A stretch of 64,000 nucleotides of DNA from NCBI GenBank assembly GCA_963849325.1, contig CAWKHF010000012.1, positions 928,001 to 992,000 of the forward strand, in the 5' to 3' direction. The position numbers and the translations under genes were made by a program. Of this stretch, positions 1-64,000 are shown piece after piece. The notes beneath the pieces were generated by a model. That model made no database searches. It worked only from the letters and a program-made list of their open reading frames with translations, and was not told the origin of the DNA. This DNA comes from an uncultured Planctomycetota bacterium (GTDB lineage Bacteria; Planctomycetota; Planctomycetia; Gemmatales; Gemmataceae). How positions within the stretch are numbered: the stretch's first letter is position 1; every line of letters begins with the position of its first letter.

Positions 1-559
1 TTACGCCACTACGATCGCGGCCAGGACGTGGATCTGATCGACCTGGCGCGAGACGCAGTGGCCGAACTTTGAAGCCGGAGCGACGCTGGACGCGCTGGAG
101 CGCGCTCTGCAAAAGCGCGGGGTCTACACTTGTGCGTTGCGGATCGATCCGCGCGACCGCCTGCGCTGGCCCTATCCGGTCCTCATGCATCTCAAGGGTC
201 CGTCCGCGCTGGGGCATTACGTTGTCTGGCTGCCCTCGTCGGCAGAGGAAAGGGCGGAGGTCTGGGCAGGCCTGTCCGGGATTCAAGCGGGCGACGCCGA
301 CCATTTGGCGGGGCGGCGTTCGGGGGTGATCTTGCTGACCTCCTCGGAGCCGATTGCCCATCCGGAAGCAGCCGTGTACCGGCCTATGCGCGTGTGGCCC
401 TGGCTATTGGCCGCCGTCAGCTTTGCCCTCACGCTGGCGCTCTTCAAGCCAGGCGTTTATCGGCCGCTGCGGCAGTTGGCTCGAAGCATGATCGGGAAGG
501 ACGGAAAAAGCTGCGCTGACTCTGAGACTGTCAGCAACGCGCCGGTTCGAGTTTCCTAA
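1..559 (+). CDS. Peptidase C39-like domain protein with C-terminal TM helix (5' end outside window; apparent frameshift near 50)
   Basis: Joined frames read LRHYDRGQDVDLIDLAR/ETQWPNFEAGATLDALERALQKRG...WPYPVLMHLK...GHYVVW, which resembles the C39 'GxSL..L..a' and 'P.I.H....HYVV' motifs. Hydrophobic WPWLLAAVSFALTLALF near the C-terminus. The catalytic Cys would lie upstream of the window. Confidence 0.6.
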
Positions 560-579
560 CCATGAAAGGTGAGTGTCCG

Positions 580-1167
580 ATGAAGAGCCGAGTGCTGGTT
601 GCGTTCGTGGCGGCGATCAACGTGATCGCCCTGGCCCTGTTGCTCGATTCATTCGCCGGGAGGACGCCTTTGCCTCTCGTTGCGGCGGAAAAAAAGGTTG
701 TTCGGGGAGGGCAATGCTATGAGACCGTTACCAAAGCCTGTAAAAAGGTAAACACCCGCTGCGACAAGCAGGAGTGCAGTGAAACGAAGATTGTAGACCA
801 GACGTTTCACAGCTGCCCGGCCGGTTCAAACCAGGACAAAACCATCCCCGATAAGACGTTCCCAGGTTGCAAAAAGGTCAAGAAGGGGTCGGCAGACTGT
901 TATATAAACACCTATCCATGCATCAATCGCGGCCCTTGCGTAACGGTAGGTCTGAAACAATGCAAGAAGGTTGAGGTCAGGGATCCAAAGAATCCCAAGA
1001 AGCTTGAGACTAAATATTACTGCCAGTACCAGGGCCCAACAGAGGAGCTAAGCAACTTTGGCTTTTATGCCGGGGGCGATGCATGTGATGTCAGCCAGCT
1101 TGACCTTCCGGTCGATACGGCGGTCGCGCTTGCCAACGGGCTGGAATTCAAGGTTTTCCACTACTGA
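580..1167 (+). CDS. Secreted Cys/Lys-rich protein with double-glycine motif (alternative start 562)
   Basis: N-terminal hydrophobic signal, then LVAAEKKVVRGG, then a region with 12 Cys; lower GC than the neighbouring core genes. Confidence 0.75.
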   Translation: MKSRVLVAFVAAINVIALALLLDSFAGRTPLPLVAAEKKVVRGGQCYETVTKACKKVNTRCDKQECSETKIVDQTFHSCPAGSNQDKTIPDKTFPGCKKVKKGSADCYINTYPCINRGPCVTVGLKQCKKVEVRDPKNPKKLETKYYCQYQGPTEELSNFGFYAGGDACDVSQLDLPVDTAVALANGLEFKVFHY

Positions 1168-1287
1168 GAAAGTGTTCTTGGCGAGCGAAGTTGCGTTAGC
1201 GCCTCGATTGTTTCTCTCAAGGCGCTGACGCAACCCAACTCGCCGGAGTTTTTCTCCATACGGGACACCGCAACAGAGGCCGCAATC

Positions 1288-2439
1288 ATGAAGAATTTTC
1301 GCCTTACCTTTCTCTTCCTCTGTGCACTGCTCATGGCGATACCTTTCGCATCTGGCGGCAACGCGCCACCCAGCCCAGGAAAAGAGATATTCCCTTTTGT
1401 CTGGGCGGGACTCAAAGATAATCGCGAACGCTTGCGTCGAGGCGCCTTCCGCGTCAAGGGACGCAAGATCGATGATGATCCCAGGGGACGACGCCTCGAT
1501 AGCGACATGACCATTTTTTGCGCCTTCGATTATGATAAGGATCTGTTCCGCTTCGATCGTGCGGAACCCGAATTCTTCACGAAAGAGCCCCTCGTCGATC
1601 GCGGCCAAGGACCGAAAGCCCTTGAGGAGCAGGGCCGGAAAATGAGGAGCGACCCAAAGGATTGGGTCGAAAGGAATGTCGGCGGCAAGTGGGCGAAATC
1701 GGAAACCCAATGCATCAGCTGGAGCATACAGGGCAACTCGGTCAGCATCTTAAGACCACATGAGGAGCCGGACTCCTCCTTAAGGATCTTCGACGTTCGC
1801 ACGCTAGGATTGTTAATTTGGGGCAACTTGGTGGACAGGGGCACTTCCTGGAAGGACACCTGTGAACTGTATCCGGAACTTCCTTTGGAAGCCGTTCAGG
1901 AACGCAAGGGTCTGTACCGTTTTCGCTGGGTTGAGAATGCCTCAATTCCTCTCCGCAAAACCCTGTGGGTAGACGAGGCACAGGGATTTTCGCCTGTCCG
2001 GCTGCACACGCAGGAGGGCCAAACCAGCAAGGATGGCATCAAGTGGTCCGAGCCGGATATAACGAGCGAAGTCGAATCCGTTTGCATTGGTGGAGTATGG
2101 GTGCCACATACCTTCCGCATCGAGACTCGTGAGTCTGCACCGTGGTTCCGGAGTTACCAGTGGACTTTCGCGTGGGAATCCGTCAATGAACCAGTCGCCG
2201 AGTCGCTCTTCACCGTCGAGGGCATGGACTTACCCAAAGGCACACCGGTGATCGATTATCGTCTCGGCGAGCCGATCCTCAAGGGCCGCATCGGCGAGGA
2301 GCCTTCATCGACGGCCGGCCAAACACCTCTGCCCGGTTTCCTGCGTCGCTATGGGCTCTGGCTTGTGGTGCTCGGCGGCGTGGCGGTCGCCTGCATCCTG
2401 GTCTACTGGCGCGTTCGTTCCCCCAAGCCAACCTCCTAA
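1288..2439 (+). CDS. Exported hypothetical protein (LolA/sorting-like beta fold suspected) with C-terminal membrane anchor
   Basis: Signal peptide; ...LWVDEAQGFSPVR...GVWVP...SVNEPVAESLFTVEGMDLPKGTPVID motifs typical of planctomycete exported proteins; C-terminal TM followed by basic residues. Confidence 0.7.
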   Translation: MKNFRLTFLFLCALLMAIPFASGGNAPPSPGKEIFPFVWAGLKDNRERLRRGAFRVKGRKIDDDPRGRRLDSDMTIFCAFDYDKDLFRFDRAEPEFFTKEPLVDRGQGPKALEEQGRKMRSDPKDWVERNVGGKWAKSETQCISWSIQGNSVSILRPHEEPDSSLRIFDVRTLGLLIWGNLVDRGTSWKDTCELYPELPLEAVQERKGLYRFRWVENASIPLRKTLWVDEAQGFSPVRLHTQEGQTSKDGIKWSEPDITSEVESVCIGGVWVPHTFRIETRESAPWFRSYQWTFAWESVNEPVAESLFTVEGMDLPKGTPVIDYRLGEPILKGRIGEEPSSTAGQTPLPGFLRRYGLWLVVLGGVAVACILVYWRVRSPKPTS

Positions 2440-2473
2440 CGGGAGCCGCCGTAAGCGGCAGGCTCTTTCTATC

Positions 2474-3505
2474 ATGCTTATCCTCTTTCCGCGTACTGTC
2501 TGTCCGCATACCGGGGAGCCGAGTGACAAGGTCCGTCCACGCCATGCGTCGAGAAGCCAGCCAGGGTTTACTCTCGTGGAACTGCTGGTCGTTCTCGCCA
2601 TCATCGGGGCGCTCCTCGGCCTCTTGCTCCCCGCTGTCATGCGTGTCCGCGAAGCGGCGAGTCGGGCACGCTGCGCCAACAATATGAAGCAGCTCGCTCT
2701 GGCCGTCCATCTATATCATGACGACTTCCAGCGCTTGCCGCCCGGCGCGATCGGCCCCTATCAGCAGCCCGTCCCCGGCCAACTCTACTACGGTTGGGGA
2801 TCCTCCTCCTACGGATGGAGCTGGTTGTCCCGAATCCTTCCCTATGTTGAGCAAGCTCCCTTGTTTCAATTGGGAGGTATCCCGTCTACGACACTGGCCC
2901 AGAGCAACATTGCGGCCAGCCGCATCGTCCCCTTCCTCTGCCCCAGCGATACGGCCTACAACGCGCCTCCTCGTACCGATACGGGCAACCTGGAGGGCTT
3001 TCCGGTCGGCAACACCAACTACAAGGGGGTCAGCGGCTCCAACTGGGGCTACGACTCGTCCCAGAACGCCTGGTTCCCTACGCTGTGGCAGCACCAGGGT
3101 ACGAACGGCTCCTACGACGGACTGAGCCAGGGAGACGGAGCCATGTTCCGCATCGACATCTTCGTCCCCCGTGGACTGCTGGCCATCACCGACGGATCCT
3201 CCAATACCTTCTTGATCGGCGAGGACATTCCAGTCCTGAACAACTGGTGCTCCTGGCCTTACGCCACCCACGCTTACGGCACCTGCGCTATCCCTCCCAA
3301 TGCCGTGCAACCCAACGGTCAGCCCTTCGACCCCAACGAGTGGTACAACAATCACTCCTTCCGCAGTAGGCATCCTGGCGGCCTCCAGTTCGCTTTCGCC
3401 GACGGTTCGGTGCATTTCGTGTCCACCGCGATCAACCTCGATCTCTACCGCGCTCTGGCGACGATTCAGGGTGGAGAGGTCGTGGATGTGTCGCGGCTCG
3501 ATTGA
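2474..3505 (+). CDS. DUF1559 prepilin-type N-terminal cleavage/methylation protein
   Basis: GFTLVELLVVLAIIGALLGLLLPAV, REAASRARCANNMKQLALA, FLCPSD, ITDGSSNT and the H-X9-DG motif (HPGGLQFAFADGSV). Confidence 0.93.
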   Translation: MLILFPRTVCPHTGEPSDKVRPRHASRSQPGFTLVELLVVLAIIGALLGLLLPAVMRVREAASRARCANNMKQLALAVHLYHDDFQRLPPGAIGPYQQPVPGQLYYGWGSSSYGWSWLSRILPYVEQAPLFQLGGIPSTTLAQSNIAASRIVPFLCPSDTAYNAPPRTDTGNLEGFPVGNTNYKGVSGSNWGYDSSQNAWFPTLWQHQGTNGSYDGLSQGDGAMFRIDIFVPRGLLAITDGSSNTFLIGEDIPVLNNWCSWPYATHAYGTCAIPPNAVQPNGQPFDPNEWYNNHSFRSRHPGGLQFAFADGSVHFVSTAINLDLYRALATIQGGEVVDVSRLD

Positions 3506-3560
3506 CTGCTCTCCGCAACTTCCGCGTAATTTCGAGAAGGGATGTCGGAAGCGATTCGAT

Positions 3561-6143
3561 TCACGAACGCAGATCGCGCTTCCAGCGGCGCACGGCCGCC
3601 ACGACTTGCTCCGGCGTCGCCTGGCTCAAATCGAACTCGCGCAGTGCTTGCAGGACCGGATCTTCCATGTGGGCGAACAGGCTGCGCTGCACGACGCGCG
3701 GCTGACGGATGCGGCCGGGTCGATCCGGCGCGTGGACGTGATGCGCCTCCAGTTCGGCGAGCACTTCGCGGGCGCGGACCAGCACTTCCTCCGGCACGCC
3801 GGCGCTGGGCCACGTGAATGCCGTAGCTCTTGTCGGCGCTGCCCGCGGCGATCTGGTGCAAAAACACAATGCCGTCGGCCCCCTCATGGACGCGCACGTT
3901 GTAGTTGCGCAGTCCCGGCAGACGCTCGGCCAGCTGCGCCAGTTCGTGGTAGTGGGTGGCGAACAGGGTGCGGCAGCCAATGCGATCGTGCAGGTATTCG
4001 GTGAGGCCCCAGGCCAGCGAGACGCCGTCGTAGGTGCTGGTGCCGCGGCCGATCTCGTCGAGGATGACCAGGCTGCGCGGCGTGGCGTTGTTGAGGATGT
4101 TCGCCGCCTCCGTCATCTCCACCATGAACGTGCTCTGGGCGCGGCTCAATTCGTCGCTGGCGCCGACGCGCGTGAAGATGCGATCGACCAGTCCGATCGT
4201 CGCTCGTCGCGCCGGTACGAAACTGCCCAGCTGGGCCAGGAGCGCCAGCAAGGCCGTCTGCCGTAGATACACCGACTTCCCGCCCATGTTCGGTCCGGTA
4301 ACGAGCAAAAAGAAGCCGTCGTCCGGCCCCATGGTTACGCCGTTGGGCACGAACGTGCCCGCCGGCAGCGTTTGATCGAGGACGGGATGCCGGCCGTCCT
4401 CGATGCGCAAGATCGGTTCGTCGCTCAGTTCGGGCCGGCAGTAGTTGCGTTCGGCCGCCAGCTCCGCCAGGGAGGCCAGCACGTCGAGCGTGGCCAGCAC
4501 TTCCGCCGTCTGCATCAGCCGATTCGTCTGCGCCGCCACGCGCTCACGCAGCTGCGCGAACAGCTCGTATTCGCGTTCCTGCAGCCGTCCCTCGGCTTGC
4601 ATGACCTTCTCGGCCATGTCGGACAGATCGCCGGTGATGTAGCGATCGGCATTCTTGAGCGAACGGTGCAACCGATAGTAGGCCGGCACCTTGCTCTTGT
4701 GGGTGTGCGTCACCTCGATGTAATAGCCGTAGCCCTCGGTGAAGCCGACCTTGAGGCTGGTGATGCCGGTATCGCGGGCTTCCTTGGCCGCATAGTCGGC
4801 CATCCACTGCTTGCCGCCGGTTTTCAAATCGAACTGGCGGTCGAGTTCCTCGTCGTAGCCACGGCGGATGATGCCGCCCTCGCGCGGACTGATGGGCGGG
4901 TCGTCCACCAGGGCGGACTCCAGCGCCTCGCGCAGCTCGGGGCACACTTCCAGCCGCCCTTCCAGGTCGCGCAACAGGACCGACTCGCGGTCCTTCACCT
5001 GCGCCTTGATGCGCGGCAGGAGGGCGAGTGTCCGGTTGACCGCGGCCAGGTCGCGCGGCGAGGCCCGTCCCGTACACACCCGCGTCGTCAGCCGCTGCAA
5101 ATCGAGTACGTCCGCCAGGCTCTCGCGCAGCTCTCGGCGCGGCCCGTGTTCGCCCAGTAACTCCTCGACGGCGTCCAACCGGGCGCGGATGGCCGGACGC
5201 TCGGCCAGCGGGGCCAGCACCCAGTCCTGCAACAGACGCGCCCCCATCGGCGTCATGGTGCGGTCGAGCACGGCCAGAAGCGAGCCGGTGCGGGCATTGT
5301 CGCGCAGGGTCCGCGTCAATTCCAGACTGCGGCGCGTCACCTCGTCCAGATACAGGAAGCGCTGCTCGGAGTACGGCCGTAGGCGGCTCAGGTGGGCGAG
5401 GCTGGCCTTGAACGTTTCCTGAAGATACAGCAGCAACGCCCCGGCGGCGTTCAGGGCCGGCTGGTTGTCGTCGAAGCCAAAGCCGGCCAGGGTGCTGACC
5501 TCGAAGTGGCGGAACAGGGCGCCGCGCGCCGTCGGAGAATCGAAGGTCCAGTCCGGCCGGGGCGTGAGGATCAGCCGCGGCATCGCCTCGCGGACACGAT
5601 CCAGCAGTCGCTCCGTCTCGGCGGTGAGGGACTCGGCGCACAGGCACTCCGATGGGGCCAGGCGCAGCACCTCGTCGGCCAGGCGTTCGCGCGGCACGTC
5701 GGCCGCCTGGAACAATCCGGTGGACAACTCGACCCAGGCCAGGCCGGCCGGCGTTCGTCCGCCCGGCGGCGTCAGCGCGATCAGGTGATTGGCCCGTCGC
5801 GGATCGAGCAGGTCGTCCTCGGTGAGCGTGCCGGGCGTGACGACGCGGATGACCTCGCGGCGAACCGGCCGGCCTTTCACCTGCCGCGGGTCTTCCATCT
5901 GCTCGCAGATGGCGACGCGGTGGCCGGCTTGCAGCAGTTTACCCAAATAGCGATCGAGGGCGTGATATGGCACGCCCGCCATGGGGATTTCCTTGTCGCG
6001 GCGGGTCAGGGTGATGCCGAGCAGTCGAGAGCCGACCTCGGCGTCCTCCTCGAATAGCTCGTAAAAGTCGCCATTGCGGAACAGCACGATCGTACCGGGG
6101 TGGCGTCCTTGGCCTCCCGGTACTGCTGCATCATCGGAGTCAT
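3561..6143 (-). CDS. mutS: DNA mismatch repair protein MutS (frameshifts near 6105 and 3805, probably sequencing errors)
   Basis: MTPMMQQY start, FRNGDFYELF, Walker A TGPNMGGKS, STFMVEM, ILDEIGRGTST, FATHYHEL, SYGIHVA. Confidence 0.95.
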
Positions 6144-6150
6144 GAGTAAA

Positions 6151-6284
6151 TAGGGAATAGGGAATAGGGAATAGGGAATAGGGAATAGGGAATAGGGAAA
6201 AAGGAAGAAGGTGGAGAAGGTTCGGGGTGTCAAGGCAGGCATTGCCGGCTTTTCTTCTCCCTAATCCCTATTCCCTATTCCCTA
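6151..6284. repeat. Inverted pair of heptamer tandem repeats: (TAGGGAA)7 ... (TTCCCTA)~4
   Basis: 7 exact TAGGGAA copies at 6151-6199; complementary copies at 6257-6284 (2 exact, 2 with one mismatch). Confidence 0.95.
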
Positions 6285-6752
6285 TTTTTTGCCGTTACCG
6301 CCGCGGAAGACCTTGCGCAGAGTGACGCCGTTGCCGCGGTCGTTGTAGGCGACCTCGGTCATGTAGTGGCGCATGAGCATGAGGCCGCGGCCACAAGGGC
6401 GTTCGAGGTTCTCGAAAGCGGTGGGATCGGGCACGTCGCCGGGGTCGAAACCAGCGCCGTCGTCGCTGATCTGGATGTCCAAACGGTCGGCATGGAGTTG
6501 ATAGCTAATGCGCACTTTCTTGGTGCGGTCCATCTGGTTGCCGTGCTTGATGGCGTTGACCAGGGCTTCCTCGAGGGCCAGTTTGATGCTGAAGATGTCG
6601 TGCTCGTTGACGCGACGGGCCAGAAGGAGCTGTTCGACCTCATCCTGGACGCGCCGGGCCTCGGCCGGATCGCTCGGGATGGAGACGTCCGCGGCAACTT
6701 GCTGGCTGACGTCGCGCTGCGGTTTCATTTTGTCCGCGATGGTTAATGGCAC
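6282..6752 (-). CDS. Anti-sigma factor / Ser-Thr kinase (RsbW-like HATPase_c)
   Basis: LALEEALVNAIKHGN, ISDDGAGFD and GRGLMLM (N, G1 and G2 boxes). Confidence 0.9.
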   Translation of the reverse strand: MPLTIADKMKPQRDVSQQVAADVSIPSDPAEARRVQDEVEQLLLARRVNEHDIFSIKLALEEALVNAIKHGNQMDRTKKVRISYQLHADRLDIQISDDGAGFDPGDVPDPTAFENLERPCGRGLMLMRHYMTEVAYNDRGNGVTLRKVFRGGNGKK

Positions 6753-6944
6753 AGATGGACCTCCCTGACGATCGGTTGCTCCATTACAACCGCGTAGACA
6801 AGCCCGGAAGAGGAGGGCCGGGCCCGGTTCGTCAACGCTTCGCCTCCTCTTCCGCCGTCTCAGTTCCAGGTGTCCGAGCCTGGTGAGCGATCGAGTGATC
6901 GATCTCCTTCGGTCACGGCCGAAACGCCGGGCATAGCCTCGGCG

Positions 6945-7307
6945 TCAGAATGCCTGCAGCGCGGCCTGCTCCTCCTTGACGATGTGGAAGAACTTGTCTA
7001 GCTTGGTGATCTCGAAGACTTCGTAGATTTGGGGATCGATGTTGCACAGAATCAATCGGCCGCCCGCCGTTTGCAGCTTCTTGTTGAGCGTGATGAGTTT
7101 GCCCAGCGCGGCGCTGGACAGGTATTCCACATTGCCGAAGTTCAACAGCAACTTTCGCAAGCCCTCGGTGTCCACCAGACTGAACAGCTGGTCGCCGATA
7201 ACCTGTATGTTCTGTTCGTCGAGGATCTTGCGATCCACGAAGTTGACCACGGTGACATCGCCGATGTGCTCCACCTCAAGACGGCGGCGGCGCGGTTGCG
7301 ACGACAT
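6945..7307 (-). CDS. Anti-sigma factor antagonist (STAS domain, RsbV/SpoIIAA-like)
   Basis: LLLNFGNVEYLSSAALGKLI STAS phosphoacceptor motif; adjacent to the RsbW-like gene; AAGGAG RBS upstream. Confidence 0.9.
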   Translation of the reverse strand: MSSQPRRRRLEVEHIGDVTVVNFVDRKILDEQNIQVIGDQLFSLVDTEGLRKLLLNFGNVEYLSSAALGKLITLNKKLQTAGGRLILCNIDPQIYEVFEITKLDKFFHIVKEEQAALQAF

Positions 7308-7404
7308 GGAAGACTCCTTGGAAGGAGCATTGTCCTGCCCGATGCCCCAACTCCGAAACAACCAAACCCAACAGGCGTAGGCGATTAGAGGAGCAGTTCC
7401 CTTG

Positions 7405-7432
7405 ATGTTAAAGTGCGGCTTTGCATTGTCAA
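7405..7432 (-). promoter_or_regulatory. Putative sigma70 promoter of the STAS/anti-sigma/mutS genes
   Basis: Minus strand TTGACA-16 nt-TAACAT, about 100 bp upstream of the STAS start. Confidence 0.5.
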
Positions 7433-7458
7433 GCGTTTTCCTGTCCGAATGTCCAATT

Positions 7459-9001
7459 CGTGTGAGCAGCTGAAGAGTTGGTAGAACTTTTGTCCAGGAC
7501 GTGCGAAAATCGCGGTATGATGGCAACTTCACTCTGGCGAAGGAGTATCCCATGTCGCTGCACGAGCCTTTGAACGCGGAATTGGAAGCCCAAGCCCAGG
7601 AACTGGCGGCACGCATTCACGCTCGTGCCGACAGCGACATCCTGGCCCTGGCGCGCTTGCTGGTCAGCAAGGGCGACACCGAGGTCTTCGGCGATACCGA
7701 GTTTGAAGCCCGCAACATCGTCCATCACCTCGGCGCCGTCGCCCTCCAAGAGCGCTTAAAAAAAAGCTCGGCTACCAAGGATCGGGCATCGATTGCCCCG
7801 GCTGTCAGCAGTCCGCGAAGTTCCAGGGATACCGCCCGAAAACGCCGTTGAGCCTGCTGGGACAGGTTCCCTGCCTGCGGGCCTATTACTACTGCGGCCG
7901 TTGCGGGTATGGGTTGGCCCCCTGGGATAGGGCGGTCGGCTTGACGTCACGCTCGTTCACCCCGGCCACCGAGCGACTGGTCGGCCTCGCCGGCACCTTG
8001 AGCGACGGCTTTGAAGAAGCCGCCACGAAGGTGCTGCCCGAGATGGCGGGTCTGCGGGTCGCCGAAACCACCGTGCAGCGGACGACCGAAGCGGCTGGCC
8101 AGCGCGTGGCCGATCACCTGCGTGCGGGCGGCACCTGGGCCTTTCCCCATCCTTGGGACTGGTACAAGGACGCGCGGGGTCGCACGTGCGCCTAGGTCGG
8201 CATCGATCTGACCGGCGTGCGTCAACAGGCCAAAGACGGCGGCAAGGCCGAGGGACGCATGCCCTATGTGGCGATGATCTTCAACCCGGTCCCGGAACTG
8301 CCCGAGGACTCGCCACACCAACCCCCGACGGACGCCCGCATGCAGGCGCGTTACCTTTCCGGCTTGTACGACCTCGATTCGTTGGGGCTGGAATTGCGCA
8401 AGCAGGCGGGCCAAGTCGGCATGGACAAGGCGGAGGTGTGGATCGGCCTGACGGATGGCGGTAACGGCCTGGAAGAATTTGTGCGCCGCAATTTTCCCCG
8501 CGATGCCGTGCTGATCCTCGACTTCTGGCATGCCAGTGAATACCTCACGGAGTTGGGCCAACTGCTCTACCCCGCCGACGAGGAGACGCGGCAGCGTGTG
8601 GTTGGGGAATGGTGTCGAATGTTGAAACGCGAGGGGGGCGCCCGCGTCCTGGAAATCCTGGAAGCGCTACCCACTTCGCGCAAGCCGGCGGTTGGGGAGA
8701 AGCAGACTGCGACGGTGAACTACTTCCGCAACAACGTGCATCGCATGGATTACCCGACCTATGTAGGCAATGGCTGGTCGATCGGTTCGGGTGCCGTGGA
8801 GTCGGCTTGCAAGACGATCGTCGGCCAGCGTCTCAAGCTGTCGGGCATGCGCTGGCGGGAATACGGCACCGACACCCTCTGTCATTTGCGGGCTCTGTTC
8901 AAGAGCGAGACAGGGCAATGGCAAGCCTTCTGGCGCCGCTCCCCACCGCGAATGGCCGCAGCCTGAACATCGGTTCTACCAACAGAAGAGACGCCTACAC
9001 G
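7459..9001 (+). mobile_element. ISKra4-family-like insertion sequence
   Basis: Imperfect ~29-bp terminal IRs (CGTGTgagcagctgaagaGTTGGTAGAAC versus reverse complement CGTGTaggcgtctcttctGTTGGTAGAAC) enclosing a transposase; no clear target duplication. Confidence 0.75.
7552..8966 (+). pseudogene. ISKra4-like transposase: orfA/orfB joined by a -1 frameshift at A8 (7758-7765), with an in-frame TAG at 8193-8195
   Basis: LKK/KLGYQGSGIDCPGC junction, RAYYYCGRCG, LTDGGNG, ILDFWHASEYL, IGSGAVESACK, RLKLSGMRW. Confidence 0.8.
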
Positions 9002-9026
9002 CAACCCGAAATCTCTTTCCGTGAGG

Positions 9027-10118
9027 ATGACCATGCGAACCTTCTGGACGACGATGCTTTGGGTCTGGCTGACTGTTCCGGCGACGGCCGGCGTCATCGA
9101 CACCGTGGCGGGCACTGGCGCGGCGGGCTACACCGGCGACGGCGGCCGAGCGACCGCCGCCCGGCTCAACCAGCCCTTCCACTGCGCCCTCGGCGGCGAC
9201 GGCCAACTCTATGTCGCCGACGCCTTGAACCACTGCATTCGGCGGATCGCCCTGAAGACCGGCGTCATCACGACGGTGGCCGGCTCGGGCGTCAAGGGTT
9301 ACAGCGGCGACGGCGGCCCGGCGACGAAGGCAACCTTCAACGAGCCTTACGCCGTGGCCGTCAACGAGGCCGGCGACCTGTACGTCGTCGATCGTCTCAA
9401 CGCCGTGGTCCGGTTGGTGAAGGCCGACAGCGGCGTCATCACGACGCTGGCCGGCACCGGCGAGCGGCGCCGCTCCGGCGACGGCGGCGCGGCGGCCAAG
9501 GCGGCCCTGGTCGAGCCGAATGATTGTTGCCTGGACGGCAAGGATGGATTGCTCATCGCCGACGTGGGCGACGGCCGCATCCGCCGCGTCGATCTGCGCA
9601 CCGGCAAGATCACGACGTTTGCCGGCACGGTGCGCCCCAAGGGCAAGGTCGATCGTCGGACCATCGGCGACGGCGGACGCGCCGACCGGGCCGTGCTCGT
9701 TGGGGCGCGGGCGGTGTGTGTGGACGGCGCCGGCAATACGTACATCTGCGAGCGCGAGGGCAACGCCGTGCGCCAGGTCGATGCCAAGGGCATCATCACG
9801 ACCCTGGCCGGCACCGGCGCCCGCGGCGCCGCCGATGGTCCCGCCGACAAGGCGACGTTTCACGGACCCAAGGCCATTCGCTGCGACGCTGCGGGAAATG
9901 TCTACATTGTCGATACGGAAAATCACTCCATCCGCCGCATCGACATCAAGGCGCGGCGCGTGACGACGGTGGTGGGCGGCCGCCAGGGCGGCGCGGGCGA
10001 CGGCGGCGACGCGCGGCAGGCCGAACTCGACCGGCCGCACGGCTGCGTCCTCGATGGCGACGGCGTCCTGTACATCGCCGATACGAACAACCACCGCGTT
10101 CGCCGCGTCAAGCCCTGA
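9027..10118 (+). CDS. Secreted NHL-repeat beta-propeller protein
   Basis: Signal peptide; repeated GDGG.A..A.l..P...YVAD..NH.IRRI...G.ITT.AG units. Confidence 0.9.
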   Translation: MTMRTFWTTMLWVWLTVPATAGVIDTVAGTGAAGYTGDGGRATAARLNQPFHCALGGDGQLYVADALNHCIRRIALKTGVITTVAGSGVKGYSGDGGPATKATFNEPYAVAVNEAGDLYVVDRLNAVVRLVKADSGVITTLAGTGERRRSGDGGAAAKAALVEPNDCCLDGKDGLLIADVGDGRIRRVDLRTGKITTFAGTVRPKGKVDRRTIGDGGRADRAVLVGARAVCVDGAGNTYICEREGNAVRQVDAKGIITTLAGTGARGAADGPADKATFHGPKAIRCDAAGNVYIVDTENHSIRRIDIKARRVTTVVGGRQGGAGDGGDARQAELDRPHGCVLDGDGVLYIADTNNHRVRRVKP

Positions 10119-10274
10119 TCCGCCAGGGCCGAGGGCACGCTCACGGTGGACCTCGCCCCGGACCCGCTGCGCGACACGGCCTCACGACCGTCCTGCGCGG
10201 CCGAGTTGGAGACCTTTGAAGAAAAGCCGGATGGGACGATTGTTCCGCATTTGCGGAGCACAGCCGAGGCGCGG

Positions 10275-11657
10275 TCACCAGCGCAGGATGCAATCGCTGG
10301 TGGCGGTAAACAGGCCGTGTTTCCCCTCGAACGGGGCCGTCTCCGTGTGGTAATCGTAGCGGACCTCCTGTCGCAGTTGCAGCCACTTGACCGGACGGAA
10401 CGTCAGGACCGTCGCCGGCGCCACGTACAGCCCCGCGAACCCCGTTCGCTGTCCCTGGAAGTCGTCGAAGAGTTCCAGCCGCGTCGCGCCGTTGAAGCGC
10501 TCCGTGAAGTTGTAGGTGAGGTAGTTGACGAGGTGCAGCCAGTTCGCCGTGCCGATGTCCGGCACGTTGTTGGTGAACCCGTACAAACTCTCGAAGGTGT
10601 AAACCAGGTTGGGATTGATTTTGTGCGTGGCGATCAGGTCGAGGATTTCGGGGTTGTGGAAGTTGTGTTCCTGGTCGAAGCGTCCCTTGTCGATGATGAC
10701 GTTGAGCAGCAGGCTATTGCGCAGATCCGGTGACACCCCTTTGACACTACCGATGAAGGTCGGCGTGTCGGTCGGGCCGAAGAAGTTATCGTTGCCCAGG
10801 ACCAAACCCGCCTGCACGGACACGGTCTCGCTGAGCTTGGTCGTCGTCAGGATGCCGGTCTGGGTGAAGGGATTGTAAATGAAGGCGTAGGCGTGCGAGA
10901 CGAGAGGATTGTCCGGGGCGGGGATCTGTTCCACGCCGAACTGGGAGAAGAAACGGCCAACCTTCACGTCCATCCCGCGGGCCACGCTGGGGAAATACGC
11001 CTCGGCGTAAAACTCGACGGGATCGATGCCGTACAGGTTCGGACCCCCGTTGCTGGCGGTCAGTTGGCCGTTGAAGAGGCCGCGCGGCAGGGTGAAGAAA
11101 TAATCCGAGCCGGGTAAAATCCAATCCGAGCGGAAGCCGAAACTCGGCTCGCTGGTGCCGCTGGTGACGACGGGCCGGTCGATGCGCAGCCAGTTCTGTT
11201 CCAGCAGGAACTGGTTGGCCTTGTAGTTCATACCGTAGGGCAGCTGATCGCGTTGATCGGTGCTGGCCGTGAAGTTGCCCTGCGTCCAGCCGTAGACCTG
11301 GGTGCGCTGGTCCTCCAGGCCGGCGCCCAGCCACGTCCCCTGAACGGTTCGCATGAACGGCCAACGCTCCGGTGCCTTGATGGCCTGCGATACGGGCGTC
11401 GGCTGGGCGGCCGCCGGTCCCGCCGTGGGCGTCGGGACCAGGATGGGGGCCGGCACTGCTCGGGCCGGTCCCGGCGTGCCGGCATCCTCAGGTGGCTGGG
11501 ATTCCTCCGTGTCGCCGTCCACGGCTTCCGCCGAGACGGACGGCGCGGACACGGGCGGCGCGGGAGCGCTATCGGGCTGGGCCCCTGCGGACAGGACCAT
11601 GCCCAACCAGGCCAACAGACCGGCCGCCCATCGGGCACCGGGCACCGTCGCGGCCAT
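10275..11657 (-). CDS. Outer-membrane beta-barrel porin (BBP2/DUF1597-like)
   Basis: Signal peptide, Pro-rich linker, DVKVGRF, SHAY..YNPFTQTG, LRQEVRYD, C-terminal aromatic residue (ILRW). Confidence 0.8.
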   Translation of the reverse strand: MAATVPGARWAAGLLAWLGMVLSAGAQPDSAPAPPVSAPSVSAEAVDGDTEESQPPEDAGTPGPARAVPAPILVPTPTAGPAAAQPTPVSQAIKAPERWPFMRTVQGTWLGAGLEDQRTQVYGWTQGNFTASTDQRDQLPYGMNYKANQFLLEQNWLRIDRPVVTSGTSEPSFGFRSDWILPGSDYFFTLPRGLFNGQLTASNGGPNLYGIDPVEFYAEAYFPSVARGMDVKVGRFFSQFGVEQIPAPDNPLVSHAYAFIYNPFTQTGILTTTKLSETVSVQAGLVLGNDNFFGPTDTPTFIGSVKGVSPDLRNSLLLNVIIDKGRFDQEHNFHNPEILDLIATHKINPNLVYTFESLYGFTNNVPDIGTANWLHLVNYLTYNFTERFNGATRLELFDDFQGQRTGFAGLYVAPATVLTFRPVKWLQLRQEVRYDYHTETAPFEGKHGLFTATSDCILRW

Positions 11658-11761
11658 GCAGGTCTCTCCTCCTTGCGCAACCCGCATACGTCGCACGGAA
11701 GGAATATCGGTTCGCTCTTTTGCTCGCCTGCACGGGAAAAAGCGATCTCGTCACTCCGGAA

Positions 11762-11813
11762 AAGCGAGGCAGTCCGGGAAGTCCCCAGCGGGACCTCCCG
11801 GACTGCCTCGCTT
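11762..11813. terminator. GC-rich inverted repeat downstream of the Cys-rich gene
   Basis: AAGCGAGGCAGTCCGGGA...TCCCGGACTGCCTCGCTT; followed by a T-run on the minus strand. Confidence 0.55.
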
Positions 11814-11828
11814 ATCCTGTCCGCGGGA

Positions 11829-12917
11829 TCAACGGCTGACGAGCGTGATCGGCAGGGTCGGCTTGTCGCCCCCCACTTCCACTTTTTGCTGATACAAGAA
11901 TCGGCCCGTCGCGTCCTGGACGTAGACGAACCAGGTGCCCGGCGTCAGCGTCGTCCGGAAGCGGCCCCCGTCGTCGGCGGTCACCGCCTGCCGTGTGGCC
12001 TGCTTGTCGGCGCTGACGAACAGGACTTGCGCTCGCCCCTGGGCGCGCGGATCGGCCCGGACGACCTGTCCTTGCGTGCTGTGCCGCGGCGCCGCGGTGA
12101 TGCGGTCGAAGCGGACGCGAGCGTTCGGGGCCGGCGCGGTCGGCTGGGCGGGCACCGGCGCCTGCAACTGCGGTTGACGGAACGACGAGTTGCCCGGCGT
12201 GTACGGCATCCGCGGGGCGCTGCTGCCGGGTCCGAATTTCATGCCCTGGGCCTGACCGGGTGGCGGCGCCTCGGTACTGTTGACGGCCGGCGGCGGAGCG
12301 GTCGGCTGACTCGATACGCCCGGCGGCGGGGCGGCCGGCTGACTCGACACGGCCGGCGGCGGAGCGGCGGGGACCGACGAGACTCCCGGCGGCGGCGCCG
12401 CGATCGGCGCCCCCACGCTCGTCGTGCAGCACGTCGTCACCGGCTCGTAGTAGAACGCCTGCTGGTACAACGTCACCGGCTGCATGCAGCAGCGCTGCAA
12501 GTAGCTTGTCACCGGGCAGCACTGCGAACGCAGCCGATAGCTGGTCACCGGACAGGCGGTCTGCTGGTAGCTGCACGTACACGGGTCGTAGGAGCAGCTA
12601 TAGCGGTAGGTCGTCACCGGCTCGTAGTAGTAGCTGGTGCGGTAGGTGGTGACCGGCTCCATGTAGCAACTCTGCCGGTAGGTGGTGACCGGCCGATAGT
12701 AGCAGCGCTGCACGTAGCGCGTCGTGCATTGCTGGCAGCCGCCGCACGGCGCGGGGGCCGCGGCGGGGATCGGCGCCGGCACGGCGACATAGTTGGAGCT
12801 GCGGCACGAGTTACAACAGACCTGGAAAACATTGTTCCAGGCCGCCGGGGCGGGACCGTTGGCCATCGCAAGGGCCGCCAGCGCGCAGCACCACAATGAA
12901 CCCCGACAGGGTCTCAT
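11829..12917 (-). CDS. Secreted Cys/Pro/Tyr-rich repeat protein (YTV-like repeats) with C-terminal beta-sandwich
   Basis: Signal peptide; repeated YY(E/R)PVTTYR units, many Cys, Pro-rich linker, TADDGGRFRTTLTPGTW end. Confidence 0.75.
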   Translation of the reverse strand: MRPCRGSLWCCALAALAMANGPAPAAWNNVFQVCCNSCRSSNYVAVPAPIPAAAPAPCGGCQQCTTRYVQRCYYRPVTTYRQSCYMEPVTTYRTSYYYEPVTTYRYSCSYDPCTCSYQQTACPVTSYRLRSQCCPVTSYLQRCCMQPVTLYQQAFYYEPVTTCCTTSVGAPIAAPPPGVSSVPAAPPPAVSSQPAAPPPGVSSQPTAPPPAVNSTEAPPPGQAQGMKFGPGSSAPRMPYTPGNSSFRQPQLQAPVPAQPTAPAPNARVRFDRITAAPRHSTQGQVVRADPRAQGRAQVLFVSADKQATRQAVTADDGGRFRTTLTPGTWFVYVQDATGRFLYQQKVEVGGDKPTLPITLVSR

Positions 12918-13144
12918 GGTACAATCTCCTTACCACGGGTGTTTGGTTGAATGGGTCTCTTGTCTGTTCCAGCACAAACGGGTGAGGCCCACGAAACCTC
13001 TCGCTTGCTTCGGCGCACCCTCGGTTCACGCCGACTACATCTTTAACCTTAATGGGCTGAAACCGGCAATCAAGAGAGGCGGCCGCATTCCCAGCGGGAA
13101 ATTCCTACCGTGGCTGTTAAAGTTGACAGGTCCGGCAAAATCAA

Positions 13145-13172
13145 CAACCCCCGAAGGGTCCCTCGGGGGTTG
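13145..13172 (-). terminator. Hairpin downstream of tpx
   Basis: CAACCCCCGA-agggtccc-TCGGGGGTTG, followed on the minus strand by TTGATTTT. Confidence 0.5.
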
Positions 13173-13235
13173 TGGGCTTGCTTTTCATCCGGTCCTGAAG
13201 TCGGACGCGCAGTGGGTTGACGGAATTGCAGCTGC

Positions 13236-13757
13236 TTAACCGGCGGCGGCCTTGACGGCGGCCAGGGCGGCATCGTAGTTGGGATGAGAGCCGACCTCGG
13301 GTACGTACTCCGCATACGCGATCGTGCCATTTTTATCGACGACGAAGACGGCCCGGCTGAGGAGCGGCAACGGCAGCCCCTCGATCAACACGCCGTAATT
13401 CTGACCGAACGAGTGGTTGTGGACGTCCGACAGCGTTTGCATGTTGGTGATGTTCTCGGCGCCGCAGAAGCGTTTCTGGGCGAAGGGCAGGTCGAGGCTA
13501 ACGGTGTAGCAGGCGAGCTTGTCCTTGAGGCTGCCGAGCGACTCGTCGAACTTCTTGGTCATCTGGCTGCACACCGGCGTATCCAGCGACGGCACCACGC
13601 TGAACAGCCGAGCCTTGGCCGGCGTCTTGCCCAGGTCCACGAGGTCGAGTCCACTCAGGCAGGTGAAGTTCGGCGCCTTGTCGCCCGCCTTGAGCTGCGG
13701 GCCGACCAGCGTCAGCGGATTGCCTTTGAACGTGACCGCGTTCGCGCGTTTCTGCAT
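13236..13757 (-). CDS. tpx: Thiol peroxidase (Tpx)
   Basis: VTFKGNP, SVVPSLDTPVC, SLDLPFAQKRFC, LLSRAVFVVD. Confidence 0.95.
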   Translation of the reverse strand: MQKRANAVTFKGNPLTLVGPQLKAGDKAPNFTCLSGLDLVDLGKTPAKARLFSVVPSLDTPVCSQMTKKFDESLGSLKDKLACYTVSLDLPFAQKRFCGAENITNMQTLSDVHNHSFGQNYGVLIEGLPLPLLSRAVFVVDKNGTIAYAEYVPEVGSHPNYDAALAAVKAAAG

Positions 13758-13981
13758 GGGGAGATCCTCTCTTCTTCGGTGTGAACACACGCTGACAACC
13801 CGGTCAAGATATGCCTGTCTCCCGCGATCGTCAAACCGCTGGCACCTCCGCGTCGCGCCGCGTCTCGGCTTCCCATTCAAGTCGTTCTCCCGCACAACCG
13901 AACAAAAGATCGTACTCGTGTTGTTCCCATTGCGCGGGTTGTGCGCTTCGCTCCATCGCCAGGCAGGGAGGGGTGGGAGAG

Positions 13982-15226
13982 ATGGGATGCTTGCACCGTC
14001 TCCCCTTGCTCGTCCGGGGCGTGGTGCTCTTGCTTTTGGCGGGAGGAAGCGTTTGTGGTTGCACGGCGCGTCCGCGGGACGATTGCCCCCTTCGGGAAGA
14101 TGCCCCGCGTCCGCTGCAAGAACTTTATCCCGCCGTGGAAGCGCCGGCCGCCGCGGGCCTGGCGACCGCCCTGAGCGTGCTGGCGCCGGCCCCTCCGGCC
14201 GTCCCTCGACCTCTCCAGGTCCTCGCCCTCTCCGGCGGCGTGGCGGGGGCACCGTTTACGGCTGGTGTGCTAGTAGGCTGGACGCAGTCCGGCACGCGGC
14301 CCATGTTCGACGAGGTGACCGGAATCAGCAGCGGCGCCTTGATCGGCGCCTACGCCTTCCTCGGACCCAAGTACGATCCCGAGATGAAACGCTTGATTTT
14401 GACCCTCCGCGCCGCGGACCTGTTTCGCTTTCGGCCGTTGCGCTGGATGATGCGCGATGGGGCGTTCGGCTCGGCGGAACCGGCCCAGCGACTGATCCGC
14501 AACGTGTACCACGACGATTTCGTCGCCGATCTGCGGCAGGCCCACGCCGAAGGACGCCGTCTTTTCGTCGGCACCATGAGCGTGCAGACCAAGCAGCTGG
14601 TGATCTGGGACGTTGGGGCCATCGCGTCGAGCGGCCGTCCCGACGCCGCCGACCTTGTCCGCAAGGTGCTCCTGGCCGCGGTGTCGTGGCCGGGAGCCGT
14701 GCCGCCGGTCGAGTTCGACGTGGAAGTGAATGGTCGTTGTTACCGCGAACAACATTGCGACGCCGGCTCGGCCGCCATGGCGTTCGTGCGTTTCGGGCCG
14801 CTGCCCGGCTGGCCTCCGTCATGCGCTCCCGTTCAGCCCGGCTGGCTGGCCGGCTCGGACCTGTACGTCCTCGCCAGTCGCAAGCTGTACTCCGACCCGG
14901 CGCCCGTTCGCAAGTGCGCCCTGCCTCGCCTGCTGCTGTCCGTCTCCGCCATCTTTGAAGCCCTGACGCGGGCGGACATCGCTCGGCTGTATTCCTTCTG
15001 CGCCGTCTCCGGGATGCGTTTCAACCTGCTCGCTCTGCCCGCCGACTTTCACGGAGCGCCGCCGAGCATGAGTAACCTGTATCCCAAGGATGCGCGGCCC
15101 CTATTTGAGATGGGATGTCAAATCGGCGCACGCGGTCCTTGTTGGCGGCATACGCCGCCGGGCGCCGGACCCGGCGAGGAGGCCGTGCCGCGCGATGGGT
15201 CCAACATCAAGCCCTGTGGGTTGTAA
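13982..15226 (+). CDS. Patatin-like phospholipase (possible lipoprotein)
   Basis: VLALSGG..GAP, GISSG nucleophile elbow, DAG motif variant (HCDAG). Confidence 0.8.
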   Translation: MGCLHRLPLLVRGVVLLLLAGGSVCGCTARPRDDCPLREDAPRPLQELYPAVEAPAAAGLATALSVLAPAPPAVPRPLQVLALSGGVAGAPFTAGVLVGWTQSGTRPMFDEVTGISSGALIGAYAFLGPKYDPEMKRLILTLRAADLFRFRPLRWMMRDGAFGSAEPAQRLIRNVYHDDFVADLRQAHAEGRRLFVGTMSVQTKQLVIWDVGAIASSGRPDAADLVRKVLLAAVSWPGAVPPVEFDVEVNGRCYREQHCDAGSAAMAFVRFGPLPGWPPSCAPVQPGWLAGSDLYVLASRKLYSDPAPVRKCALPRLLLSVSAIFEALTRADIARLYSFCAVSGMRFNLLALPADFHGAPPSMSNLYPKDARPLFEMGCQIGARGPCWRHTPPGAGPGEEAVPRDGSNIKPCGL

Positions 15227-15355
15227 ACCTCTCGCCTCCACCTCTTGTCAATTCCGTTTCCAAACGGCAACACCTTCTCCGGCTCGTGCGGCCTTGTCGG
15301 GCCTATTTCCCCATCCACACGCCGAAAAGGGGCGAATGAGAGAGATGGCGAGATT

Positions 15356-15371
15356 CGGCATCGCAATTGCT
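15356..15371 (+). promoter_or_regulatory. Putative sigma54 (-24/-12) promoter
   Basis: CGGCATCGCAATTGCT fits GG-N10-GC and the TGGCAC-N5-TTGCW consensus; intergenic. Confidence 0.45.
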
Positions 15372-15595
15372 AAAAGAGAGGCCAAGGTACTGAACTCGCC
15401 TCGTTCGTACGGAAATGTGCTGCCTCCCGCCTTCGCCTGCGGGGATAGCGGATTCACTTCTCCCCAAAGGTCGATGTGCCGGCCCCGGCGGTCCCCCCGC
15501 CGGGGCTGGCCTGCCATCCGTCAACGACGGCTGGGAACGGCCTTGACCTCCCCCTCCCTCTGTGCGATACAACTCGCTTCACGGGAGATGCGATC

Positions 15596-16030
15596 ATGCG
15601 CCGAAGGGGGACGGCTTGGGTTGCGGCCGTGGTGGCCGCCGCGCTGAGCGGCTGCGGGACGGTGGTGAATTGCACCGCCGTTAACGGCCCAGCCGCCCGC
15701 GAGATCTACGGCGGCGTCAAGCAGGACGTGCAAAACGGCTCCGGCCATCTCGCCGAGGCGTTTTACGGACCCTGCCCCTCCTTCTCCCCCTATCCCACCT
15801 CGCCCAACTCCGGTCCCAATCTGCTGGGCAAATCGTTCTGCGCCGGCTGCGGAGTCTGCATGCTGGCCCTCGATCTGCCGGTTTCCTTCGTGGCGGACAC
15901 GCTCACTCTGCCCGTCACCATCCCCGCCGCTCTGAGCAAAACGAAAGAGCCGCGCAAGCGCAAGCGATCTTCGGCCCAGGCACGGACAGCGGTTACACTC
16001 CCGACAACGCAGTCGAGGACGGGCGGATGA
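15596..16030 (+). CDS. YceK/YidQ (DUF1375)-family lipoprotein
   Basis: Lipobox LSGC-GT, YGGV..D and LDLPVSFVADTLTLP motifs. Confidence 0.85.
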   Translation: MRRRGTAWVAAVVAAALSGCGTVVNCTAVNGPAAREIYGGVKQDVQNGSGHLAEAFYGPCPSFSPYPTSPNSGPNLLGKSFCAGCGVCMLALDLPVSFVADTLTLPVTIPAALSKTKEPRKRKRSSAQARTAVTLPTTQSRTGG

Positions 16031-16168
16031 TTCCTCGTCGTCAGTCGGGATAACGGCCGATGGGTCTTCTTCCCGATACTTTCCGCTGGCAAACCGGCCC
16101 CTCGCTCCGGTACGATAAATCTTCATCGTGGTCCAACACCGAGTTGTCTTGAAGCGAGAAGAACCCGC

Positions 16169-17887
16169 ATGACGCTCATCCCGACCTGCTGGCCCCGCGC
16201 ACGGCCCTGCTCCTGGTGATCGTCGCGGCCGTCATTCCTGCCGCCGCGAGGGCGGAGGACGCTCTGCCGCTGAAGACCCTCGCCAACCTCAAGGCGGCGA
16301 CCGTGTTCCTCAAGGTTGAGGATGGCCGCGATGCGGCCAGCGGCACCGGCTTCGTCATCAAGACGGAAGGACAGACCGCGTACCTCGTCACCAATCACCA
16401 CGTCATCGACCTCGCCGACGGCAAGCCGCGGCCGTTCGCCAGGCCGCCAGTCATCACGGCCGTCTTCGGCAGCGGCACGAAGAACGATCGTTCCGCCCGC
16501 GCCGAGGTGCTCGCCTCCGACGTTCGCCGCGACCTGGCCGTGCTCAAGGTCCAGGGTGTGCGCGATTTGCCTCCACCCATCGAGTACGACCACGAGCCGC
16601 AATTGATCGAGACCATGCCGGTCTACATCCTCGGCTTTCCGCTGGGCGAGATGTTGGCGACGGGCAAGGGCAACCCGGCCATCACGGTCAACCGAGGCTC
16701 GGTGTCCAGCATCCGCATGAATGACCACGGCGAGGTGGCGACGGTGCAGATCGACGGCGACATCACGCCGGGCAACAGCGGCGGGCCGGTCGTGGACGCA
16801 CGCGGCCGACTCATCGGCATCGCCGTCGCCACCATCCGCGGTCGAAACATCGGCTTTGCCATCCCCGGCATCGCCCTGACGCGACTGCTGCACGGTCGGC
16901 TGCTCGAATACCATTTCACGACTCGGCCGGGTGCGTCGGGGAACCTGGAAGTGCAGGTCGAGCTGACGGTGTTCGATCCGTTCGACCGCATCCGTGGCAT
17001 CACGTTTTACTACCTGCCCCGCGATCACGGCGGCGCCCGCAAGTTGGCGGCCGTGATGGGCGTGCAGAAGGTGGACCTGCGGCGCAACCGCGGTCAGGTC
17101 ACGGGCACGTTCTCGCTCGCGGGCGGCGCGGGAGTGGAGACGCCGGTCGCCTTCCAGGCGGTCTACGTCAACGGCGAGGGCAAGACCTTCCTGAGCAACC
17201 CGCGTGTCCGCCGTTTCCGTCCCGGTGCCGCGCCGCCGCCTCCGGTGGCCGTGGCCCCTCCGGCTGTCCGACCGCCCCAGCTCGGCAATCAACCGCTCGA
17301 CAAGGAGGGGGTGACGCAGGCCCTCAAGGATCTACAAAGCGACGAAAACCATCGGCGCCGCATGGCCGCCGACCGTCTGGCGAGGACGCCGCCGGAGGAC
17401 CGCCGCGCCGGAAGTGGTCAAGGCGCTGGAGCCGCTGCTGAGCGACAAGGACTTATTCGTGCGCATGAGCGGGGTGAAGGCCTACATTCCCTGGGCGGGC
17501 AAGGACGGTGTGGCGAGGTACTATCAACTGCTCAAGTCCGATAACGTCTTCATACGGCAGCCGGTAATTGAGCCGCTGGCGAGATATGAGGGGGCGAAGG
17601 CGGCCGAGGCGTTGGCGGAGCTTTTGCTGGACCCGCATTGCCGCCATCCCGCCAGCAAGGCGCTACAAGGGATCGGGCCCGGTGCCGAAAAAGCCGTGCA
17701 GCCGTACCTGGAGAAAGGCGACTGGGTCACGCGCGGCGAGGCGTGCCGTATTCTCCAGAAAATCGGCACGGCGGATAGTCTTGAAGCCCTGAAGCGCGCC
17801 AGCACGGACCGTCAGCCCGGCGTGGCACTGCCGGCCCGCGCCGCCCTGCAAGAAATCGAAAAGCGAAAGGCCAAGGCAACGAAATGA
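16169..17887 (+). CDS. Trypsin-like serine protease with C-terminal HEAT repeats (frameshifts near 16200 and 17410)
   Basis: GTGF, VTNHHV, DLAVL and PGNSGGP catalytic motifs; the 17414-17887 frame encodes HEAT-like helices (ASKALQGIG, EACRILQKIG). Confidence 0.8.
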
Positions 17888-17972
17888 GGGCGAACGGCCG
17901 GCGTCAGCCGGCTGGTCGAGTCAAACCAGCCGGCTGACGCCGGCCGTTCGCCAGGTTTAAGGAGTTTCGCAC

Positions 17973-18914
17973 ATGCCCGTCCGGACTCAGTGCCCTTCCT
18001 GCAAAATGGCCATCAACGCGCCCGACGGAGCGCCTCGTCAGCGCGTGCGCTGCCCTTTCTGTGCATCCGTCTTCATGGTCGAGGCCCGGAACGCTCCACC
18101 ATCCAAGGCTGTATCGGCGCGACCGCCGGATCGAGACATGCTGCAAACCGGCAAGGACGTGCGGCCGGCGTCCCGGCGCAGCCCTCCGACGATTCGCACG
18201 CATGACGAGCCGGTCGTCACCCGCAAGTCGTCGGGCGTTCCCGTGGGTCTGCTGATTGGACTCGGCGTCGGCGTGGCCGGCCTGTTTTTCCTGCTCATCG
18301 GGGGAGGGGCCGTCCTGTGGTTCGTTCTCAGCCGATCCAGTGACCCTCCGCCTCCTGTACCTCCGCCGGTGGAAGTCGTCGCTCAGGTCGTCCCTGCTCC
18401 GGCTGTAGCGGAACCGGCGCGGCAAGTCGTCCCTGCCGCGCAGGCGGTCCCCGAAGCGCCGGCCGCCGTCGAGGGGGCCGAAGAGTTCGTGGACCTGCCG
18501 GAGCGCGGCGAGGCCATGCCGGGCGTGGCCGGACTCAATCCCGAACAACCGCAAGGCGGCGTCCCCGGGCCGGGAATGCCGGGCGCCCGGCCGCGCGTCG
18601 CCCTCTCCAACGGACGGGCGGTGCGCGTCGTGGGGAGGGCCGGCATGTCCTTCCAGGTCGATTACCGCTTCGAGCAAAGCACACCACAAGCGGCGGCGCG
18701 TTACAAATGGGTGATCCTCACGGCGCGAGGCAAGGTGTTCCCCATCTCCCTCACGGCGGCCCAGCTGCAAGCGAGCGGCACTCTTCAGGCCCGCGGCCTC
18801 GGAGCGACGTCAATCGATGCCCCTTACCAGACCTTCCTGGCCATCGAGGTGTCCGTGCCGGGGCGTCTCGGCATCCAGGTCGAGAAGATTTCCGATGTGC
18901 TGACAATCCGTTGA
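17973..18914 (+). CDS. Zinc-ribbon (MJ0042-type) membrane protein
   Basis: CPSC...VRCPFC N-terminus, central TM helix, Pro-rich linker; AAGGAG RBS. Confidence 0.8.
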   Translation: MPVRTQCPSCKMAINAPDGAPRQRVRCPFCASVFMVEARNAPPSKAVSARPPDRDMLQTGKDVRPASRRSPPTIRTHDEPVVTRKSSGVPVGLLIGLGVGVAGLFFLLIGGGAVLWFVLSRSSDPPPPVPPPVEVVAQVVPAPAVAEPARQVVPAAQAVPEAPAAVEGAEEFVDLPERGEAMPGVAGLNPEQPQGGVPGPGMPGARPRVALSNGRAVRVVGRAGMSFQVDYRFEQSTPQAAARYKWVILTARGKVFPISLTAAQLQASGTLQARGLGATSIDAPYQTFLAIEVSVPGRLGIQVEKISDVLTIR

Positions 18915-18940
18915 CAGTGAAGAGGAGCGAAGGTGACGAC

Positions 18941-20208
18941 ATGACGCGCAACCTGTTTCGGGCGGCGGTGGTCCTGTGTTCGTCCGCCCTGCTTTGCAGC
19001 GGTCCCGGCCCCGTTCGCGGCGAGGAAGCGGAGGCACGGCAGCTCGCCGAGCAGGCCCAGGAGTACGCCCGCGACAAGAAATACGACCAGGCCATCGAAT
19101 CGATTCACAAGGCCATCCGATTGGAGCCGAAAAACGATCAGTATCTGGGGATGGCCAGCGAGATCGAGCGCCTCGCCGGCCGCTTCGCCGACGGCGTCCG
19201 CGACGCGCTGGCCGCCCTCAAAATAAACGACAAGGTTGGTCTCTATTACGCCCTCGTCGCCGCCAACGCCTACGGCAACCAGGATCCCGAGTTGGCCCTG
19301 GAATACTGCCGCAAGGTGATCGAAATGGGGCCGAGCAGTGTCCGCCCGTCCGTCTACAACGACGTCAAGGCTTACGAGGACTTGCTCGTCAAGAAGACCT
19401 ACACCATCACCTGGAACCTCGACCCTTCCGACCCACAGCATCGCAAATTCATCGGCAATTCCCTCCCGGTGGCCCTGCCCAAGAGCGACCTGCCGTACCA
19501 GAGCGTCTCGGTGCAGGTCAAGGGCGCCAGAAGCTATCGTCTCGTCAAGGGCGAGGTCAACGACGTGGTGCGCGTCGTGCCCAACGGCAACAAGGCCTTC
19601 CAGGTCATCACCAAGGTGACGGTGCAGCCGGTCAGCTACAAGGCGAAGCTGGCGAAGGCCGAGCAACGGGCCGATTCCGGTCAACGTCCGTCCCTTCCTC
19701 GGAGCGGCCGAGTCCTTCGACCCGGACAGCCCGGCGCTGAAAAAAATCGCCGCCGAGGTGAAGGGCGGCAACAGCGTCGAGACCGTCCGCAACGTCCTGG
19801 CGTGGCTGCACAAGAACATCAAGTACAAGAACGAGGTCAGTTCGATCACCAAGCTGGATTTCAAGAACGTGGACGAGATCGTCGAGCGCGGTCACGCCGA
19901 ATGCCGCGGCTACACGATGCTGTTCGCGGCCCTGTGCCGCGCCGCCGGCGTGCCGGCCCGGCCGGTGTGGGGCGTGCTGTTCTATCCCAAGAGCTTCGCC
20001 AGCCACAACTGGGACGAGGTCTACATCAGCCGGCGTCGGCTGGGTGCCGGTGGACCCGCAGAAGGTCGAGACGTTCGGCTGGCTGCCGATCAACCACGTC
20101 CGCATCTTCATGGACCTGCGCAAGACGCCCACGTCGGAAGAGAATTTGCCGCTGCTCAACCTGGTGTTCATGAACGGCGAGAAGTTGCAGTACGAGCAAT
20201 CGCGCTGA
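18941..20208 (+). CDS. Secreted TPR + transglutaminase-like domain protein (frameshifts near 19670 and 20030)
   Basis: Signal peptide, TPR helices, GHAECRGYTMLFAALCRAAGVPAR, HNWDEVY, WVPVDP. Confidence 0.8.
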
Positions 20209-20254
20209 GCGTCGGGCGCATGCCGGGCTTGTGCTGATGCGCACTAGAACGGTC

Positions 20255-21458
20255 TCACGTCGTATACTCGGCGTTGAGGCGGATGTATTCCTGCGTCAGG
20301 TCGCAGGTCCAGAAGGTGCAGCGGCCGGGCCCGAGCGTGAAGCGCAGACGCAGGTGGACGTGACGCTCGCGCTTCAGGTAGGCCGAGGCGGTGGCGGCGT
20401 CGAACGGCTGCGGCGCGCCGGCATGATACAGCAGCAGGTCGCCCAGCCACAGCGACAGGTGCTCCTCCTCGAACTCCACGCCCGCGTAGCCCGCCGCCGA
20501 AACGATGCGGCCCCAGTTGGGGTCGGCGCCGTGGATGGCCGTCTTGACCAGGGCGCTGTCGGCGATGGTCTTGGCCACGCGGTACGCCTCGCGGTCGTCG
20601 CGCAGCCCCTCGACCTCGATGGTGATGAGGTGCGTCGCCCCCTCGGCGTCGGCGGCGATGGCCCGCGCCAGCTCGCCGCACACGTCCGTGACCGCCGCGC
20701 CGAACCGCGTCAAGGCCTCGCCGCGCACGGGAGCCTGTCCGGGCTGGCCGGCGCCGTTGGCCAACAGCAGCAGCGTGTCGTTGGTGCTGGTGTGGCCCTC
20801 GACGCTGACGCAGTTGAAGGTGTGGTCGGCCGTGCGGCGCGCCAGCGTGGCCAGGTCTTCCGCTGACACCGCGGCGTCACTGCAGACGAACGCCAGCATG
20901 GTCGCCATGTTCGGCCCGATCATGGCCGCCCCCTTGGCCACGCCCGTCAGACGGACCGTCGACGCCGTCCAGTTCGACCTCGCGCGTCGCCACCTTGATG
21001 CGCGTGTCGGTGGTCAGGATGGCGCGGGCCAGGCTGTCGAGGGCCAGCGGCGTGTCGGCCAGCAGCGGGACGGCGGCGCGGATGCCGGACTCGATCGGCG
21101 GCATGGGCAGGTGCCGGCCGATGACGCCGGTGGAGCAGACGAGCATCTGTTCGGGCCGGCAGCCGAGTGCCTCGGCGGCGACGGCGGTCATGGCGCGGGC
21201 GTCGTCCAGGCCCCGCCGGCCGGTGCAGGCGTTGGCGTTGCCCGAGCAGACGACGACGCCGCGCACCTCGGCGGACGGCAGCCGTTCCTGGCAGACGCGC
21301 ACCGGGGCGGCGCGTACGCGGTTCTGCGTGAACACGCCCGCCGCCGCGGCCGGGACGTCGCTGACGAGCAGGGCCAGGTCGCGGCGGTCCGGGTCGGGAC
21401 GGAGGCCGCAGTGCAGGCCGGCGTAGCGAAAACCCTTGGCGAGGTGCCAGATGGTCAT
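20255..21458 (-). CDS. argJ: Bifunctional ornithine acetyltransferase/N-acetylglutamate synthase (frameshift near 20950)
   Basis: GVFTQNRVRAAPV, SGNANACTG, STGVIG, ILTTDT, AKGAAMIGPNMATML, TSTNDT, DPNWGRI, WTCDLT. Confidence 0.95.
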
Positions 21459-21489
21459 GCCTTCGAGTTCCTCTGGAGGTAAACCGCCT

Positions 21490-23854
21490 CTATCGCATCA
21501 ACGCATAGAGTACGGCCGCCCGGCCCAGGCGGACAGCACTGTCGTAATCGTGACCCAGGCAGTCCGACGAGGTAGTGTGCTCCAGAGCGCAGCCGAGGTC
21601 GTATTTGCTGTAGATCACCACCCAGCGGCCGTTGTACTTGATGCCCTCCAGGGCCGGCGCCACCGCGCGATACTCCGGGTCCACGCCCTTGCCGTCCGCC
21701 TTCGGACGGCGGCAGCGCACCTGCTTGATCTCCTGGCCGTTCAGCTCCCGACCGAAGAGTTCGTCCGACGGCGGGATCGGCTCCAGCTTCAGCTTTTCCT
21801 CCGCCCATAGCGTTTCCATGAACTTGCGGAAGGAGGCGTCGAAAGCCGGCGAGCCGCAGCAAGCGTCGGCCAGCAGCAGGCCGCCCGACGTCAGGTTGAA
21901 GTGCAGGGGTTTCAGGTCCTTCGCCTTTTCCTCGAAGGCGCCGCGACCGTGCATGTACAGGAAGCGGTAACGGACCACATCTTCGCGCGACGGAAACACC
22001 TCGATCGGCTCCAGCACCACGTCGAGTCCGACCTTGCGCATCTCGCTCATGAGGTTGCGCATGGCCTTGGGGGCCGGCCGCCAGTCGCCGCCGGCGACCG
22101 GCGTGTAGTGGATCTGGCCCACCTTCAGGTAGCCGCGGCGCACACGCTGCCGTTTATCTTCGGGCGGGATCACGATCTCGGTCAGACGGGGCCGCGGCGG
22201 TTCCAGGCCGGTGGCATAGGCGATGATGTTGGCCGCCAACTGGAAGGCGGTTCGACCTTCCACGCTGCGGTCGAAATCGTTGGCCTCCCAGTAGTAAGCC
22301 AGCGGTCGCGGGCTGAAAATCACCACCCACTTGCAGCCGTGCTGGATACCGTACAGCGGGAACGGCCGATTCGGCGTCAGCAGGAACTTGCCCGACGCCG
22401 TCCAGATCGGATGATCGTCCGGCAGGGGCTTCAAATCGGCATCGGGGAAGATGCGGCCCATGAGTTTCTCGAAGTCTGCGTCGAAAGCCCTCCGCGCCGC
22501 AGCAAGCCTCGGCGAGCACGAAACCGCCGTTCTCCAGGTAGTCCTTGAGGATTTCCTCTTCGTTGCCGCGCGGGGCGTAGTCGTGGCCGTTGAAATAGAC
22601 GATGGGCGAGGGCAGCAGCTCGGCGGCCAGGCGGCGCCGCTCCGGCACCGCCTCGGCCCGGCCGCGCACGTCGAAGATTTGCCAGGCCAGCGGTTGACGC
22701 TTGAACAATTCGCGGCTGGCGAAATCGACCAAGTGGCGCACGTCGCTGTGTTTGTTGTTCCAGCCATCGTAGCCGCGCGGGCCGTAGGCCAGCTTGGTCA
22801 ACAGCACCGGCGTCCGCCCCTTGGCGAGGAACAGCAGCGCGAAGCTCGTCGCCACCACCGGCGTGCCGTCGAGGTTGCCCACGCCCTGCCAGGAGCCGTC
22901 GCCCCTCTGAACGCGAACCAGGTATTCGCAGCCGATCTCGTACCAGTCGTGGCCGCCGAAGAAGCGACGACCGGTCAGCCGGCCGGTGCGTTCCAGTCCG
23001 TACAGACAATAGAACTGGGCCGGGCCGAGCCGAGTCGCGGCGTTGTCCGCGCCGAGCCGCGCCGGGAAGTGGGCGCCGATCCAGCGCAGACCGTTGACGG
23101 CCGGGCCATCCTCGTCGTAGACGCCGCAGTCCTTGATGACGCCGCCCTCCATGTGCTGCTTGCCGACGTCCAGGTCCATGCCGGTAATCATCAAGTTGCA
23201 CAGTCCGGCGCTGGTCATGGTCATCGACGGCGGATTGCCGGCCTTGTACGCCCATCCGCCGATGCCTCCCCTGGCCTGTTCCGCCTTGGGGATCTGCGTG
23301 GCGATCATGAATTGGCGGATTTTGCCCAGCGCCTCCTTGTTCACCTTGACGCCGGATTCGATGCCGGCGTGCAGGCCGAGGACGGCGTACTGCGAGTTGG
23401 AGTTGTCCGTGGTGGTGTCCTCGCCATAACCCCAGCCGTTGGGCTTCTGGTGCTCGATCAGCCAGTTGACGTTTTGCTGAATGCGTTCGCGGTCGATGGC
23501 CTGGCCGGCCTGGCTGTAGGCCATCGTTTGCAGGGCGACCACATAGGTCTTGCTGAAGCGGCCGAGCTTGATGTCGCGCAGATACTTCAAGCCGTCCTGG
23601 ATGGCCGGATCGGTGGCCGGCACGCCGGCGGTGAGCAGGGCCAGCAGTGCCAGGCTGGTCGTGCCGCCGGGATAGGCGACGTGAACGGCGTCCGTCTCCC
23701 AGCTGCCATTGTTCCGCCGCTGGCCGAGCAGAAACTTCTTGCCGTCGTCGATGGACTTGCGCACTTTCTCGACCAGTGGGTCGTCGCCTCGGGCGGGGGC
23801 GGCCGCCGACATGAACAGAACCAGGACCATCGCCGACATCAACAGCCATCGCAT
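21490..23854 (-). CDS. Prenyltransferase/squalene-oxidase-repeat protein with two DUF4159 domains (frameshift near 22490)
   Basis: Signal peptide, GWGY..DNSNSQYAVLGL, YCLYGLERTG, QRGDGSW, then two GG.L.A.ACCG DUF4159 units. Confidence 0.8.
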
Positions 23855-23938
23855 GACGGCAATCCTCGGTGGAAGGGGGACAGAGAAGAGGACTGCCTTC
23901 ATTGTGAACGGCGCGGTGGAGACTGCCAAGGGGCAAAC

Positions 23939-25324
23939 TTACAGCAGCTCCCGCACCGGCTCGCGTTCGTCGAGCAGATAGCGCGGCCGGCCGGAGCCGT
24001 CGCGGAAGGTCATCGCCGGGTCGATGCCGATGGTCTGGTAAATGGTGCTCAGAACGTTGGAAATCTTGTAGGGTCGGTCCTTCGGGTATTCGCCGCGGGC
24101 GTCGGTGGAGCCAATGACCTGGCCCATCTTCAAACCGCCTCCGGCGATCGGCGGCGGACATGGCCGGCAGCCAATGTTCGCGGCCGGCGACCTTGTTGAT
24201 CCGTGGGCTGCGGCCGAACTCACCCCAGACGAGGACCACGACGTCCTTTTCCAGGCCGCGCTGGTGCAAATCTTCGAGGAGGGCCGACAGGGATTGGTCC
24301 AGCCTGGGACAGAGCACGTCGCGCATCTTGGGGAAGCCGAGGACGTTGGCCGGGCCGTGCATGTCCCAGTAGCCCAGCGCGACCTCCACGAAGCCCACAC
24401 CCGCCTCGACCAGTCGCCGGGCCAACAGCATCTGGAGGCCCTGGCCGTGGAAGCGGCTGTCCGAGCCGTAGCGTTCCCGCACTTGCAGCGGTTCCTTGCT
24501 CACGTCGAGGGCGATGCGCAGAGCGCTCGAGGTCACGATCTCGAAAGCCCGGCCCTGGAAGGCATCGAGGCCGTTCGCGATCCCCGAGGCGTCCAGGTCG
24601 CGGCGCATCGCATCGAAGCTGGCCAGCAGCTGTTTCCGGTCCCCCAGCCGGCCGCGATCGACACCCGGCGGAAGCTGCAGATCCGCCACGGCGGGACTTT
24701 TCCCGAGGTTGTCCACGTTCCCCGACAGCGAGAGGGGCAGATGGGCGCGACCCAGGAAGCCCGCTTGCAGGTAGAATTGCCAGATGGGCAGACGGCGTCG
24801 CGGTGGGGAAGGACATCTTTCGCATGGTGACATAGGGGGGCACGCCGTTGGCCGACATGCCGCGCACCCTGGAAATCACCGACCCCATGCACGGGTGCTG
24901 CCCCCGCGGACTCTCGACCTCGTTGCGGCCCGTCATAACTTCCGCATCGCTGTGGCCATTCGGAGCGGTCGCGGACAGAGAGCGGATGATGGTCATCTTG
25001 TCCATCAGGGCCGCTTGCCGAGGGAACAGCTCGCAGATGTCGATGCCGCTGACTTTCGTCTTGATCGGCTTGAACTCGCCGCGATACTCGGCCGGTGCAT
25101 CGGGCTTCATGTCGTAGGTATCGAGCTGGGAGGGACCGCCGAGCAGGTACACCATGATCACCGACTTGTTCGGCCGCGACGCCGGCCGCCGCGACGCCGC
25201 CGCTTGCAGGCGGAACAGGTCGGCCAGGCTCGAGCGCCCCGCCCAGGGCGCCGATCCGCAGAAAGTCACGGCGGCTAATGCCGTCGCAGAATCTCCCCGT
25301 GTTGTCTCCCCAGATGGTCAACAT
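23939..25324 (-). CDS. DUF1501 protein with Tat-like N-terminus (several frameshifts)
   Basis: SRRDFLRIG, GGPSQLDTYDMKP, LLARRLVEAGV, WDMH, VWGEFGRSPRIN, GGGLKMGQVIGSTD. Confidence 0.88.
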
Positions 25325-25346
25325 GCTCGAATCCTCCTGATGACCC

Positions 25347-25850
25347 TCATTCGTGACCGATAGTTGTCACCGCGACCGCGTTGGACATCTCTGGTTTGGC
25401 TGGTTCAAACAGCTCGATGGTGAAGCCATCGGGATCGTACAGGTAAACCACAAAGCCGCCGCGGTTCGGACCGGCCGTGATGGCGACCGGCTCGGTGCGG
25501 AAACGTACACCTTGGGTCCGCAGTGCGTCGTAGGCCCGGTGGATATCGTCCACCTCACAGCACAGGTGTGCATGGCCGGCGCAGTTTGTCGCGGGCAACC
25601 CGTTCTCGACGGCATGAGATAGATACTGCACCAATTCCAGCGTGGGCCGGCCGCCTGTCCCCAATTGGAAGGAGGCCACTTCCAGGCGGACACCGGGACA
25701 GCCGGTCTGCCGTCCGACGTAGCTCGCCTCAGCCGTGCGCCGCGCGAGCAGGCGCAGGCCCAGCACGTCGCGGTAAAACCCGATCGACCGGTCGATGTCC
25801 CGCACCGTCAGGCCCAGATGATGCACAGCGCCGAGCAGCCGGTCCATCAT
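25347..25850 (-). CDS. VOC/glyoxalase family protein
   Basis: HHLGLTVRDIDRSIGFY, LELVQY, HLCCEVDDI, YLYDPDGFTIEL. Confidence 0.9.
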   Translation of the reverse strand: MMDRLLGAVHHLGLTVRDIDRSIGFYRDVLGLRLLARRTAEASYVGRQTGCPGVRLEVASFQLGTGGRPTLELVQYLSHAVENGLPATNCAGHAHLCCEVDDIHRAYDALRTQGVRFRTEPVAITAGPNRGGFVVYLYDPDGFTIELFEPAKPEMSNAVAVTTIGHE

Positions 25851-25966
25851 ATCCTCATCAGATCGTTTACGTCTCGAAAGCTATCCAAAGTGTTTTCAGG
25901 TCATCGGTCGGTGCCCGGGCCGCCGGGCCGTCCATGAGCCAGGTCACCAGCACACCCTCGGATCGG

Positions 25967-27421
25967 TCAGCCGTTGGCAAGGAGTTCGGTCACCACGCGG
26001 CCGGACTGGCCGTCGAGCAGCGACTCCGCCCGGCCGCCCTGGACGAAGACCAGCCGCTCCGCGTCCAGGCCGAACAGGTGCAGCAGGGTAGCGTGATAGT
26101 CGTAGTGGTGGACAATGTCTTCGACGGCGCGATGGCCGAACTCGTCCGTCTGTCCGTACACGAAGCCCCGCTTCACGCCGCCGCCGGCCAGCCACATCGT
26201 AAACCCGTCGGTGTTGTGGTCGCGGCCGGGGAGGTAGCCGTCGCCGCGGAACTGCACGAACGGCAGCCGGCCCATCTCGCCGCCCCAGTGGACCAACGTC
26301 GTCTCCAGCAACCCGCGCTGCTTCAAGTCGGTCACCAGGGCCGCGGATGGCTTGTCCACCTGCCGGCATCGCTCCGGCAGATACCGATGGATGTGCTCGT
26401 GATGGTCCCAGCCGTTGGCCCAGACCTGCACGAAACGGACGCCGCGCTCGACCAGTCGTCGGGCGATCAGGCAGCGGGTGCCGAAGTTCCGCGTCACCGG
26501 GTCGTCGAGGCCATACAGCCGGCGCGTCGCTTCCGTCTCTCGCGACACGTCGAAGGCCTCCTTGGCGGCCGTCTGCATCCGCGCGGCCAGGCGATAGCTC
26601 TGGATGCGAGCCTCCAGGTCGGTCTCTCCCGGCGAGTGCTCCAGGTCGCGGCGGTTGAGTCCGTCGAGGTAGTCCAACTGCAATTGCTGCGGCCCGCCGC
26701 GCAGCAGCGCCGTCGGGTCGAGGTTGGAGATGCGCGGCTCGGTCGGCCGGGCCATCGTCCCTTGGTAGATCGACGGCAGCCAGCCGTTGGACCAGTTCTC
26801 CGCCCCATAGACCGGCAGACCGGTATCCGGCAGGGCGACATATGCCGGCAACTCCTGCGTCTCGGCGCCCAGGGCGTAGGTCAGCCAACTGCCCAGTGAC
26901 GGCCGACCGCCGCGGTTGCGCCCGAGCCGAACGCCCGCAGCCCGCCGCCGTGGTTGCGGATGCCGCGCGAGGTTCATCGAGCGGATGACCGTGAGGTCGT
27001 CCACGATCCGGGCGATGTGCGGCAGCAGGTCGGATACCTCGATGCCGGATTGGCCGCGCTTGGCAAACTTCGCGATTCCTTTCATCACGGTGGAGGTGGC
27101 GCCGCCGGCGTTGTCGTAATCGACCTTGAGCACGAGCGACTTGCCGTCGTACTTGTCCAGCGTCGGCTTGGGATCGAAGAGGTCGATGTGGCTGGGACCG
27201 CCTTCGATGAACAGCGAGATCATCGCCTTCGCCCGGGCCGGCCGCGGCGGCTGCTTCGGCTTCAGGTCGTAAGTGCGGCGGTCCAGGTCGGGCATGACCG
27301 GCGCGGCCAGCAACCTGTCTTCGTTGAGCAGCCAGGCGAGGGCCAGGCTGCCGATGCCCATGGCGCTGCCGGCCACGAAATGCCGGCGGCCGCACACCGC
27401 TCCACCAGACGACGGACGCAT
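25967..27421 (-). CDS. DUF1501 protein (start uncertain, 27421 or 27449)
   Basis: RRHF, GGPSHIDLFDPKP, RPSLGSWLTYALG, CLIARRLVERGVRFVQ, WDHH, WGGEMGRLP, GRDHN. Confidence 0.88.
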   Translation of the reverse strand: MRPSSGGAVCGRRHFVAGSAMGIGSLALAWLLNEDRLLAAPVMPDLDRRTYDLKPKQPPRPARAKAMISLFIEGGPSHIDLFDPKPTLDKYDGKSLVLKVDYDNAGGATSTVMKGIAKFAKRGQSGIEVSDLLPHIARIVDDLTVIRSMNLARHPQPRRRAAGVRLGRNRGGRPSLGSWLTYALGAETQELPAYVALPDTGLPVYGAENWSNGWLPSIYQGTMARPTEPRISNLDPTALLRGGPQQLQLDYLDGLNRRDLEHSPGETDLEARIQSYRLAARMQTAAKEAFDVSRETEATRRLYGLDDPVTRNFGTRCLIARRLVERGVRFVQVWANGWDHHEHIHRYLPERCRQVDKPSAALVTDLKQRGLLETTLVHWGGEMGRLPFVQFRGDGYLPGRDHNTDGFTMWLAGGGVKRGFVYGQTDEFGHRAVEDIVHHYDYHATLLHLFGLDAERLVFVQGGRAESLLDGQSGRVVTELLANG

Positions 27422-27459
27422 ACGCTGCCTTCCTCTCTCCTTCGGACATATGAGGTCGC

Positions 27460-30116
27460 TCAACGCACGTAGAGAAAACGGTTCGAGGCCATCAGTGCCT
27501 GGCAATAGGTCGCCAGCGCCGCCCGGGCCGGGTCCGCGAGCGTCGGCGGGCTGGTCGGCTGGGCCGACCCCCGCCGGGGCCGGCGGGCCGGCTCGGCCGG
27601 CGGCGCCGAGGCCAATTCCTTCACCCGCGCCCGCAGCAGCTCCGTCTGCCGGGCCAGGTACGCGGCGGCCGACTCGACCTCGACTTCGTTCGCCTCGACG
27701 CCGAAGGCGAGACGCCACGCCAACCGCACCTGCCGGATCGGATCATCGCCGGCCTCGGCCCGGACCCGATCCGCAAACGCTTCCGCCGTGCGCAGCGCGA
27801 AGGGGCTGTTCAGCAGCAGCAGCGCCTGCGGCGTAACCGTGGAGACCATGCGGACCTCGCAATTGGGCGCCATCATCGGAGCGTCGAACGCCTCCAACTC
27901 CGGGCTCAACGCCGTCCGGCGCGCCGCCAGATACACGCTACGCCGACAGGCCAGGGTCGGGACCCGAGTCCTCCGCCCGGCCTGATCGGTGCTTTCCGAA
28001 GCGACCGGCACGGGCGGCCCGAACGGGCTGGGGTCCAGCTTGCCGGAGACAGCCACCATCGCGTCGCGCACAGCCTCGGCCTCCAAGCGGCGGACGGAGA
28101 AGCGAGCCAGGAGGCGGTTGTCCGGATCGACGGTGTCCAGCCGCGACCGCCGGGCCGACGACTGCCGGTAAGCGGTCGAGCAGACGATCAGTCGGTGCAT
28201 CGCCTTCAGACTCCACCCTCGGGCCGGCAGCTCGCTCGCCAACCAGTCGAGCAGGGCCGGATGGCTGGGCCGATCGCCGAGCCGGCCGAAGTCCGCCAGG
28301 GTAGTCACGATGCCGCGGCCGAAGTGCAGCGCCCAGACCCGGTTCATGAGCACGCGGGCCAACAGCGGATGCCGGCCGTCGGTCAGGTGGCGGGCAAAGG
28401 CCAGCCGCCGTCCGGTGGTCGGCACGTTCGGGTCTTTCTCCGGAATGTCCGTCTCGACCACGCCGCCCAGGACCAGGAGGTCGCCGGGCGGCACCGCCTG
28501 CTTGGGCTGCTCGTGATCGCCGCGGTGCAACAGCCGAGTGACCGGGACTTTACCCGGAACCTCGGTCAATACCCGGACGAACTCCTCTCGCGGCTTGGAG
28601 GCCAGGATCGCCTTGATCCGAGCATCGTATGCCTCCAGCCGCTTTTGACCTTCCAGGATCCCCGGCAGACGTTGGAAAAGTCCCAGGTTGGAGGCGTTCA
28701 CCCGATTTCAGGTTCGGGTAACGGTCGAGGACTCGTGCTTGCTCCGCCGTTCGTCGGGACGGGGCAGATTCATCGCCGCGGCGACAAGGGGACGATCGCT
28801 CTCCGGGAGTCGTTGAATCAGCACGGCCTTGATCTTGGCGATCTGCTCGCGGACGAGTTGGTCACGGGCGCGCTTCTCGGCGGCCGCCTCGCGGTCGATC
28901 GTCTCGACCTTTCGGCGATGGGCCTCTCCGGCCAGCGAGATCCGTCGCTGGTCCGGCGTGCGCCAGTTCTGCCAGTCCAGGGCCGGCTCAAAGACGGCGC
29001 GGAGGCGATGGTAGTCTACGTGGCTGATCGGGTCGTAGCGGTGGTCGTGGCAGCGGGCGCACTGCACGGTCAGACCCAGCAGGGACGTGGACACCACCTG
29101 GAGCGTGTCGGCGATCACCTGGTTGCGCACCGCCGGGGTGTTCTCCTGACCGGTGCCGTCCGGCACCATCCGCAAGAAGCCGGTCGCGGCCAGCTTGTCG
29201 AGGTCGGCGGCGGAGAGGTCCTGGTACGGCGGCCGCACCATCTCGTCGCCGGCCAGTTGCTCCTGGAGGAACTGGTCCAGCGGCTTATCGGCGTTGAAGG
29301 AGCGAATCACGTAATCGCGGTAACGGTAGGCGTCCGCGCGGGGTGGGTCGCGCTCGCTGTGTCCCTCGGAGTCGGCGTAGCCGGCGACGTCCAGCCAGTG
29401 GCGGCCCCAGCGCTCGCCGTAGTGCGGGCGACGCCAACAATTCGTCCACCAGCCGCTCGTAGGCGTCCGGGGCTGTGTCGGCGACGAAAGCGGTCCACCG
29501 CCTCGGGTGTCGGCGGCAGGCCGAGCAGGTCGAAAGAGAGCCGGCGGATCAGGGTCGCCCTGTCGGACTCGGGAGAAAAGGTGAGTCCTTTCTCTTCCAA
29601 CGCCGCCAGCAGGAAGGCGTCGATGGGCGTGCGGACTTTCGCGGCCTCCTTCACGGCGGGCAGAGGGGGCCGTCGGATCGGGCGGAACGCCCACCAGGTG
29701 CGTTCCTCCTCGGTGAAGTACGGCTCCGCCCCGAGGGATGTCGGCTCCGGGCGCACCGTCGGCGCACCGTCGGCGACCCAGCGGCGCAGCAGCTCGACCT
29801 CCCGCGGGGTAGGCCGCTTCTTCATCTCCGGTGGCGGCATTTCCTGATCGGCGATGCGCCGCAGCAGCAGGCTTTCCTCCGGCTTGCCGAGCGCGACCGC
29901 CGGCCCGGAGCGGCCGCCGGCAACGAGGGTGCGGCGCAGGCGCAGGTCGAGCTTGCCCTTGGGCTTTCCCTCCTCGCCGTGGCAGTGGAAGCAGTGCGTC
30001 TTGAGGATGGGCCGGACGTCGCGCTCGTAGGTCACCCTAGGCTCTGCCCCGGCGGCGAGGCCCGGGAGGAACGCGGCAACGGCGGGAATGAGGACGCGGC
30101 GAAATCGGTCCAGCAT
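27460..30116 (-). CDS. PSD1/planctomycete cytochrome c protein (DUF1549+DUF1553; frameshifts near 29480, 29430 and 28705)
   Basis: CFHCHG heme motif, WAFRP, YGERWGRHWLDVAGYADS, CARCHDH, NRVWALHFGRGIV, PSHPALLDWLA, TPQALLLLN. Confidence 0.88.
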
Positions 30117-30194
30117 GACTTACGGTCCTGAGAGAACAACCCGGTGCGGAATCGGGAAAGTCCTGCGATCGCGGGGGTAGGGTAGGCCGATTCG

Positions 30195-30223
30195 ATTATC
30201 CACTCAACCATCGCGCGTGTCAA
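30195..30223 (-). promoter_or_regulatory. Sigma70 promoter of the PSD1-DUF1501 operon
   Basis: Minus strand TTGACA-17 nt-GATAAT, about 80 bp upstream of ATG 30116. Confidence 0.65.
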
Positions 30224-30267
30224 CGGGGTGGGACCGGAATCACAGTCATGGGGTTGGCTGGGCCGCA

Positions 30268-30411
30268 CTAGCGTAATGACTCGACGCACCGTCTATCGCG
30301 TGGCCGATCCACTGCAGCGACTGGTTCGAGCGTATGCACGGCGCCGCACCCCGCAGCGGTAAGCCAGGTAGTCATCCGCTGAGGAAGTTGCGCATCCACG
30401 AGGAAATTCAT
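30268..30411 (-). pseudogene. Truncated DUF5615 (PIN-like) toxin
   Basis: MNFLVDAQLPQRMTTWLTAAGCGAVHTL matches the DUF5615 N-terminus, then runs into an attC-like sequence and stops at 47 aa; not in the ORF track. Confidence 0.7.
30270..30330 (-). other. attC-like site, 5' half (downstream of the TA cassette)
   Basis: Minus strand CTCGAAC-cagtc-GCTGCAGtggatcggccacgcg...; 20/22 identity with 32166-32187. Confidence 0.55.
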
Positions 30412-30446
30412 GGGACCACCGGGTAGAGCCGGCGGGTCCGAGCTAG

Positions 30447-30641
30447 TCAGGCGGCGAAAGCCAGTACAGCTAAGAGATCGTCACGCTCCAGGTCGCTGTA
30501 GTCGGCCAAGATCTCATCCATAGTCATACCCGAACTGAGCAATTCGAGGAGCGTCTCTACCGGGTAGCGGAGTCCGCGGACGCACGGCTTGCCATGACAA
30601 ACCGATGGATCAATCGTAATTCGAGAGAGTAGTGTGTCCAT
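30447..30641 (-). CDS. DUF433 antitoxin (apparent premature TGA; ancestral stop probably overlapped the toxin ATG at 30411)
   Basis: RITIDPSVCHGKPCVRGLRYPV...GMTMDEILADY.DLERDD; the frame continues after TGA as LARTRRLYPVVP to an ATGA overlap. Confidence 0.85.
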   Translation of the reverse strand: MDTLLSRITIDPSVCHGKPCVRGLRYPVETLLELLSSGMTMDEILADYSDLERDDLLAVLAFAA

Positions 30642-30784
30642 ATCCCTAGCATACCAAAAACGGACGCCCTCATCGCCGAACAATAAGCTCAGATGGGGAT
30701 GATGCCGGGTTGCTCCCACCGACGACAAGCCGGCGGTATTATGGAGTAACCCAGTAAAAGCCACCCCATCTGGAGCAACCCGAC

Positions 30785-31798
30785 ATGTCCACCACTCTAC
30801 CACTGTTCGTCGGACTGGACTACTCCCAACACGCCGTCCAACTGTGCGTCTTGGACCCCACGGGTCAGGTCTTGTGTAACCGCGCCGTGCCTGACTCCGC
30901 CGACGCCATCGATCAGGCCGTCCGGCGATTCGGTGCCGTCCGCGGCGTCGCCCTGGAAGCCTGCACCGGAGCCGCCAACCTCGCCGAGGAACTCGCCGAC
31001 CGCTTCGCCTGGCCCGTCCACCTCGCCCACCCCGGCTTCGTCTCCCGCATGAAGCAGTCGCCCGACAAAACCGACTTCTCCGACGCCCGCGTCCTGGCCG
31101 ACCTCGAACGGGTCGGCTACCTGCCCCGCGTCTGGATCGCCCCCAAGCAGCTCCGCGAGTTGCGTACCCTGGTCCGCGACCGCCAGCAGTTGGCCGCCCA
31201 GCGACGCAACCTCAAACTTCAGATCGGTGCCCTGCTACGGGAACACCGCCTACGCTGTAGCCACAACCGCTGGACGCGGGCCTGGCACGCCTGGCTGGAG
31301 CATCAAGCTCAACTGCCCGAACAAGCACGCTGGGTCATGCAACAACGCCTGCGTCGGCTGGCCTGGATCGTCCAGGAGATCCGCACCGTCGAAGAACGTC
31401 TCGAACAAGTCACCGCTGTGGACGGCACCGTAACTTGGCTGCGGACGATCAAGGGCATTGGTCCGGTCACCGCCTGGACGTTGCGGGCCGAGATCGGTCG
31501 CTTCGACCGTTTCCGCACCGGCAAGCAGTTGGCGCGGTACTGCGGCCTGACGCCGTGCAACCGCTCCTCGGGCGTGCGTGAGGCCGACGCCGGTTTGATC
31601 CGGGCGGCCAATCCCGAACTGCGTCGCGTGCTCATCGAGGCGGCCTGGCTGTTGGCTCGTCTGCAGCCGCGTTGGCGGCAACTGGCCGAGCGTCTGAAGG
31701 CACGGGGCAAACCGAGTACGGTGGTGATAGCGGCCGTGGCCAACCGCTTCGTGCGTTGGTTGTACCACGAAGGAGTCCGCCAACAGGCGGCGGCCTGA
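30785..31798 (+). CDS. IS110-family DEDD recombinase/transposase (intact, 337 aa)
   Basis: FVGLDYS, VALEAC and KTDFSDA (D-E-D-D); TIKGIG; YCGLTP..RSSG with the catalytic-type Ser; LRRVLIEAA. Confidence 0.95.
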   Translation: MSTTLPLFVGLDYSQHAVQLCVLDPTGQVLCNRAVPDSADAIDQAVRRFGAVRGVALEACTGAANLAEELADRFAWPVHLAHPGFVSRMKQSPDKTDFSDARVLADLERVGYLPRVWIAPKQLRELRTLVRDRQQLAAQRRNLKLQIGALLREHRLRCSHNRWTRAWHAWLEHQAQLPEQARWVMQQRLRRLAWIVQEIRTVEERLEQVTAVDGTVTWLRTIKGIGPVTAWTLRAEIGRFDRFRTGKQLARYCGLTPCNRSSGVREADAGLIRAANPELRRVLIEAAWLLARLQPRWRQLAERLKARGKPSTVVIAAVANRFVRWLYHEGVRQQAAA

Positions 31799-31839
31799 CG
31801 GATAGTGACAAGGCGTTGTCATTGTCGGGGAAGTTCCTG

Positions 31840-31975
31840 AGCGGTTGCGGGTGTGCTCGGCCGGCTGCTGGGGTTTAATCCTCGCGCTCAGATGGGGCAG
31901 CCCGCAACCTTTCTTCGCATCCCATTTGGGCAGGGTCTTGAACCCACGCTCGGATAAGAAGCATGGGAGCCCCAA
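31840..31975 (+). ncRNA. Predicted bridge/seek RNA of the IS1111-type element (ends approximate)
   Basis: Stem GGTTGCGGG/CCCGCAACC enclosing GCCGGCTGCT (9/10 to the bottom strand of the right target flank plus core) and GCTCAG (left flank plus core). Confidence 0.65.
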
Positions 31976-32338
31976 CAGCGTCGGCGTCCTGCCGAAGATT
32001 TCGCCGCCTCCGTGCGGCGACCAGGGGCGCTCATTGCCGCCCCCTGGACCCCCGGCTAGCCTCTCTCTGTTCCGGGAGGAAGAGAGGAGACTAACGCCGA
32101 GAAAAGGTGATTTTCCTCTTGACGAGTGGCCTGGCATCATAGAAGCAACCGGCTCACGCGGGACGAGCGTAAGGACTTGACGCACCGCTCAAGGGATGCC
32201 GGCATGACGGGCCGCTTCGGGATCGATAGGCCGCAGCGCCTCGGCGGCAGTCCGACGCCAGGGGTCTTCACACTTGAGTCGGTTTCGACCAACGCTTTCC
32301 GCGTCGGATCATACGGCTTCGCGGTCCCAGCGGATTGC

Positions 32339-32768
32339 TCAAGGATCGAAACGCGCCCGCAGGTGCGGAGGCATCAGCGGGCACACGTCCGCTGGGCGAG
32401 CGAAGAGACGATGGCGGACACGGGCGAGGCCGTCATAGAGACGGTCGCGGATGACGGCGGGGACCAGGACGAGCAATCCGGACAGCACACGCCAGACGCC
32501 GCCCAGACGTCGCAGGATGTGCAGCACCGCGGCCGAGCGCAGTCAACAGCAGCCCGTTCTCGGTTCGCACCACGAGGCTGAGTGGCAGGGCCGCACGCTC
32601 GTTCTCGGAGACCAGCGCCGCAAACGTCTCGCCCTGCAGCGGCGCGAAACGGAAGGCCGTCCCTGCCGCATCCACGGCCAAGATCCAGCGAACGGATCGA
32701 TGGCAAAAGCCGCAATGACCATCGTAAAAGATAGTCTCCGTGCCGACGGGCGACGGACGAAGGGTCAT
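32339..32768 (-). CDS. DCC1/DUF393 thiol-disulfide oxidoreductase-like protein (frameshift near 32535)
   Basis: IFYDGHCGFCHRSV, FAPLQG, RDRLYD..ARVRHRLF. Confidence 0.85.
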
Positions 32769-33047
32769 GGACGGGGAGCCTCCCAACAACGACGCTATGC
32801 GAGTTCGCCACGTCTGACCGATCCTACCCGCCAAGTCGCCCATTGGCACCAAACTTTTCAAACCGCGTCCAGAATCGACGAATCTCCCGTCGGCCGATTC
32901 CACTGGAAAAAATCGCTCCGGTGTTGTAAGACGTGCCACTCGCAAGATCGTTGTCACGAAAAGGGAAATGGGCCTAGCGCAAGCTCCAGGGACCATCTGT
33001 CCGAGTACCAGCGGCCAACGGCACTCGATCAGGCAAGGAGGAGAGCC

Positions 33048-33263
33048 ATGAAACGCTACCGATGGGCCCTGGCGACGGCCGGCGTGTTGTTGCTGACCGG
33101 CTGGGTACTGTGCCAGATAGGCTGGCTGGCGCCATCGGGCCGAGACGTCGCGCCGGCGCGGGTCCAGAGCGCCGACCCGCTGGATTCGCCGGCTGGCTGG
33201 CGCTACCGCCAGAGCCTGCCGCACCACTGGCGCTACTGCGTGCTGAATAATATAAGTCGGTAA
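33048..33263 (+). CDS. Small (71 aa) signal-peptide/TM protein
   Basis: AGGAGGA RBS, MKRYRW followed by a hydrophobic stretch. Confidence 0.6.
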   Translation: MKRYRWALATAGVLLLTGWVLCQIGWLAPSGRDVAPARVQSADPLDSPAGWRYRQSLPHHWRYCVLNNISR

Positions 33264-33287
33264 ACGACGACGAATCGGAAGGGGCCG

Positions 33288-35060
33288 TCAACGGCGGAAC
33301 GTCCGCCTCACCTGCAAGGTAGGAGGGACGGGCTGGGGAGCGAGTCGCGGCGCTTCCCGGATCGTCGTTTTCTCTTCCCACAACCGCGGCGGCCCAGGTT
33401 CAGCGCGTCCGTCCGTCAGTTCCACGCGCAGTCTTGCCTCGCCGACTTTCTTCGCCTCCACCTCGACCGTGTACGTCGTCTCCTGCCCCGCGTCCAGCGC
33501 CGGCAGAGGATCGAAGCGGATGGTCTGTCCATCCCTCTGGGCCGTGGTCGGACCGCGCTGGCCGAGCACGGCCATTTCCTCGGGGACCGTGATGACGAGG
33601 GTAGGGCGGAGGAAGGCCGTCCGATCGGGGTTGAGGAGACGGAGCGTGTAAACGGCCCTCTGGCCCACGTCGAGCGGATCGCCGCTCTTGTCGATCTCGA
33701 CCGTGGGGCCGGAGGCAGACTCGAAGCGCGTCTCGACGAGAGCGTGGGCGGACAGATCGTGCTCGGCCTTAACGCGGGCCATGTTGCCGAAGCGTCCGGG
33801 ACGCGGAGCGCGGAGGACCACTTGCAGCACACGCCGCTCGCCTGGCGGCAAGCTGCCCAGCGACCAGCGCACGTGGCCACCCTCGACCCGGCCACCCGCG
33901 CCTGGCGCTGAGGAATTCGATCCCGGACGGCAGTTCGTCGGACACCTGCACGCCGTTGGCCGGCATCGTTCCGGGATTGCTGACGGTGATCTGGTACGCC
34001 GCCGGTCGATGGACCAGCCGTCGCTGCGGCCCGGTCTTGAGGAGGGACAACTTCGCTTCGCCAACGGTGATGCTGGCACTGGCCTTCTGGCGCACGCCGC
34101 CGGCGGCGGTTACTTCCGCCTTGTCGTGGAACGTGCCGATCTGCTTCGAGATGGCCTGGTATTCGATGCGCCGCGTCTGCCCAGCAGCCAGGTCGCCCAG
34201 CTTCCAGGTCAACGGCGCCTCCGGCTTGGGATCGGGACTGCCCTTGACGACGCCGATGAACTCCAGACCCTTCGGCAGTTCGTCGGTCAAGACGACGTCG
34301 CGGGCCAGGGACGGCCCCGTGTTCGTGACTTCGAGGCGGAAGGTGATCGACTCGTGCAGCAGCGCCTGTGCCGGCGCGGTGACGCGCAGGCGGACGCCAG
34401 GACGGGCGATGCGCGTCTTGACCGTCTGCCCGTGCTCGAACTGGACGTAGGCGCTGTTCTGGACCTCGTCGGTCCCGGCGGGGTTGATGTCCAGCACGAT
34501 CTCCTTCCGCTCGCCCGGCTTCAACGTACCGAGTTCCCAGAGCAGGTCGGTCGCGCCGGCCTTGGTCGGTGTCTTCTGCTCCGGCTTCGGCTCGGCGCGG
34601 ACGAAGCGGGTGCCGGCGGGCAGACGGTCGCGGACCAGGACGTGATGCGCCGCGGCCCGCGAGACGTTCTCGATCGTGAGTCGATATTCGATGTCCTTGT
34701 CGGGCTGGATTTGCGCGGGGCGCGGACGCGCAGACGGACGATCGGCACGGGCGGGTCCATCGGCTGCGGCCCGAGCGGCATCCCCGGAAAGGGGACCGTC
34801 TCATCCGGCGTCACGGGCGTGGGCGGTGGGGCCGTGAAGGGCGGCGTGGGCGAATCGGGTGGCGTGGGAGGCATGGGCGCTTCGGCGAGCGGTGGCTCGC
34901 CCGGCACGGCCGCCGGCGCCATCCACGGCTGCGCGACGGAGCACTCAGGGATCGGCCACGATACGGCCTGACCACGGCTGACGAGAAGGACCGGCGCCAG
35001 CAACAGTCCGAGAAGCATCGCCAGTCCCGCCATCCGTGCGGAGGGTTGCCATCCGTTCAT
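33288..35060 (-). CDS. DUF11 repeat-containing secreted protein (frameshifts near 34710, 34525 and 33900)
   Basis: Signal peptide, Pro-rich region, repeated (Y/F).(I/L).V.N.G...A.dV.(L/V).D.LP.G..F and W.LG.L..GE units. Confidence 0.8.
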
Positions 35061-35376
35061 AGCGCCTGTCCTCTTCTCCGAACGGCCTTTCCTTCGTGTG
35101 CCCGCATTGCCGGGCGCGGCCGCCCATTGTCGCTTTTCGCGCGCTTTTTGTCTGCACAAGTTCTCGCCGGAAAGGTCTGGTTATCCTCGCCCACTTTGCC
35201 TAGACGCTGCTTTTCGCCGCGCAGAGGCACTCGACGACTCGACCGATCGCGCCGGCGTCCGCCCGATTCGTCGCGGCGAATTCCAGGCTGTGCCGTTGCC
35301 GCGGCTGAGCCGGACTGCTACAACCGGATAGAATGTGCTCATCATCCGTCGGAATTCATCGAGACGAGGCACCCTG

Positions 35377-36692
35377 ATGCACCCCCCGCTTCCTCCTCCG
35401 CACCGCGACCCGGATCACCCCGGCGAATCGTTCGCCCTCGACGCTCGGGACGACAAGGAACTGGAGTCCGGTCCCCTGGCCATCGTCGGCGGCTGCGGCC
35501 ACGTCGGCCTGCCGCTGGCCCTGGCCTTCGCCGCGCAAGGGCTACTCGGTCGATCTGCTCGACACTTCCGCCGAGCGCGTGGCCCTGGTCAACAGCGGCC
35601 GCATGCCGTTCCACGAGGACGACGCCGAGCCGCTGCTGGCCGAGTCCATCCGCAACGGCCGCATCAAGGCGACGACCGACTCCGCCGTCCTCGAAGACGC
35701 CGCCGCCATCATCGTCACCATCGGCACGCCGGTCGATGAATACCTCGATCCCGTCCGTCGGCGAGTTCGATCGCGCCCTGACGCGAGCTGCTGCACCAGG
35801 TCCGGCCCGGCCAGCTGCTCGTCCTGCGCAGCACCGTCTTCCCCGGCATGACCGATCGCCTGGCCCGCCAACTCGAACAGCTCGGCCGCTCCGACGTGGA
35901 TCTGGCCTACTGTCCCGAGCGCATCGTGCAGGGCAAATCGCTGATCGAGCTGGAGCAGTTGCCGCAGCTGGTCGCCGGCGCCACGCCGCGCGCGGCCCGC
36001 CGGGCCGCGGCCCTGTTCCGCATCATCTGCCCCAAGGTGCTGTTTCTGCGGCCCGTCGAGGCGGAGTTGGCCAAGCTGTTCTGCAACGCCTGGCGCTACA
36101 TCAACTTCGCCATCGCCAACCAGTTCTACGTCATGGCCCAGCACTTCGAGGCCGACTTCCACACCATCTACCACGCCCTGCGCGAGGACTATCCGCGCAT
36201 GCAGTCGCTGGCCCGGCCCGGGCTTCGCCGCCGGCCCTTGTCTGCTCAAGGACACCATGCAGCTGGGCGCCTTCAATCACGGCTCGTTCGTCCTCGGCCA
36301 GGCGGCCATGATGATTAACGAAGGGCTGCCCTATCTCGTCGTGCAGGACATCAAGCGCGCCTACCCGCTGGCGGAGATGACCGTCGGCATCCTCGGCATG
36401 GCGTTCAAGCCGGACAGCGACGATCCGCGTTCGTCGCTGTCGTACAAGCTGCGCAAGGTGCTGCTGCTGGAGTGCAAGCGCGTCCTCTGCACCGATCCCT
36501 ACGTCCCCGATCCCGGAGCTGACGCCGCTGGCCGAAGTGCTCGATCAGGCCGACCTGCTCATCGTCGGCACGCCGCACGACTGCTACCGCGACCTGACGT
36601 GCCGCCAGCCGATCCTCGACATCACCGGCACGATCCAGAAAGCGGTCGGCGATCGGCCATCCGCGATCAACCAACGAGCGGAGTTGGCATGA
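35377..36692 (+). CDS. Nucleotide-sugar dehydrogenase (UDP-ManNAc/GlcNAc dehydrogenase family; several frameshifts)
   Basis: IVGGCGHVGLPLA, IGTPVD, LRSTV.PG, YCPERIVQG, AELAKLFCN, GPCL.KD, GILGMAFK; TGA overlaps the next ATG. Confidence 0.85.
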
Positions 36693-37709
36693 AAATACTG
36701 GTCACCGGCGCGGCCGGCTTCATCGGCGGCTATCTGGTGGAAGAGCTGTTGCAGGCCGGCCACGAAGTGATCGGCCTCGACAATTTCTCCAAGTACGGCC
36801 CGCTCCAGCAGGCATCTCTCGAACATCCCGCCTATCGCTTCGTCGAGGGCGACGCCAAGGACGTCGGCCTGCTGACGTCGCTGATGGCCGACGTGGACCA
36901 GGTCGTCGCCGGGGCCGCGCGCATCGGCGGCATCAGCTATTTTCACGAGTTCGCTTACGACTTGCTGGCCGAGAACGAGCGTCTGACGGCGGCCGTCTTC
37001 GACGCGGCCCTCGCCGCTTTCCACCGCGGCACGTCTGAAAAAGATCAACGTCATCAGCTCGTCGATGGTGTTCGAGAACGCGACGGTATGGCCGACGCCG
37101 GAGGGCGAGCAGCGCCGCTGTCCGCCGCCGCACTCGACCTACGGCTTCCAGAAGCTGGCGACCGAATACTACGCCCAGGGCGCCTGGGAGCAGTATCAGC
37201 TGCCGTACACGATCGTCCGGCCGTTCAACTGCGTCGGCGTCGGCGAGCGGCGGGCGCTGTGCGAGAAGGAGGTCCTCAGCGGCAACGTGCGCCTGGCCAT
37301 GAGCCACGTCGTGCCGGACCTGATCCAGAAGGTGCTCAAGGGCCAGGATCCGCTGCACCTCCTCGGCGACGGCCGGCAGGTGCGTCACTACACCTACGGC
37401 GCCGACCTGGCTCGCGGCATCCGCCTGTGCATCGAGCGGCCCGAGGCGGTCAACGAGGACTTCAACCTCAGCACGGCCGAATCGACGACGGTGCTCGATC
37501 TGGCCCGCATGATCTGGGACAAGCTGCGGCCCGGCGATCCGTTCCGCTACGTCAGCGATCCGCCCTACCCCTACGACGTGCAGAAGCGCGTGCCCGCCGT
37601 CGAGAAGGCCGAGCGCTTGCTCGGCTTCCGCGCTACCACGCCTCTGAGCGACATCCTCGACGTCGTCATCCCCTGGGTCCGCCAGCAGGTGGAATACGGC
37701 AACATCTAA
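36689..37709 (+). CDS. NAD-dependent epimerase/dehydratase (frameshift near 37035)
   Basis: MKILVTGAAGFIG, SSSMV, YGFQK (YxxxK), RPFNCVG. Confidence 0.9.
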
Positions 37710-37712
37710 AGA

Positions 37713-37793
37713 GAGGGAATAGGGAATAGGGAATAGATAGGAAGCGAGAAATGCTGGGTTCCCTATTCCCTATTCCCTATTCCCTATTCCCTA
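37713..37793. repeat. Second inverted heptamer-repeat pair: (TAGGGAA)~3 ... (TTCCCTA)5
   Basis: Same unit as 6151-6284; fills the intergenic space and ends 3 nt before ATG 37797. Confidence 0.95.
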
Positions 37794-37796
37794 CTT

Positions 37797-38528
37797 ATGA
37801 TTTCCCTCGTCGTGCCGGTCTACAACGAAGCGGACAACATCGTGCTGTTTCTGCGCGACGTGGAGGAGCGCGGTCGGGGAGCCGCACGAGGTACTCATCG
37901 TCTACGATTTCCCCGAGGACAATACCTTGCCGGCGCTCGCGGCCCTGACGCCGCCGTGTCCGAGCGTGCGCCTGGTACACAACACGCTGGGCCGCGGCGT
38001 GCTCAACGCCATCAAGGCGGGCTTCCAGGCCAGCAAGGGCGACGTCGTCATCGTCATGATGGCCGATCGCTCCGACGATCCGCACAGCGGTGACGCCGAT
38101 GGCGCGGCTGGTGCGCGACGGGGGCGGACGTGGTGGCCGGCTCGCGCTACGTCCGCGGCGGACGCCAGGAAGGCGGGCCTCTGCTCAAGCGGACGCTGTC
38201 GCGCCTGGCCGGCATGTCGCTGCACTACCTCGCCGGCCTGCCCATCCACGACGCCACCAATAATTTCCGCGCCTACAGCCGCCGCGTCATCGAGCAGATC
38301 CCGATCGAGGGAGAAGCGAGCTTCGCCGTCGCCCTGGAACTGACCCTGAAAGCCCACTGGCGCGGCTGGCGCCTGGCCGAGGTGCCGACGACCTGGCGCG
38401 ACCGCACGGCCGGACAATCGCGCTTCCGTCTGTGGGCCTGGCTGCCGCACTATCTGCGCTGGTATCTGCGTGCGCTGGCCCGCGCCTGGCTCGGCGGTGG
38501 GCGGGAGCAATACCGTCCACCGTGCTGA
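37797..38528 (+). CDS. GT2 (DPM1-like) glycosyltransferase (frameshifts near 37875 and 38085-38125)
   Basis: ISLVVPVYNEADNI, MMAD.SDD, VAGSRY, HDATNNFRAY. Confidence 0.88.
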
Positions 38529-38584
38529 GGGCCGTTATCCTCTTGCCGCTCGGGGTCACGTTCCATTAGAAGCTGTAACTTTTT

Positions 38585-38649
38585 GGCGAGCGGGGGCGTA
38601 AGCCCCCTGTTTTTCGCCGTCAACAGGGGGCTTACGCCCCCCGCTCGCC
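38585..38649. repeat. REP-like palindrome family A
   Basis: GGCGAGCGGGGGCGTAAGCCCCCTGTT...AACAGGGGGCTTACGCCCCCCGCTCGCC; related copy at 41224-41296. Confidence 0.8.
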
Positions 38650-38730
38650 TATTTGGTTAGTGCCTCTTATTCCCCCGGCGGCCCGGAAGTTCCGCATGGA
38701 GGACGGCCTTCCCAGGCCGTCCCGGACGGG

Positions 38731-39132
38731 CTAGGGAGTCTTGCGCGTTCGTCCGGCCTTGGTCCGTGCCTTGTTGTCCGTGTGATCGCCGAGACTGCCA
38801 ACGGATTCGGCCACCAGGTCTTCTTCCTCATCCGAACTCATCACCGGAACATGGGTCATGTTGCGGACCTTCTCTTCCATCTCCTTGCCGGGCTTGAAAG
38901 TGACGACGTTCTTAGGCGGAACGTCCACGCGTGCGCCGGTGCGCGGATTGCGCGCTTTTCGTGCCTTGCGCTGCTTGACCTCGAAGACGCCGAAATTGCG
39001 TAACTCGATTCGGCCGACCTCCAGCAGCGTATCGACGATGGCGTCGAAGGTCTGCTGCACGATCTCCTTGGTCTTCAGCTGCGTCAGGCCGATGCGATCC
39101 GATATTTGCTTGACGATCTCTTTCTTGGTCAC
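38731..39132 (-). CDS. HU/IHF-family DNA-binding protein
   Basis: [30 protein letters not shown]. Confidence 0.93.
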
Positions 39133-39192
39133 GGGTCCCTTCTCCTGCAGAACGTGCCGGTCGAGCCGGCCAGACCATCATGGAGTGTTTCA

Positions 39193-39221
39193 ACTGTAAA
39201 GATGGCAATACTTAATGTCAA
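39193..39221 (-). promoter_or_regulatory. Sigma70 promoter of the HU/IHF gene
   Basis: Minus strand TTGACA-17 nt-TACAGT. Confidence 0.6.
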
Positions 39222-39382
39222 GGCAAAAGGCGGGGCCGAATGGCGGAGTTGGGAGGACATCCGGATACCCGAGCCCGGCCGAATCTGCTAAGACAACGGA
39301 ACAGGGCCGCGAGCATCCGCCAACGGGCCGTCCACCGCTCGCGGCTCGGACAACGGCCTGTCGAAGGGAGACGTCAGACGGC

Positions 39383-41213
39383 ATGAACGCGAAAGGCGAG
39401 TTGGGTGATTTCACGGCCGAAGCGCGGCTGGTATGGATTTCGGGCATCGCCATCGGCATCGGCGCCTTGCTGCGCCGTCGTTGCCTGGCTGCTGCAGCGG
39501 TTGATCTATTTCTTCACCAACATCTTCTACTATCACGAGCTGGGATTCGGCCACCACCCGAACCTGTGGGAGCAGGCCAAGGCCTTGGGACCGCTCGCCA
39601 TTGTCATCCCGATCGTGGGCGGACTGATCATCGGCCTGATGGCCCGCTACGGCTCCGAGCGCATCCGCGGCCACGGCATCCCCGAAGCCCTGGAAGCGAT
39701 CCTGATCGGCCGGAGCCGCATGTCGCCGAAGGTGGCGGTGCTCAAGCCGCTGTCGTCGGCCATCTCGATCGGCTCGGGCGGGCCGTTCGGCGCCGAAGGG
39801 CCGATCATCATGACCGGCGGAGCGTGCGGCTCGCTGATCGCCCAGGTGTTCCAGCTGACCGCCGCCGAGCGCAAGACCCTGCTGGTGGCCGGCGCGGCGG
39901 GAGGCATGACCGCGACGTTCGGCACTCCCGTCGCCGCCGTGTTGCTCGCCGTCGAATTACTGCTGTTCGAGTGGAAGCCGCGCAGCCTGCTGCCGGTCGC
40001 CCTGGCCTGCGCCATGGCCCTGATGGTTCGTCCCGGCCTGGGACTGGAAGGCCCGCCGTTGTTCGTGGTCCCACCGCACCATCCGCTGGACCTGCTCGGC
40101 CTGTCCTCGGCGGGCGTGGTCGGCGTCTTGGCGGGCATCTTCGCCCTGTTGCTGACCCTGTCGGTCTATACCTGGGAGGACCTCTTTCACCGCCTGCCGA
40201 TCCATTGGATGTGGTGGCCGGCCCTGGGCGGACTGGCCATCGGCGTCGGCGGCTATTATCAACCGCGCGCCCTCGGCGTCGGCTATGACATCATTGAAGA
40301 CCTGCTATTGGGTAAATTCGCGGTGGGCGTCCTCATCCCGCTCATTCTCGTCAAGAGCTTCATCTGGTCGTGTTCGCTGGGTTCGGGCACCTCCGGCGGC
40401 GTGCTGGCGCCGCTGCTCATCATGGGCGGCGCCCTGGGGGCACTGATCGCCCGCATTCTGCCCGGCCACGACGCCTCGTTGTGGTCCCTGGTCGGCATGG
40501 CCGCCATCATGGGCGGCACCATGCGCTCGCCCTTCACCGGCATCGTCTTCGCCCTCGAACTGACCTGGGACATCAAGGTCGTGCCGGCCCTGCTGATCGC
40601 CTCGTTCGTGGCCTACGGTTTCACCGTGCTGTTCATGAAGCGGTCGATCCTGACGGAAAAGGTGGCGCGGCGCGGCTATCACATCAGCCGCGAATACAGC
40701 GTCGATCCGCTGGAGCGCTCCAGCGTCGGCGACGTGATGACGCGCAACGTCGTGACCATTCCCGCCGCCATGCCGGTGGCGGAGCTGCTGAAGCGCTATT
40801 TCTTGACCAGCGGAACGCAACGGCACCAGGCGTATCCGGTGGTGGACGAAAAGGACCTGCTCCTCGGTGTCCTGACGCGGCAGAACCTGCTCGAAGATTG
40901 GGTCGCCCGGATGGGCGCCGACCTGCCGTCGGACGTGGCGGCGATGAACGTCATCATCGCTTACGACCTGATCCAGCGGTTGCCGATCACCGCCCATGCC
41001 TGGGAGTCGTGCCGGACGGCGGCGGAGAAAATGGCCGAGGCTGGCGTGGGCCGGCTCATCGTGGTCGCCGACGACAATCCACAGAAGATGATCGGCATCC
41101 TGACGCGGAGCGATTTGCTCAAGCCGCGCGCCCGCGAGGTTGAGGAGGAGATCAAGCGCGAGCGCTTTATCGGCGTGGGCCGCCATGTCGCGGCCGACGA
41201 TGCCGAGGATTGA
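39383..41213 (+). CDS. ClC-family chloride channel/transporter with CBS domains (frameshift near 39468)
   Basis: GHGIPE, GAEGP, GGVLAP, C-terminal CBS pair. Confidence 0.9.
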
Positions 41214-41223
41214 ACGACAGCTG

Positions 41224-41296
41224 CCGGCGAGCGGGGGACGTAAGAGCTAACAGAAAAAACTATCTGAGCAGGGGGCTTACGTCCCCCGCTCGCCGG
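41224..41296. repeat. REP-like palindrome family A, copy 2 (overlaps the DedA stop)
   Basis: CCGGCGAGCGGGGGACGTAAG...CTTACGTCCCCCGCTCGCCGG. Confidence 0.8.
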
Positions 41297-42308
41297 GTTC
41301 GGCTGCCGGCGCCTTGTGCTCGGCGGATTTGTCGGCTTGGTCCTGGTGATTGTCCGCCGTCTCGACGTGCTCGATGTGCGAGGCCACCTGCGAGCCGATC
41401 AGCGGCACCTCCTTGGGGTCGCCGGTAGACACCGGATGGCGGAAAAAGTGCCAGAGCAGGTAGGACACGATCAGGCCGACCACCACGACGATGAGGATGG
41501 GTTTGAGCTTGCCCTCGGCCTGCTCCACCAGGGTCTTGACGGAATCGCCGAGCCAGAAGCCAAGGAAGAAGAAGAAGCTATTGCCGACGACGGCGCCGAT
41601 GCCGTCGGCGAGCAGGAAGCGCGGCAGCGGCAGGCGCATGGAGCCGGCGGTCAAAAACAGCGGCGCGCGGATGCCGGGCACGAGCCGGCCGAAGATCAGC
41701 AGACTGACACCGTAGCGATGGAAATTGTCCTGGGTGCGCTGGCGCCGATGGGGCGGGAGCATATGGGCCATCCAGCGATAATCCAGGAGTCGATCGCCGA
41801 AGTGCCAGCCCAGGCCGTACAAGATGATGTCGCTGAGGACGACGCCGAGAATGCACACCGGCAGCATCACCCACCAGCGGACGCGGACGGTGTCGTCGTC
41901 GGGCATCATCTGACGCTGTTCGACGGCGGGCGCGGCGCCGGCCAGGGCGGCCCAGGGCAGGCCGCCGGGGAAGCCGGCTTGCGGGTTGAAGGCCAGCAGA
42001 CCGGCTACCTCCAGGCCCGTCACTTCCTGAGACGCCAGCGGCCTCTTGTCGACCGAGCGCGCCAGGGCGGCCCAGGGCAGACCGCCCGGAAAACCGGCTT
42101 GCGGGTTGAAGGCCAGCAGACCGGCGACCTCGGCCGGGTCCGGGTAGACCACCGGCACGTCCACGATCGTCGGCTCGGGCGGCAGACGGCCCGCCAGGGC
42201 GCCGGCGCCGACGATGACTACCTCCTCCGGCGCCGGCAGGCCCAGGCCGGCCGCTACCAGGGTCACGAAGAACCCCAGGTAGATCCACACTTCGCCAACT
42301 GACACCAC
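41277..42308 (-). CDS. DedA-family membrane protein with a duplicated 24-aa insert
   Basis: GLPAPEEVVIVGAG, LSDIILYGLG, FGRLVPGIR, FLLADGIGA. Confidence 0.85.
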   Translation of the reverse strand: MVSVGEVWIYLGFFVTLVAAGLGLPAPEEVVIVGAGALAGRLPPEPTIVDVPVVYPDPAEVAGLLAFNPQAGFPGGLPWAALARSVDKRPLASQEVTGLEVAGLLAFNPQAGFPGGLPWAALAGAAPAVEQRQMMPDDDTVRVRWWVMLPVCILGVVLSDIILYGLGWHFGDRLLDYRWMAHMLPPHRRQRTQDNFHRYGVSLLIFGRLVPGIRAPLFLTAGSMRLPLPRFLLADGIGAVVGNSFFFFLGFWLGDSVKTLVEQAEGKLKPILIVVVVGLIVSYLLWHFFRHPVSTGDPKEVPLIGSQVASHIEHVETADNHQDQADKSAEHKAPAAEPGERGT

Positions 42309-42511
42309 GCTGTCACTCCTCCGAACAGTCGCGTCCGCGCTCGCGGGGCGGACGTTTCCTCCGTGTCACTCCTCCGGGCATTAAACATCCCCGGAGCACG
42401 GGCGGAAAGGGCAACGTCCTGCGTCCACGGCAAGCGGGGGCTGGTGGAGGGCCGTTCTGCCTGTTACTCTGTGCGCTGGGCATCGCCCGGCATCCGCAGC
42501 GAGCGAACGTC

Positions 42512-43335
42512 ATGAAACTCGGACTCATCAACTCGGCCTGGGCCCAGGCCGGACGCGACACCGCCTTCGGCATCCGCATGACCAAGGAGATCGGCTTCGA
42601 CACCATCGACATCTTCGCCGACCCGCTCGACCTCGACGCCCGCCAGCGCCGCGCTGATTCGCCGCGAGTGTACCCGCGCCGGCCTGCCGATCGTCAGTCT
42701 CGCTTGCGTGGCCGTCGGCCTGATCGACTTCAACTCCAGCGTGCAGCGCTTCCACCTCGAACGCTGCCGCCGTTATCTCGACCTGGCCTACGAATACGAG
42801 GCCAACAATGTGCTGCTCGTCCTGGGCGAGTACATCTGGGAGCGCCAGGTCATTCCGCCGGCCGAGCAGTGGCAGACCGGCGTCCGCAACGTCCGCGAGC
42901 TGGGCAAGTACGCCGCCGACCTCGGCCTGCGCATCGCCCTGGAGCTGGAGCCGTTTCAGGCTGTCGCTGGTCAACAACGTGGACACGATGCTGCGCTTCT
43001 TGCAGGACGTCGATCATCCGGCCGTGCAGGCCAACATCGACGTATCGCACCTGCAATTGTCGGGTACGGCGCCGGAGGAACTGCGGCGCCTGAAGGGCCG
43101 GGCGACGCACGTTCACCTGAGCGACTGCGACGGCAAGGTCCACGGCGACCTGCCGCCGGGCCGCGGCGTGGTGGACTTCGTGCCGTACCTGCGCGAAATC
43201 AAGGATCTGGGCATCGACGGCGCGGTCAGCATCGAGCTGGAGTATTCGCCGCAGCCGGAGCGCATCGTCGAGTGGGTGCGCGAGGCCTACGAGGCGACGG
43301 ATCGACTGATGCGTCAGGTGGGATTGCGCGGTTGA
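42512..43335 (+). CDS. Sugar-phosphate isomerase/epimerase (AP-endonuclease-2 TIM barrel; frameshifts near 42645 and 42958)
   Basis: IALELE, NIDVSH, HVHLSD, HGDLPPGRG, SIELE. Confidence 0.85.
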
Positions 43336-43338
43336 GGG

Positions 43339-43444
43339 CCAAACTCTTCCGAGCCTGAAGCGTAAGCGAAGAGCTTCGCTTACGCTTCAGGCTCGGAAGA
43401 GTTTGGAAGAGCTTCGCTTACGCTTCAGGCTCGGAAGAGTTTGG
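43339..43444. repeat. REP-like palindrome family B with a tandem duplication of the right arm
   Basis: 33-bp perfect IR at 43339-43406, then a 38-nt direct repeat at 43407-43444; second copy at 56863-56920. Confidence 0.85.
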
Positions 43445-43519
43445 ACGTTCGATTCCACTGCGGTGGTCCATCGCGTAAGATAGATCGACGAGGATTTCAC
43501 CCTGGTCCGGGGTCGAGTC

Positions 43520-46500
43520 GTGCACATCACCGCCGTCTGTCCGTTCTGTTCGACGAGCTACCAGGTGCAGCCCTCGCTGCGCGGACAATCGATCCGTTGT
43601 CCCAACTCGGCATGTCGCAAGATCTTCACGGTGACGGCCAACCTGCCCGCTTCGGAAGATTCATCCTCGCGGCTGCGAACGGTTCGGCCGGAGAGGCCGC
43701 CGGAGAATGGGCAGCGGTCCGGTTCGGTGGGCGAGATGGTGCCGATCCTGCCGGCCGAGCAGGTAGGGCCGGCGGACGCGGGCGGCGCGACCTCGCAACA
43801 CGTCTCGGACGTGTTGCCACTGATGCCGACGGAACAGGCCGAGTCCCGGCCGGCGGAAGGCGATTGGTGGCAACAAGCGCCCCCTGTGCGACAGAAGCCG
43901 TCGCACCCAGGCAGTCCTTCACCTCCCGCGGCGCCCGCCGAACCTGCTCCGGCGGCGTCCGGTCCCGCCGATGCCATCTGGTGGAGCAATGCCCCGTCGC
44001 CGGTGCGCACCCCTCAGGCCCGGCCGCAACCGCCCGCCGAACCGCCAACTCAAGCCGCTCCACCGCGACACAAGCAACCGCCTGCCGACGCGATCCCGGA
44101 CAAACGGGTGGAAGAACCACCTCCCCCCGCGGCGGAGAAGAAGCAGCCGATGCTCGCGCCTCCGCCGGATGGGACGGACCAGCCGCGCGAGCTGCCCCCC
44201 GGCGTGTGGGAACCGCCGCCGGTGCGCCGAGGCGCCGGCGAGACAGGACCATCTCCCGCGGCTGCGCCGGCCGAAGTCCACACGCCGCGCGTCAGCAAGC
44301 GCCGTGCCTGGCTGCTCGTCGTCCTCCTGCTCGTCGTTCCTCTCGGCGTCCTCGGCGGCGCCGGCTGGCTCATATGGAAGACCGTGCAGAAGAGCGAGGC
44401 GGAAGTCTTCGCCGACGCCAACGCCGAGTACGAACAGGGCCAGTACGGCAGCGCCGCCAGCAAGTTCGGCGAGCTGGCCGAGCGCTTTCCCAACAGCGAG
44501 CACGCGGCGGAGTATCACTTCCTGCACGAGTGGTCCAGCCTGTGCAGCGGTCTCGCCGATCCCGACGCCGAGCCGATCGCCGCCATCGCCAAGCTCGACC
44601 CCTTCATCAAGGATCACAAAAACGATCCCTTAATGGAACATTTTGGTCATGACGCGGGGCGGATGCTGCTCAAACTGGTGAAAGCATTCGCCGAGCGCAA
44701 CGGCAGCCCGACCGACGAGCAGCCTCTGGCCGCCGCCCAGCGCATCGAGCAGGTACGCCGAACGGTGGAAAGTCTCGGTCCCGAGGCGCTGACGAAACCG
44801 GAGAGCACGCAAATCGACGCGGACCTCGGCAAGGTCCGCGCGGCAGTGGCGCGCTGGCGCGAACGCCAGGACGTGCTCGTCCAGCTCCGCCTCGGCAAGG
44901 AAGCGCCGATGACCGCCATCCAGCGCGCCCAACTTCTGTTACAGCAAAAAGACCGCAAAAAGCCGGGGTTCAGCCAGGACGCCGACATCCAGGCGGCGCT
45001 GGCCCGGCTGTACGACGCGCACCAGGCCAGCGTCGTTTACCAGCCGGTTGCGGAAGCGCCGCTCATCGATAAATCCGCCCATGACACGGAGGACGACGCC
45101 CCGAGTCTGTTGTTCGCTCCGCTGCTGCCGACGGCTTCGCCTGGCAGCGCTGCCGAGAACGATCCGATCGTGCTGGCCCTGGTCCGCGGCGTCCTCTACG
45201 CCCTGCGGCGCAGCAACGGCGAGTTGAAGTGGGCGACGCGCGTCGGCATCGACACGACCGTCCTGCCGCAGCGTGTGCCGGCCTCGGCGGCCAGCCCCGA
45301 ACGTCTCCTCGTTCTGTCGGCCGACACCCATACGCTCACCGCCCTGGACACCGACGGCAATCCGCTGTGGGAGTACCATGTCGGTCAATCTGTCCTGGGC
45401 CGACCCGTCCTCATCGACCAGCGCGCCTACCTGGCCGCCTACGACGGTTGGGTCCACGAGATCGAGCTGTCTGGGGGCAAGCTGCTCGGCCGGTATCCGC
45501 TGGGTCAGCGGTTGACCTGCGGCGGCACCCGCGAGAACGGCAGCAAGCGTATCTATTTCCCGGCTGACGATTCGTGCATCTACGTCCTGGACGTGGGCGA
45601 GCAGCGCTGCGTCACCATCCTCTACGACGGCCATCCCAGCGGCTCGCTGTGCAGCGAACCGCTTATCATCCCCCCCGAAGGACCGAACGCGCCCGCTTAT
45701 CTCATCCTCAACCAGAGGCGCGGACTGGACGCCATGCGTTTGCGCGTGTTCGAGTTGCCGTTGCAGGATCGTCATGCCGCCGCCCTGACGCTCAACCCCG
45801 AACCGCGGATCAATGGCTGGACCTGGTTCGAGCCGCATCAGGACAGCGAAAAATTGGTGGTGCTCAGCGATGCCGGCATCCTCGGCCTGTTCGGCATTCG
45901 GCAGATCGGCAACCGCGACCAGGCGCTGTTTCCGCTGCTGCAACCGGGCGGATTGGACCTCTCTCCCTTCCTCCAGGCCGGGCCGGGCGGCGTGCGTGAG
46001 CGCGGCCGTTCACAGGTGGTACAGGTGCAAGGCGATGACCTGTGGGTGCTGGCGCACGGACGCTTGCAGCAGGTGCAGCTGCGCTGGAGCGCGGCGGCCG
46101 GGCCGCAAGCGGTACACGGTTGGCCGTCGCCGCGCCTGCTAGGTTCGCCGCTGCACGCCCCGCAGCGCGTCGAGGACCGTCGCACTGGACGCTCGACCTT
46201 CTACCTGGTCACGCAATCGCTGGAGCAACAGACGTGCATCGCCTCGGCGGTGGACGACGATGGCCGCATCCGCTGGCAGCGACAGCTTGGCCTGGTCTGC
46301 CAGGGAGAACCCTTGGCACTGACGCCGCCGCAGGGAGGACCGCCGCTGCTTTTGGCGCTGGACCAGGGCGGCGGCCTGTTCGTGCTGGACCCGCCACAGC
46401 CGCCGGATCGGCCGCGCTCCTCGTGGCGGAGCCTTGCCCCCGCCCTGAACGACAACCCGCGTCTGCCGCCGCGTCTCCTGCCGGCGCCCGATGGTCATTC

Positions 46501-47461
46501 CGCCTACGAGATCGCCGCACCCGGCGCGGGCAAGGCGTTGGTCATCCGGCAGGTTGAGTGGACCGCCGGCGAGCGCGGCCTGCGCGTTCAGCAGCGCGAG
46601 GTCTCGTTGGTGTCGGCGGCTGGGGTCGCATCGGCCCTCCCCGCCGGGACGCCGGCCGTTGTCGGCTCCTACCTGGTGCTGCCGATGGCCGACGGCAGCC
46701 TGGCGCGTCTGCCGCTGCCGGTGCCGGAGGAGCAGGCGCGGCTGGAGTCGGGTCCGGACTGGCGCTCGGCGCAAGCGTCCGCCGCCACGCCCGGCCACGT
46801 GCTAGCCCTGGGCGGTGATCGTTTCCTGATCACCGACGGCAGCCGCGGCCTGGCCGTGTGGGAGTGGCCGGCCGGCAAGGTCTTCCAGCCCTTGCCGGAG
46901 GGCCGCGACGTGCTGACGCGGGAACTGACCCACCTGATCGCGGCGCCGCCGGTCCTGCTGCCGCCCCGGCCGGGCCTGGCCCCGCGCGTACTCGTCGCCG
47001 ATTCCGCCGGCGTGCTCCACCTTTTCGGACTGGCCGCGGACGGCTCCCTGCAACCGGCGCGGACCTGGGACCTCAAGGGCAAGTGTACCGATGGCCCGTT
47101 CCTGCGCGAGCTGCCCGACGGGAGCGTTCGCGTCGGCTGTGTGCTCGATCAGCATCACCTGGTCTGGCTGGACCCGGCCGAGGCGGAGCCGCTGTGGACC
47201 TACCACCGCGACGGCGAGCCGATTGTCGGTCGGCCGCACGCTATCGAGAAGGTGCTGGTAGTCACACACCAGTCCGGCCGCTACGTCGGCCTCGATCCGT
47301 CCACCGGCGTGGCGAAGGGACCCGGCTACACACTGCGCGCCAGCGTCGTGCCGTCCGCCTCTCCCGTACCCTTCGGGCCGGATCGCCTGTTCGCTCCCCT
47401 TAGCGATGGCACGGCCTTGCTGCTGTCCGTCAAGCAGCTGCAAGGACCGCCGAAAAAATAA
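43520..47461 (+). CDS. Large Zn-ribbon / Pro-rich / TM / TPR-like / PQQ-like beta-propeller protein (1313 aa)
   Basis: CPFC...CPNSAC N-terminus, TM WLLVVLLLVVPLGVLGG, helical region, propeller W-motifs (GELKW, GNPLW, GRIRW). Confidence 0.8.
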   Translation: MHITAVCPFCSTSYQVQPSLRGQSIRCPNSACRKIFTVTANLPASEDSSSRLRTVRPERPPENGQRSGSVGEMVPILPAEQVGPADAGGATSQHVSDVLPLMPTEQAESRPAEGDWWQQAPPVRQKPSHPGSPSPPAAPAEPAPAASGPADAIWWSNAPSPVRTPQARPQPPAEPPTQAAPPRHKQPPADAIPDKRVEEPPPPAAEKKQPMLAPPPDGTDQPRELPPGVWEPPPVRRGAGETGPSPAAAPAEVHTPRVSKRRAWLLVVLLLVVPLGVLGGAGWLIWKTVQKSEAEVFADANAEYEQGQYGSAASKFGELAERFPNSEHAAEYHFLHEWSSLCSGLADPDAEPIAAIAKLDPFIKDHKNDPLMEHFGHDAGRMLLKLVKAFAERNGSPTDEQPLAAAQRIEQVRRTVESLGPEALTKPESTQIDADLGKVRAAVARWRERQDVLVQLRLGKEAPMTAIQRAQLLLQQKDRKKPGFSQDADIQAALARLYDAHQASVVYQPVAEAPLIDKSAHDTEDDAPSLLFAPLLPTASPGSAAENDPIVLALVRGVLYALRRSNGELKWATRVGIDTTVLPQRVPASAASPERLLVLSADTHTLTALDTDGNPLWEYHVGQSVLGRPVLIDQRAYLAAYDGWVHEIELSGGKLLGRYPLGQRLTCGGTRENGSKRIYFPADDSCIYVLDVGEQRCVTILYDGHPSGSLCSEPLIIPPEGPNAPAYLILNQRRGLDAMRLRVFELPLQDRHAAALTLNPEPRINGWTWFEPHQDSEKLVVLSDAGILGLFGIRQIGNRDQALFPLLQPGGLDLSPFLQAGPGGVRERGRSQVVQVQGDDLWVLAHGRLQQVQLRWSAAAGPQAVHGWPSPRLLGSPLHAPQRVEDRRTGRSTFYLVTQSLEQQTCIASAVDDDGRIRWQRQLGLVCQGEPLALTPPQGGPPLLLALDQGGGLFVLDPPQPPDRPRSSWRSLAPALNDNPRLPPRLLPAPDGHSAYEIAAPGAGKALVIRQVEWTAGERGLRVQQREVSLVSAAGVASALPAGTPAVVGSYLVLPMADGSLARLPLPVPEEQARLESGPDWRSAQASAATPGHVLALGGDRFLITDGSRGLAVWEWPAGKVFQPLPEGRDVLTRELTHLIAAPPVLLPPRPGLAPRVLVADSAGVLHLFGLAADGSLQPARTWDLKGKCTDGPFLRELPDGSVRVGCVLDQHHLVWLDPAEAEPLWTYHRDGEPIVGRPHAIEKVLVVTHQSGRYVGLDPSTGVAKGPGYTLRASVVPSASPVPFGPDRLFAPLSDGTALLLSVKQLQGPPKK

Positions 47462-47486
47462 CCGCACGGAAGAAAACCTCCACGCG

Positions 47487-48158
47487 ATGTCGAAGCACTG
47501 GGAACGCGACCTGGACAACCTGCAGCGCCATTTGATGGACCTCGCCACCTCCGTCGAGGAAGCCATCTTCAAGTGTACGCGCGCCTTGCAGGAGCGCAAC
47601 ACCGCCCTGGCCCGCGAAGTGGTGGACGGCGACTCGGCCATCGATCAGGAAGAGAACTACGTCGAGAACGAATGTCTGAAAATGCTGGCCCTGCACCAGC
47701 CGGTGGCCATTGATCTGCGCCGCATCATCGCGGCGCTGAAGATCAACACCGACCTGGAGCGCATGGCCGACCTGGCCGTCAACATCGCCGAGCGCGCCCT
47801 CAGCCTGGCCGACCTGCCGCGCATCGCCGTGCCGGATCGCTTGCAGCGCATGACCGACCTGACGACGTCGATGGTCCGCCAGAGCCTCGATGCCTTCGTC
47901 CTGCTCAACGCCGACCAGGCCCGCCAGATCATCCGTCTCGACGACGAGGTGGACCGCTACAACCGCGAGATCATCGCCGAGCTGATCGGCCACATGCAGC
48001 GGACGGCGGAATTGGTGCCGGCCTTCATGGCCTTCTTCTCGGCCGTGCGCCAGTTGGAACGCATCGCCGATCATGCTACCAACATCGCCGAGGACGTGGT
48101 TTACCTCATCGAAGGCGAGATCATCCGCCACCATCCGATGAGCAACGACCGCGCCTGA
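47487..48158 (+). CDS. phoU: Phosphate signalling protein PhoU
   Basis: LALHQPVAIDLR, DLERMADLA, DDEVD, LERIADHATNIAE. Confidence 0.95.
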   Translation: MSKHWERDLDNLQRHLMDLATSVEEAIFKCTRALQERNTALAREVVDGDSAIDQEENYVENECLKMLALHQPVAIDLRRIIAALKINTDLERMADLAVNIAERALSLADLPRIAVPDRLQRMTDLTTSMVRQSLDAFVLLNADQARQIIRLDDEVDRYNREIIAELIGHMQRTAELVPAFMAFFSAVRQLERIADHATNIAEDVVYLIEGEIIRHHPMSNDRA

Positions 48159-48165
48159 AAAGCTG

Positions 48166-48287
48166 ACAAAAAGAGCCTCACGCAAAGGCGCAAAGAACGC
48201 AAAGAAAGACAACTTGCCGTGAGTCGCTTTGATCTTCCTTCTCTTTTCCTTTGCGTTCTTTGCGCCTTTGCGTGAGGCTCTTTTTGT
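48166..48287. repeat. 39-bp perfect inverted repeat built from 9-nt units (CGCAAAG core)
   Basis: ACAAAAAGAGCCTCACGCAAAGGCGCAAAGAACGCAAAG at 48166-48204; exact complement at 48249-48287. Confidence 0.9.
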
Positions 48288-48322
48288 AAAATGAAAAAAC
48301 CTCTTTCGCAAGGAGAAGCGCC

Positions 48323-49735
48323 ATGCCGCTGTCACGCTGCTTCCTGCCCGTGGCGATCCTGTTGTTCGCGCCACTGTCGTTGTGTCGGGCGGACGCGCCG
48401 CCGAACCTCGTCTGGATCGTCGGCGAGGACATGGGACCGGAACTCGGCTGTTACGGCGACGCCGACGCCATTACGCCGAACATGGACCGCCTGGCCTCTC
48501 AGGGGGCGCGCTTCACACGTTGTTTCACGCACGCGCCGGTCTGCGCTCCCAGCCGTTCCGGACTCATCACCGGCCGCTATCCCACCAGCATCGGCACGCA
48601 CCACATGCGTTCGCGGCTGCTCAAGCCGCCGCCGCTGTTCACCGATTACCTGAAAAAAGCCGGCTATACCATCGCCTGGCCGACGAGGACGGCCCACGGC
48701 AAGACCGACTTCAACTTCGCGCTGCCGCCCAAAGCCTTCGACGTCACGACGGAGTGGACCAAGGACATCCCGAAGCAGCCGTTCTTCGGCTTCTACAACA
48801 TCCTCACCAGTCACGAGAGCCAGATTCGTGCTCCGGCGGCGCAATTCGCCAGGAACACCGAGCGCCTCAAGCCGTCGGAGCGCCGCGACCCGGCGAAGAT
48901 GAAACTGCCGGCCTACTATCCCGACACGCCGGAGGTGCGCCGCGATCTGGCCAATTATTACGAGCTGGTCACGGCCGTCGATTACCAGGTCGGCGTCGTC
49001 CTCGACGCCCTGGAGAAAGCCGGCCTCGCCGACAACACCGTCGTTCTCTTGACCGGCGATCACGGCCGCGGTCTGCCGCGCAGCAAGCGCTGGGTTTACA
49101 ACCAGGGTACCCACGTCCCGTTGATCGTCCGCTGGCCCAACCACGTCAAGCCCGGCAGCGTGCGCGACGACCTCGTGTGCTTCCTCGATTTCGCTCCAAC
49201 CATGCTGGCGCTGGCCGGGGCGGACATTCCTAAGGAGATGCAAGGGCAAGTCATCCTTGGACCCAGGACGGCGCCCGAGCGCAAATACGTCTTCGCCGCC
49301 CGCGATCGCATGGACGAGACCCCCGACCGCATCCGCGGCGTGCGGGACAAACATTTCCAGTACGTCCGCAATTTCCATCCCGAGTTGCCCTATGCGCAGC
49401 GCGTCGCCTATGGGGAATTGATGCCGACCATGAAGGTCTGGCGCAAGCTCAACGCCGAGGGCAAGCTGAACGATGTGCAGAAGCAGTTCTTCGCGCCGAC
49501 CAAGCCGCGTGAGGAACTCTACGACGTGGACGCCGACCCCGACGAGGTCCACAATCTGGCCGGCGACCCGAAATACAAGGCGAAACTCGACGAGCTGCGC
49601 GCCGCCCTCGATCGCTGGCTGACCGAGACGAACGACCTCGGCGCCATCCCCGAACGCGAACTGATCGAGAAGGGTCTGGTGGCCGACAGTCTATCGCAGT
49701 ACGAGAAGCGGAAGGACAAAAGCCCTCCCAAATAA
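48323..49735 (+). CDS. Sulfatase (formylglycine-dependent)
   Basis: PNLVWIVGED, CAPSRSGLITGRY, GDHG, signal peptide. Confidence 0.92.
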   Translation: MPLSRCFLPVAILLFAPLSLCRADAPPNLVWIVGEDMGPELGCYGDADAITPNMDRLASQGARFTRCFTHAPVCAPSRSGLITGRYPTSIGTHHMRSRLLKPPPLFTDYLKKAGYTIAWPTRTAHGKTDFNFALPPKAFDVTTEWTKDIPKQPFFGFYNILTSHESQIRAPAAQFARNTERLKPSERRDPAKMKLPAYYPDTPEVRRDLANYYELVTAVDYQVGVVLDALEKAGLADNTVVLLTGDHGRGLPRSKRWVYNQGTHVPLIVRWPNHVKPGSVRDDLVCFLDFAPTMLALAGADIPKEMQGQVILGPRTAPERKYVFAARDRMDETPDRIRGVRDKHFQYVRNFHPELPYAQRVAYGELMPTMKVWRKLNAEGKLNDVQKQFFAPTKPREELYDVDADPDEVHNLAGDPKYKAKLDELRAALDRWLTETNDLGAIPERELIEKGLVADSLSQYEKRKDKSPPK

Positions 49736-49765
49736 CGATTGATCCGATCTTGTGAGGAAGCGACC

Positions 49766-51523
49766 ATGAACTCGCGCCGCCGACTGTTCGCGCTCGTCTG
49801 TCTCGCCATGGTGATGCCCGCCGCTCGTTGCGCGGCCGCCGAGGAACGGGCGGCGAAGCGTCCCAACGTCATCATCGTCCTGAGCGACGATCAAGGGTAC
49901 GGCGATTTCTCCTGCCACGGCAACCCGGTGCTGCGGACGCCGAACCTCGACAAACTGCACGACCAGGGCATTCGCCTGACCGACTTCCACGTCGCCCCCA
50001 TGTGTACGCCGACGCGCGGCCAACTCATGACCGGCCTGGACGGCCTGCACAGCGGCGCCACCTCGGTCTGTGCCGGGCGTTCGTTCATCCGTCGCGGCAT
50101 CCCGACGATGGCGGAGATCTTCGCCGCCAACGGCTATCGCACCGGCCACTTCGGCAAGTGGCACCTGGGTGACAGTTATCCCAATCTGCCGCAACAGCGC
50201 GGCTTTCAGGAGACGGTTTACTTCCTCGGCTGGGGCATCACGTCGATGGCCGACCTGTGGCAGAACGATTGTTTCGATGGCCGCTTCCGCCACAACGGCG
50301 TCCTGCGGCAATACAAGGGCTACTGCACCGACGTTTGGTTCGACCTGGCGATGAACTGGATGCGACAGTGCCGGCAGAAGCACGAGCCGTTCTTCGTCTA
50401 CCTGCCGACCAACGCGGCGCACGGGCCGCACTGGGTCCCCGACAAGTACAAGCAACCGTACAAGGGCCGAGGCCCGGCCGGTTTCTTCGGCATGATCGCC
50501 AACCTCGACGAGAACATGGGCCGGCTCGACGCCTTCCTGCGGGAGACCGGCCTGCGCGATGACACCCTGCTGATCTTTTTCAACGACAACGGCGGCACCG
50601 CCGGCGTCAACCTGTTCAACGCCGGCATGCGTGGTCACAAGACGGAGTATTACGAGGGCGGCCATCGCGCCGCCTGCTTCCTGCGCTGGCCGGCCGGCGG
50701 TCTGCGCCGCCCCGCCGACCTGAACGCCCTCACCGAGGTCCAGGACTTGTTGCCCACGCTCATCGACCTGTGCGGCTTGAAGCAGCCGAAGGCAGCGCGG
50801 TTCGACGGCGTCAGTCTCGCCCCTCTGCTGACCGGCAAGACCGACACGCTGCCCGAGCGGATGCTCGTCGTGCAGTACGGCCAGCGCCCGCTGAAATGGG
50901 ATGGTGCCGTCCTGTGGGACCACTGGCGGCTGGTCAAGGGCGAGGAGTTGTACGACCTCCGCAACGATCCGGGCCAGAAGAAGAACGTCCGCGCCGACCA
51001 TCCCGACGTTCTCCGCAAGATGCGCGATCATTACGACAAGTGGTGGGCGAAAGTGGAGCCGACGATTGACGATTTCAGTCCCATCAGCATCGGCGCGGAG
51101 GCGGAAAATCCGGTTTGCCTGTCGGCGGCCGACTGGGCCAACGTCTATTGCGACAACATGAACGATCTTCGCCTGGGGCGGGACCGTAACGGACCCTGGC
51201 ACCTCCAGGTCGAGAAGGATGGGACTTACGAGATCGCTTTACGTCGTTGGCCGAAAGAGGCCGATGCCGCCATCGCCGCCGGCGTGCCCGCCTTCAAGGC
51301 CGTGGACGGCGGTCTGCCCGCCGGCAGAGCGCTGCCGATCGTCCGCGCCCGCCTGAAGATCGCCGCGATGGACGAAATGAAGCCCGTCGCGGCCGGAGAC
51401 AAGGAAGTGATGTTCGTGGTGAAACTGAAGGGCGGGACGCGCACGCCGATGCAAACGTGGTTCTACGACGCCGACGGCAAGGAACTGTGCGGAGCGTACT
51501 TCGTCTACGTTCGGCGCAAATAG
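49766..51523 (+). CDS. Arylsulfatase
   Basis: PNVIIVLSDDQGYGD, CTPTRGQLMTG, GKWHLG, NDNG. Confidence 0.92.
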   Translation: MNSRRRLFALVCLAMVMPAARCAAAEERAAKRPNVIIVLSDDQGYGDFSCHGNPVLRTPNLDKLHDQGIRLTDFHVAPMCTPTRGQLMTGLDGLHSGATSVCAGRSFIRRGIPTMAEIFAANGYRTGHFGKWHLGDSYPNLPQQRGFQETVYFLGWGITSMADLWQNDCFDGRFRHNGVLRQYKGYCTDVWFDLAMNWMRQCRQKHEPFFVYLPTNAAHGPHWVPDKYKQPYKGRGPAGFFGMIANLDENMGRLDAFLRETGLRDDTLLIFFNDNGGTAGVNLFNAGMRGHKTEYYEGGHRAACFLRWPAGGLRRPADLNALTEVQDLLPTLIDLCGLKQPKAARFDGVSLAPLLTGKTDTLPERMLVVQYGQRPLKWDGAVLWDHWRLVKGEELYDLRNDPGQKKNVRADHPDVLRKMRDHYDKWWAKVEPTIDDFSPISIGAEAENPVCLSAADWANVYCDNMNDLRLGRDRNGPWHLQVEKDGTYEIALRRWPKEADAAIAAGVPAFKAVDGGLPAGRALPIVRARLKIAAMDEMKPVAAGDKEVMFVVKLKGGTRTPMQTWFYDADGKELCGAYFVYVRRK

Positions 51524-51539
51524 AGGGAGTTGTTGCAAC

Positions 51540-52767
51540 ATGTCGCACGCCACGAGACTCGTCCGTTGCCTGGGCGTTCTTTTCGGCGTTGCCGGCGTCG
51601 CCGCCGATTGGCCGCAATTCCTCGGACCCGAGCGCAACGGCGTCTCGACCGAGACCGGCCTGCTGCAAACGTGGGATGCCAAGGGACCGCCGCTGCTGTG
51701 GCAAAAGAACGTCGGCGAAGGCTACAGCGCTCCGGTGATCGCCGGCGAGCGCCTCGTCCTGTTCCATCGTCTCGACAACGAGGAGGTCGTGGAGTGCCTC
51801 GACGCCGCGACCGGCAAGGACATCTGGAAACACACCCACCCCACGAGGTACGAGGACCCGCTCGGCAAGGGCAACGGCCCCCGTTCGACGCCACTGGTCG
51901 CCGGCGGTCGCGTCTACACTCTCAGCCCTGGCGGCCTGCTCCTGTGTCTGAACCTGGCCGACGGCAAGAAGGTTTGGCAGCGTGCCTTGCTGGAAGATTA
52001 CGCGGTGCCGCCGAGCTTTTTCGGCGTCGGCACGTCGCCGATCCTCGAAGGAGATCGGCTGCTGGTCAACGTCGGCGCCAGGGACGCCGGCATCGTCGCC
52101 TTCGACAAGGACAGCGGCAAGGAAGTCTGGAAGGCCACCGGCGACGGCGCCAGCTATTCCTCGCCGGTTTCCGCCACCATCGACGGCGTGCGTCAAGTGA
52201 TCTTCTTCACGCGCCAGGGTATCGTTTCCCTCGATCCGGCTACGGGCGCCGTCCTCTTTAGCAAACGCTGGCGTTCGCGCATGAACGCCTCGGTCAACGC
52301 CGCGACGCCCGTTGTGGTGGGCGATCGACTCTTTTTCACCGCCTGCTATGACACGGGCGCGATCCTGGTTCGCGCGAAGAAGGACCGCATCGAGGAGCTA
52401 TGGAGCAACGACCGCAGTCTGTCGTGTCACTTCGGCACGCCGATCTACCACGACGGTTGCCTGTACGGCTTCCACGGCCGGCAAGAAACGGGCACCGAGA
52501 TGCGCTGCGTCGATCTCCAGACGGGACAAGTTCGCTGGAGCAAGGACGGCTTCGGCTGCGGCGCGATGATCCTGGCCGAGGGCAACTTGATCGTCCTCAG
52601 CGAGAGCGGTGAGCTGGTGCTGGTCGAGTGCAAGAGCGATCCGTACCGCGAGAAGGCGCGGGCGACGGTGCTGACGGGGCCATGCTGCGCCCGACATGGC
52701 GCTGGCGAATGGACGCTTGTATGCGCGAGATAACAGGAAATTGGTGTGCTGGAAGGTGAAGAAGTAG
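51540..52767 (+). CDS. PQQ-like beta-propeller (BamB-like) protein (frameshift near 52688)
   Basis: ADWPQFLGP.RNG, GYSAP, GPRSTP, repeated D..TG...W. Confidence 0.88.
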
Positions 52768-52798
52768 AGGGGAGTAAATCGGGTTTATAATCAAGGAA

Positions 52799-53194
52799 GT
52801 GGAGTTGCAGCAACGTGCGCGAACGGATGAAGAGGAGATCGATCTTATCCGGAGCGTCCCGACGCATCACGCGACGGTGGGGAAGCCGCCTCAAGGAGCG
52901 AAAGTCCTTCACACGGATCCCCATGGCAAATGGGTGATCTTTGAAGATGCAGCGGGCATAAAGAAAATCCAGTTCGACGTGACTGCGGCGAGCAATTTGG
53001 CAAAGGGTCCTCTCGGTCCCGGTACAGGATCGCCGCAAACGGGAACGGCCGTTGGCCCAGATGGAAAGGTCGTTGTCGTGGAGGGGATGCACAGGCTTGA
53101 GGCGGCTCAGGCGGGAGCGCGGATTCCCTCAGGACAAGGCGGCATTCCTGGTCTAGCGGGCTGGCTCGAATACGACGTGTGGCCGCGGAATTGA
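52799..53194 (+). CDS. ParB/sulfiredoxin-like domain fragment (candidate orphan toxin tip)
   Basis: VVVVEGMHRLEAA resembles the ParB-N (D/E)GxHR motif; no clear RBS; atypical composition. Confidence 0.45.
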   Translation: MELQQRARTDEEEIDLIRSVPTHHATVGKPPQGAKVLHTDPHGKWVIFEDAAGIKKIQFDVTAASNLAKGPLGPGTGSPQTGTAVGPDGKVVVVEGMHRLEAAQAGARIPSGQGGIPGLAGWLEYDVWPRN

Positions 53195-53225
53195 AGTGCG
53201 CTAACTTCAGCCGAAGGGTTGCAAC

Positions 53226-53714
53226 ATGACTGATTCGGAAAACTTGATGGAATGGTTCAAAAACACCTTCCGTAATCATTTTGAAGGTAACAAAGATATT
53301 CAAGACTGGAAAACGCTAGAAGGCGCAGCGATCTATCGCAAACATACGGGAGACCTGGACGGAGCGGTTGAGGCGATGGTGAAATCCATCGACTTGACCA
53401 GGACTGTACCGAATCTCTCCGAGAGAACGGCGACGAGTCTCAATTATCTCGCCGATCTTTATTTGCTCAAGGATGCAACGGAGCAAGCGGAAGAAGCATT
53501 GCGCGAGTCCATCGAGCTTTCACGCCCCCGTTATCCCGGCCTGCTTGCTTCCAATCTATGGATTCTCGCAGGGATACAAAACCGGAAAAGTGAATATCGC
53601 GAGGCCCTAGCCTCAGCGGAAGAATCCCGCCGTTTGTCCCAGCAACAGGGTCACTCCTACGGAGTTGCACAGGCAGAGGAATTAATCGAGCGAATTAAAA
53701 TGAACTTACCATAA
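53226..53714 (+). CDS. TPR-like helical protein (candidate immunity protein)
   Basis: ATSLNYLADLY...EQAEEALRESIEL TPR pattern; AT-rich codons. Confidence 0.7.
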   Translation: MTDSENLMEWFKNTFRNHFEGNKDIQDWKTLEGAAIYRKHTGDLDGAVEAMVKSIDLTRTVPNLSERTATSLNYLADLYLLKDATEQAEEALRESIELSRPRYPGLLASNLWILAGIQNRKSEYREALASAEESRRLSQQQGHSYGVAQAEELIERIKMNLP

Positions 53715-53718
53715 GGGC

Positions 53719-55002
53719 TTACTTCCTCGCCGCTGGCCGATCCAGCAGTTGCCCGCGCATCTGATAGAGATGAATCAAGGCGCGATCCATAACGCGCTCG
53801 CCGGCGCCGATCTCGGCCGGCGATACCGGCGGTTCGGTGCCATAGCCGCCCTCGCTCGTCGCCTCGATGGTCGGAAAATACTGCTGATAATCGTTGCAGT
53901 ATCCCAGGAAAAACAGATGTTCCAGCCGCGCTCGACGTTTCAGGCTCAGCGCGTGGCCGCAGAAAAACTCCCCGGAGACGCCGACGAACCCGATACGTCC
54001 GTCGAGCAGCGCCGCGGACAGATGCGGCCGCACACCTTCACGATATTCCCGCTCGTAAAAAGCGATTAAGTCCGGGAAGAACGCACGTTCGAGTGCCAAG
54101 CGAACGAGCGGGTTCGATAGATTGATACGCGGCTTGAAGGTGAAGTCTTCTTCCCGCACCTCCAGTACCGGCTTGATCGCCGCGCAGCGAATGCCTTTCG
54201 CCAACGCCAGCACTTCGCGCCCCACTTCTCGACCGAATCGATCCGCACCGCCTTCGCCCGTCGGATTCGCGGACAGATCGCCGGCCGCTCCCTGCCAGAA
54301 CAGGCACGGCGCCCCCGTCTCCTTCTCGATGAGGTCGGCCAATACGCCGGGATAGTCCGCCGAAAACCGGCGTTCGGCGGCGTCGCGCATCGTCGCATGG
54401 GCCGCGAAGTTCACGCCATGAGCGATGACCTTGCCTGCTTCGTCCTCGACGCGCAGCACCAGTAGTTCCCGATCGACAGGTTTGTCCTCGCGCCTGGAGT
54501 GACGATTGCGGTTGAGTGTCACCTGCTTCGACGCCACGCCGAGCCGCGCCGGCTTCAGCGCCTTGGCCGCGTCGAGGATGACCGCGCTCAGTTTTTGTTC
54601 GAGCTGCCGGACGTAGGAGTTTTTCGCCGACGGCCAGTTGTCCAGCTCCAGGACCGGGCCGTGATGCGTGTGCGAGGCGACGAGGAAGACGTGTTCGATG
54701 CCGGCGGCTTGGACGCGCCTGCGGATCATCGCCATCGACGCTCGGGTTGGCGCCCGGCCGAGGTCGAGGCTGACCAGGGCCATGCGTTGGCCTGCGACGG
54801 CCAGCACGAGGGCGCAGGCGCGCAGCGGATCGCGGACGCCGACACTCGGTTGGTCCTTCCGCGCCGCGTAGCCCCACATGGCGTAGCCGGTCGGCGGCGT
54901 GATGTCCGCAGAAGCGGCGCCCGCTTGCAACTCCCCCGCCCACGCCACCGGCAGCGGAAACAGTAGCACCACCGACACGCCTATTGCCATGCGATTCCTC
55001 AT
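53719..55002 (-). CDS. Neutral/alkaline ceramidase-like protein
   Basis: DITPP.G..MWGY, RDPL.A.ALVL, ASHTHHGP, NFAAH, SADYPG, QGAAGD. Confidence 0.8.
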   Translation of the reverse strand: MRNRMAIGVSVVLLFPLPVAWAGELQAGAASADITPPTGYAMWGYAARKDQPSVGVRDPLRACALVLAVAGQRMALVSLDLGRAPTRASMAMIRRRVQAAGIEHVFLVASHTHHGPVLELDNWPSAKNSYVRQLEQKLSAVILDAAKALKPARLGVASKQVTLNRNRHSRREDKPVDRELLVLRVEDEAGKVIAHGVNFAAHATMRDAAERRFSADYPGVLADLIEKETGAPCLFWQGAAGDLSANPTGEGGADRFGREVGREVLALAKGIRCAAIKPVLEVREEDFTFKPRINLSNPLVRLALERAFFPDLIAFYEREYREGVRPHLSAALLDGRIGFVGVSGEFFCGHALSLKRRARLEHLFFLGYCNDYQQYFPTIEATSEGGYGTEPPVSPAEIGAGERVMDRALIHLYQMRGQLLDRPAARK

Positions 55003-55011
55003 CTCCTCAAT

Positions 55012-55135
55012 TCACCACAAAGACACAAAGAACACAAAGAAGAAAAAGCAAATAAGATAATCGAGAACGCGAAACCTTCCCTGCCGGCTCCCCCTGTTGT
55101 CTTCTTGCTTTGTGTTCTTTGTGTCTTTGTGGTGA
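55012..55135. repeat. 28-bp perfect inverted repeat of 9-nt units (CACAAAG core)
   Basis: TCACCACAAAGACACAAAGAACACAAAG at 55012-55039; complement at 55108-55135. Confidence 0.9.
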
Positions 55136-55159
55136 CTTTTCAAGCGTGAGGAGGCCAAC

Positions 55160-55630
55160 ATGATCCGTCCGACCCGCGAAGCCGATACGCCATACCTGCT
55201 CCAGCTCACCGAGGGAACCGGCGTCTTCAAGCCCCATGAGGTCGTGGCCCTCAACGAAGTGCTGAGCGATTATCACGCCGGCGCCCACGAACAGGGACAC
55301 GTCGCCGTCACCTACGAGGACAACGGCCACGTCCTCGGCTATGCCTACTACGCGCCGGCGGCCATGACCGATCGGACCTGGTATCTGTACTGGATCGCCG
55401 TCAAGCGCGACATCCACGCCAAGGGCATCGGCGGCAAGCTTCTCCGCCACGCCGAGGATGACATCCGCGCCCACAACGGCCGGGTGCTGTTCATCGAAAC
55501 CTCGTCGCTGCCGCACTACGAACTGACGCGCAAGTTCTACCTCAAGCACGGCTACGAAGTCACCGGCGTGCTGCGCGATTACTATAGCGAGGGAGACGAC
55601 ATGGTTGTCTTCCGCAAAAAGATGACGTAG
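55160..55630 (+). CDS. GNAT-family N-acetyltransferase
   Basis: LYWIAV...HAKGIGGKLL, FYLKHGY; GAGGAGG RBS. Confidence 0.9.
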   Translation: MIRPTREADTPYLLQLTEGTGVFKPHEVVALNEVLSDYHAGAHEQGHVAVTYEDNGHVLGYAYYAPAAMTDRTWYLYWIAVKRDIHAKGIGGKLLRHAEDDIRAHNGRVLFIETSSLPHYELTRKFYLKHGYEVTGVLRDYYSEGDDMVVFRKKMT

Positions 55631-55637
55631 CCTTCGC

Positions 55638-55671
55638 GCCGCTTGCGGCTTGGCGCGAAGCCGCAAGCGGC
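55638..55671. repeat. REP-like palindrome family C
   Basis: GCCGCTTGCGGCTT...AAGCCGCAAGCGGC; second copy at 59937-59984. Confidence 0.75.
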
Positions 55672-55891
55672 CCCGGGAAAATCCGGCCCATCCCCTTGTC
55701 CGCGCCTCTACAATAGGAGCGGAACAGAACAGGCGGCTCCCTTCTTTCGTTGCTCCTCTTTGATGCCGCGCCGTGCCGCGAACCGTCGTGGCCGCGCTTG
55801 TCCCCTCGCTGAGCAGAAATGATCCAGGCGATTCGCCGTGCGTCCGCCGTGCGTTCGCCGTGTCTCTGGTAATTGGGGCAAGGAGCGGAAC

Positions 55892-56080
55892 GGGCACAGG
55901 AAGGCAAACCGGCAGAACCTCCCTAGGCTGTGGCCTTTTTCTTATCTTGGGAGGGCCGCCTGCCGATTTACTTCTTTAGCCGAGGCGGAAGACAACCCGC
56001 CACCCCCGCCCGCGGGTTCCCGCGACGGTTCGGTGCGACGCAAAGCTTGTCTGTCCCTTTGGTATGGCCCGCCCTGTTGC
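55892..56080 (+). ncRNA. Possible c-di-GMP-I (GEMM)-like riboswitch with an enlarged P2
   Basis: GGCAAACC (55903) and GACGCAAAGC (56037) landmarks, with ACAGG/CCTGT as a possible P1; spacing is atypical. Confidence 0.3.
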
Positions 56081-56258
56081 GAGGCGCGCGCCTGGAAGGC
56101 GGATGCCCCGCCACCGCGCCGACCCCGCTGGGCCGGTGCCGCGCCGCTCCCCAGACCCCGGAGCCGCGCCAGGACGGGCGGGAATACTCCCCGGCCGTGC
56201 CCCCCGCGTCCGCCGGCCGGGGAGGGGACTCAGCAATAAACGTTATGGAGTGCCTGCC

Positions 56259-56837
56259 ATGAAAAAGGTTTTCACTACCGGGCAAGTCGCGAAGATCTGT
56301 AAGGTCGCGCCCCGGACGGTCAGCAAGTGGTTCGATTCCGGCCGCCTGCGCGGCTACCGCATCCCCGGCAGCCAGGATCGCCGTATCCCCCGCGAGCACC
56401 TCATCCGCTTCCTCAAAGAGCACGGCATGCCGCTGGGCGAGCTGGAGGAAGAGGGATGGCACAAAATCCTCATCATCGGCGCCGAGCAGCTGTTCATCGA
56501 ACGGCTGCAGGAACTGCTGCCCGAGGACGAAGATTACAAGTACGAGGTGGCCAACAGCGGCTTCGAGGCCGGCATCCAGGCCGAGAGCTTCCACCCCGAT
56601 ACCATCGTCGTCGATCTGGCCATGGGCCGCAGCGAGGCGCTGCAGATCGCCCAGAACCTGCGCCGCAACCCGCAGTACGAGACCACCCTCATCATCGCCC
56701 TGGCCAGCGAGGACGAGGCCAACCCCGAGGCGCTGACGCAGTACGGCTACAACGAGTCGTTCAAGAAGCCGTTCGACATCGCCCTGCTCGGCGAGCGCAT
56801 CCGCACGCTCGTCGAGGAGAAGCGCGAGAATATGTGA
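56259..56837 (+). CDS. Excisionase-type HTH + receiver-like domain regulator
   Basis: VFTTGQVAKICKVAPRTVSKWFDSGRLRGYRIPGSQDRRIP followed by a REC-like domain (TIVVDL, KKPFD). Confidence 0.88.
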   Translation: MKKVFTTGQVAKICKVAPRTVSKWFDSGRLRGYRIPGSQDRRIPREHLIRFLKEHGMPLGELEEEGWHKILIIGAEQLFIERLQELLPEDEDYKYEVANSGFEAGIQAESFHPDTIVVDLAMGRSEALQIAQNLRRNPQYETTLIIALASEDEANPEALTQYGYNESFKKPFDIALLGERIRTLVEEKRENM

Positions 56838-56862
56838 GGTTTCGTCGCAGCCGCTGTTTTCG

Positions 56863-56920
56863 TCCGAGCCTGAAGCGTAAGCGAAGAGGATCGTTCCTTC
56901 GCTTACGCTTCAGGCTCGGA
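56863..56920. repeat. REP-like palindrome family B, copy 2
   Basis: TCCGAGCCTGAAGCGTAAGCGAAG...CTTCGCTTACGCTTCAGGCTCGGA. Confidence 0.85.
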
Positions 56921-57005
56921 GGCGTTTGGAATTCTTTCCCCTTCCGCCAACGAATCCCCTCCGCCGGTTGTTCTTCTTTCGAGGCTGTCCACCGCGATCA
57001 GACGG

Positions 57006-57035
57006 TTGACAGCCTGCGTCGCCCCATGTTACGGT
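57006..57035 (+). promoter_or_regulatory. Putative sigma70 promoter of the pilM operon
   Basis: TTGACA-18 nt-TACGGT with TG just upstream of the -10. Confidence 0.4.
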
Positions 57036-57139
57036 AACGTCAACAGCTTCAGGCAAGGACCATTCGGCGACCACCCGGGGAGCTTCGCCAACGAACCTGT
57101 CCTCAGCGACCTCTCCGAGTGCCGGCGGGAGATAATTTC

Positions 57140-59921
57140 ATGCCAGTGCAGCCACCCGGCGTTTGGGGCATCGACCTCGGCCAGTGCGGCCTCAAGGCGA
57201 TCCGCCTCCAGGAGATCGACGGACAGCTCGTCGCCACCGCCTTCGACTACGTCGAGCATCCCAAGATCCTCAGCCAGCCCGACGCCGACCCCGACCAGCT
57301 CACCCGCGAGGCGCTCGACAAGTTCCTGTCGCGCAACACCCTCCGCGGCGACATCGTGGCCATCAGCGTGCCCGGCCAGAGCGGCCTGGCCCGCTTCGTC
57401 AAGCTGCCGCCCGTCGAGGAAAAGAAGATCGCCGACATCGTCCGCTTCGAGGCCAAGCAGCAGATCCCCTTCAACCTCGACGAGGTCGTCTGGGACTACC
57501 AGAAGATCGGCTCCGGCATCGTCACCGACGGCTTCGCCATGGAGACCGAGATCGGCCTGTTCGCCATGAAGCGCGACATGGTCAGCCGCTACCTGCAGCA
57601 CTTCAAGGACGTCGGCGTCGAGGTCCATCTGGTGCAGATGGCCCCGCTGGCGCTGTGCAACTTCGTCGCCTACGACCTGCTCGCCAAGGACGCCGGCCCC
57701 GACGGCGCGGAGGGCGGCGACCAGAAGCAGTGCGTCGTCGCCCTGGACATCGGCGCCGACAGCAGCAACCTGGTCATCACCGACGGCGAACGCATCATCT
57801 GGCAGCGGCCGATCCCGCTGGGCGGCAACCACTTCACCCGCGCCCTGACCAAGGACCTCAAGCTGACCTTCGCCAAGGCCGAGCACCTCAAGCGCAACGC
57901 CACCAAGTCGCCCGACCTCAAGAAGATCCTGGCCGCCCTCAAGCCGGTGCTCAACGACTTCGTCGGCGAAGTGCAGCGCTCGCTGGGCTACTTCACCAAC
58001 ACGCACCGCGACGCCCACATCGAGTACATGGTCGGCCTGGGCAACGCCTTCCGCCTGCCCGGCCTGCAGAAGTTCCTCGGCGAAAAGCTGCAGCTGGAGG
58101 TGCGCAAGCTGGGCAAGATGGAGCGCGTCGAGCGGCGACCAGGTCGTCGCCCAGCAGGTCTACACCGAGAACATCCTGACCTTCGCGGTGGCCTACGGCC
58201 TGGCCCTGCAGGGGCTCAAGCGAGCGCGGCTGCTGACCAACCTGCTGCCGCCGGAGATCCGCGTCGAACGGCTGGTGCGGGCCAAGAAGCCGTGGGCCGT
58301 GGCCGCCGCCGCCGCCCTGCTGCTGGCCGCCGGGGGACTGGCCCTGGGCTACGCCTTCGAGTTCCGCACCTACGGCGACTCGCGCGTCACCGACGCCATG
58401 AAGGCCAGCGATAGCGTTAGCGACCAGGCCAAGCGGAACGAGGACTCCTACAACGCCGTCGTCAAGAAAGCCCGAGAAGAAGAGGCTGCTGTCCGCACGA
58501 TCATCGCCGGCCAGTTTGAACGCGACAACTGGCTGCAAATGTACAAGTTCATCAACACGGCCGTCCCTCAGCCCAACGCCGAGGAGCAGCACAAGTTCTA
58601 CATCCCCGCCGAGGAGGACGGCGACGAGCCGGAAGTAGTGTCGATCCCCGACATCCCCGAGGAGTTCAAGAAGCGATACTGGCTGGATAAACCCGGTGGT
58701 CGCGGCGCCATGTCGGGCGAGCAGGCTTTCAAGGAATACAGGAAGCGACAGATTCAGGGGCCTTCCGCCAAGGACGAGGGCACGGCCGGCGGAGCAGACG
58801 AACTGGGGGCCGGCATCGAAGACCTCATCCAGTTCAACATCGAATCGGTGGATGCATTCTTCTGCGACAACCTGCAGACTTACTGGAGCCAGATCCTGGC
58901 CAGCCCGCGCGTCCGGAGCGGCGGCAAGAACATGGTCCGGCCCGAGTCGGACTTTGCCAGGTCGCCGGACGGGTCCGGCTGGATCATCGAAATCCAGGGC
59001 TACACCTACCACCGCGACGCGGAGACGTTCGTCCGCACTACGTTGCTGGAAAACTTGGCCCGGCTGGGCATCCAGAAGCCGAAAGCGGAAGCGCCGCCGG
59101 CGCCCGGCGCAGCGGCTCCCGGCGGCGCCCGGCCCGCGTCTCCCGGATTGCCTGGCACTCCGCCGGGCACGCCTGCCGCCGTGCCGGGTCAGCCTCCCCC
59201 CGCGGGAGGCGAGCCAGCCGAGGACAAAGGCCCGGTCATCAACCACATCAGCCATGTGGTCCTGTATGAATATCGACAATCTTCTCCCAAGAGGGAGTTC
59301 GAGGTGCTTGGCCGCACCACCCACAATCAGGTTCGCACCATGGCCCTGGGTGGTACGTCCACTGCGGGACCGGGTGGCATGATCGGCATGCAGGGCGGCA
59401 TGTCCGGCCCGCGGCCCCCCGAGAACCCTCCTCCCGGCATGCCATCCTCTGGACCACCGGGCGGCGGGATGATGGGTGGTCGGCCAGGTGCCACGCCGGG
59501 GACAGAACCGGCCGCGGCGGCTGGACCTAGCCGCGAGAGCTGGATCCCGCTGGGCGAGGCCGCCGCGGCCGGTTCGGGTCCGCCGGGAATGTTCCCCGGT
59601 GCTACTGGCCGCGATCGAACACCGTCCCGAATGCCTCCCGGCCGTCCGGGGACGACGCCGGGCATGCCGATGGGCCGCGATGGGCGGAACCCGCCGCCCG
59701 CCGAGCTGGAGGCTGGTCCGAAGCGAACCGAGTTCGTCATTCTGTTGGTCTGGAAGGAGCCGACGCCTTCCGACGCCCTGCGCGGGCAGGCGGCCGCCGC
59801 GGGTACCCCTGGAGGCCCGACGGCCGGCGCCGCCTCTGCCAACCCGACGCCGCAGCCACCCCCTGGTCGCGGTCGCGGCGGTCGCAGCAAGCGTGGCGGT
59901 CGCGGCAAGCGTGGCGGGTAA
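57140..59921 (+). CDS. pilM: Type IV pilus assembly PilM fused to a PilN-like domain (frameshift near 58130)
   Basis: WGIDLGQCGLKA, RFEAKQQIPF, LDIGA, GGNHFT, EVQRSL, then FAVAYGLALQG-(TNLLP)-TM helix. Confidence 0.85.
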
Positions 59922-59936
59922 GAACCGATCATGGAA

Positions 59937-59984
59937 GCCGCTTGCGGCTTAGCGTTGGCCACGACCCGCTAAGCCGCAAGCGGC
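59937..59984. repeat. REP-like palindrome family C, copy 2
   Basis: GCCGCTTGCGGCTTAGCG...CGCTAAGCCGCAAGCGGC. Confidence 0.75.
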
Positions 59985-60033
59985 CCTGGATACGAAGCGA
60001 ATTCCTTCAATCACCCCGCCAAGGGGAGCGGAC

Positions 60034-62036
60034 ATGAAACTCGATAAAGAAACCTTCGTCAAGCACCAGTTCTGGTTCCTACTGGGCGGCTATCTGCTGA
60101 TCTGGCTCATCGCCGTCTTCACGCTCAAGTTCGCCGCCGCCGAGCCGATTGAGAACGCCGAGAAGGCGTACAAGGCTTCCAAGACGAAGCTCGACAGCGC
60201 CAAGCGAAGTCCCAAAAATCCCAAGACGTTCAATCCTCCGTGGGAGGAATACGGCACGGTCTTTAACAAGCACAAGCAAGTCATCTGGGGCAAGGCCTGG
60301 GAACTCCAGAAGGGCATGTACGATTGGCCGTTCTCGTTCGACGTGGAGACGCCGCAGACGGAGATCTCCCAGGACGACCGCGAGAAATACAAACGCGAAC
60401 TCTACCCCGAGGAGGTCAAAAAGCTGCAAGACGCCATTCCCGAGCTGCTCGGCCCGGTGGAGTTGGCCGGCGGCTTCCAGGCGGTCTTCAAGCCGCAAAA
60501 ATGGGAGAAGGACCAGACCCCGTCGCGCGAAGAGTGCTGGCTGACCCAGGAAGATTTCTGGGTCAAGCGCGAGCTGCTCGTCGTCGTCAGCGACACCGTC
60601 GCGCGGGAGGCGTACATGTTCCTGGACAAGATCGACAAGGAGAAAGAGCCTCAGCCCGAAGACGTGGTCGCCCGCTACCGCTATCGCAATCAGGACTGGG
60701 AGATTACCCTTCTGATCAAGGAGAGCAAGGACAAGGACAAGAAGGGTCTGGTCATCAGCCGGGACAGCACCATCAAGAATGTTCATCCCGGCGGCCGCGT
60801 GCAGCGGATGGCCAGCGCCAAGGGCGAAGGCATCGTCTTCAATGTCTACCAGGGGAAGACCTTTCAGCGCTTCGAGTTGAAGGGAGAACCGGTCCCCTTC
60901 GGGAGCGCCCCTCCATTCGGGTCCGACTACGCGCTTTCCGGCATCGAGTGGACGAACACGAAACAGCCCCCGCAGATGAGCCAGGCGTTCGACAGGTACA
61001 CCTGCCCGATCCGGCGCGTCAACGCCATCGAGATTGGCCAGCAGTCCTGTCGCACCTATACCACGGCCTTGAAGCCCAACGACACGCTGGTGCAGCTCGA
61101 CGCTCCCCCAGGTGGTTCCGGCGACAATGCCGCCAACGCGCTGCAGAAACCGGGGGGTGGGATGATGGGTGCTCCCCCCGGGGCCGTGCCCGGCATGCCG
61201 CCCGCTCCTGCGGGGGGCACTGCCGCCACGGCGCCGGGCGGCATGCGCGGCGGACCTTCCAACGCTCCTCCGGGCATGACTCCCGGCGGCATGATGGGCA
61301 TGAGAGGCGGCCCGGTCGGGCCGCCGCCCAACCCGACGCCCAACAACGAGATTGATCGCAATCGCTACTTGCAGCCGCCCAAGGAAGGCAACGAGGTCGA
61401 AAAGCCCAGCCGCCATCTGCCGCTGGCCTTGCAGCTCGTCGTCGATCAGGCCAACATGCACGACGTCCTCCTGGCGATGGCCAATTCGCGTTTGCGCATC
61501 CAGATCACCCAGGTGGAGTTCCATCGTCTGCGCGACGGACTGTCGCCGGCGGATGGCGACAAAAACGGCGTCATGTTGCGCACCGGCGCGGTCTACATGC
61601 CGCCCGGCATGGACCAGATGTACCGCCGCAGCCCGCGCGGGATGGGAATGCCGCCGGGACAGACGCCGCCCGGCATGACGATGGGTCGCATGGCCACGAC
61701 GATGCCCGGCATGAACTACATGGGCGGGGCGGGCGGCATGCCGCCGCCTGGCCGTGGCGGCCGACCCGCGCCGCCCCCGAACATCGTGGCCCCCTCCGGC
61801 ATGGGCCGACCGAACCCGAGGGGGCCGCGCCACCGGACCCCAATGATCCCAATGCGAAAACAACGACGATCCAGGGACCGGACGACGACAACCTGGTGGA
61901 GATGACTGTCTACGGCATCGCCACCCTCTATCGGCGTCCCGATCCGCCGCCAACACAGGAACAGGCCGGTCAGCCGGGACAGCCCCCGCAACCGGGCCCG
62001 GCGATCCCGGCGCCTCCGCCCAACGCTCCGCGTTAA
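60034..62036 (+). CDS. Membrane-anchored hypothetical protein in the pilM operon (PilO-like position; frameshift near 61830)
   Basis: N-terminal TM, Gly/Met/Pro-rich segments; the C-terminal NLVEMTVYGIATLY lies in the shifted frame. Confidence 0.75.
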
Positions 62037-62116
62037 TGGGCGGGCGTGTTTCTTCCGAACTCGACAGCCGCATCGGCCGGCGAATAACCGGCCGGCTTGG
62101 ATAAAGGACGGTTGCC

Positions 62117-64000
62117 ATGAATCTCAAAGAATTCGACGCCAAGCAGTTCATGCTGGAAAAGGGCGAACGGGTCGGCCTGGGCGTCGCCCTGACGCTGATG
62201 GTCCTGATGCTGATTTTCAGTCTCTTCATGCCGTCGGGCGGCCTGTTCAGCCCCAGCCCGGTGAAGAATGCCGCCGTCCTGAAAGAAGGCTCCGATCAAC
62301 TGCAAACCGCGCTCAACACGGCCCAGCCGGGTCCCAACGACAAGCCCGGCACCAGCGAAGGCAAGCTGATCGACCTGGACACCCGGGCTCTCGCTTCCGA
62401 GACCTACGAGCTAGGCGGGTGGTTTGAATCGACGCGCTCCGGCGAACAGGGTCGGCGCCCGCCGACGATCCTGAATGTCGATCAGGCCGTCGCCGTGGCC
62501 GCCCACATCCCCGTCGATGGCTATCTTTTCACGAGCAATTTCAAGCGGATCACGATCCTCAAGGATCCGGAGCGGGGCAACCGAAACACCTCTCCCGGCC
62601 CGGGCCGAGGTAGCTCTTCGATGTCCCGGATGTACCAGGGGGCCTCGGCGGGCAACCCGAGACAGAGGGGCCGGTTCAGCAGCAACGCCGGACAAATTCA
62701 GGGGGCCGAAGAAAAGCCCGAATACATCGCCCAAACGGTCGATCTGGAAAAGCTCGATCCCTCGGCCCACCTGGCCCGGCAGCTTCGGCCGGCGCGCATG
62801 GCCATCATCGCCGGCAGTTTCCCCCTCAAGGCCCAGGTGGAGGAATTCAAGAGCAAGCTGCGCCTCTCCTCGCTCCAGGACGTTTTTTACGACACGGTGG
62901 AGGAGAACAAGGACAACAAGTTGAATTCCTTCCGCTTCCTGGGCGTGCAGGTCCAGCGTCAGGAGCTGGACGCCCACGACAAGGTGGTGAGCGACTGGAG
63001 CGACCTGAACCTGTCCGACTCCTACAAGATCTGGCTGCTCTATAGCGGCCTGCCGTTCGAGGTAGACGATCCCAAGTACGCTCCGATCGAGTGGAACGGC
63101 CTGGTAATGCCGCTCTTGCGTGAATTCCACGAAGAGAGTCCGCAGAATGCGATGGCCATGATGGGAGGGCCGCCCATGTCCCCCGGCGGCCGGTCGCCCG
63201 CGCCGCAGGAAGCGCCGCGCAAGGAGGGCGAGTCGAAGTATCCCGACCTCGCCGGCCAGGTGCCGAACCTGAAAACGACGCTCGCCGCCCTGGCCGACGC
63301 CGGTCCCAAGTCGGTCGCCGCGCCGCCGTCGCAGTTCCAGACCAAGGACTTCGACCCCTTCAATCCGACTCCTCCCGCCGCCGAGGACGCGAACAATCCG
63401 ATGCCCAGCCGACCGCCGACCACTGGCCCCGGCGACAACGCCCCGGAAATGACCATCCCCGAACACTGCCTGGTGCGGCTAGTCGATGTCACGATCGAGC
63501 CGGGCAAGTTCTACCGCTATCGCTTCAAGGTCAAGATGGCCAATCCCAACTACAACAATCCCAACGTGGCCTCGCCCGCCTACAAGACCGCCAAGGAGCT
63601 AGCGTCGGAGAAGTGGTACGAGTTGCCGCAGACGGTTCGCGTGCCGACCGAACGGTTCTACTACGTCGTGGACCAGAAGGTGCTCAGTCCCAAGGAGAAG
63701 GTGGCGCGGGAAAGCCCGCTGAACAGCATCTGGTACGCCCGACCCGACCTCGATCGGCAGGCGGTCTTCCAGTTCCATCGCTGGATCGAATCGACGCCGA
63801 TCATTCCCGACGGCGAACCGGTGCCGATCGGCGACTGGGCCATCGCCGACCGTGTCTTCGTCGCTCGCGGCGAGTACGTCGGCCAGACCGTGAAGGTGGA
63901 CCTGCCGGTCTGGAAGTATACGCAGGACTCGTTCGTCATCCCGACCGAGGACCAGCGCAAGCGCGTCCGCGGCAAAGTCCCGACCGGCGTCCACGTTAAC
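62117..64000 (+). CDS. Membrane-anchored hypothetical protein of the pil operon (runs off the window)
   Basis: AAAGGA RBS, MNLKEFDAKQFMLEKGERVGLGVALTLMVLMLIFSL; later VRLVDVTIEPGKFYRYRFKVKMANPNY; absent from the ORF track because no stop falls in the window. Confidence 0.75.
   Translation, partial: MNLKEFDAKQFMLEKGERVGLGVALTLMVLMLIFSLFMPSGGLFSPSPVKNAAVLKEGSDQLQTALNTAQPGPNDKPGTSEGKLIDLDTRALASETYELGGWFESTRSGEQGRRPPTILNVDQAVAVAAHIPVDGYLFTSNFKRITILKDPERGNRNTSPGPGRGSSSMSRMYQGASAGNPRQRGRFSSNAGQIQGAEEKPEYIAQTVDLEKLDPSAHLARQLRPARMAIIAGSFPLKAQVEEFKSKLRLSSLQDVFYDTVEENKDNKLNSFRFLGVQVQRQELDAHDKVVSDWSDLNLSDSYKIWLLYSGLPFEVDDPKYAPIEWNGLVMPLLREFHEESPQNAMAMMGGPPMSPGGRSPAPQEAPRKEGESKYPDLAGQVPNLKTTLAALADAGPKSVAAPPSQFQTKDFDPFNPTPPAAEDANNPMPSRPPTTGPGDNAPEMTIPEHCLVRLVDVTIEPGKFYRYRFKVKMANPNYNNPNVASPAYKTAKELASEKWYELPQTVRVPTERFYYVVDQKVLSPKEKVARESPLNSIWYARPDLDRQAVFQFHRWIESTPIIPDGEPVPIGDWAIADRVFVARGEYVGQTVKVDLPVWKYTQDSFVIPTEDQRKRVRGKVPTGVHVN

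Follow-up and report, generated by a model that had tools for sequence, protein, structure and literature searches.

The locus at the start of the 64,000-nucleotide window (the whole stretch of DNA analysed here) raises the question of whether a C39-like cysteine peptidase and the Cys-rich protein encoded directly behind it belong together, the first being the enzyme that matures the second. Both genes are on the forward strand, the 3' part of the peptidase gene at 1..559 (TAA at 557-559) and the Cys-rich gene, coding for 195 aa, at 580..1167 with an alternative in-frame ATG at 562. The initial annotation had placed the second start at 562 or 580. The spacing of 2 nt between the peptidase stop and ATG 562 was as described there, whereas the better start is 580, leaving a gap of 20 nt, because both homologues (MKRR, MKRQ) and the database gene call P0004 begin at this point and because a Shine-Dalgarno-like AAGGTGAG, inferred from sequence, is present at 566..573 (+), 6 nt before ATG 580.

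The assignment of the first gene to the C39 family is depicted best by its one homologue. The window fragment, clipped by the window start, matches Pfam Peptidase_C39 (PF03412) weakly, with 16.6 bits (E 0.007, residues 13-64 against profile positions 43-92) where the curated cut-off is 22 bits. The homologue, P0005, comprises 219 aa, is about 42-43% identical to the window peptidase (E 1e-25) and stands above the cut-off with 26.1 bits, covering profile positions 13-130 of 133. It carries a Cys in ...VACGPRC... where the Pfam match begins (residue 45 against profile position 13); in the window copy the presumed catalytic Cys belongs to the 5' end of the gene, upstream of window base 1. The nearest Atlas cluster to P0005 is a 221-aa C39 cluster (score 0.92, 168 of 256 features in common) which comprises 85 members and is commonest in Planctomycetota. 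The core motif is GHYVVW (212..229, +), located inside the Pfam match, with positions G124, H125, Y126, V127 and W129 invariant in the alignment of the window copy and P0005; its His (codon 215-217) is presumed to be the catalytic one, which in the C39 family stands in a motif of the type G-H-aromatic-V-V. Where the third catalytic residue would be expected, an Asp or Asn some 16 residues beyond the His, the stretch aligned by eye is (L/V)WAGLSG, and no conserved Asp or Asn was identified by eye in either member of this two-member alignment. PDB sequence searches gave no chain at E<=1 for the peptidase alignment and chance-level rows only, at E 0.29 or worse, for P0005. The AlphaFold2 model of the peptidase, built on a 2-row alignment, was too poor to be used (pLDDT 42.6).

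The peptidase ends in a C-terminal membrane helix, VWPWLLAAVSFALTLALF (392..445, +; KD 1.68), followed by a Lys/Arg-rich tail to position 556. Just 38 residues of the ORF come after the helix, therefore the peptidase is one without an ABC domain, and no such domain was identified with Pfam in the 26 window ORFs scanned. The stand-alone C39-like gene with a C-terminal TM and no ABC domain, reported in the initial annotation, is confirmed by the helix, the stop at 557-559 and the presence of the His motif. Lys and Arg number 2 before the helix and 4-5 after it, and from this enrichment we infer that the peptidase domain is outside, on the same (outer) membrane face as the Gly-Gly site of the neighbouring protein. 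P0005 has only a weak export signal at its N-terminus (KD 1.3 for the best 9 residues), which leaves the periplasmic location insecure.

The Cys-rich protein is formed by three parts, identified in the order in which the initial annotation had described them: an N-terminal hydrophobic segment, then LVAAEKKVVRGG (676-711), then a 12-Cys region of 151 aa. The first part (592..648, +; residues 5-23 of P0004, KD 2.61) is a Sec signal or signal anchor with the invariant pattern NVI.LA..L.DS, preceded in the family by MK(S/R)(R/Q). All three members, the window protein and its relatives P0006 and P0007, present such a segment of 19-20 residues with KD 2.1-2.6. The last part (712..1164, +) is the predicted mature domain, which would begin with Gln and contains the 12 Cys in conserved spacing; every Cys of the protein is located after the GG. 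This arrangement points to an oxidising compartment, to judge from the Cys pattern. The ORF is a genuine gene and not a chance ORF, because it has homologues at E 1.1e-24 and 1.1e-4 and because the Cys spacing is conserved among them. Its description as a cationic mature protein did not hold across the family: the window member contains 22 Lys, whereas charge is not conserved, with K+R against D+E of 22/18, 11/8 and 4/16 in the three members. A lipoprotein was also considered and rejected, there being no lipobox and the first Cys being preceded by Gln or other residues. The AlphaFold2 model was too poor here as well (pLDDT 35.0, 3-row alignment).

The middle part is a double-glycine-type leader stretch (658..711, +) ending in the GG at 706-711, with the predicted cleavage between 711 and 712. 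The initial annotation had made its proposal depend on the conservation of the GG, and this was found in the three members of the family, where P-15, L-12, E-8, K-7, the GG (G43, G44), Q+1 and the first Cys are all invariant at an overall identity of 29-42%. Identity between members is 50-62% in residues 1-26, 33-39% in residues 27-44 and 13-24% in the mature part outside the shared Cys. The part before the GG is the best conserved, as one would expect of a leader or anchor that is recognised; in a plain Sec signal such conservation is unusual. In the excerpt of PMC10885120 on which we draw, the cut made by C39 peptidases falls behind GG, and hydrophobic residues occupy -4, -7 and -12 of the leader. 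This rule is matched in part: the three members have Leu at -12 and V, I or T at -4 (hydrophobic in two of three), with Lys at -7 in all of them. The leader is not at the extreme N-terminus, the hydrophobic export segment coming before it in every member, and the NCBIfam leader models gave no match to the protein. In two of the three members the hydrophobic segment is followed by S-F-A, which resembles A-x-A, and SFA|G could serve an ordinary signal peptidase as its cleavage site.

The two families are of similar rarity, each window protein being about 42% identical to its nearest relative, a pattern that would fit joint inheritance of the two genes. The two relatives of the Cys-rich protein were the only ones identified among 1.8 billion representative proteins. 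Word-index homologue searches returned one relative for P0002 (P0005), nothing besides the window's own protein for P0003, and only itself for P0005. Scans of genome contigs yielded 118 pattern stretches with the peptidase alignment and 66 with the Cys-rich alignment, none of either set confirmed by tblastn; tblastn of P0005 and P0004 against plasmids gave no match, the Atlas no usable match for the Cys-rich protein, and the rest of the window no paralogue of either gene.

Composition changes along the locus. GC3 is 0.76 in the peptidase gene, 0.64 in the Cys-rich gene and 0.66 in the next gene, most neighbours being higher than the latter two, and G+C drops from 0.66 to about 0.50 across 600-1200. 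The lower GC3 of the Cys-rich gene and the next one could reflect a separate origin. The product of this next gene (1288..2439, +), of 383 aa, has a signal-like segment at the N-terminus and a hydrophobic helix at the C-terminus and matched no family; its PDB sequence search gave one chance-level row. The gene itself is of lower G+C, like the Cys-rich one. Between positions 1 and 3600 the promoter and terminator scan identified nothing between the genes and nothing above shuffled expectation, and the repeat search gave short chance-like matches only, with no repeats flanking the lower-G+C stretch. No Rfam family was identified in the whole window.

The reading that we put forward is a two-gene module composed of an anchored C39 peptidase and its GG-leader substrate, which is plausible and unproven, its probability falling somewhat short of an even chance. 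The link between the two proteins is suggested by one adjacency in one genome together with the conservation of the motifs. The product of the first gene would be a small C39-family peptidase held by its C-terminal helix in the cytoplasmic membrane, with the catalytic domain facing the periplasm. The product of the second would be the substrate pre-protein, whose conserved hydrophobic segment would be inserted via Sec with the N-terminus inside; the about 18 residues that follow on the outer face would serve as the double-glycine-type leader (P-15, L-12, E-8, K-7, GG) and the remainder as a 151-aa domain with six probable disulfides. A cut after the GG by the peptidase would free this disulfide-rich domain from its membrane tether, and the N-terminal Gln of the released domain could cyclise to pyroglutamate. 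Once free, the domain may act as a toxin, a signal or a structural protein. The conserved anchor may provide a second point of recognition, through contact of the two helices within the membrane. Such a scheme would amount to a new maturation route, in which a GG leader is located behind a signal-anchor helix and a tethered, periplasm-facing C39 peptidase frees an exported, disulfide-bonded cargo at GG|Q. We offer this last point tentatively, as a possibility rather than a probability.

The same locus could also comprise two unlinked neighbours. The Cys-rich protein would then be an ordinary Sec protein cut by signal peptidase I (e.g. after SFA), with ...EK....GGQ..C at the start of the mature fold, and the peptidase would have another substrate. 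This explanation we regard as unlikely, though with several observations on its side: the S-F-A site of two members out of three, the Lys at -7, unlike characterised leaders, the GC3 of 0.76 against 0.64 with the fall in G+C across 600-1200, and an adjacency observed once. The nearest C39 cluster has 85 members and the Cys-rich family 3, therefore most such peptidases cannot have a Cys-rich partner. However, a segment of 19-20 residues with 50-62% identity, where the mature part reaches 13-24%, is not what a cleaved Sec signal usually looks like; L-12, E-8 and GG are placed where a C39 substrate would have them, and the gap on the same strand is just 2 or 20 nt. In a further reading the protein is uncleaved, and the helix would be a permanent signal anchor tethering a periplasmic or surface disulfide-rich domain and GGQ a flexible linker. 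The segment is as long as a membrane helix (KD 2.1-2.6 over 19 residues), no other part of the protein is as well conserved, and residues 3-26 were modelled by AlphaFold as a single helix at low confidence. A linker, however, is not expected to keep P-15, L-12, E-8, K-7, GG and Q+1 at 29-42% overall identity, and the gene directly upstream codes for a peptidase from a family specific for GG; we consider an uncleaved anchor distinctly improbable.

A different objection is that the peptidase gene is a decayed pseudogene and the module inactive in this genome. The gene contains a one-base frame break at approximately 46..51 (+), where the match to P0005 leaves frame 1 and continues in frame 2: bases 1-45 in frame 1 (window residues 1-18) match P0005 54-70, and P0005 69-212 matches nt 47-481 in frame 2, which is open from 38 to the stop. 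Both frames have a stop near the break, frame 2 at 35-37 and frame 1 at 67-69. The break is absent from the initial annotation. The peptidase ORF also has no gene call of its own in the protein collection, within the range of 95-303 aa. On the other side, core genes of the same window are broken alike: mutS twice, once at a run of C; argJ, split at profile position 147; and ugd, which codes for UDP-glucose dehydrogenase, likewise split. An assembly (indel) error is therefore the likelier cause of the break. Apart from it, the ORF is colinear with P0005 through the tail past the C-terminal helix, and decay of the gene seems to us very unlikely, the least probable of the readings considered here.

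To our knowledge, nearly all that is understood of C39 peptidases concerns cytoplasmic domains in exporters of bacteriocins and RiPPs, and we know of no studied member of the periplasmic C39 class other than FapD. In the sections of the FapD paper used here (PMC5557850), this protein of the Pseudomonas Fap functional-amyloid operon is described as a stand-alone C39 peptidase with a Sec signal and periplasmic activity, which works with an OmpA signal and whose C38A mutant abolishes FapC secretion; in those sections the substrate and the cleavage site are given as not known and the Fap proteins as being without a canonical leader. The statement of the initial annotation that no described pathway has this layout was overstated accordingly, since the same sections (PMC5557850) describe in FapD a periplasmic C39 peptidase that stands alone and is exported by Sec. 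To the extent that this source allows comparison, the window peptidase resembles FapD in being a stand-alone C39-family protein without an ABC transporter, here predicted to act outside the cytoplasm, and in being encoded beside a Sec-exported candidate substrate. It differs from what those sections describe in that the neighbour presents the leader-like L-12, E-8 and GG and in that the peptidase carries a membrane helix towards its C-terminus. Pfam identified no gene of amyloid or FapF type among the downstream window genes scanned. Our literature searches found no paper on a Sec or anchor segment plus GG leader with a stand-alone C39 peptidase, and for newer work on FapD they returned unrelated papers only.

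The second group of relatives is that of the PCAT/AMS exporters (ComA, LahT, PCAT1, CvaB). Shared with them are the C39 domain and a substrate with GG after a leader that presents Leu at -12, Glu at -8 and a mostly hydrophobic -4. Exceptions are the six-helix ABC transporter and the nucleotide-binding domain, lacking here, where P0005 comprises 219 aa in all; the position of the leader behind an export segment, with Lys at -7 and processing predicted outside the cytoplasm; and the cargo, of 151 aa with 12 Cys and not a short peptide.

A third likeness, by analogy of mechanism only, is with LapG and LapA. LapG is a member of another peptidase family, with a di-alanine cleavage site, and LapA, a giant type-1-secreted adhesin, is retained in its own outer-membrane pore, the system being under c-di-GMP control through LapD. 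None of this was seen at this locus. What would be common to both is that a periplasmic protease releases a tethered protein by a cut near its N-terminus, as far as can be judged from the parts of the LapG/LapA papers used here, where a periplasmic cysteine protease frees the adhesin from an N-terminal retention module (PMC3032545; bioRxiv 10.1101/198937).

Should the two genes be neighbours and nothing more, the locus would still offer an orphan family of exported Cys-rich proteins and an uncharacterised peptidase of a routine kind. If the module is real, it would provide the first defined substrate motif for the periplasmic C39 class, and a natural pair of peptidase and GG-protein would make this class directly testable. 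It would also mean that one protein can undergo double-glycine processing as well as Sec export and disulfide formation in the periplasm. The finding would highlight a small and very rare planctomycete family of secreted proteins with 12 Cys, and the planctomycete C39 proteins of about 220 aa would be release enzymes for variable neighbouring cargo.

The peptidase gene (+ strand) runs in from the window start, with frame 2 open from 38 to a TAA at 557-559 (173 residues). It encodes GHYVVW (His codon 215-217) and, close to the C-terminus, a helix of hydrophobic residues, VWPWLLAAVSFALTLALF, at nt 392-445 with a Kyte-Doolittle (KD) value of 1.68 over 19 residues, followed by a Lys/Arg-rich tail of 38 residues that leaves no space for an ABC transporter domain. 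Pfam Peptidase_C39 matched the window fragment weakly (E 0.007; 16.6 bits where 22 are required; positions 43-92 of the 133 in the profile) because the domain is cut by the window start. One relative was identified by a word-index search, P0005 (219 aa, E 1.2e-25), which aligns with 84% of the query at 42% identity. With 26.1 bits over profile positions 13-130 this protein clears the Pfam threshold; it contains a Cys in ...VACGPRC... where the Pfam match begins, and ends in the same type of helix (KD 2.95). Its nearest Atlas cluster comprises 85 proteins of 221 aa (score 0.92, 168 of 256 features in common), is commonest in Planctomycetota and presents PF03412 in 99% of its proteins. Where C39 domains have their third catalytic residue, the window copy and P0005 show (L/V)WAGLSG, with no conserved Asp or Asn identified by eye, which speaks against the enzyme-substrate reading given below. 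PDB sequence searches with the peptidase sequences gave no solved C39 domain for residue-level alignment, and the AlphaFold2 models were unusable (pLDDT 42.6 for the peptidase and 35.0 for the Cys-rich protein). Judged by its sequence, the gene is fairly described as a stand-alone, membrane-anchored C39-like peptidase, the catalytic-Cys position of this copy lying upstream of the window.

The initial annotation had recognized this gene correctly but missed a frame break near 46-51. Bases 1-45, in frame 1 (LRHYDRGQDVDLIDL...), continue the P0005-like sequence (residues 54-68, E 0.003 in a single comparison), and the colinear match is found in frame 2 from base 47 (P0005 69-212 against nt 47-481, E 1.9e-30). 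Stops are located at 35-37 in frame 2 and at 67-69 in frame 1; the switch and the stops in both frames thus place one base out of register within 46-51. Decay or error was judged by the core genes elsewhere in the window. The mutS gene (about 3561-6143, - strand) is broken twice: at about 6096-6104, coinciding with a run of C, where the start (ATG 6143) MTPMMQQYREAKDA... is in another frame than ...HPGTIVLFRNGDFYELF, and near 3800-3805, where the end ...AGVPEEVLVRAREVLAELE (ORF 3561-3980) is in another frame than ...KSYGIHVAQ. The argJ gene (20258-21497, - strand) occupies two frames split exactly at Pfam profile position 147 (20880-21497, profile 2-147; 20258-21013, profile 147-377). A UDP-glucose/GDP-mannose dehydrogenase gene (35378-36315, + strand) is likewise in two pieces, the profile match stopping at position 90 and resuming at 107 (35378-35848, profile 22-90; 35782-36315, profile 107-181), and its central domain is also short (profile 2-57 of 94). 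Genes for DUF1501, a CLC channel and one sulfatase are intact. That three core genes carry four breaks between them in 64 kb indicates indel errors in the assembly, and mutS, argJ and the dehydrogenase together suggest that single-base indels are likely frequent in it. The other explanation would be that the mutS breaks are real, the mismatch-repair gene being truly inactivated in a mutator lineage. With either explanation the frame break says little for the peptidase gene being dead; the break is probably an artefact, and the split core genes suggest that any 'pseudogene' in this window calls for read-level confirmation. Pieces of a DUF11 repeat protein in two overlapping frames at 33291-34800 (- strand), with a weak match to Chlam_OMP6 (cysteine-rich outer membrane protein), may represent another frame break.

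The Cys-rich ORF (+ strand) extends to a TGA at 1165-1167. Both 562 and 580 had been proposed as its start; the ATG at 562 (201 aa) does lie 2 nt past the peptidase stop, but 580 is better because the database gene call P0004 (195 aa) begins there, both homologues begin at the residue aligned with it and AAGGTGAG stands 6 nt upstream. With this start the gap between the genes is 20 nt. P0004 begins with MKSR and a hydrophobic segment of 19-20 residues (residues 5-23, KD 2.61), followed by SFAGRTPLPLVAAEKKVVRGG, the GG being residues 43-44 (nt 706-711). Past the GG come 151 residues, the first a Gln; every one of the 12 Cys lies there, as do most of the 22 Lys. The layout originally described, a peptidase with a C-terminal helix and no ABC domain beside a 12-Cys protein with a hydrophobic segment and GG, holds on re-reading.

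When 1.84 billion representatives were searched exhaustively with HMMER, no more than two relatives were identified apart from the protein of the window itself: P0006 (188 aa, E 1.1e-24, 42% identity) and P0007 (168 aa, E 1.1e-4, 33% identity). None of the three matched a Pfam or NCBIfam family, and the Atlas gave no usable match for the Cys-rich protein. In the three-way alignment the invariant residues of the hydrophobic segment are N14, V15, I16, L18, A19, L21, D23 and S24; those around the GG are P30, L33, E37, K38, G43, G44 and Q45, corresponding to P-15, L-12, E-8, K-7, G-2, G-1 and Q+1 with respect to the end of the GG. The GG, whose loss from the family had been named beforehand as counting against processing, is thus kept in all three members; at -4 the residue is V, I or T. 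The Cys spacing is near-identical in the three (C-x7-C-x6-8-C-x4-C-x9-12-C-x16-17-C-x9-11-C-x6-C-x5-C-x6-7-C-x12-19-C), and in two of them another 20 residues lead to a twelfth Cys. Identity is 50-62% over residues 1-26, 33-39% over 27-44 and 13-24% in the mature part without the shared Cys. Lys+Arg against Asp+Glu amount to 22/18, 11/8 and 4/16, so the terms 'cationic' and 'Lys-rich' are accurate for the window member and do not extend to the family. P0004 (window 1120-1164, + strand) and P0006 share a C-terminal ...AVA.ANGL.F..F.Y with an aromatic last residue, reminiscent of the signal at the C-terminus of outer-membrane proteins; the sequence of P0007 departs ahead of this stretch, its gene call being possibly shortened by a frame error.

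C39 peptidases cleave behind a GG, and the leader closed by it has hydrophobic residues at positions -4, -7 and -12 (PMC10885120; PMC5557850). The GG and L-12 of the Cys-rich proteins are in register with these positions, the match being partial: -4 is hydrophobic in two of the three and -7 is Lys in all. E-8 is in register with leader consensus sequences as well. The invariant Q+1 would be expected if a new N-terminus arises there. Against processing at the GG, an S-F-A after the hydrophobic segment of two members is a possible ordinary signal-peptidase site; the unusual conservation of this segment suggests a role beyond that of a Sec signal, possibly as an anchor that is kept or as a second element for recognition.

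With MK(S/R)(R/Q) ahead of the helix, the substrate candidates would have their N-terminus on the inner side and both the leader and the Cys-rich domain on the outer side, which fits the 12 Cys. In both peptidase members the 15 residues ahead of the C-terminal helix contain 2 Lys+Arg and the 15 behind it 4-5; the positive-inside rule would put the catalytic domain outside as well, and this would need an N-terminal export signal, for which the candidate in P0005 is weak (best 9-residue KD 1.3). Both proteins would be tethered at the outer face of one membrane, with the GG about 18 residues away from the substrate helix, and cleavage would free a disulfide-rich protein of 151 aa whose N-terminal Gln could cyclise. 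This predicted cleavage and topology derive from one gene pair and from sequence conservation.

Several observations speak against the pairing. Scans of genome contigs with the peptidase and Cys-rich alignments gave no confirmed locus, and the nearest C39 cluster has 85 members versus three in the Cys-rich family; the peptidases of that cluster have, at most, variable partners. GC3 is 0.76 in the peptidase gene, 0.64 in the Cys-rich gene, 0.66 in the next gene and 0.75-0.88 in most neighbours, and G+C drops from about 0.66 to about 0.50 over 600-1200, staying at or below 0.58 to about 2250. The two genes after the peptidase gene thus possibly have a separate history, and the stretch may be a later insertion beside it. 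This stretch (600-2250, 0.50-0.58; flanks 0.62-0.73) spans the Cys-rich gene and an orphan ORF, and no flanking repeats were found around it. The orphan (1288-2439, + strand, 383 aa) starts with a signal-like stretch (MKNFRLTFLFLCALLMAIPFASG) and has a hydrophobic helix at the C-terminal end, after which comes RVRSPKPTS, with no Pfam, NCBIfam or PDB match; it possibly belongs together with the two genes before it, as a receptor, immunity protein or chaperone for instance. Next is a DUF1559 / H-X9-DG pseudopilin-like gene identified by Pfam/NCBIfam (long ORF 2351-3505, + strand), whose start is probably near 2474 because the N-methylation motif begins at residue 68; mutS converges on both from the opposite strand. 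No ABC exporter, Dsb-type or amyloid gene was identified among the 26 window ORFs scanned, from the peptidase gene downstream, and neither a paralogue of either gene nor an RNA family was identified in the window. Other elements are a PSD1 (DUF1553) and DUF1501 pair (25970-28707, - strand) and two sulfatases (48323-51523, + strand), like the DUF1559 gene of families typical of Planctomycetota, an IS110-family transposase (30785-31798, + strand; DEDD_Tnp_IS110 and Transposase_20), the DUF11 repeat protein and PilM. The gene mix (PSD1 with DUF1501, sulfatases, DUF1559 and others) is typical of Planctomycetota, in line with what had been guessed from sequence.

The initial annotation could name no described pathway, and no paper with the exact layout, a hydrophobic export segment then a GG leader with a stand-alone anchored C39 peptidase, was found in the literature covered, which lies mostly outside the subscription journals. 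The closest described system is FapD of the Pseudomonas Fap system. This C39 homologue has a Sec signal and is active in the periplasm (PMC5557850); it is complemented when given an OmpA signal, and the C38A mutant abolishes secretion (PMC5557850). The paper gives its substrate as unknown and the periplasmic class as uncharacterised, possibly using another recognition sequence (PMC5557850). PCAT/AMS exporters have in common with the window pair the peptidase domain and the GG logic, and differ in the ABC transporter fusion, cytoplasmic action and short N-terminal leaders. In LapG/LapA a periplasmic cysteine protease cuts near the N-terminus of a tethered protein and frees it; this is a mechanistic analogy only. 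The interpretation of the two genes as a C39 peptidase and a GG-processed substrate is partly supported, and that they are enzyme and substrate is tentatively put at somewhat below an even chance; the pair would belong with the periplasmic stand-alone C39 peptidases.

Follow-up and report, generated by a model that had tools for sequence, protein, structure and literature searches.

An IS1111-type insertion sequence in four genomic copies, with a downstream RNA predicted to guide it to attC-like repeats

The window analysed here, meaning the whole 64-kb stretch of DNA, carries at 30693-32145 what is very probably an intact IS1111-type insertion sequence, whose DEDD/Ser recombinase would be guided by an RNA encoded at 31834-31977 and aimed at an attC-like repeat. 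The evidence comes from four genomic copies of the element lying in a common target, an RNA fold conserved among relatives, guide segments that covary with the DNA flanking each element, and catalytic residues that are intact. Production of the RNA and transposition of this element would follow what is published for its relatives. An earlier note on this DNA had already read the locus as an RNA-guided recombinase, and the family of the protein, the layout of the element and the covariation between guides and flanks all support that reading; when the sequence was read again, the coordinates and strings given there proved correct throughout, including the target restored by removing 30693-32145. 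The features are the following.

30675..30692, + strand: left half of the target, with an R''-like box GCCGAAC (30675-30681), a spacer and AAGCTCAG ending in the core AG (30691-30692)
30693..32145, + strand: IS1111-type insertion sequence, 1453 bp; four genomic copies matching positions 1-1453 at 98-100%
30693..30709, + strand: left end, with the terminal extension ATGGGG (30693-98) and the left subterminal inverted repeat ATGATGCCGGG (30699-30709)
30785..31798, + strand: recombinase/transposase gene, 337 aa; catalytic D12, E58, D97, D100 and S262-G263; motif GLTPCNRSSG at 254-263
31834..31977, + strand: predicted seekRNA/bridge RNA with two internal loops; 115.9 bits with covariance model R1, 94.7 bits with R2
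31843..31909, + strand: predicted target-binding module, with a 9-bp stem (31843-51/31901-09), a GCUC/GGGC clamp (31855-58/31895-98) and an inner 4-bp hairpin (31870-73/31880-83)
31860..31869, + strand: T guide GCCGGCTGCT, with complementarity to core AG and right flank CAGCCGGC on the top strand
31885..31891, + strand: B guide CGCTCAG, same letters as left flank and core on the top strand
31917..31967, + strand: putative donor-binding module, with 5' arm GCATCCCATTT (31917-27) and 3' arm GGATAAGAAG (31952-61), then CAUGGG
31928-31/31948-51 and 31933-35/31943-45, + strand: hairpin of the putative donor module, GGGC/GCUC and GGG/CCC, respectively
31978..32105, + strand: extra structured module of three hairpins, present in this subclade only; about 125 nt separating the guide RNA from the right end
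32119..32124, + strand: TTGACG, a -35-like hexamer facing outward; putative promoter together with the left end once the circle is joined
32130..32145, + strand: right end, with the right subterminal inverted repeat CCTGGCATCAT (32130-40) and the terminal AGAAG (32141-45), core AG at 32144-45
32146..32188, + strand: right-hand part of the target, CAACCGGCTCACGCGG and loop sequence; this copy lacks the L'/R' half of the attC-like hairpin

The element starts at 30693 with ATGGGGATGATGCC... and ends at 32145 with ...GGCATCATAGAAG, and its excision in silico gives back ataagctcAGcaaccggctc. Because AG stands at both junctions, these boundaries are ambiguous by 2 bp, 30691-32143 being equally valid. 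The subterminal inverted repeats are 11 bp long and one is the reverse complement of the other with 1 mismatch, in line with the repeats of IS1111 elements, usually 11-13 bp and perfect or nearly so. The terminal extensions of IS1111 elements are asymmetric, with 7 or 6 bp on the left and 3 bp on the right; here they measure 6 + 5 bp when AG is counted on the right or 8 + 3 bp when it is counted on the left, a choice that the sequence cannot make, and they measure 7 + 3 bp in relatives with the left end ATGGGATGA. Non-coding DNA amounts to 92 nt on the 5' side of the gene versus 347 nt on its 3' side, so that the longer region lies downstream, as is characteristic of IS1111.

The gene, which is the sole long frame within the element, encodes a protein matching PF01548 (71.8 bits) and PF02371 (87.4 bits), that is, a DEDD (RuvC-like) plus Ser-Gly composition, as well as the NCBIfam model 'IS110 family RNA-guided transposase' (204.9 bits versus a cut-off of 140). 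A profile of 11 relatives identified IS621 (PDB 8wt6) as the best solved relative (E 1.3e-26), and in the profile alignment D12, E58, D97, D100 and S262-G263 fall on D11, E60, D102, D105 and S241-G242 of IS621, the catalytic roles of which are as given in the part of PMC11208158 drawn on here. These matches, with the catalytic residues placed, bear out the earlier assignment of the recombinase to the IS110/IS1111 type. Moreover, GLTPCNRSSG fits the motif GL-P----S(T)G given for IS1111 transposases in section 6 of PMC11187229, with P257, S261, S262 and G263 invariant in alignment A1, and the 337 residues fall within the 330-350 aa of IS1111 proteins. The recombinase represents a separate lineage, since its identity to the IS110-family transposases of 72,556 plasmid records does not exceed 33% (23-33% over 91-98% of the query), a comparison in which the annotations name the matches just 'IS110 family transposase'. 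A phylum-wide protein search of genomes at E <= 1e-40 matched its own genome alone (1/401).

The assembly searched (8.16 Mb in 14 contigs, 84.7% complete) contains four full copies of the insertion sequence, 98-100% identical, and one 195-bp remnant of a relative. The ends of the four copies are identical and their outer flanks different. Thirty positions differ among them, 25 of these lying in the gene, where they cause 3-4 amino acid changes (0-4 over all copies); the reading frame is open in all four, the guides are identical, and the RNA region has a single variable position, outside guides and helices. With open frames in 4/4 copies and catalytic residues and ends in place, the description of the element as intact holds. 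It is unlikely that the element, while having the right parts, is now immobile in this genome and that its four copies are old fixed insertions. In favour of immobility, neither a circle junction nor an empty-site polymorphism nor the RNA was observed, the copies do differ at 30 positions, and the 195-bp remnant indicates that decay does occur; against it stand the 98-100% identity, the intact frames, catalytic residues, guides and ends, and the fact that 25 of the 30 differences fall in the gene and yet change merely 3-4 amino acids. A single perfect 14-nt target site is left unoccupied in the assembly, and therefore little can be inferred from it about current activity.

The RNA was characterized from relatives found at 12 genome loci and 80 metagenome loci (47-91% identity), which together with the four own copies make 96 loci. 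A regular expression for the module CTCG-N9-(T/G)GGG ... CTCG-N7-ATGGGG retained 69 of them; among the 27 dropped, some are cut contigs and some (for example L014, judged by eye) do have a module, with a longer inner hairpin. The RNA alignment comprises 54 of 59 distinct sequences, L012, L015, L034, L074 and L100 being left out for long insertions or a missing second loop. Its consensus has 27 pairs, forming a variable 9-bp stem (in the window, GGTTGCGGG at 31843-31851 and CCCGCAACC at 31901-31909), the GCUC/GGGC clamp, an internal loop with the guides as its sides, an inner GGGC/GCUC hairpin and a second loop of like design. Paired cells make up 96.7% of the alignment versus 37-54% when the partners are slid, and there are 183 double-change cells versus 32-53 in the slid controls; in helix 2, changes on both sides are seen in 9 of 13 pairs. 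Covariance model R1, made from the 54-sequence alignment, finds exactly the four copies in the genome, while model R2, built from 44 sequences with the subclade of the window element and L013 excluded, has its sole match in the 64-kb window at 31833-31977 (94.7 bits, E 1e-22). The folding and covariance modelling that the earlier note had put forward thus yield a conserved two-loop fold with compensatory changes. A search of 30000-33000 against Rfam, with E up to 1, returned nothing relevant and one chance match at 32350-32446. Identical GCUC/GGGC helices serve as clamps for the two loops, and the guide slots have fixed lengths (9-10 nt and 7 nt), which makes the RNA of this clade appear unusually regular.

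The T guide is complementary to core plus right flank at 10/10 positions for copies L003 and L004 and at 9/10 for the window copy and L002, so that the 9/10 match reported earlier is reproduced and is perfect in two of the four copies. The B guide, in a slot of 7 nt, agrees with the left flank of the window copy at 6/7 positions and, since it has the top-strand sequence of left flank and core, would be able to pair with the bottom strand. The 12-mer GCTCAGATGGGG at 31886-31897 repeats the left junction (30687-30698) letter for letter and occurs twice in the 64-kb window versus 0.03 times expected, a count that none of 100 shuffles reached. The earlier claim of a 12/12 match to the left junction therefore stands as an identity of strings, but only CGCTCAG is variable guide. 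The ATGGGG that follows is invariant scaffold, its GGGC pairing with GCUC at 31855-58, and no covariation was found between it and variant left ends. The idea of a handshake, in which ATGGGG would pair with the left end after strand exchange, gained no support from the variants, which do not covary: L013 combines TTTGGG with ATGGTA and L011 ATGGAG with ATGGGG, and in L014 and L015 the left end varies while the RNA does not. As for the 10-mer AGCAGCCGGC, matches with at most 1 mismatch are common in this GC-rich window (25 versus 13 expected), so the match means little alone; what lends it weight is the fixed place of the segment within a conserved RNA scaffold, together with the covariation seen across the family.

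This covariation, which the earlier note had named as the decisive test, was assessed after each distinct guide had been reduced to a single representative. On average, the 40 T guides agree with their own right junction at 8.43/10 positions and with other junctions at 4.69/10 (sd 1.28); the 40 distinct B guides agree with their own left flank at 3.42/5 and with others at 1.32/5, counting the five non-core positions. In neither case did any of 10,000 permutations reach the observed sum. Exceptions among the T guides are L011 and L074 (4/10 each) and L013, L036, L042 and L046 (7/10 each). A direct illustration is provided by the close relatives L039, L040, L052 and L058, in which guides of the form TGCT-A/T/G/C-.. 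are accompanied by right flanks GCGT-T/A/C.. and GCGCGAGCG, every flank complementing the guide of its own element. Section 9 of PMC11187229 describes IS1111 seekRNAs in which the segment matching the top strand precedes the one matching the bottom strand, with overlap at the insertion point; the guides here match both strands of the target in that same order and with that same overlap. Together with the subterminal repeats and the long 3' non-coding region, this agrees with the IS1111-type layout proposed earlier.

All four copies lie in the same orientation at ..(A)AGCTCAG followed, across the insertion point, by C(A/T)(G/A)CCGGCTCACGCGG.., in the 5' arm of an attC-like hairpin repeat. Empty sites read GCCGAAC-..-AGCTCAGCAGCCGGCTCACGCGG-loop-CGCGTGGCCGGTCTGCTGCAGCG-..-GTTCGGC, are about 105-125 nt long and fold as long imperfect hairpins with bulges, in which the arms AGCTCAGCAGCCGGCTCACGCG and CGCGTGGCCGGTCTGCTGCAGCG pair and the loops are variable. 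An nhmmer profile of 13 such sites found about 36 in the genome, mostly single or in pairs. The 7-mer consensus of the R'' and R' boxes of attC sites is RYYYAAC / GTTRRRY, with which GCCGAAC / GTTCGGC agree at 6/7 positions each. Judged by its R''/R' boxes, imperfect arms and variable loop, the repeat appears attC-like in architecture. A repeated attC-like target family, as the earlier note had claimed, is thus found in these roughly 36 hairpin sites, with 4/4 copies inserted in such a repeat; none of the copies lies at an unrelated site. The window copy occupies a half site, the L'/R' arm being absent on its right. No integron integrase was found above the TIGR02249 cut-off in the 84.7%-complete assembly; the best candidate in the genome turned out to be XerD (334 bits, above its own cut-off) and not IntI, and copy L004 has, about 4 kb away, one N-terminal fragment of an integron integrase (64.8 bits).

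A target of this kind raises the question of whether the recombinase reads the shape or sequence of the attC-like hairpin directly, as integron integrases do, with the RNA serving regulation or termination and its matches being by-products. The location of the target in a structured repeat that forms a long imperfect hairpin would suit such a reading, as would the preference of IS1111 elements for folded targets such as attC and REP described in section 8 of PMC11187229. Nevertheless, it is very improbable, since relatives sharing the scaffold lie between flanks of unrelated sequence, which in each case match the guides of that element (40 distinct guides). The window copy, for its part, occupies a half site lacking the second hairpin arm, and published relatives, according to sections 9-10 of the same paper, depend on the RNA and can be retargeted by altering it. 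Still less credible, and disfavoured here, is the notion that the non-coding matches are not guides but relics (a copied junction of a nested or tandem insertion) or chance in GC-rich DNA: it could draw on the frequency of the 10-mer with at most 1 mismatch (25 versus 13 in the window) and on the ATGGGG of the 12/12 match, invariant and without covariation with the left end, yet the exact 12-mer occurs twice versus 0.03 expected, both segments occupy fixed slots of a fold kept by compensatory changes, and both vary together with the flanks from one family member to the next.

The second loop would complement the first by reading the element's own joined ends, a donor role that is likely but not settled. 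CCCAT is found at 31921-25 and AGAAG at 31957-61, which the earlier note had taken for the two sides of the circle junction. For the 3' arm this is well supported: it equals the right end ..ATAGAAG across the family, reading GATAGAAG in most relatives, with the right end CATAGAAG, and it tracks the right end in three of four variant cases (L076, L091 and L008, the last with AGAGG; not L015). GATCGAAG goes with CATCGAAG in 2/2 loci, L076 and L091, and GATAGAGG with CATAGAGG in 1/2 loci. The subclade of the window element has the 3' arm GATAAGAAG, with one extra A relative to the right end. For the 5' arm, in contrast, the match to the left end is only partial: CCCA(T/C) is complementary to the left-end TGGG, and the fit extends only to CCCAT or requires bulges. 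In one alignment the CCC of this arm pairs inside the RNA instead, and the closing helix of this loop has three invariant candidate partners. The bulged fit and the possible pairing of CCC within the RNA are what keep the donor reading at likely.

These elements can be integrated into a mechanism for an RNA-guided recombinase. Briefly, on the top strand, core AG and right flank CAGCCGGC would be bound by the T guide GCCGGCTGCT; on the bottom strand, the left flank GCTC and core AG would be bound by the B guide CGCTCAG. Such pairing would aim the element, in one orientation, at GCTCAG followed by CAGCCGGC in the 5' arm of the attC-like repeat. The second loop, which holds the right end (..ATA(A)GAAG) and a partial complement of the left end (CCCAT), would recognise the joined ends of the excised circle, expected to read ..CATCATAGAAG directly followed by ATGGGGATGA. 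As in published relatives, gene and RNA would be transcribed from a promoter rebuilt at the circle junction with the outward TTGACG of the right end, the RNA would be processed, and strands would be exchanged at the AG core. Regarding the promoter, 48 of 56 distinct right-end segments (3 of the 56 being false pattern calls) have TTGAC/T at one and the same distance from the end, and joining of the ends would put it 17 nt upstream of GAAGAT across the junction. A promoter role for TTGACG would agree with the junction promoter that PMC11187229 describes, in the part cited here, for the IS1111 family.

The closest published counterparts are the attC-targeting IS1111 elements with a seekRNA, namely ISKpn4, ISPst6 and ISPa25 (Siddiquee et al. 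2024, PMC11187229). As far as the sections of that paper used here describe them, the window element shares with them a DEDD/Ser transposase of about 340 aa, subterminal repeats, a long 3' non-coding region, an RNA in which the top-strand match comes first and overlaps the bottom-strand match at the insertion point, and orientation-specific insertion into an attC-type hairpin repeat; unlike theirs, its attC family has the R boxes GCCGAAC/GTTCGGC and belongs to a Planctomycetota-type genome. Since RNA-guided, attC-targeting IS1111 elements are thus published, the window element is a new member and not a new mechanism. With IS621 it shares the catalytic pentad (alignment to PDB 8wt6) and a two-loop RNA, for target and donor, each loop of which reads both strands around a 2-nt core (PMC11208160; Hiraizumi et al. 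2024, PMC11208158). According to the portions of these papers cited, IS621 differs in encoding its RNA upstream of the gene, whereas that of the window element lies downstream, at the right end, as well as in the order of the strand matches, which is reversed here, in its repeats of 2-3 bp versus 11 bp, and in its core, CT versus AG. A right-end position was to be expected, because bridge RNAs are predicted there in 93% of IS1111 elements (Durrant et al. 2024, PMC11208160, as cited above). Finally, ISEc11 and ISXne4 are described in section 10 of PMC11187229 as a case of natural reprogramming in which the RNA stem is kept and guide bases are swapped with the target. The relatives L039, L040, L052 and L058, and the 40 distinct guides at large, likewise swap guide with target, with the difference that they belong to another clade with other targets and that the swaps are read from sequence comparison.

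The label 'planctomycete' given earlier is supported by the gene adjoining the element, which carries PSCyt1/PSCyt2 domains, and by the genome loci with relatives, 10 of 12 of which are labelled as Planctomycetota lineages. A literature search found no paper on such elements in Planctomycetota and, on seekRNAs and attC targeting in general, just the 2024 publications and one survey; the supplements of two 2024 papers may list relatives. Given the distance of the protein from plasmid-borne IS110-family transposases, the retargeting to attC may be independent of the clinical IS1111-attC group, as judged from plasmid records. What these elements offer is, in the first place, a natural data set for RNA-guided recombinases, with about 60 related elements, 40 distinct readable guide pairs and mapped junctions, useful for learning the rules of guide length and mismatch. 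The compact, regular scaffold and the small recombinase (337 aa), distant from those studied, help in choosing new orthologues, and the integron-type attC repeats of a Planctomycetota-type genome are seen to be colonised by RNA-guided IS1111-type elements.

Among public sequencing runs, none held more than 0.10 of the element's words. Four soil RNA libraries contained contigs of relatives only (85-99% alike), with no joints and no starts or ends, and these were not taken as evidence of expression or habitat because contigs cannot show transcription; the stretch most often present in them is the extra module. This module folds at -63.4 kcal/mol (z -3.53), a stability reached by none of 200 shuffles, and in this genome it is found inside the four copies only. 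The attC-targeting subclade could have gained it for a role in, for example, processing, stability or the control of excision versus insertion. As a tentative proposal that is more doubtful than probable, these elements form an uncharacterised, Planctomycetota/soil-centred IS1111-type clade, in which the extra module of the attC subclade is perhaps a new functional RNA domain. L029 lacks this module, whose hairpin 2 shows compensatory changes among relatives.

The insertion sequence (IS) contains a further structured element, which follows the guide RNA and precedes the right end:

31978-32105: structured module of three hairpins (z -3.53)

This module is restricted to the attC-targeting subclade, being absent from L029, a locus encoding a relative of the recombinase, and from the wider family, and its second hairpin shows compensatory changes across relatives. 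The stretch from 31982 to 32072 was found at 95-99% identity in contigs from four soil RNA libraries, in which it is bordered by flanks unlike those in the window IS.

On its left side, the IS is preceded by the following features:

28708-30116, minus strand: PSCyt1/PSCyt2 (DUF1549) gene in two overlapping frames, adjoining the cassette
30271-30330: orphan attC-like half (loop, L' and R'; ..CGCGTGGCCGATCCACTGCAGCGACTGGTTCGA), 340 bp left of the IS
30450-30641, minus strand: small DUF433 gene (86 bits)
within 30295-30641, minus strand: first ~28 codons only of a DUF5615/PIN-like gene, following the DUF433 gene (E 0.0014, below the cut-off)

The end of the DUF5615/PIN-like fragment coincides exactly with the start of the orphan attC half, and the region 30295-30641 thus looks like a truncated cassette of the toxin-antitoxin type. 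Moreover, the loop of the orphan half, AGCGTAATGACTCGACGCACCG, is a near-repeat of a loop sequence on the right side of the IS, AGCGTAAGGACTTGACGCACCG (32165-32188), which suggests that a cassette boundary was rearranged or duplicated. In the PSCyt1/PSCyt2 gene, profile positions 1-53 are found in one frame and 65-206 in the other, and this split is either a frameshift or an assembly error.

The surroundings of L004, another of the four IS copies in the same genome, also contain mobile-element genes (coordinates of the locus around it, L114):

9139-10692 (G000 C5:67139-68692): different IS110-family transposase (198.7 bits)
13040-13627: N-terminal fragment of an integron integrase, near that transposase

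The start of the second transposase lies ~0.5 kb beyond L004 and its attC remainder, on their right side, and an ISH3-family transposase is also found nearby. The region resembles an integron-like hotspot for mobile elements that has decayed. As for the four copies themselves, 21 of their 30 differences fall within 30948-31219. In all 21 it is the window copy that deviates from the remaining three, and this patch looks like gene conversion from a diverged relative.

The closest relative in the genome collection, L006, shares 82% amino acid identity, identical guides and the same attC-type flank. Its contig, 2.7 kb long, was assigned to Chloroflexota in binning (the record is titled Chloroflexota MAG), which is due to horizontal spread or else to misbinning. 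Another relative, L007, is found in a record titled Betaproteobacteria MAG.
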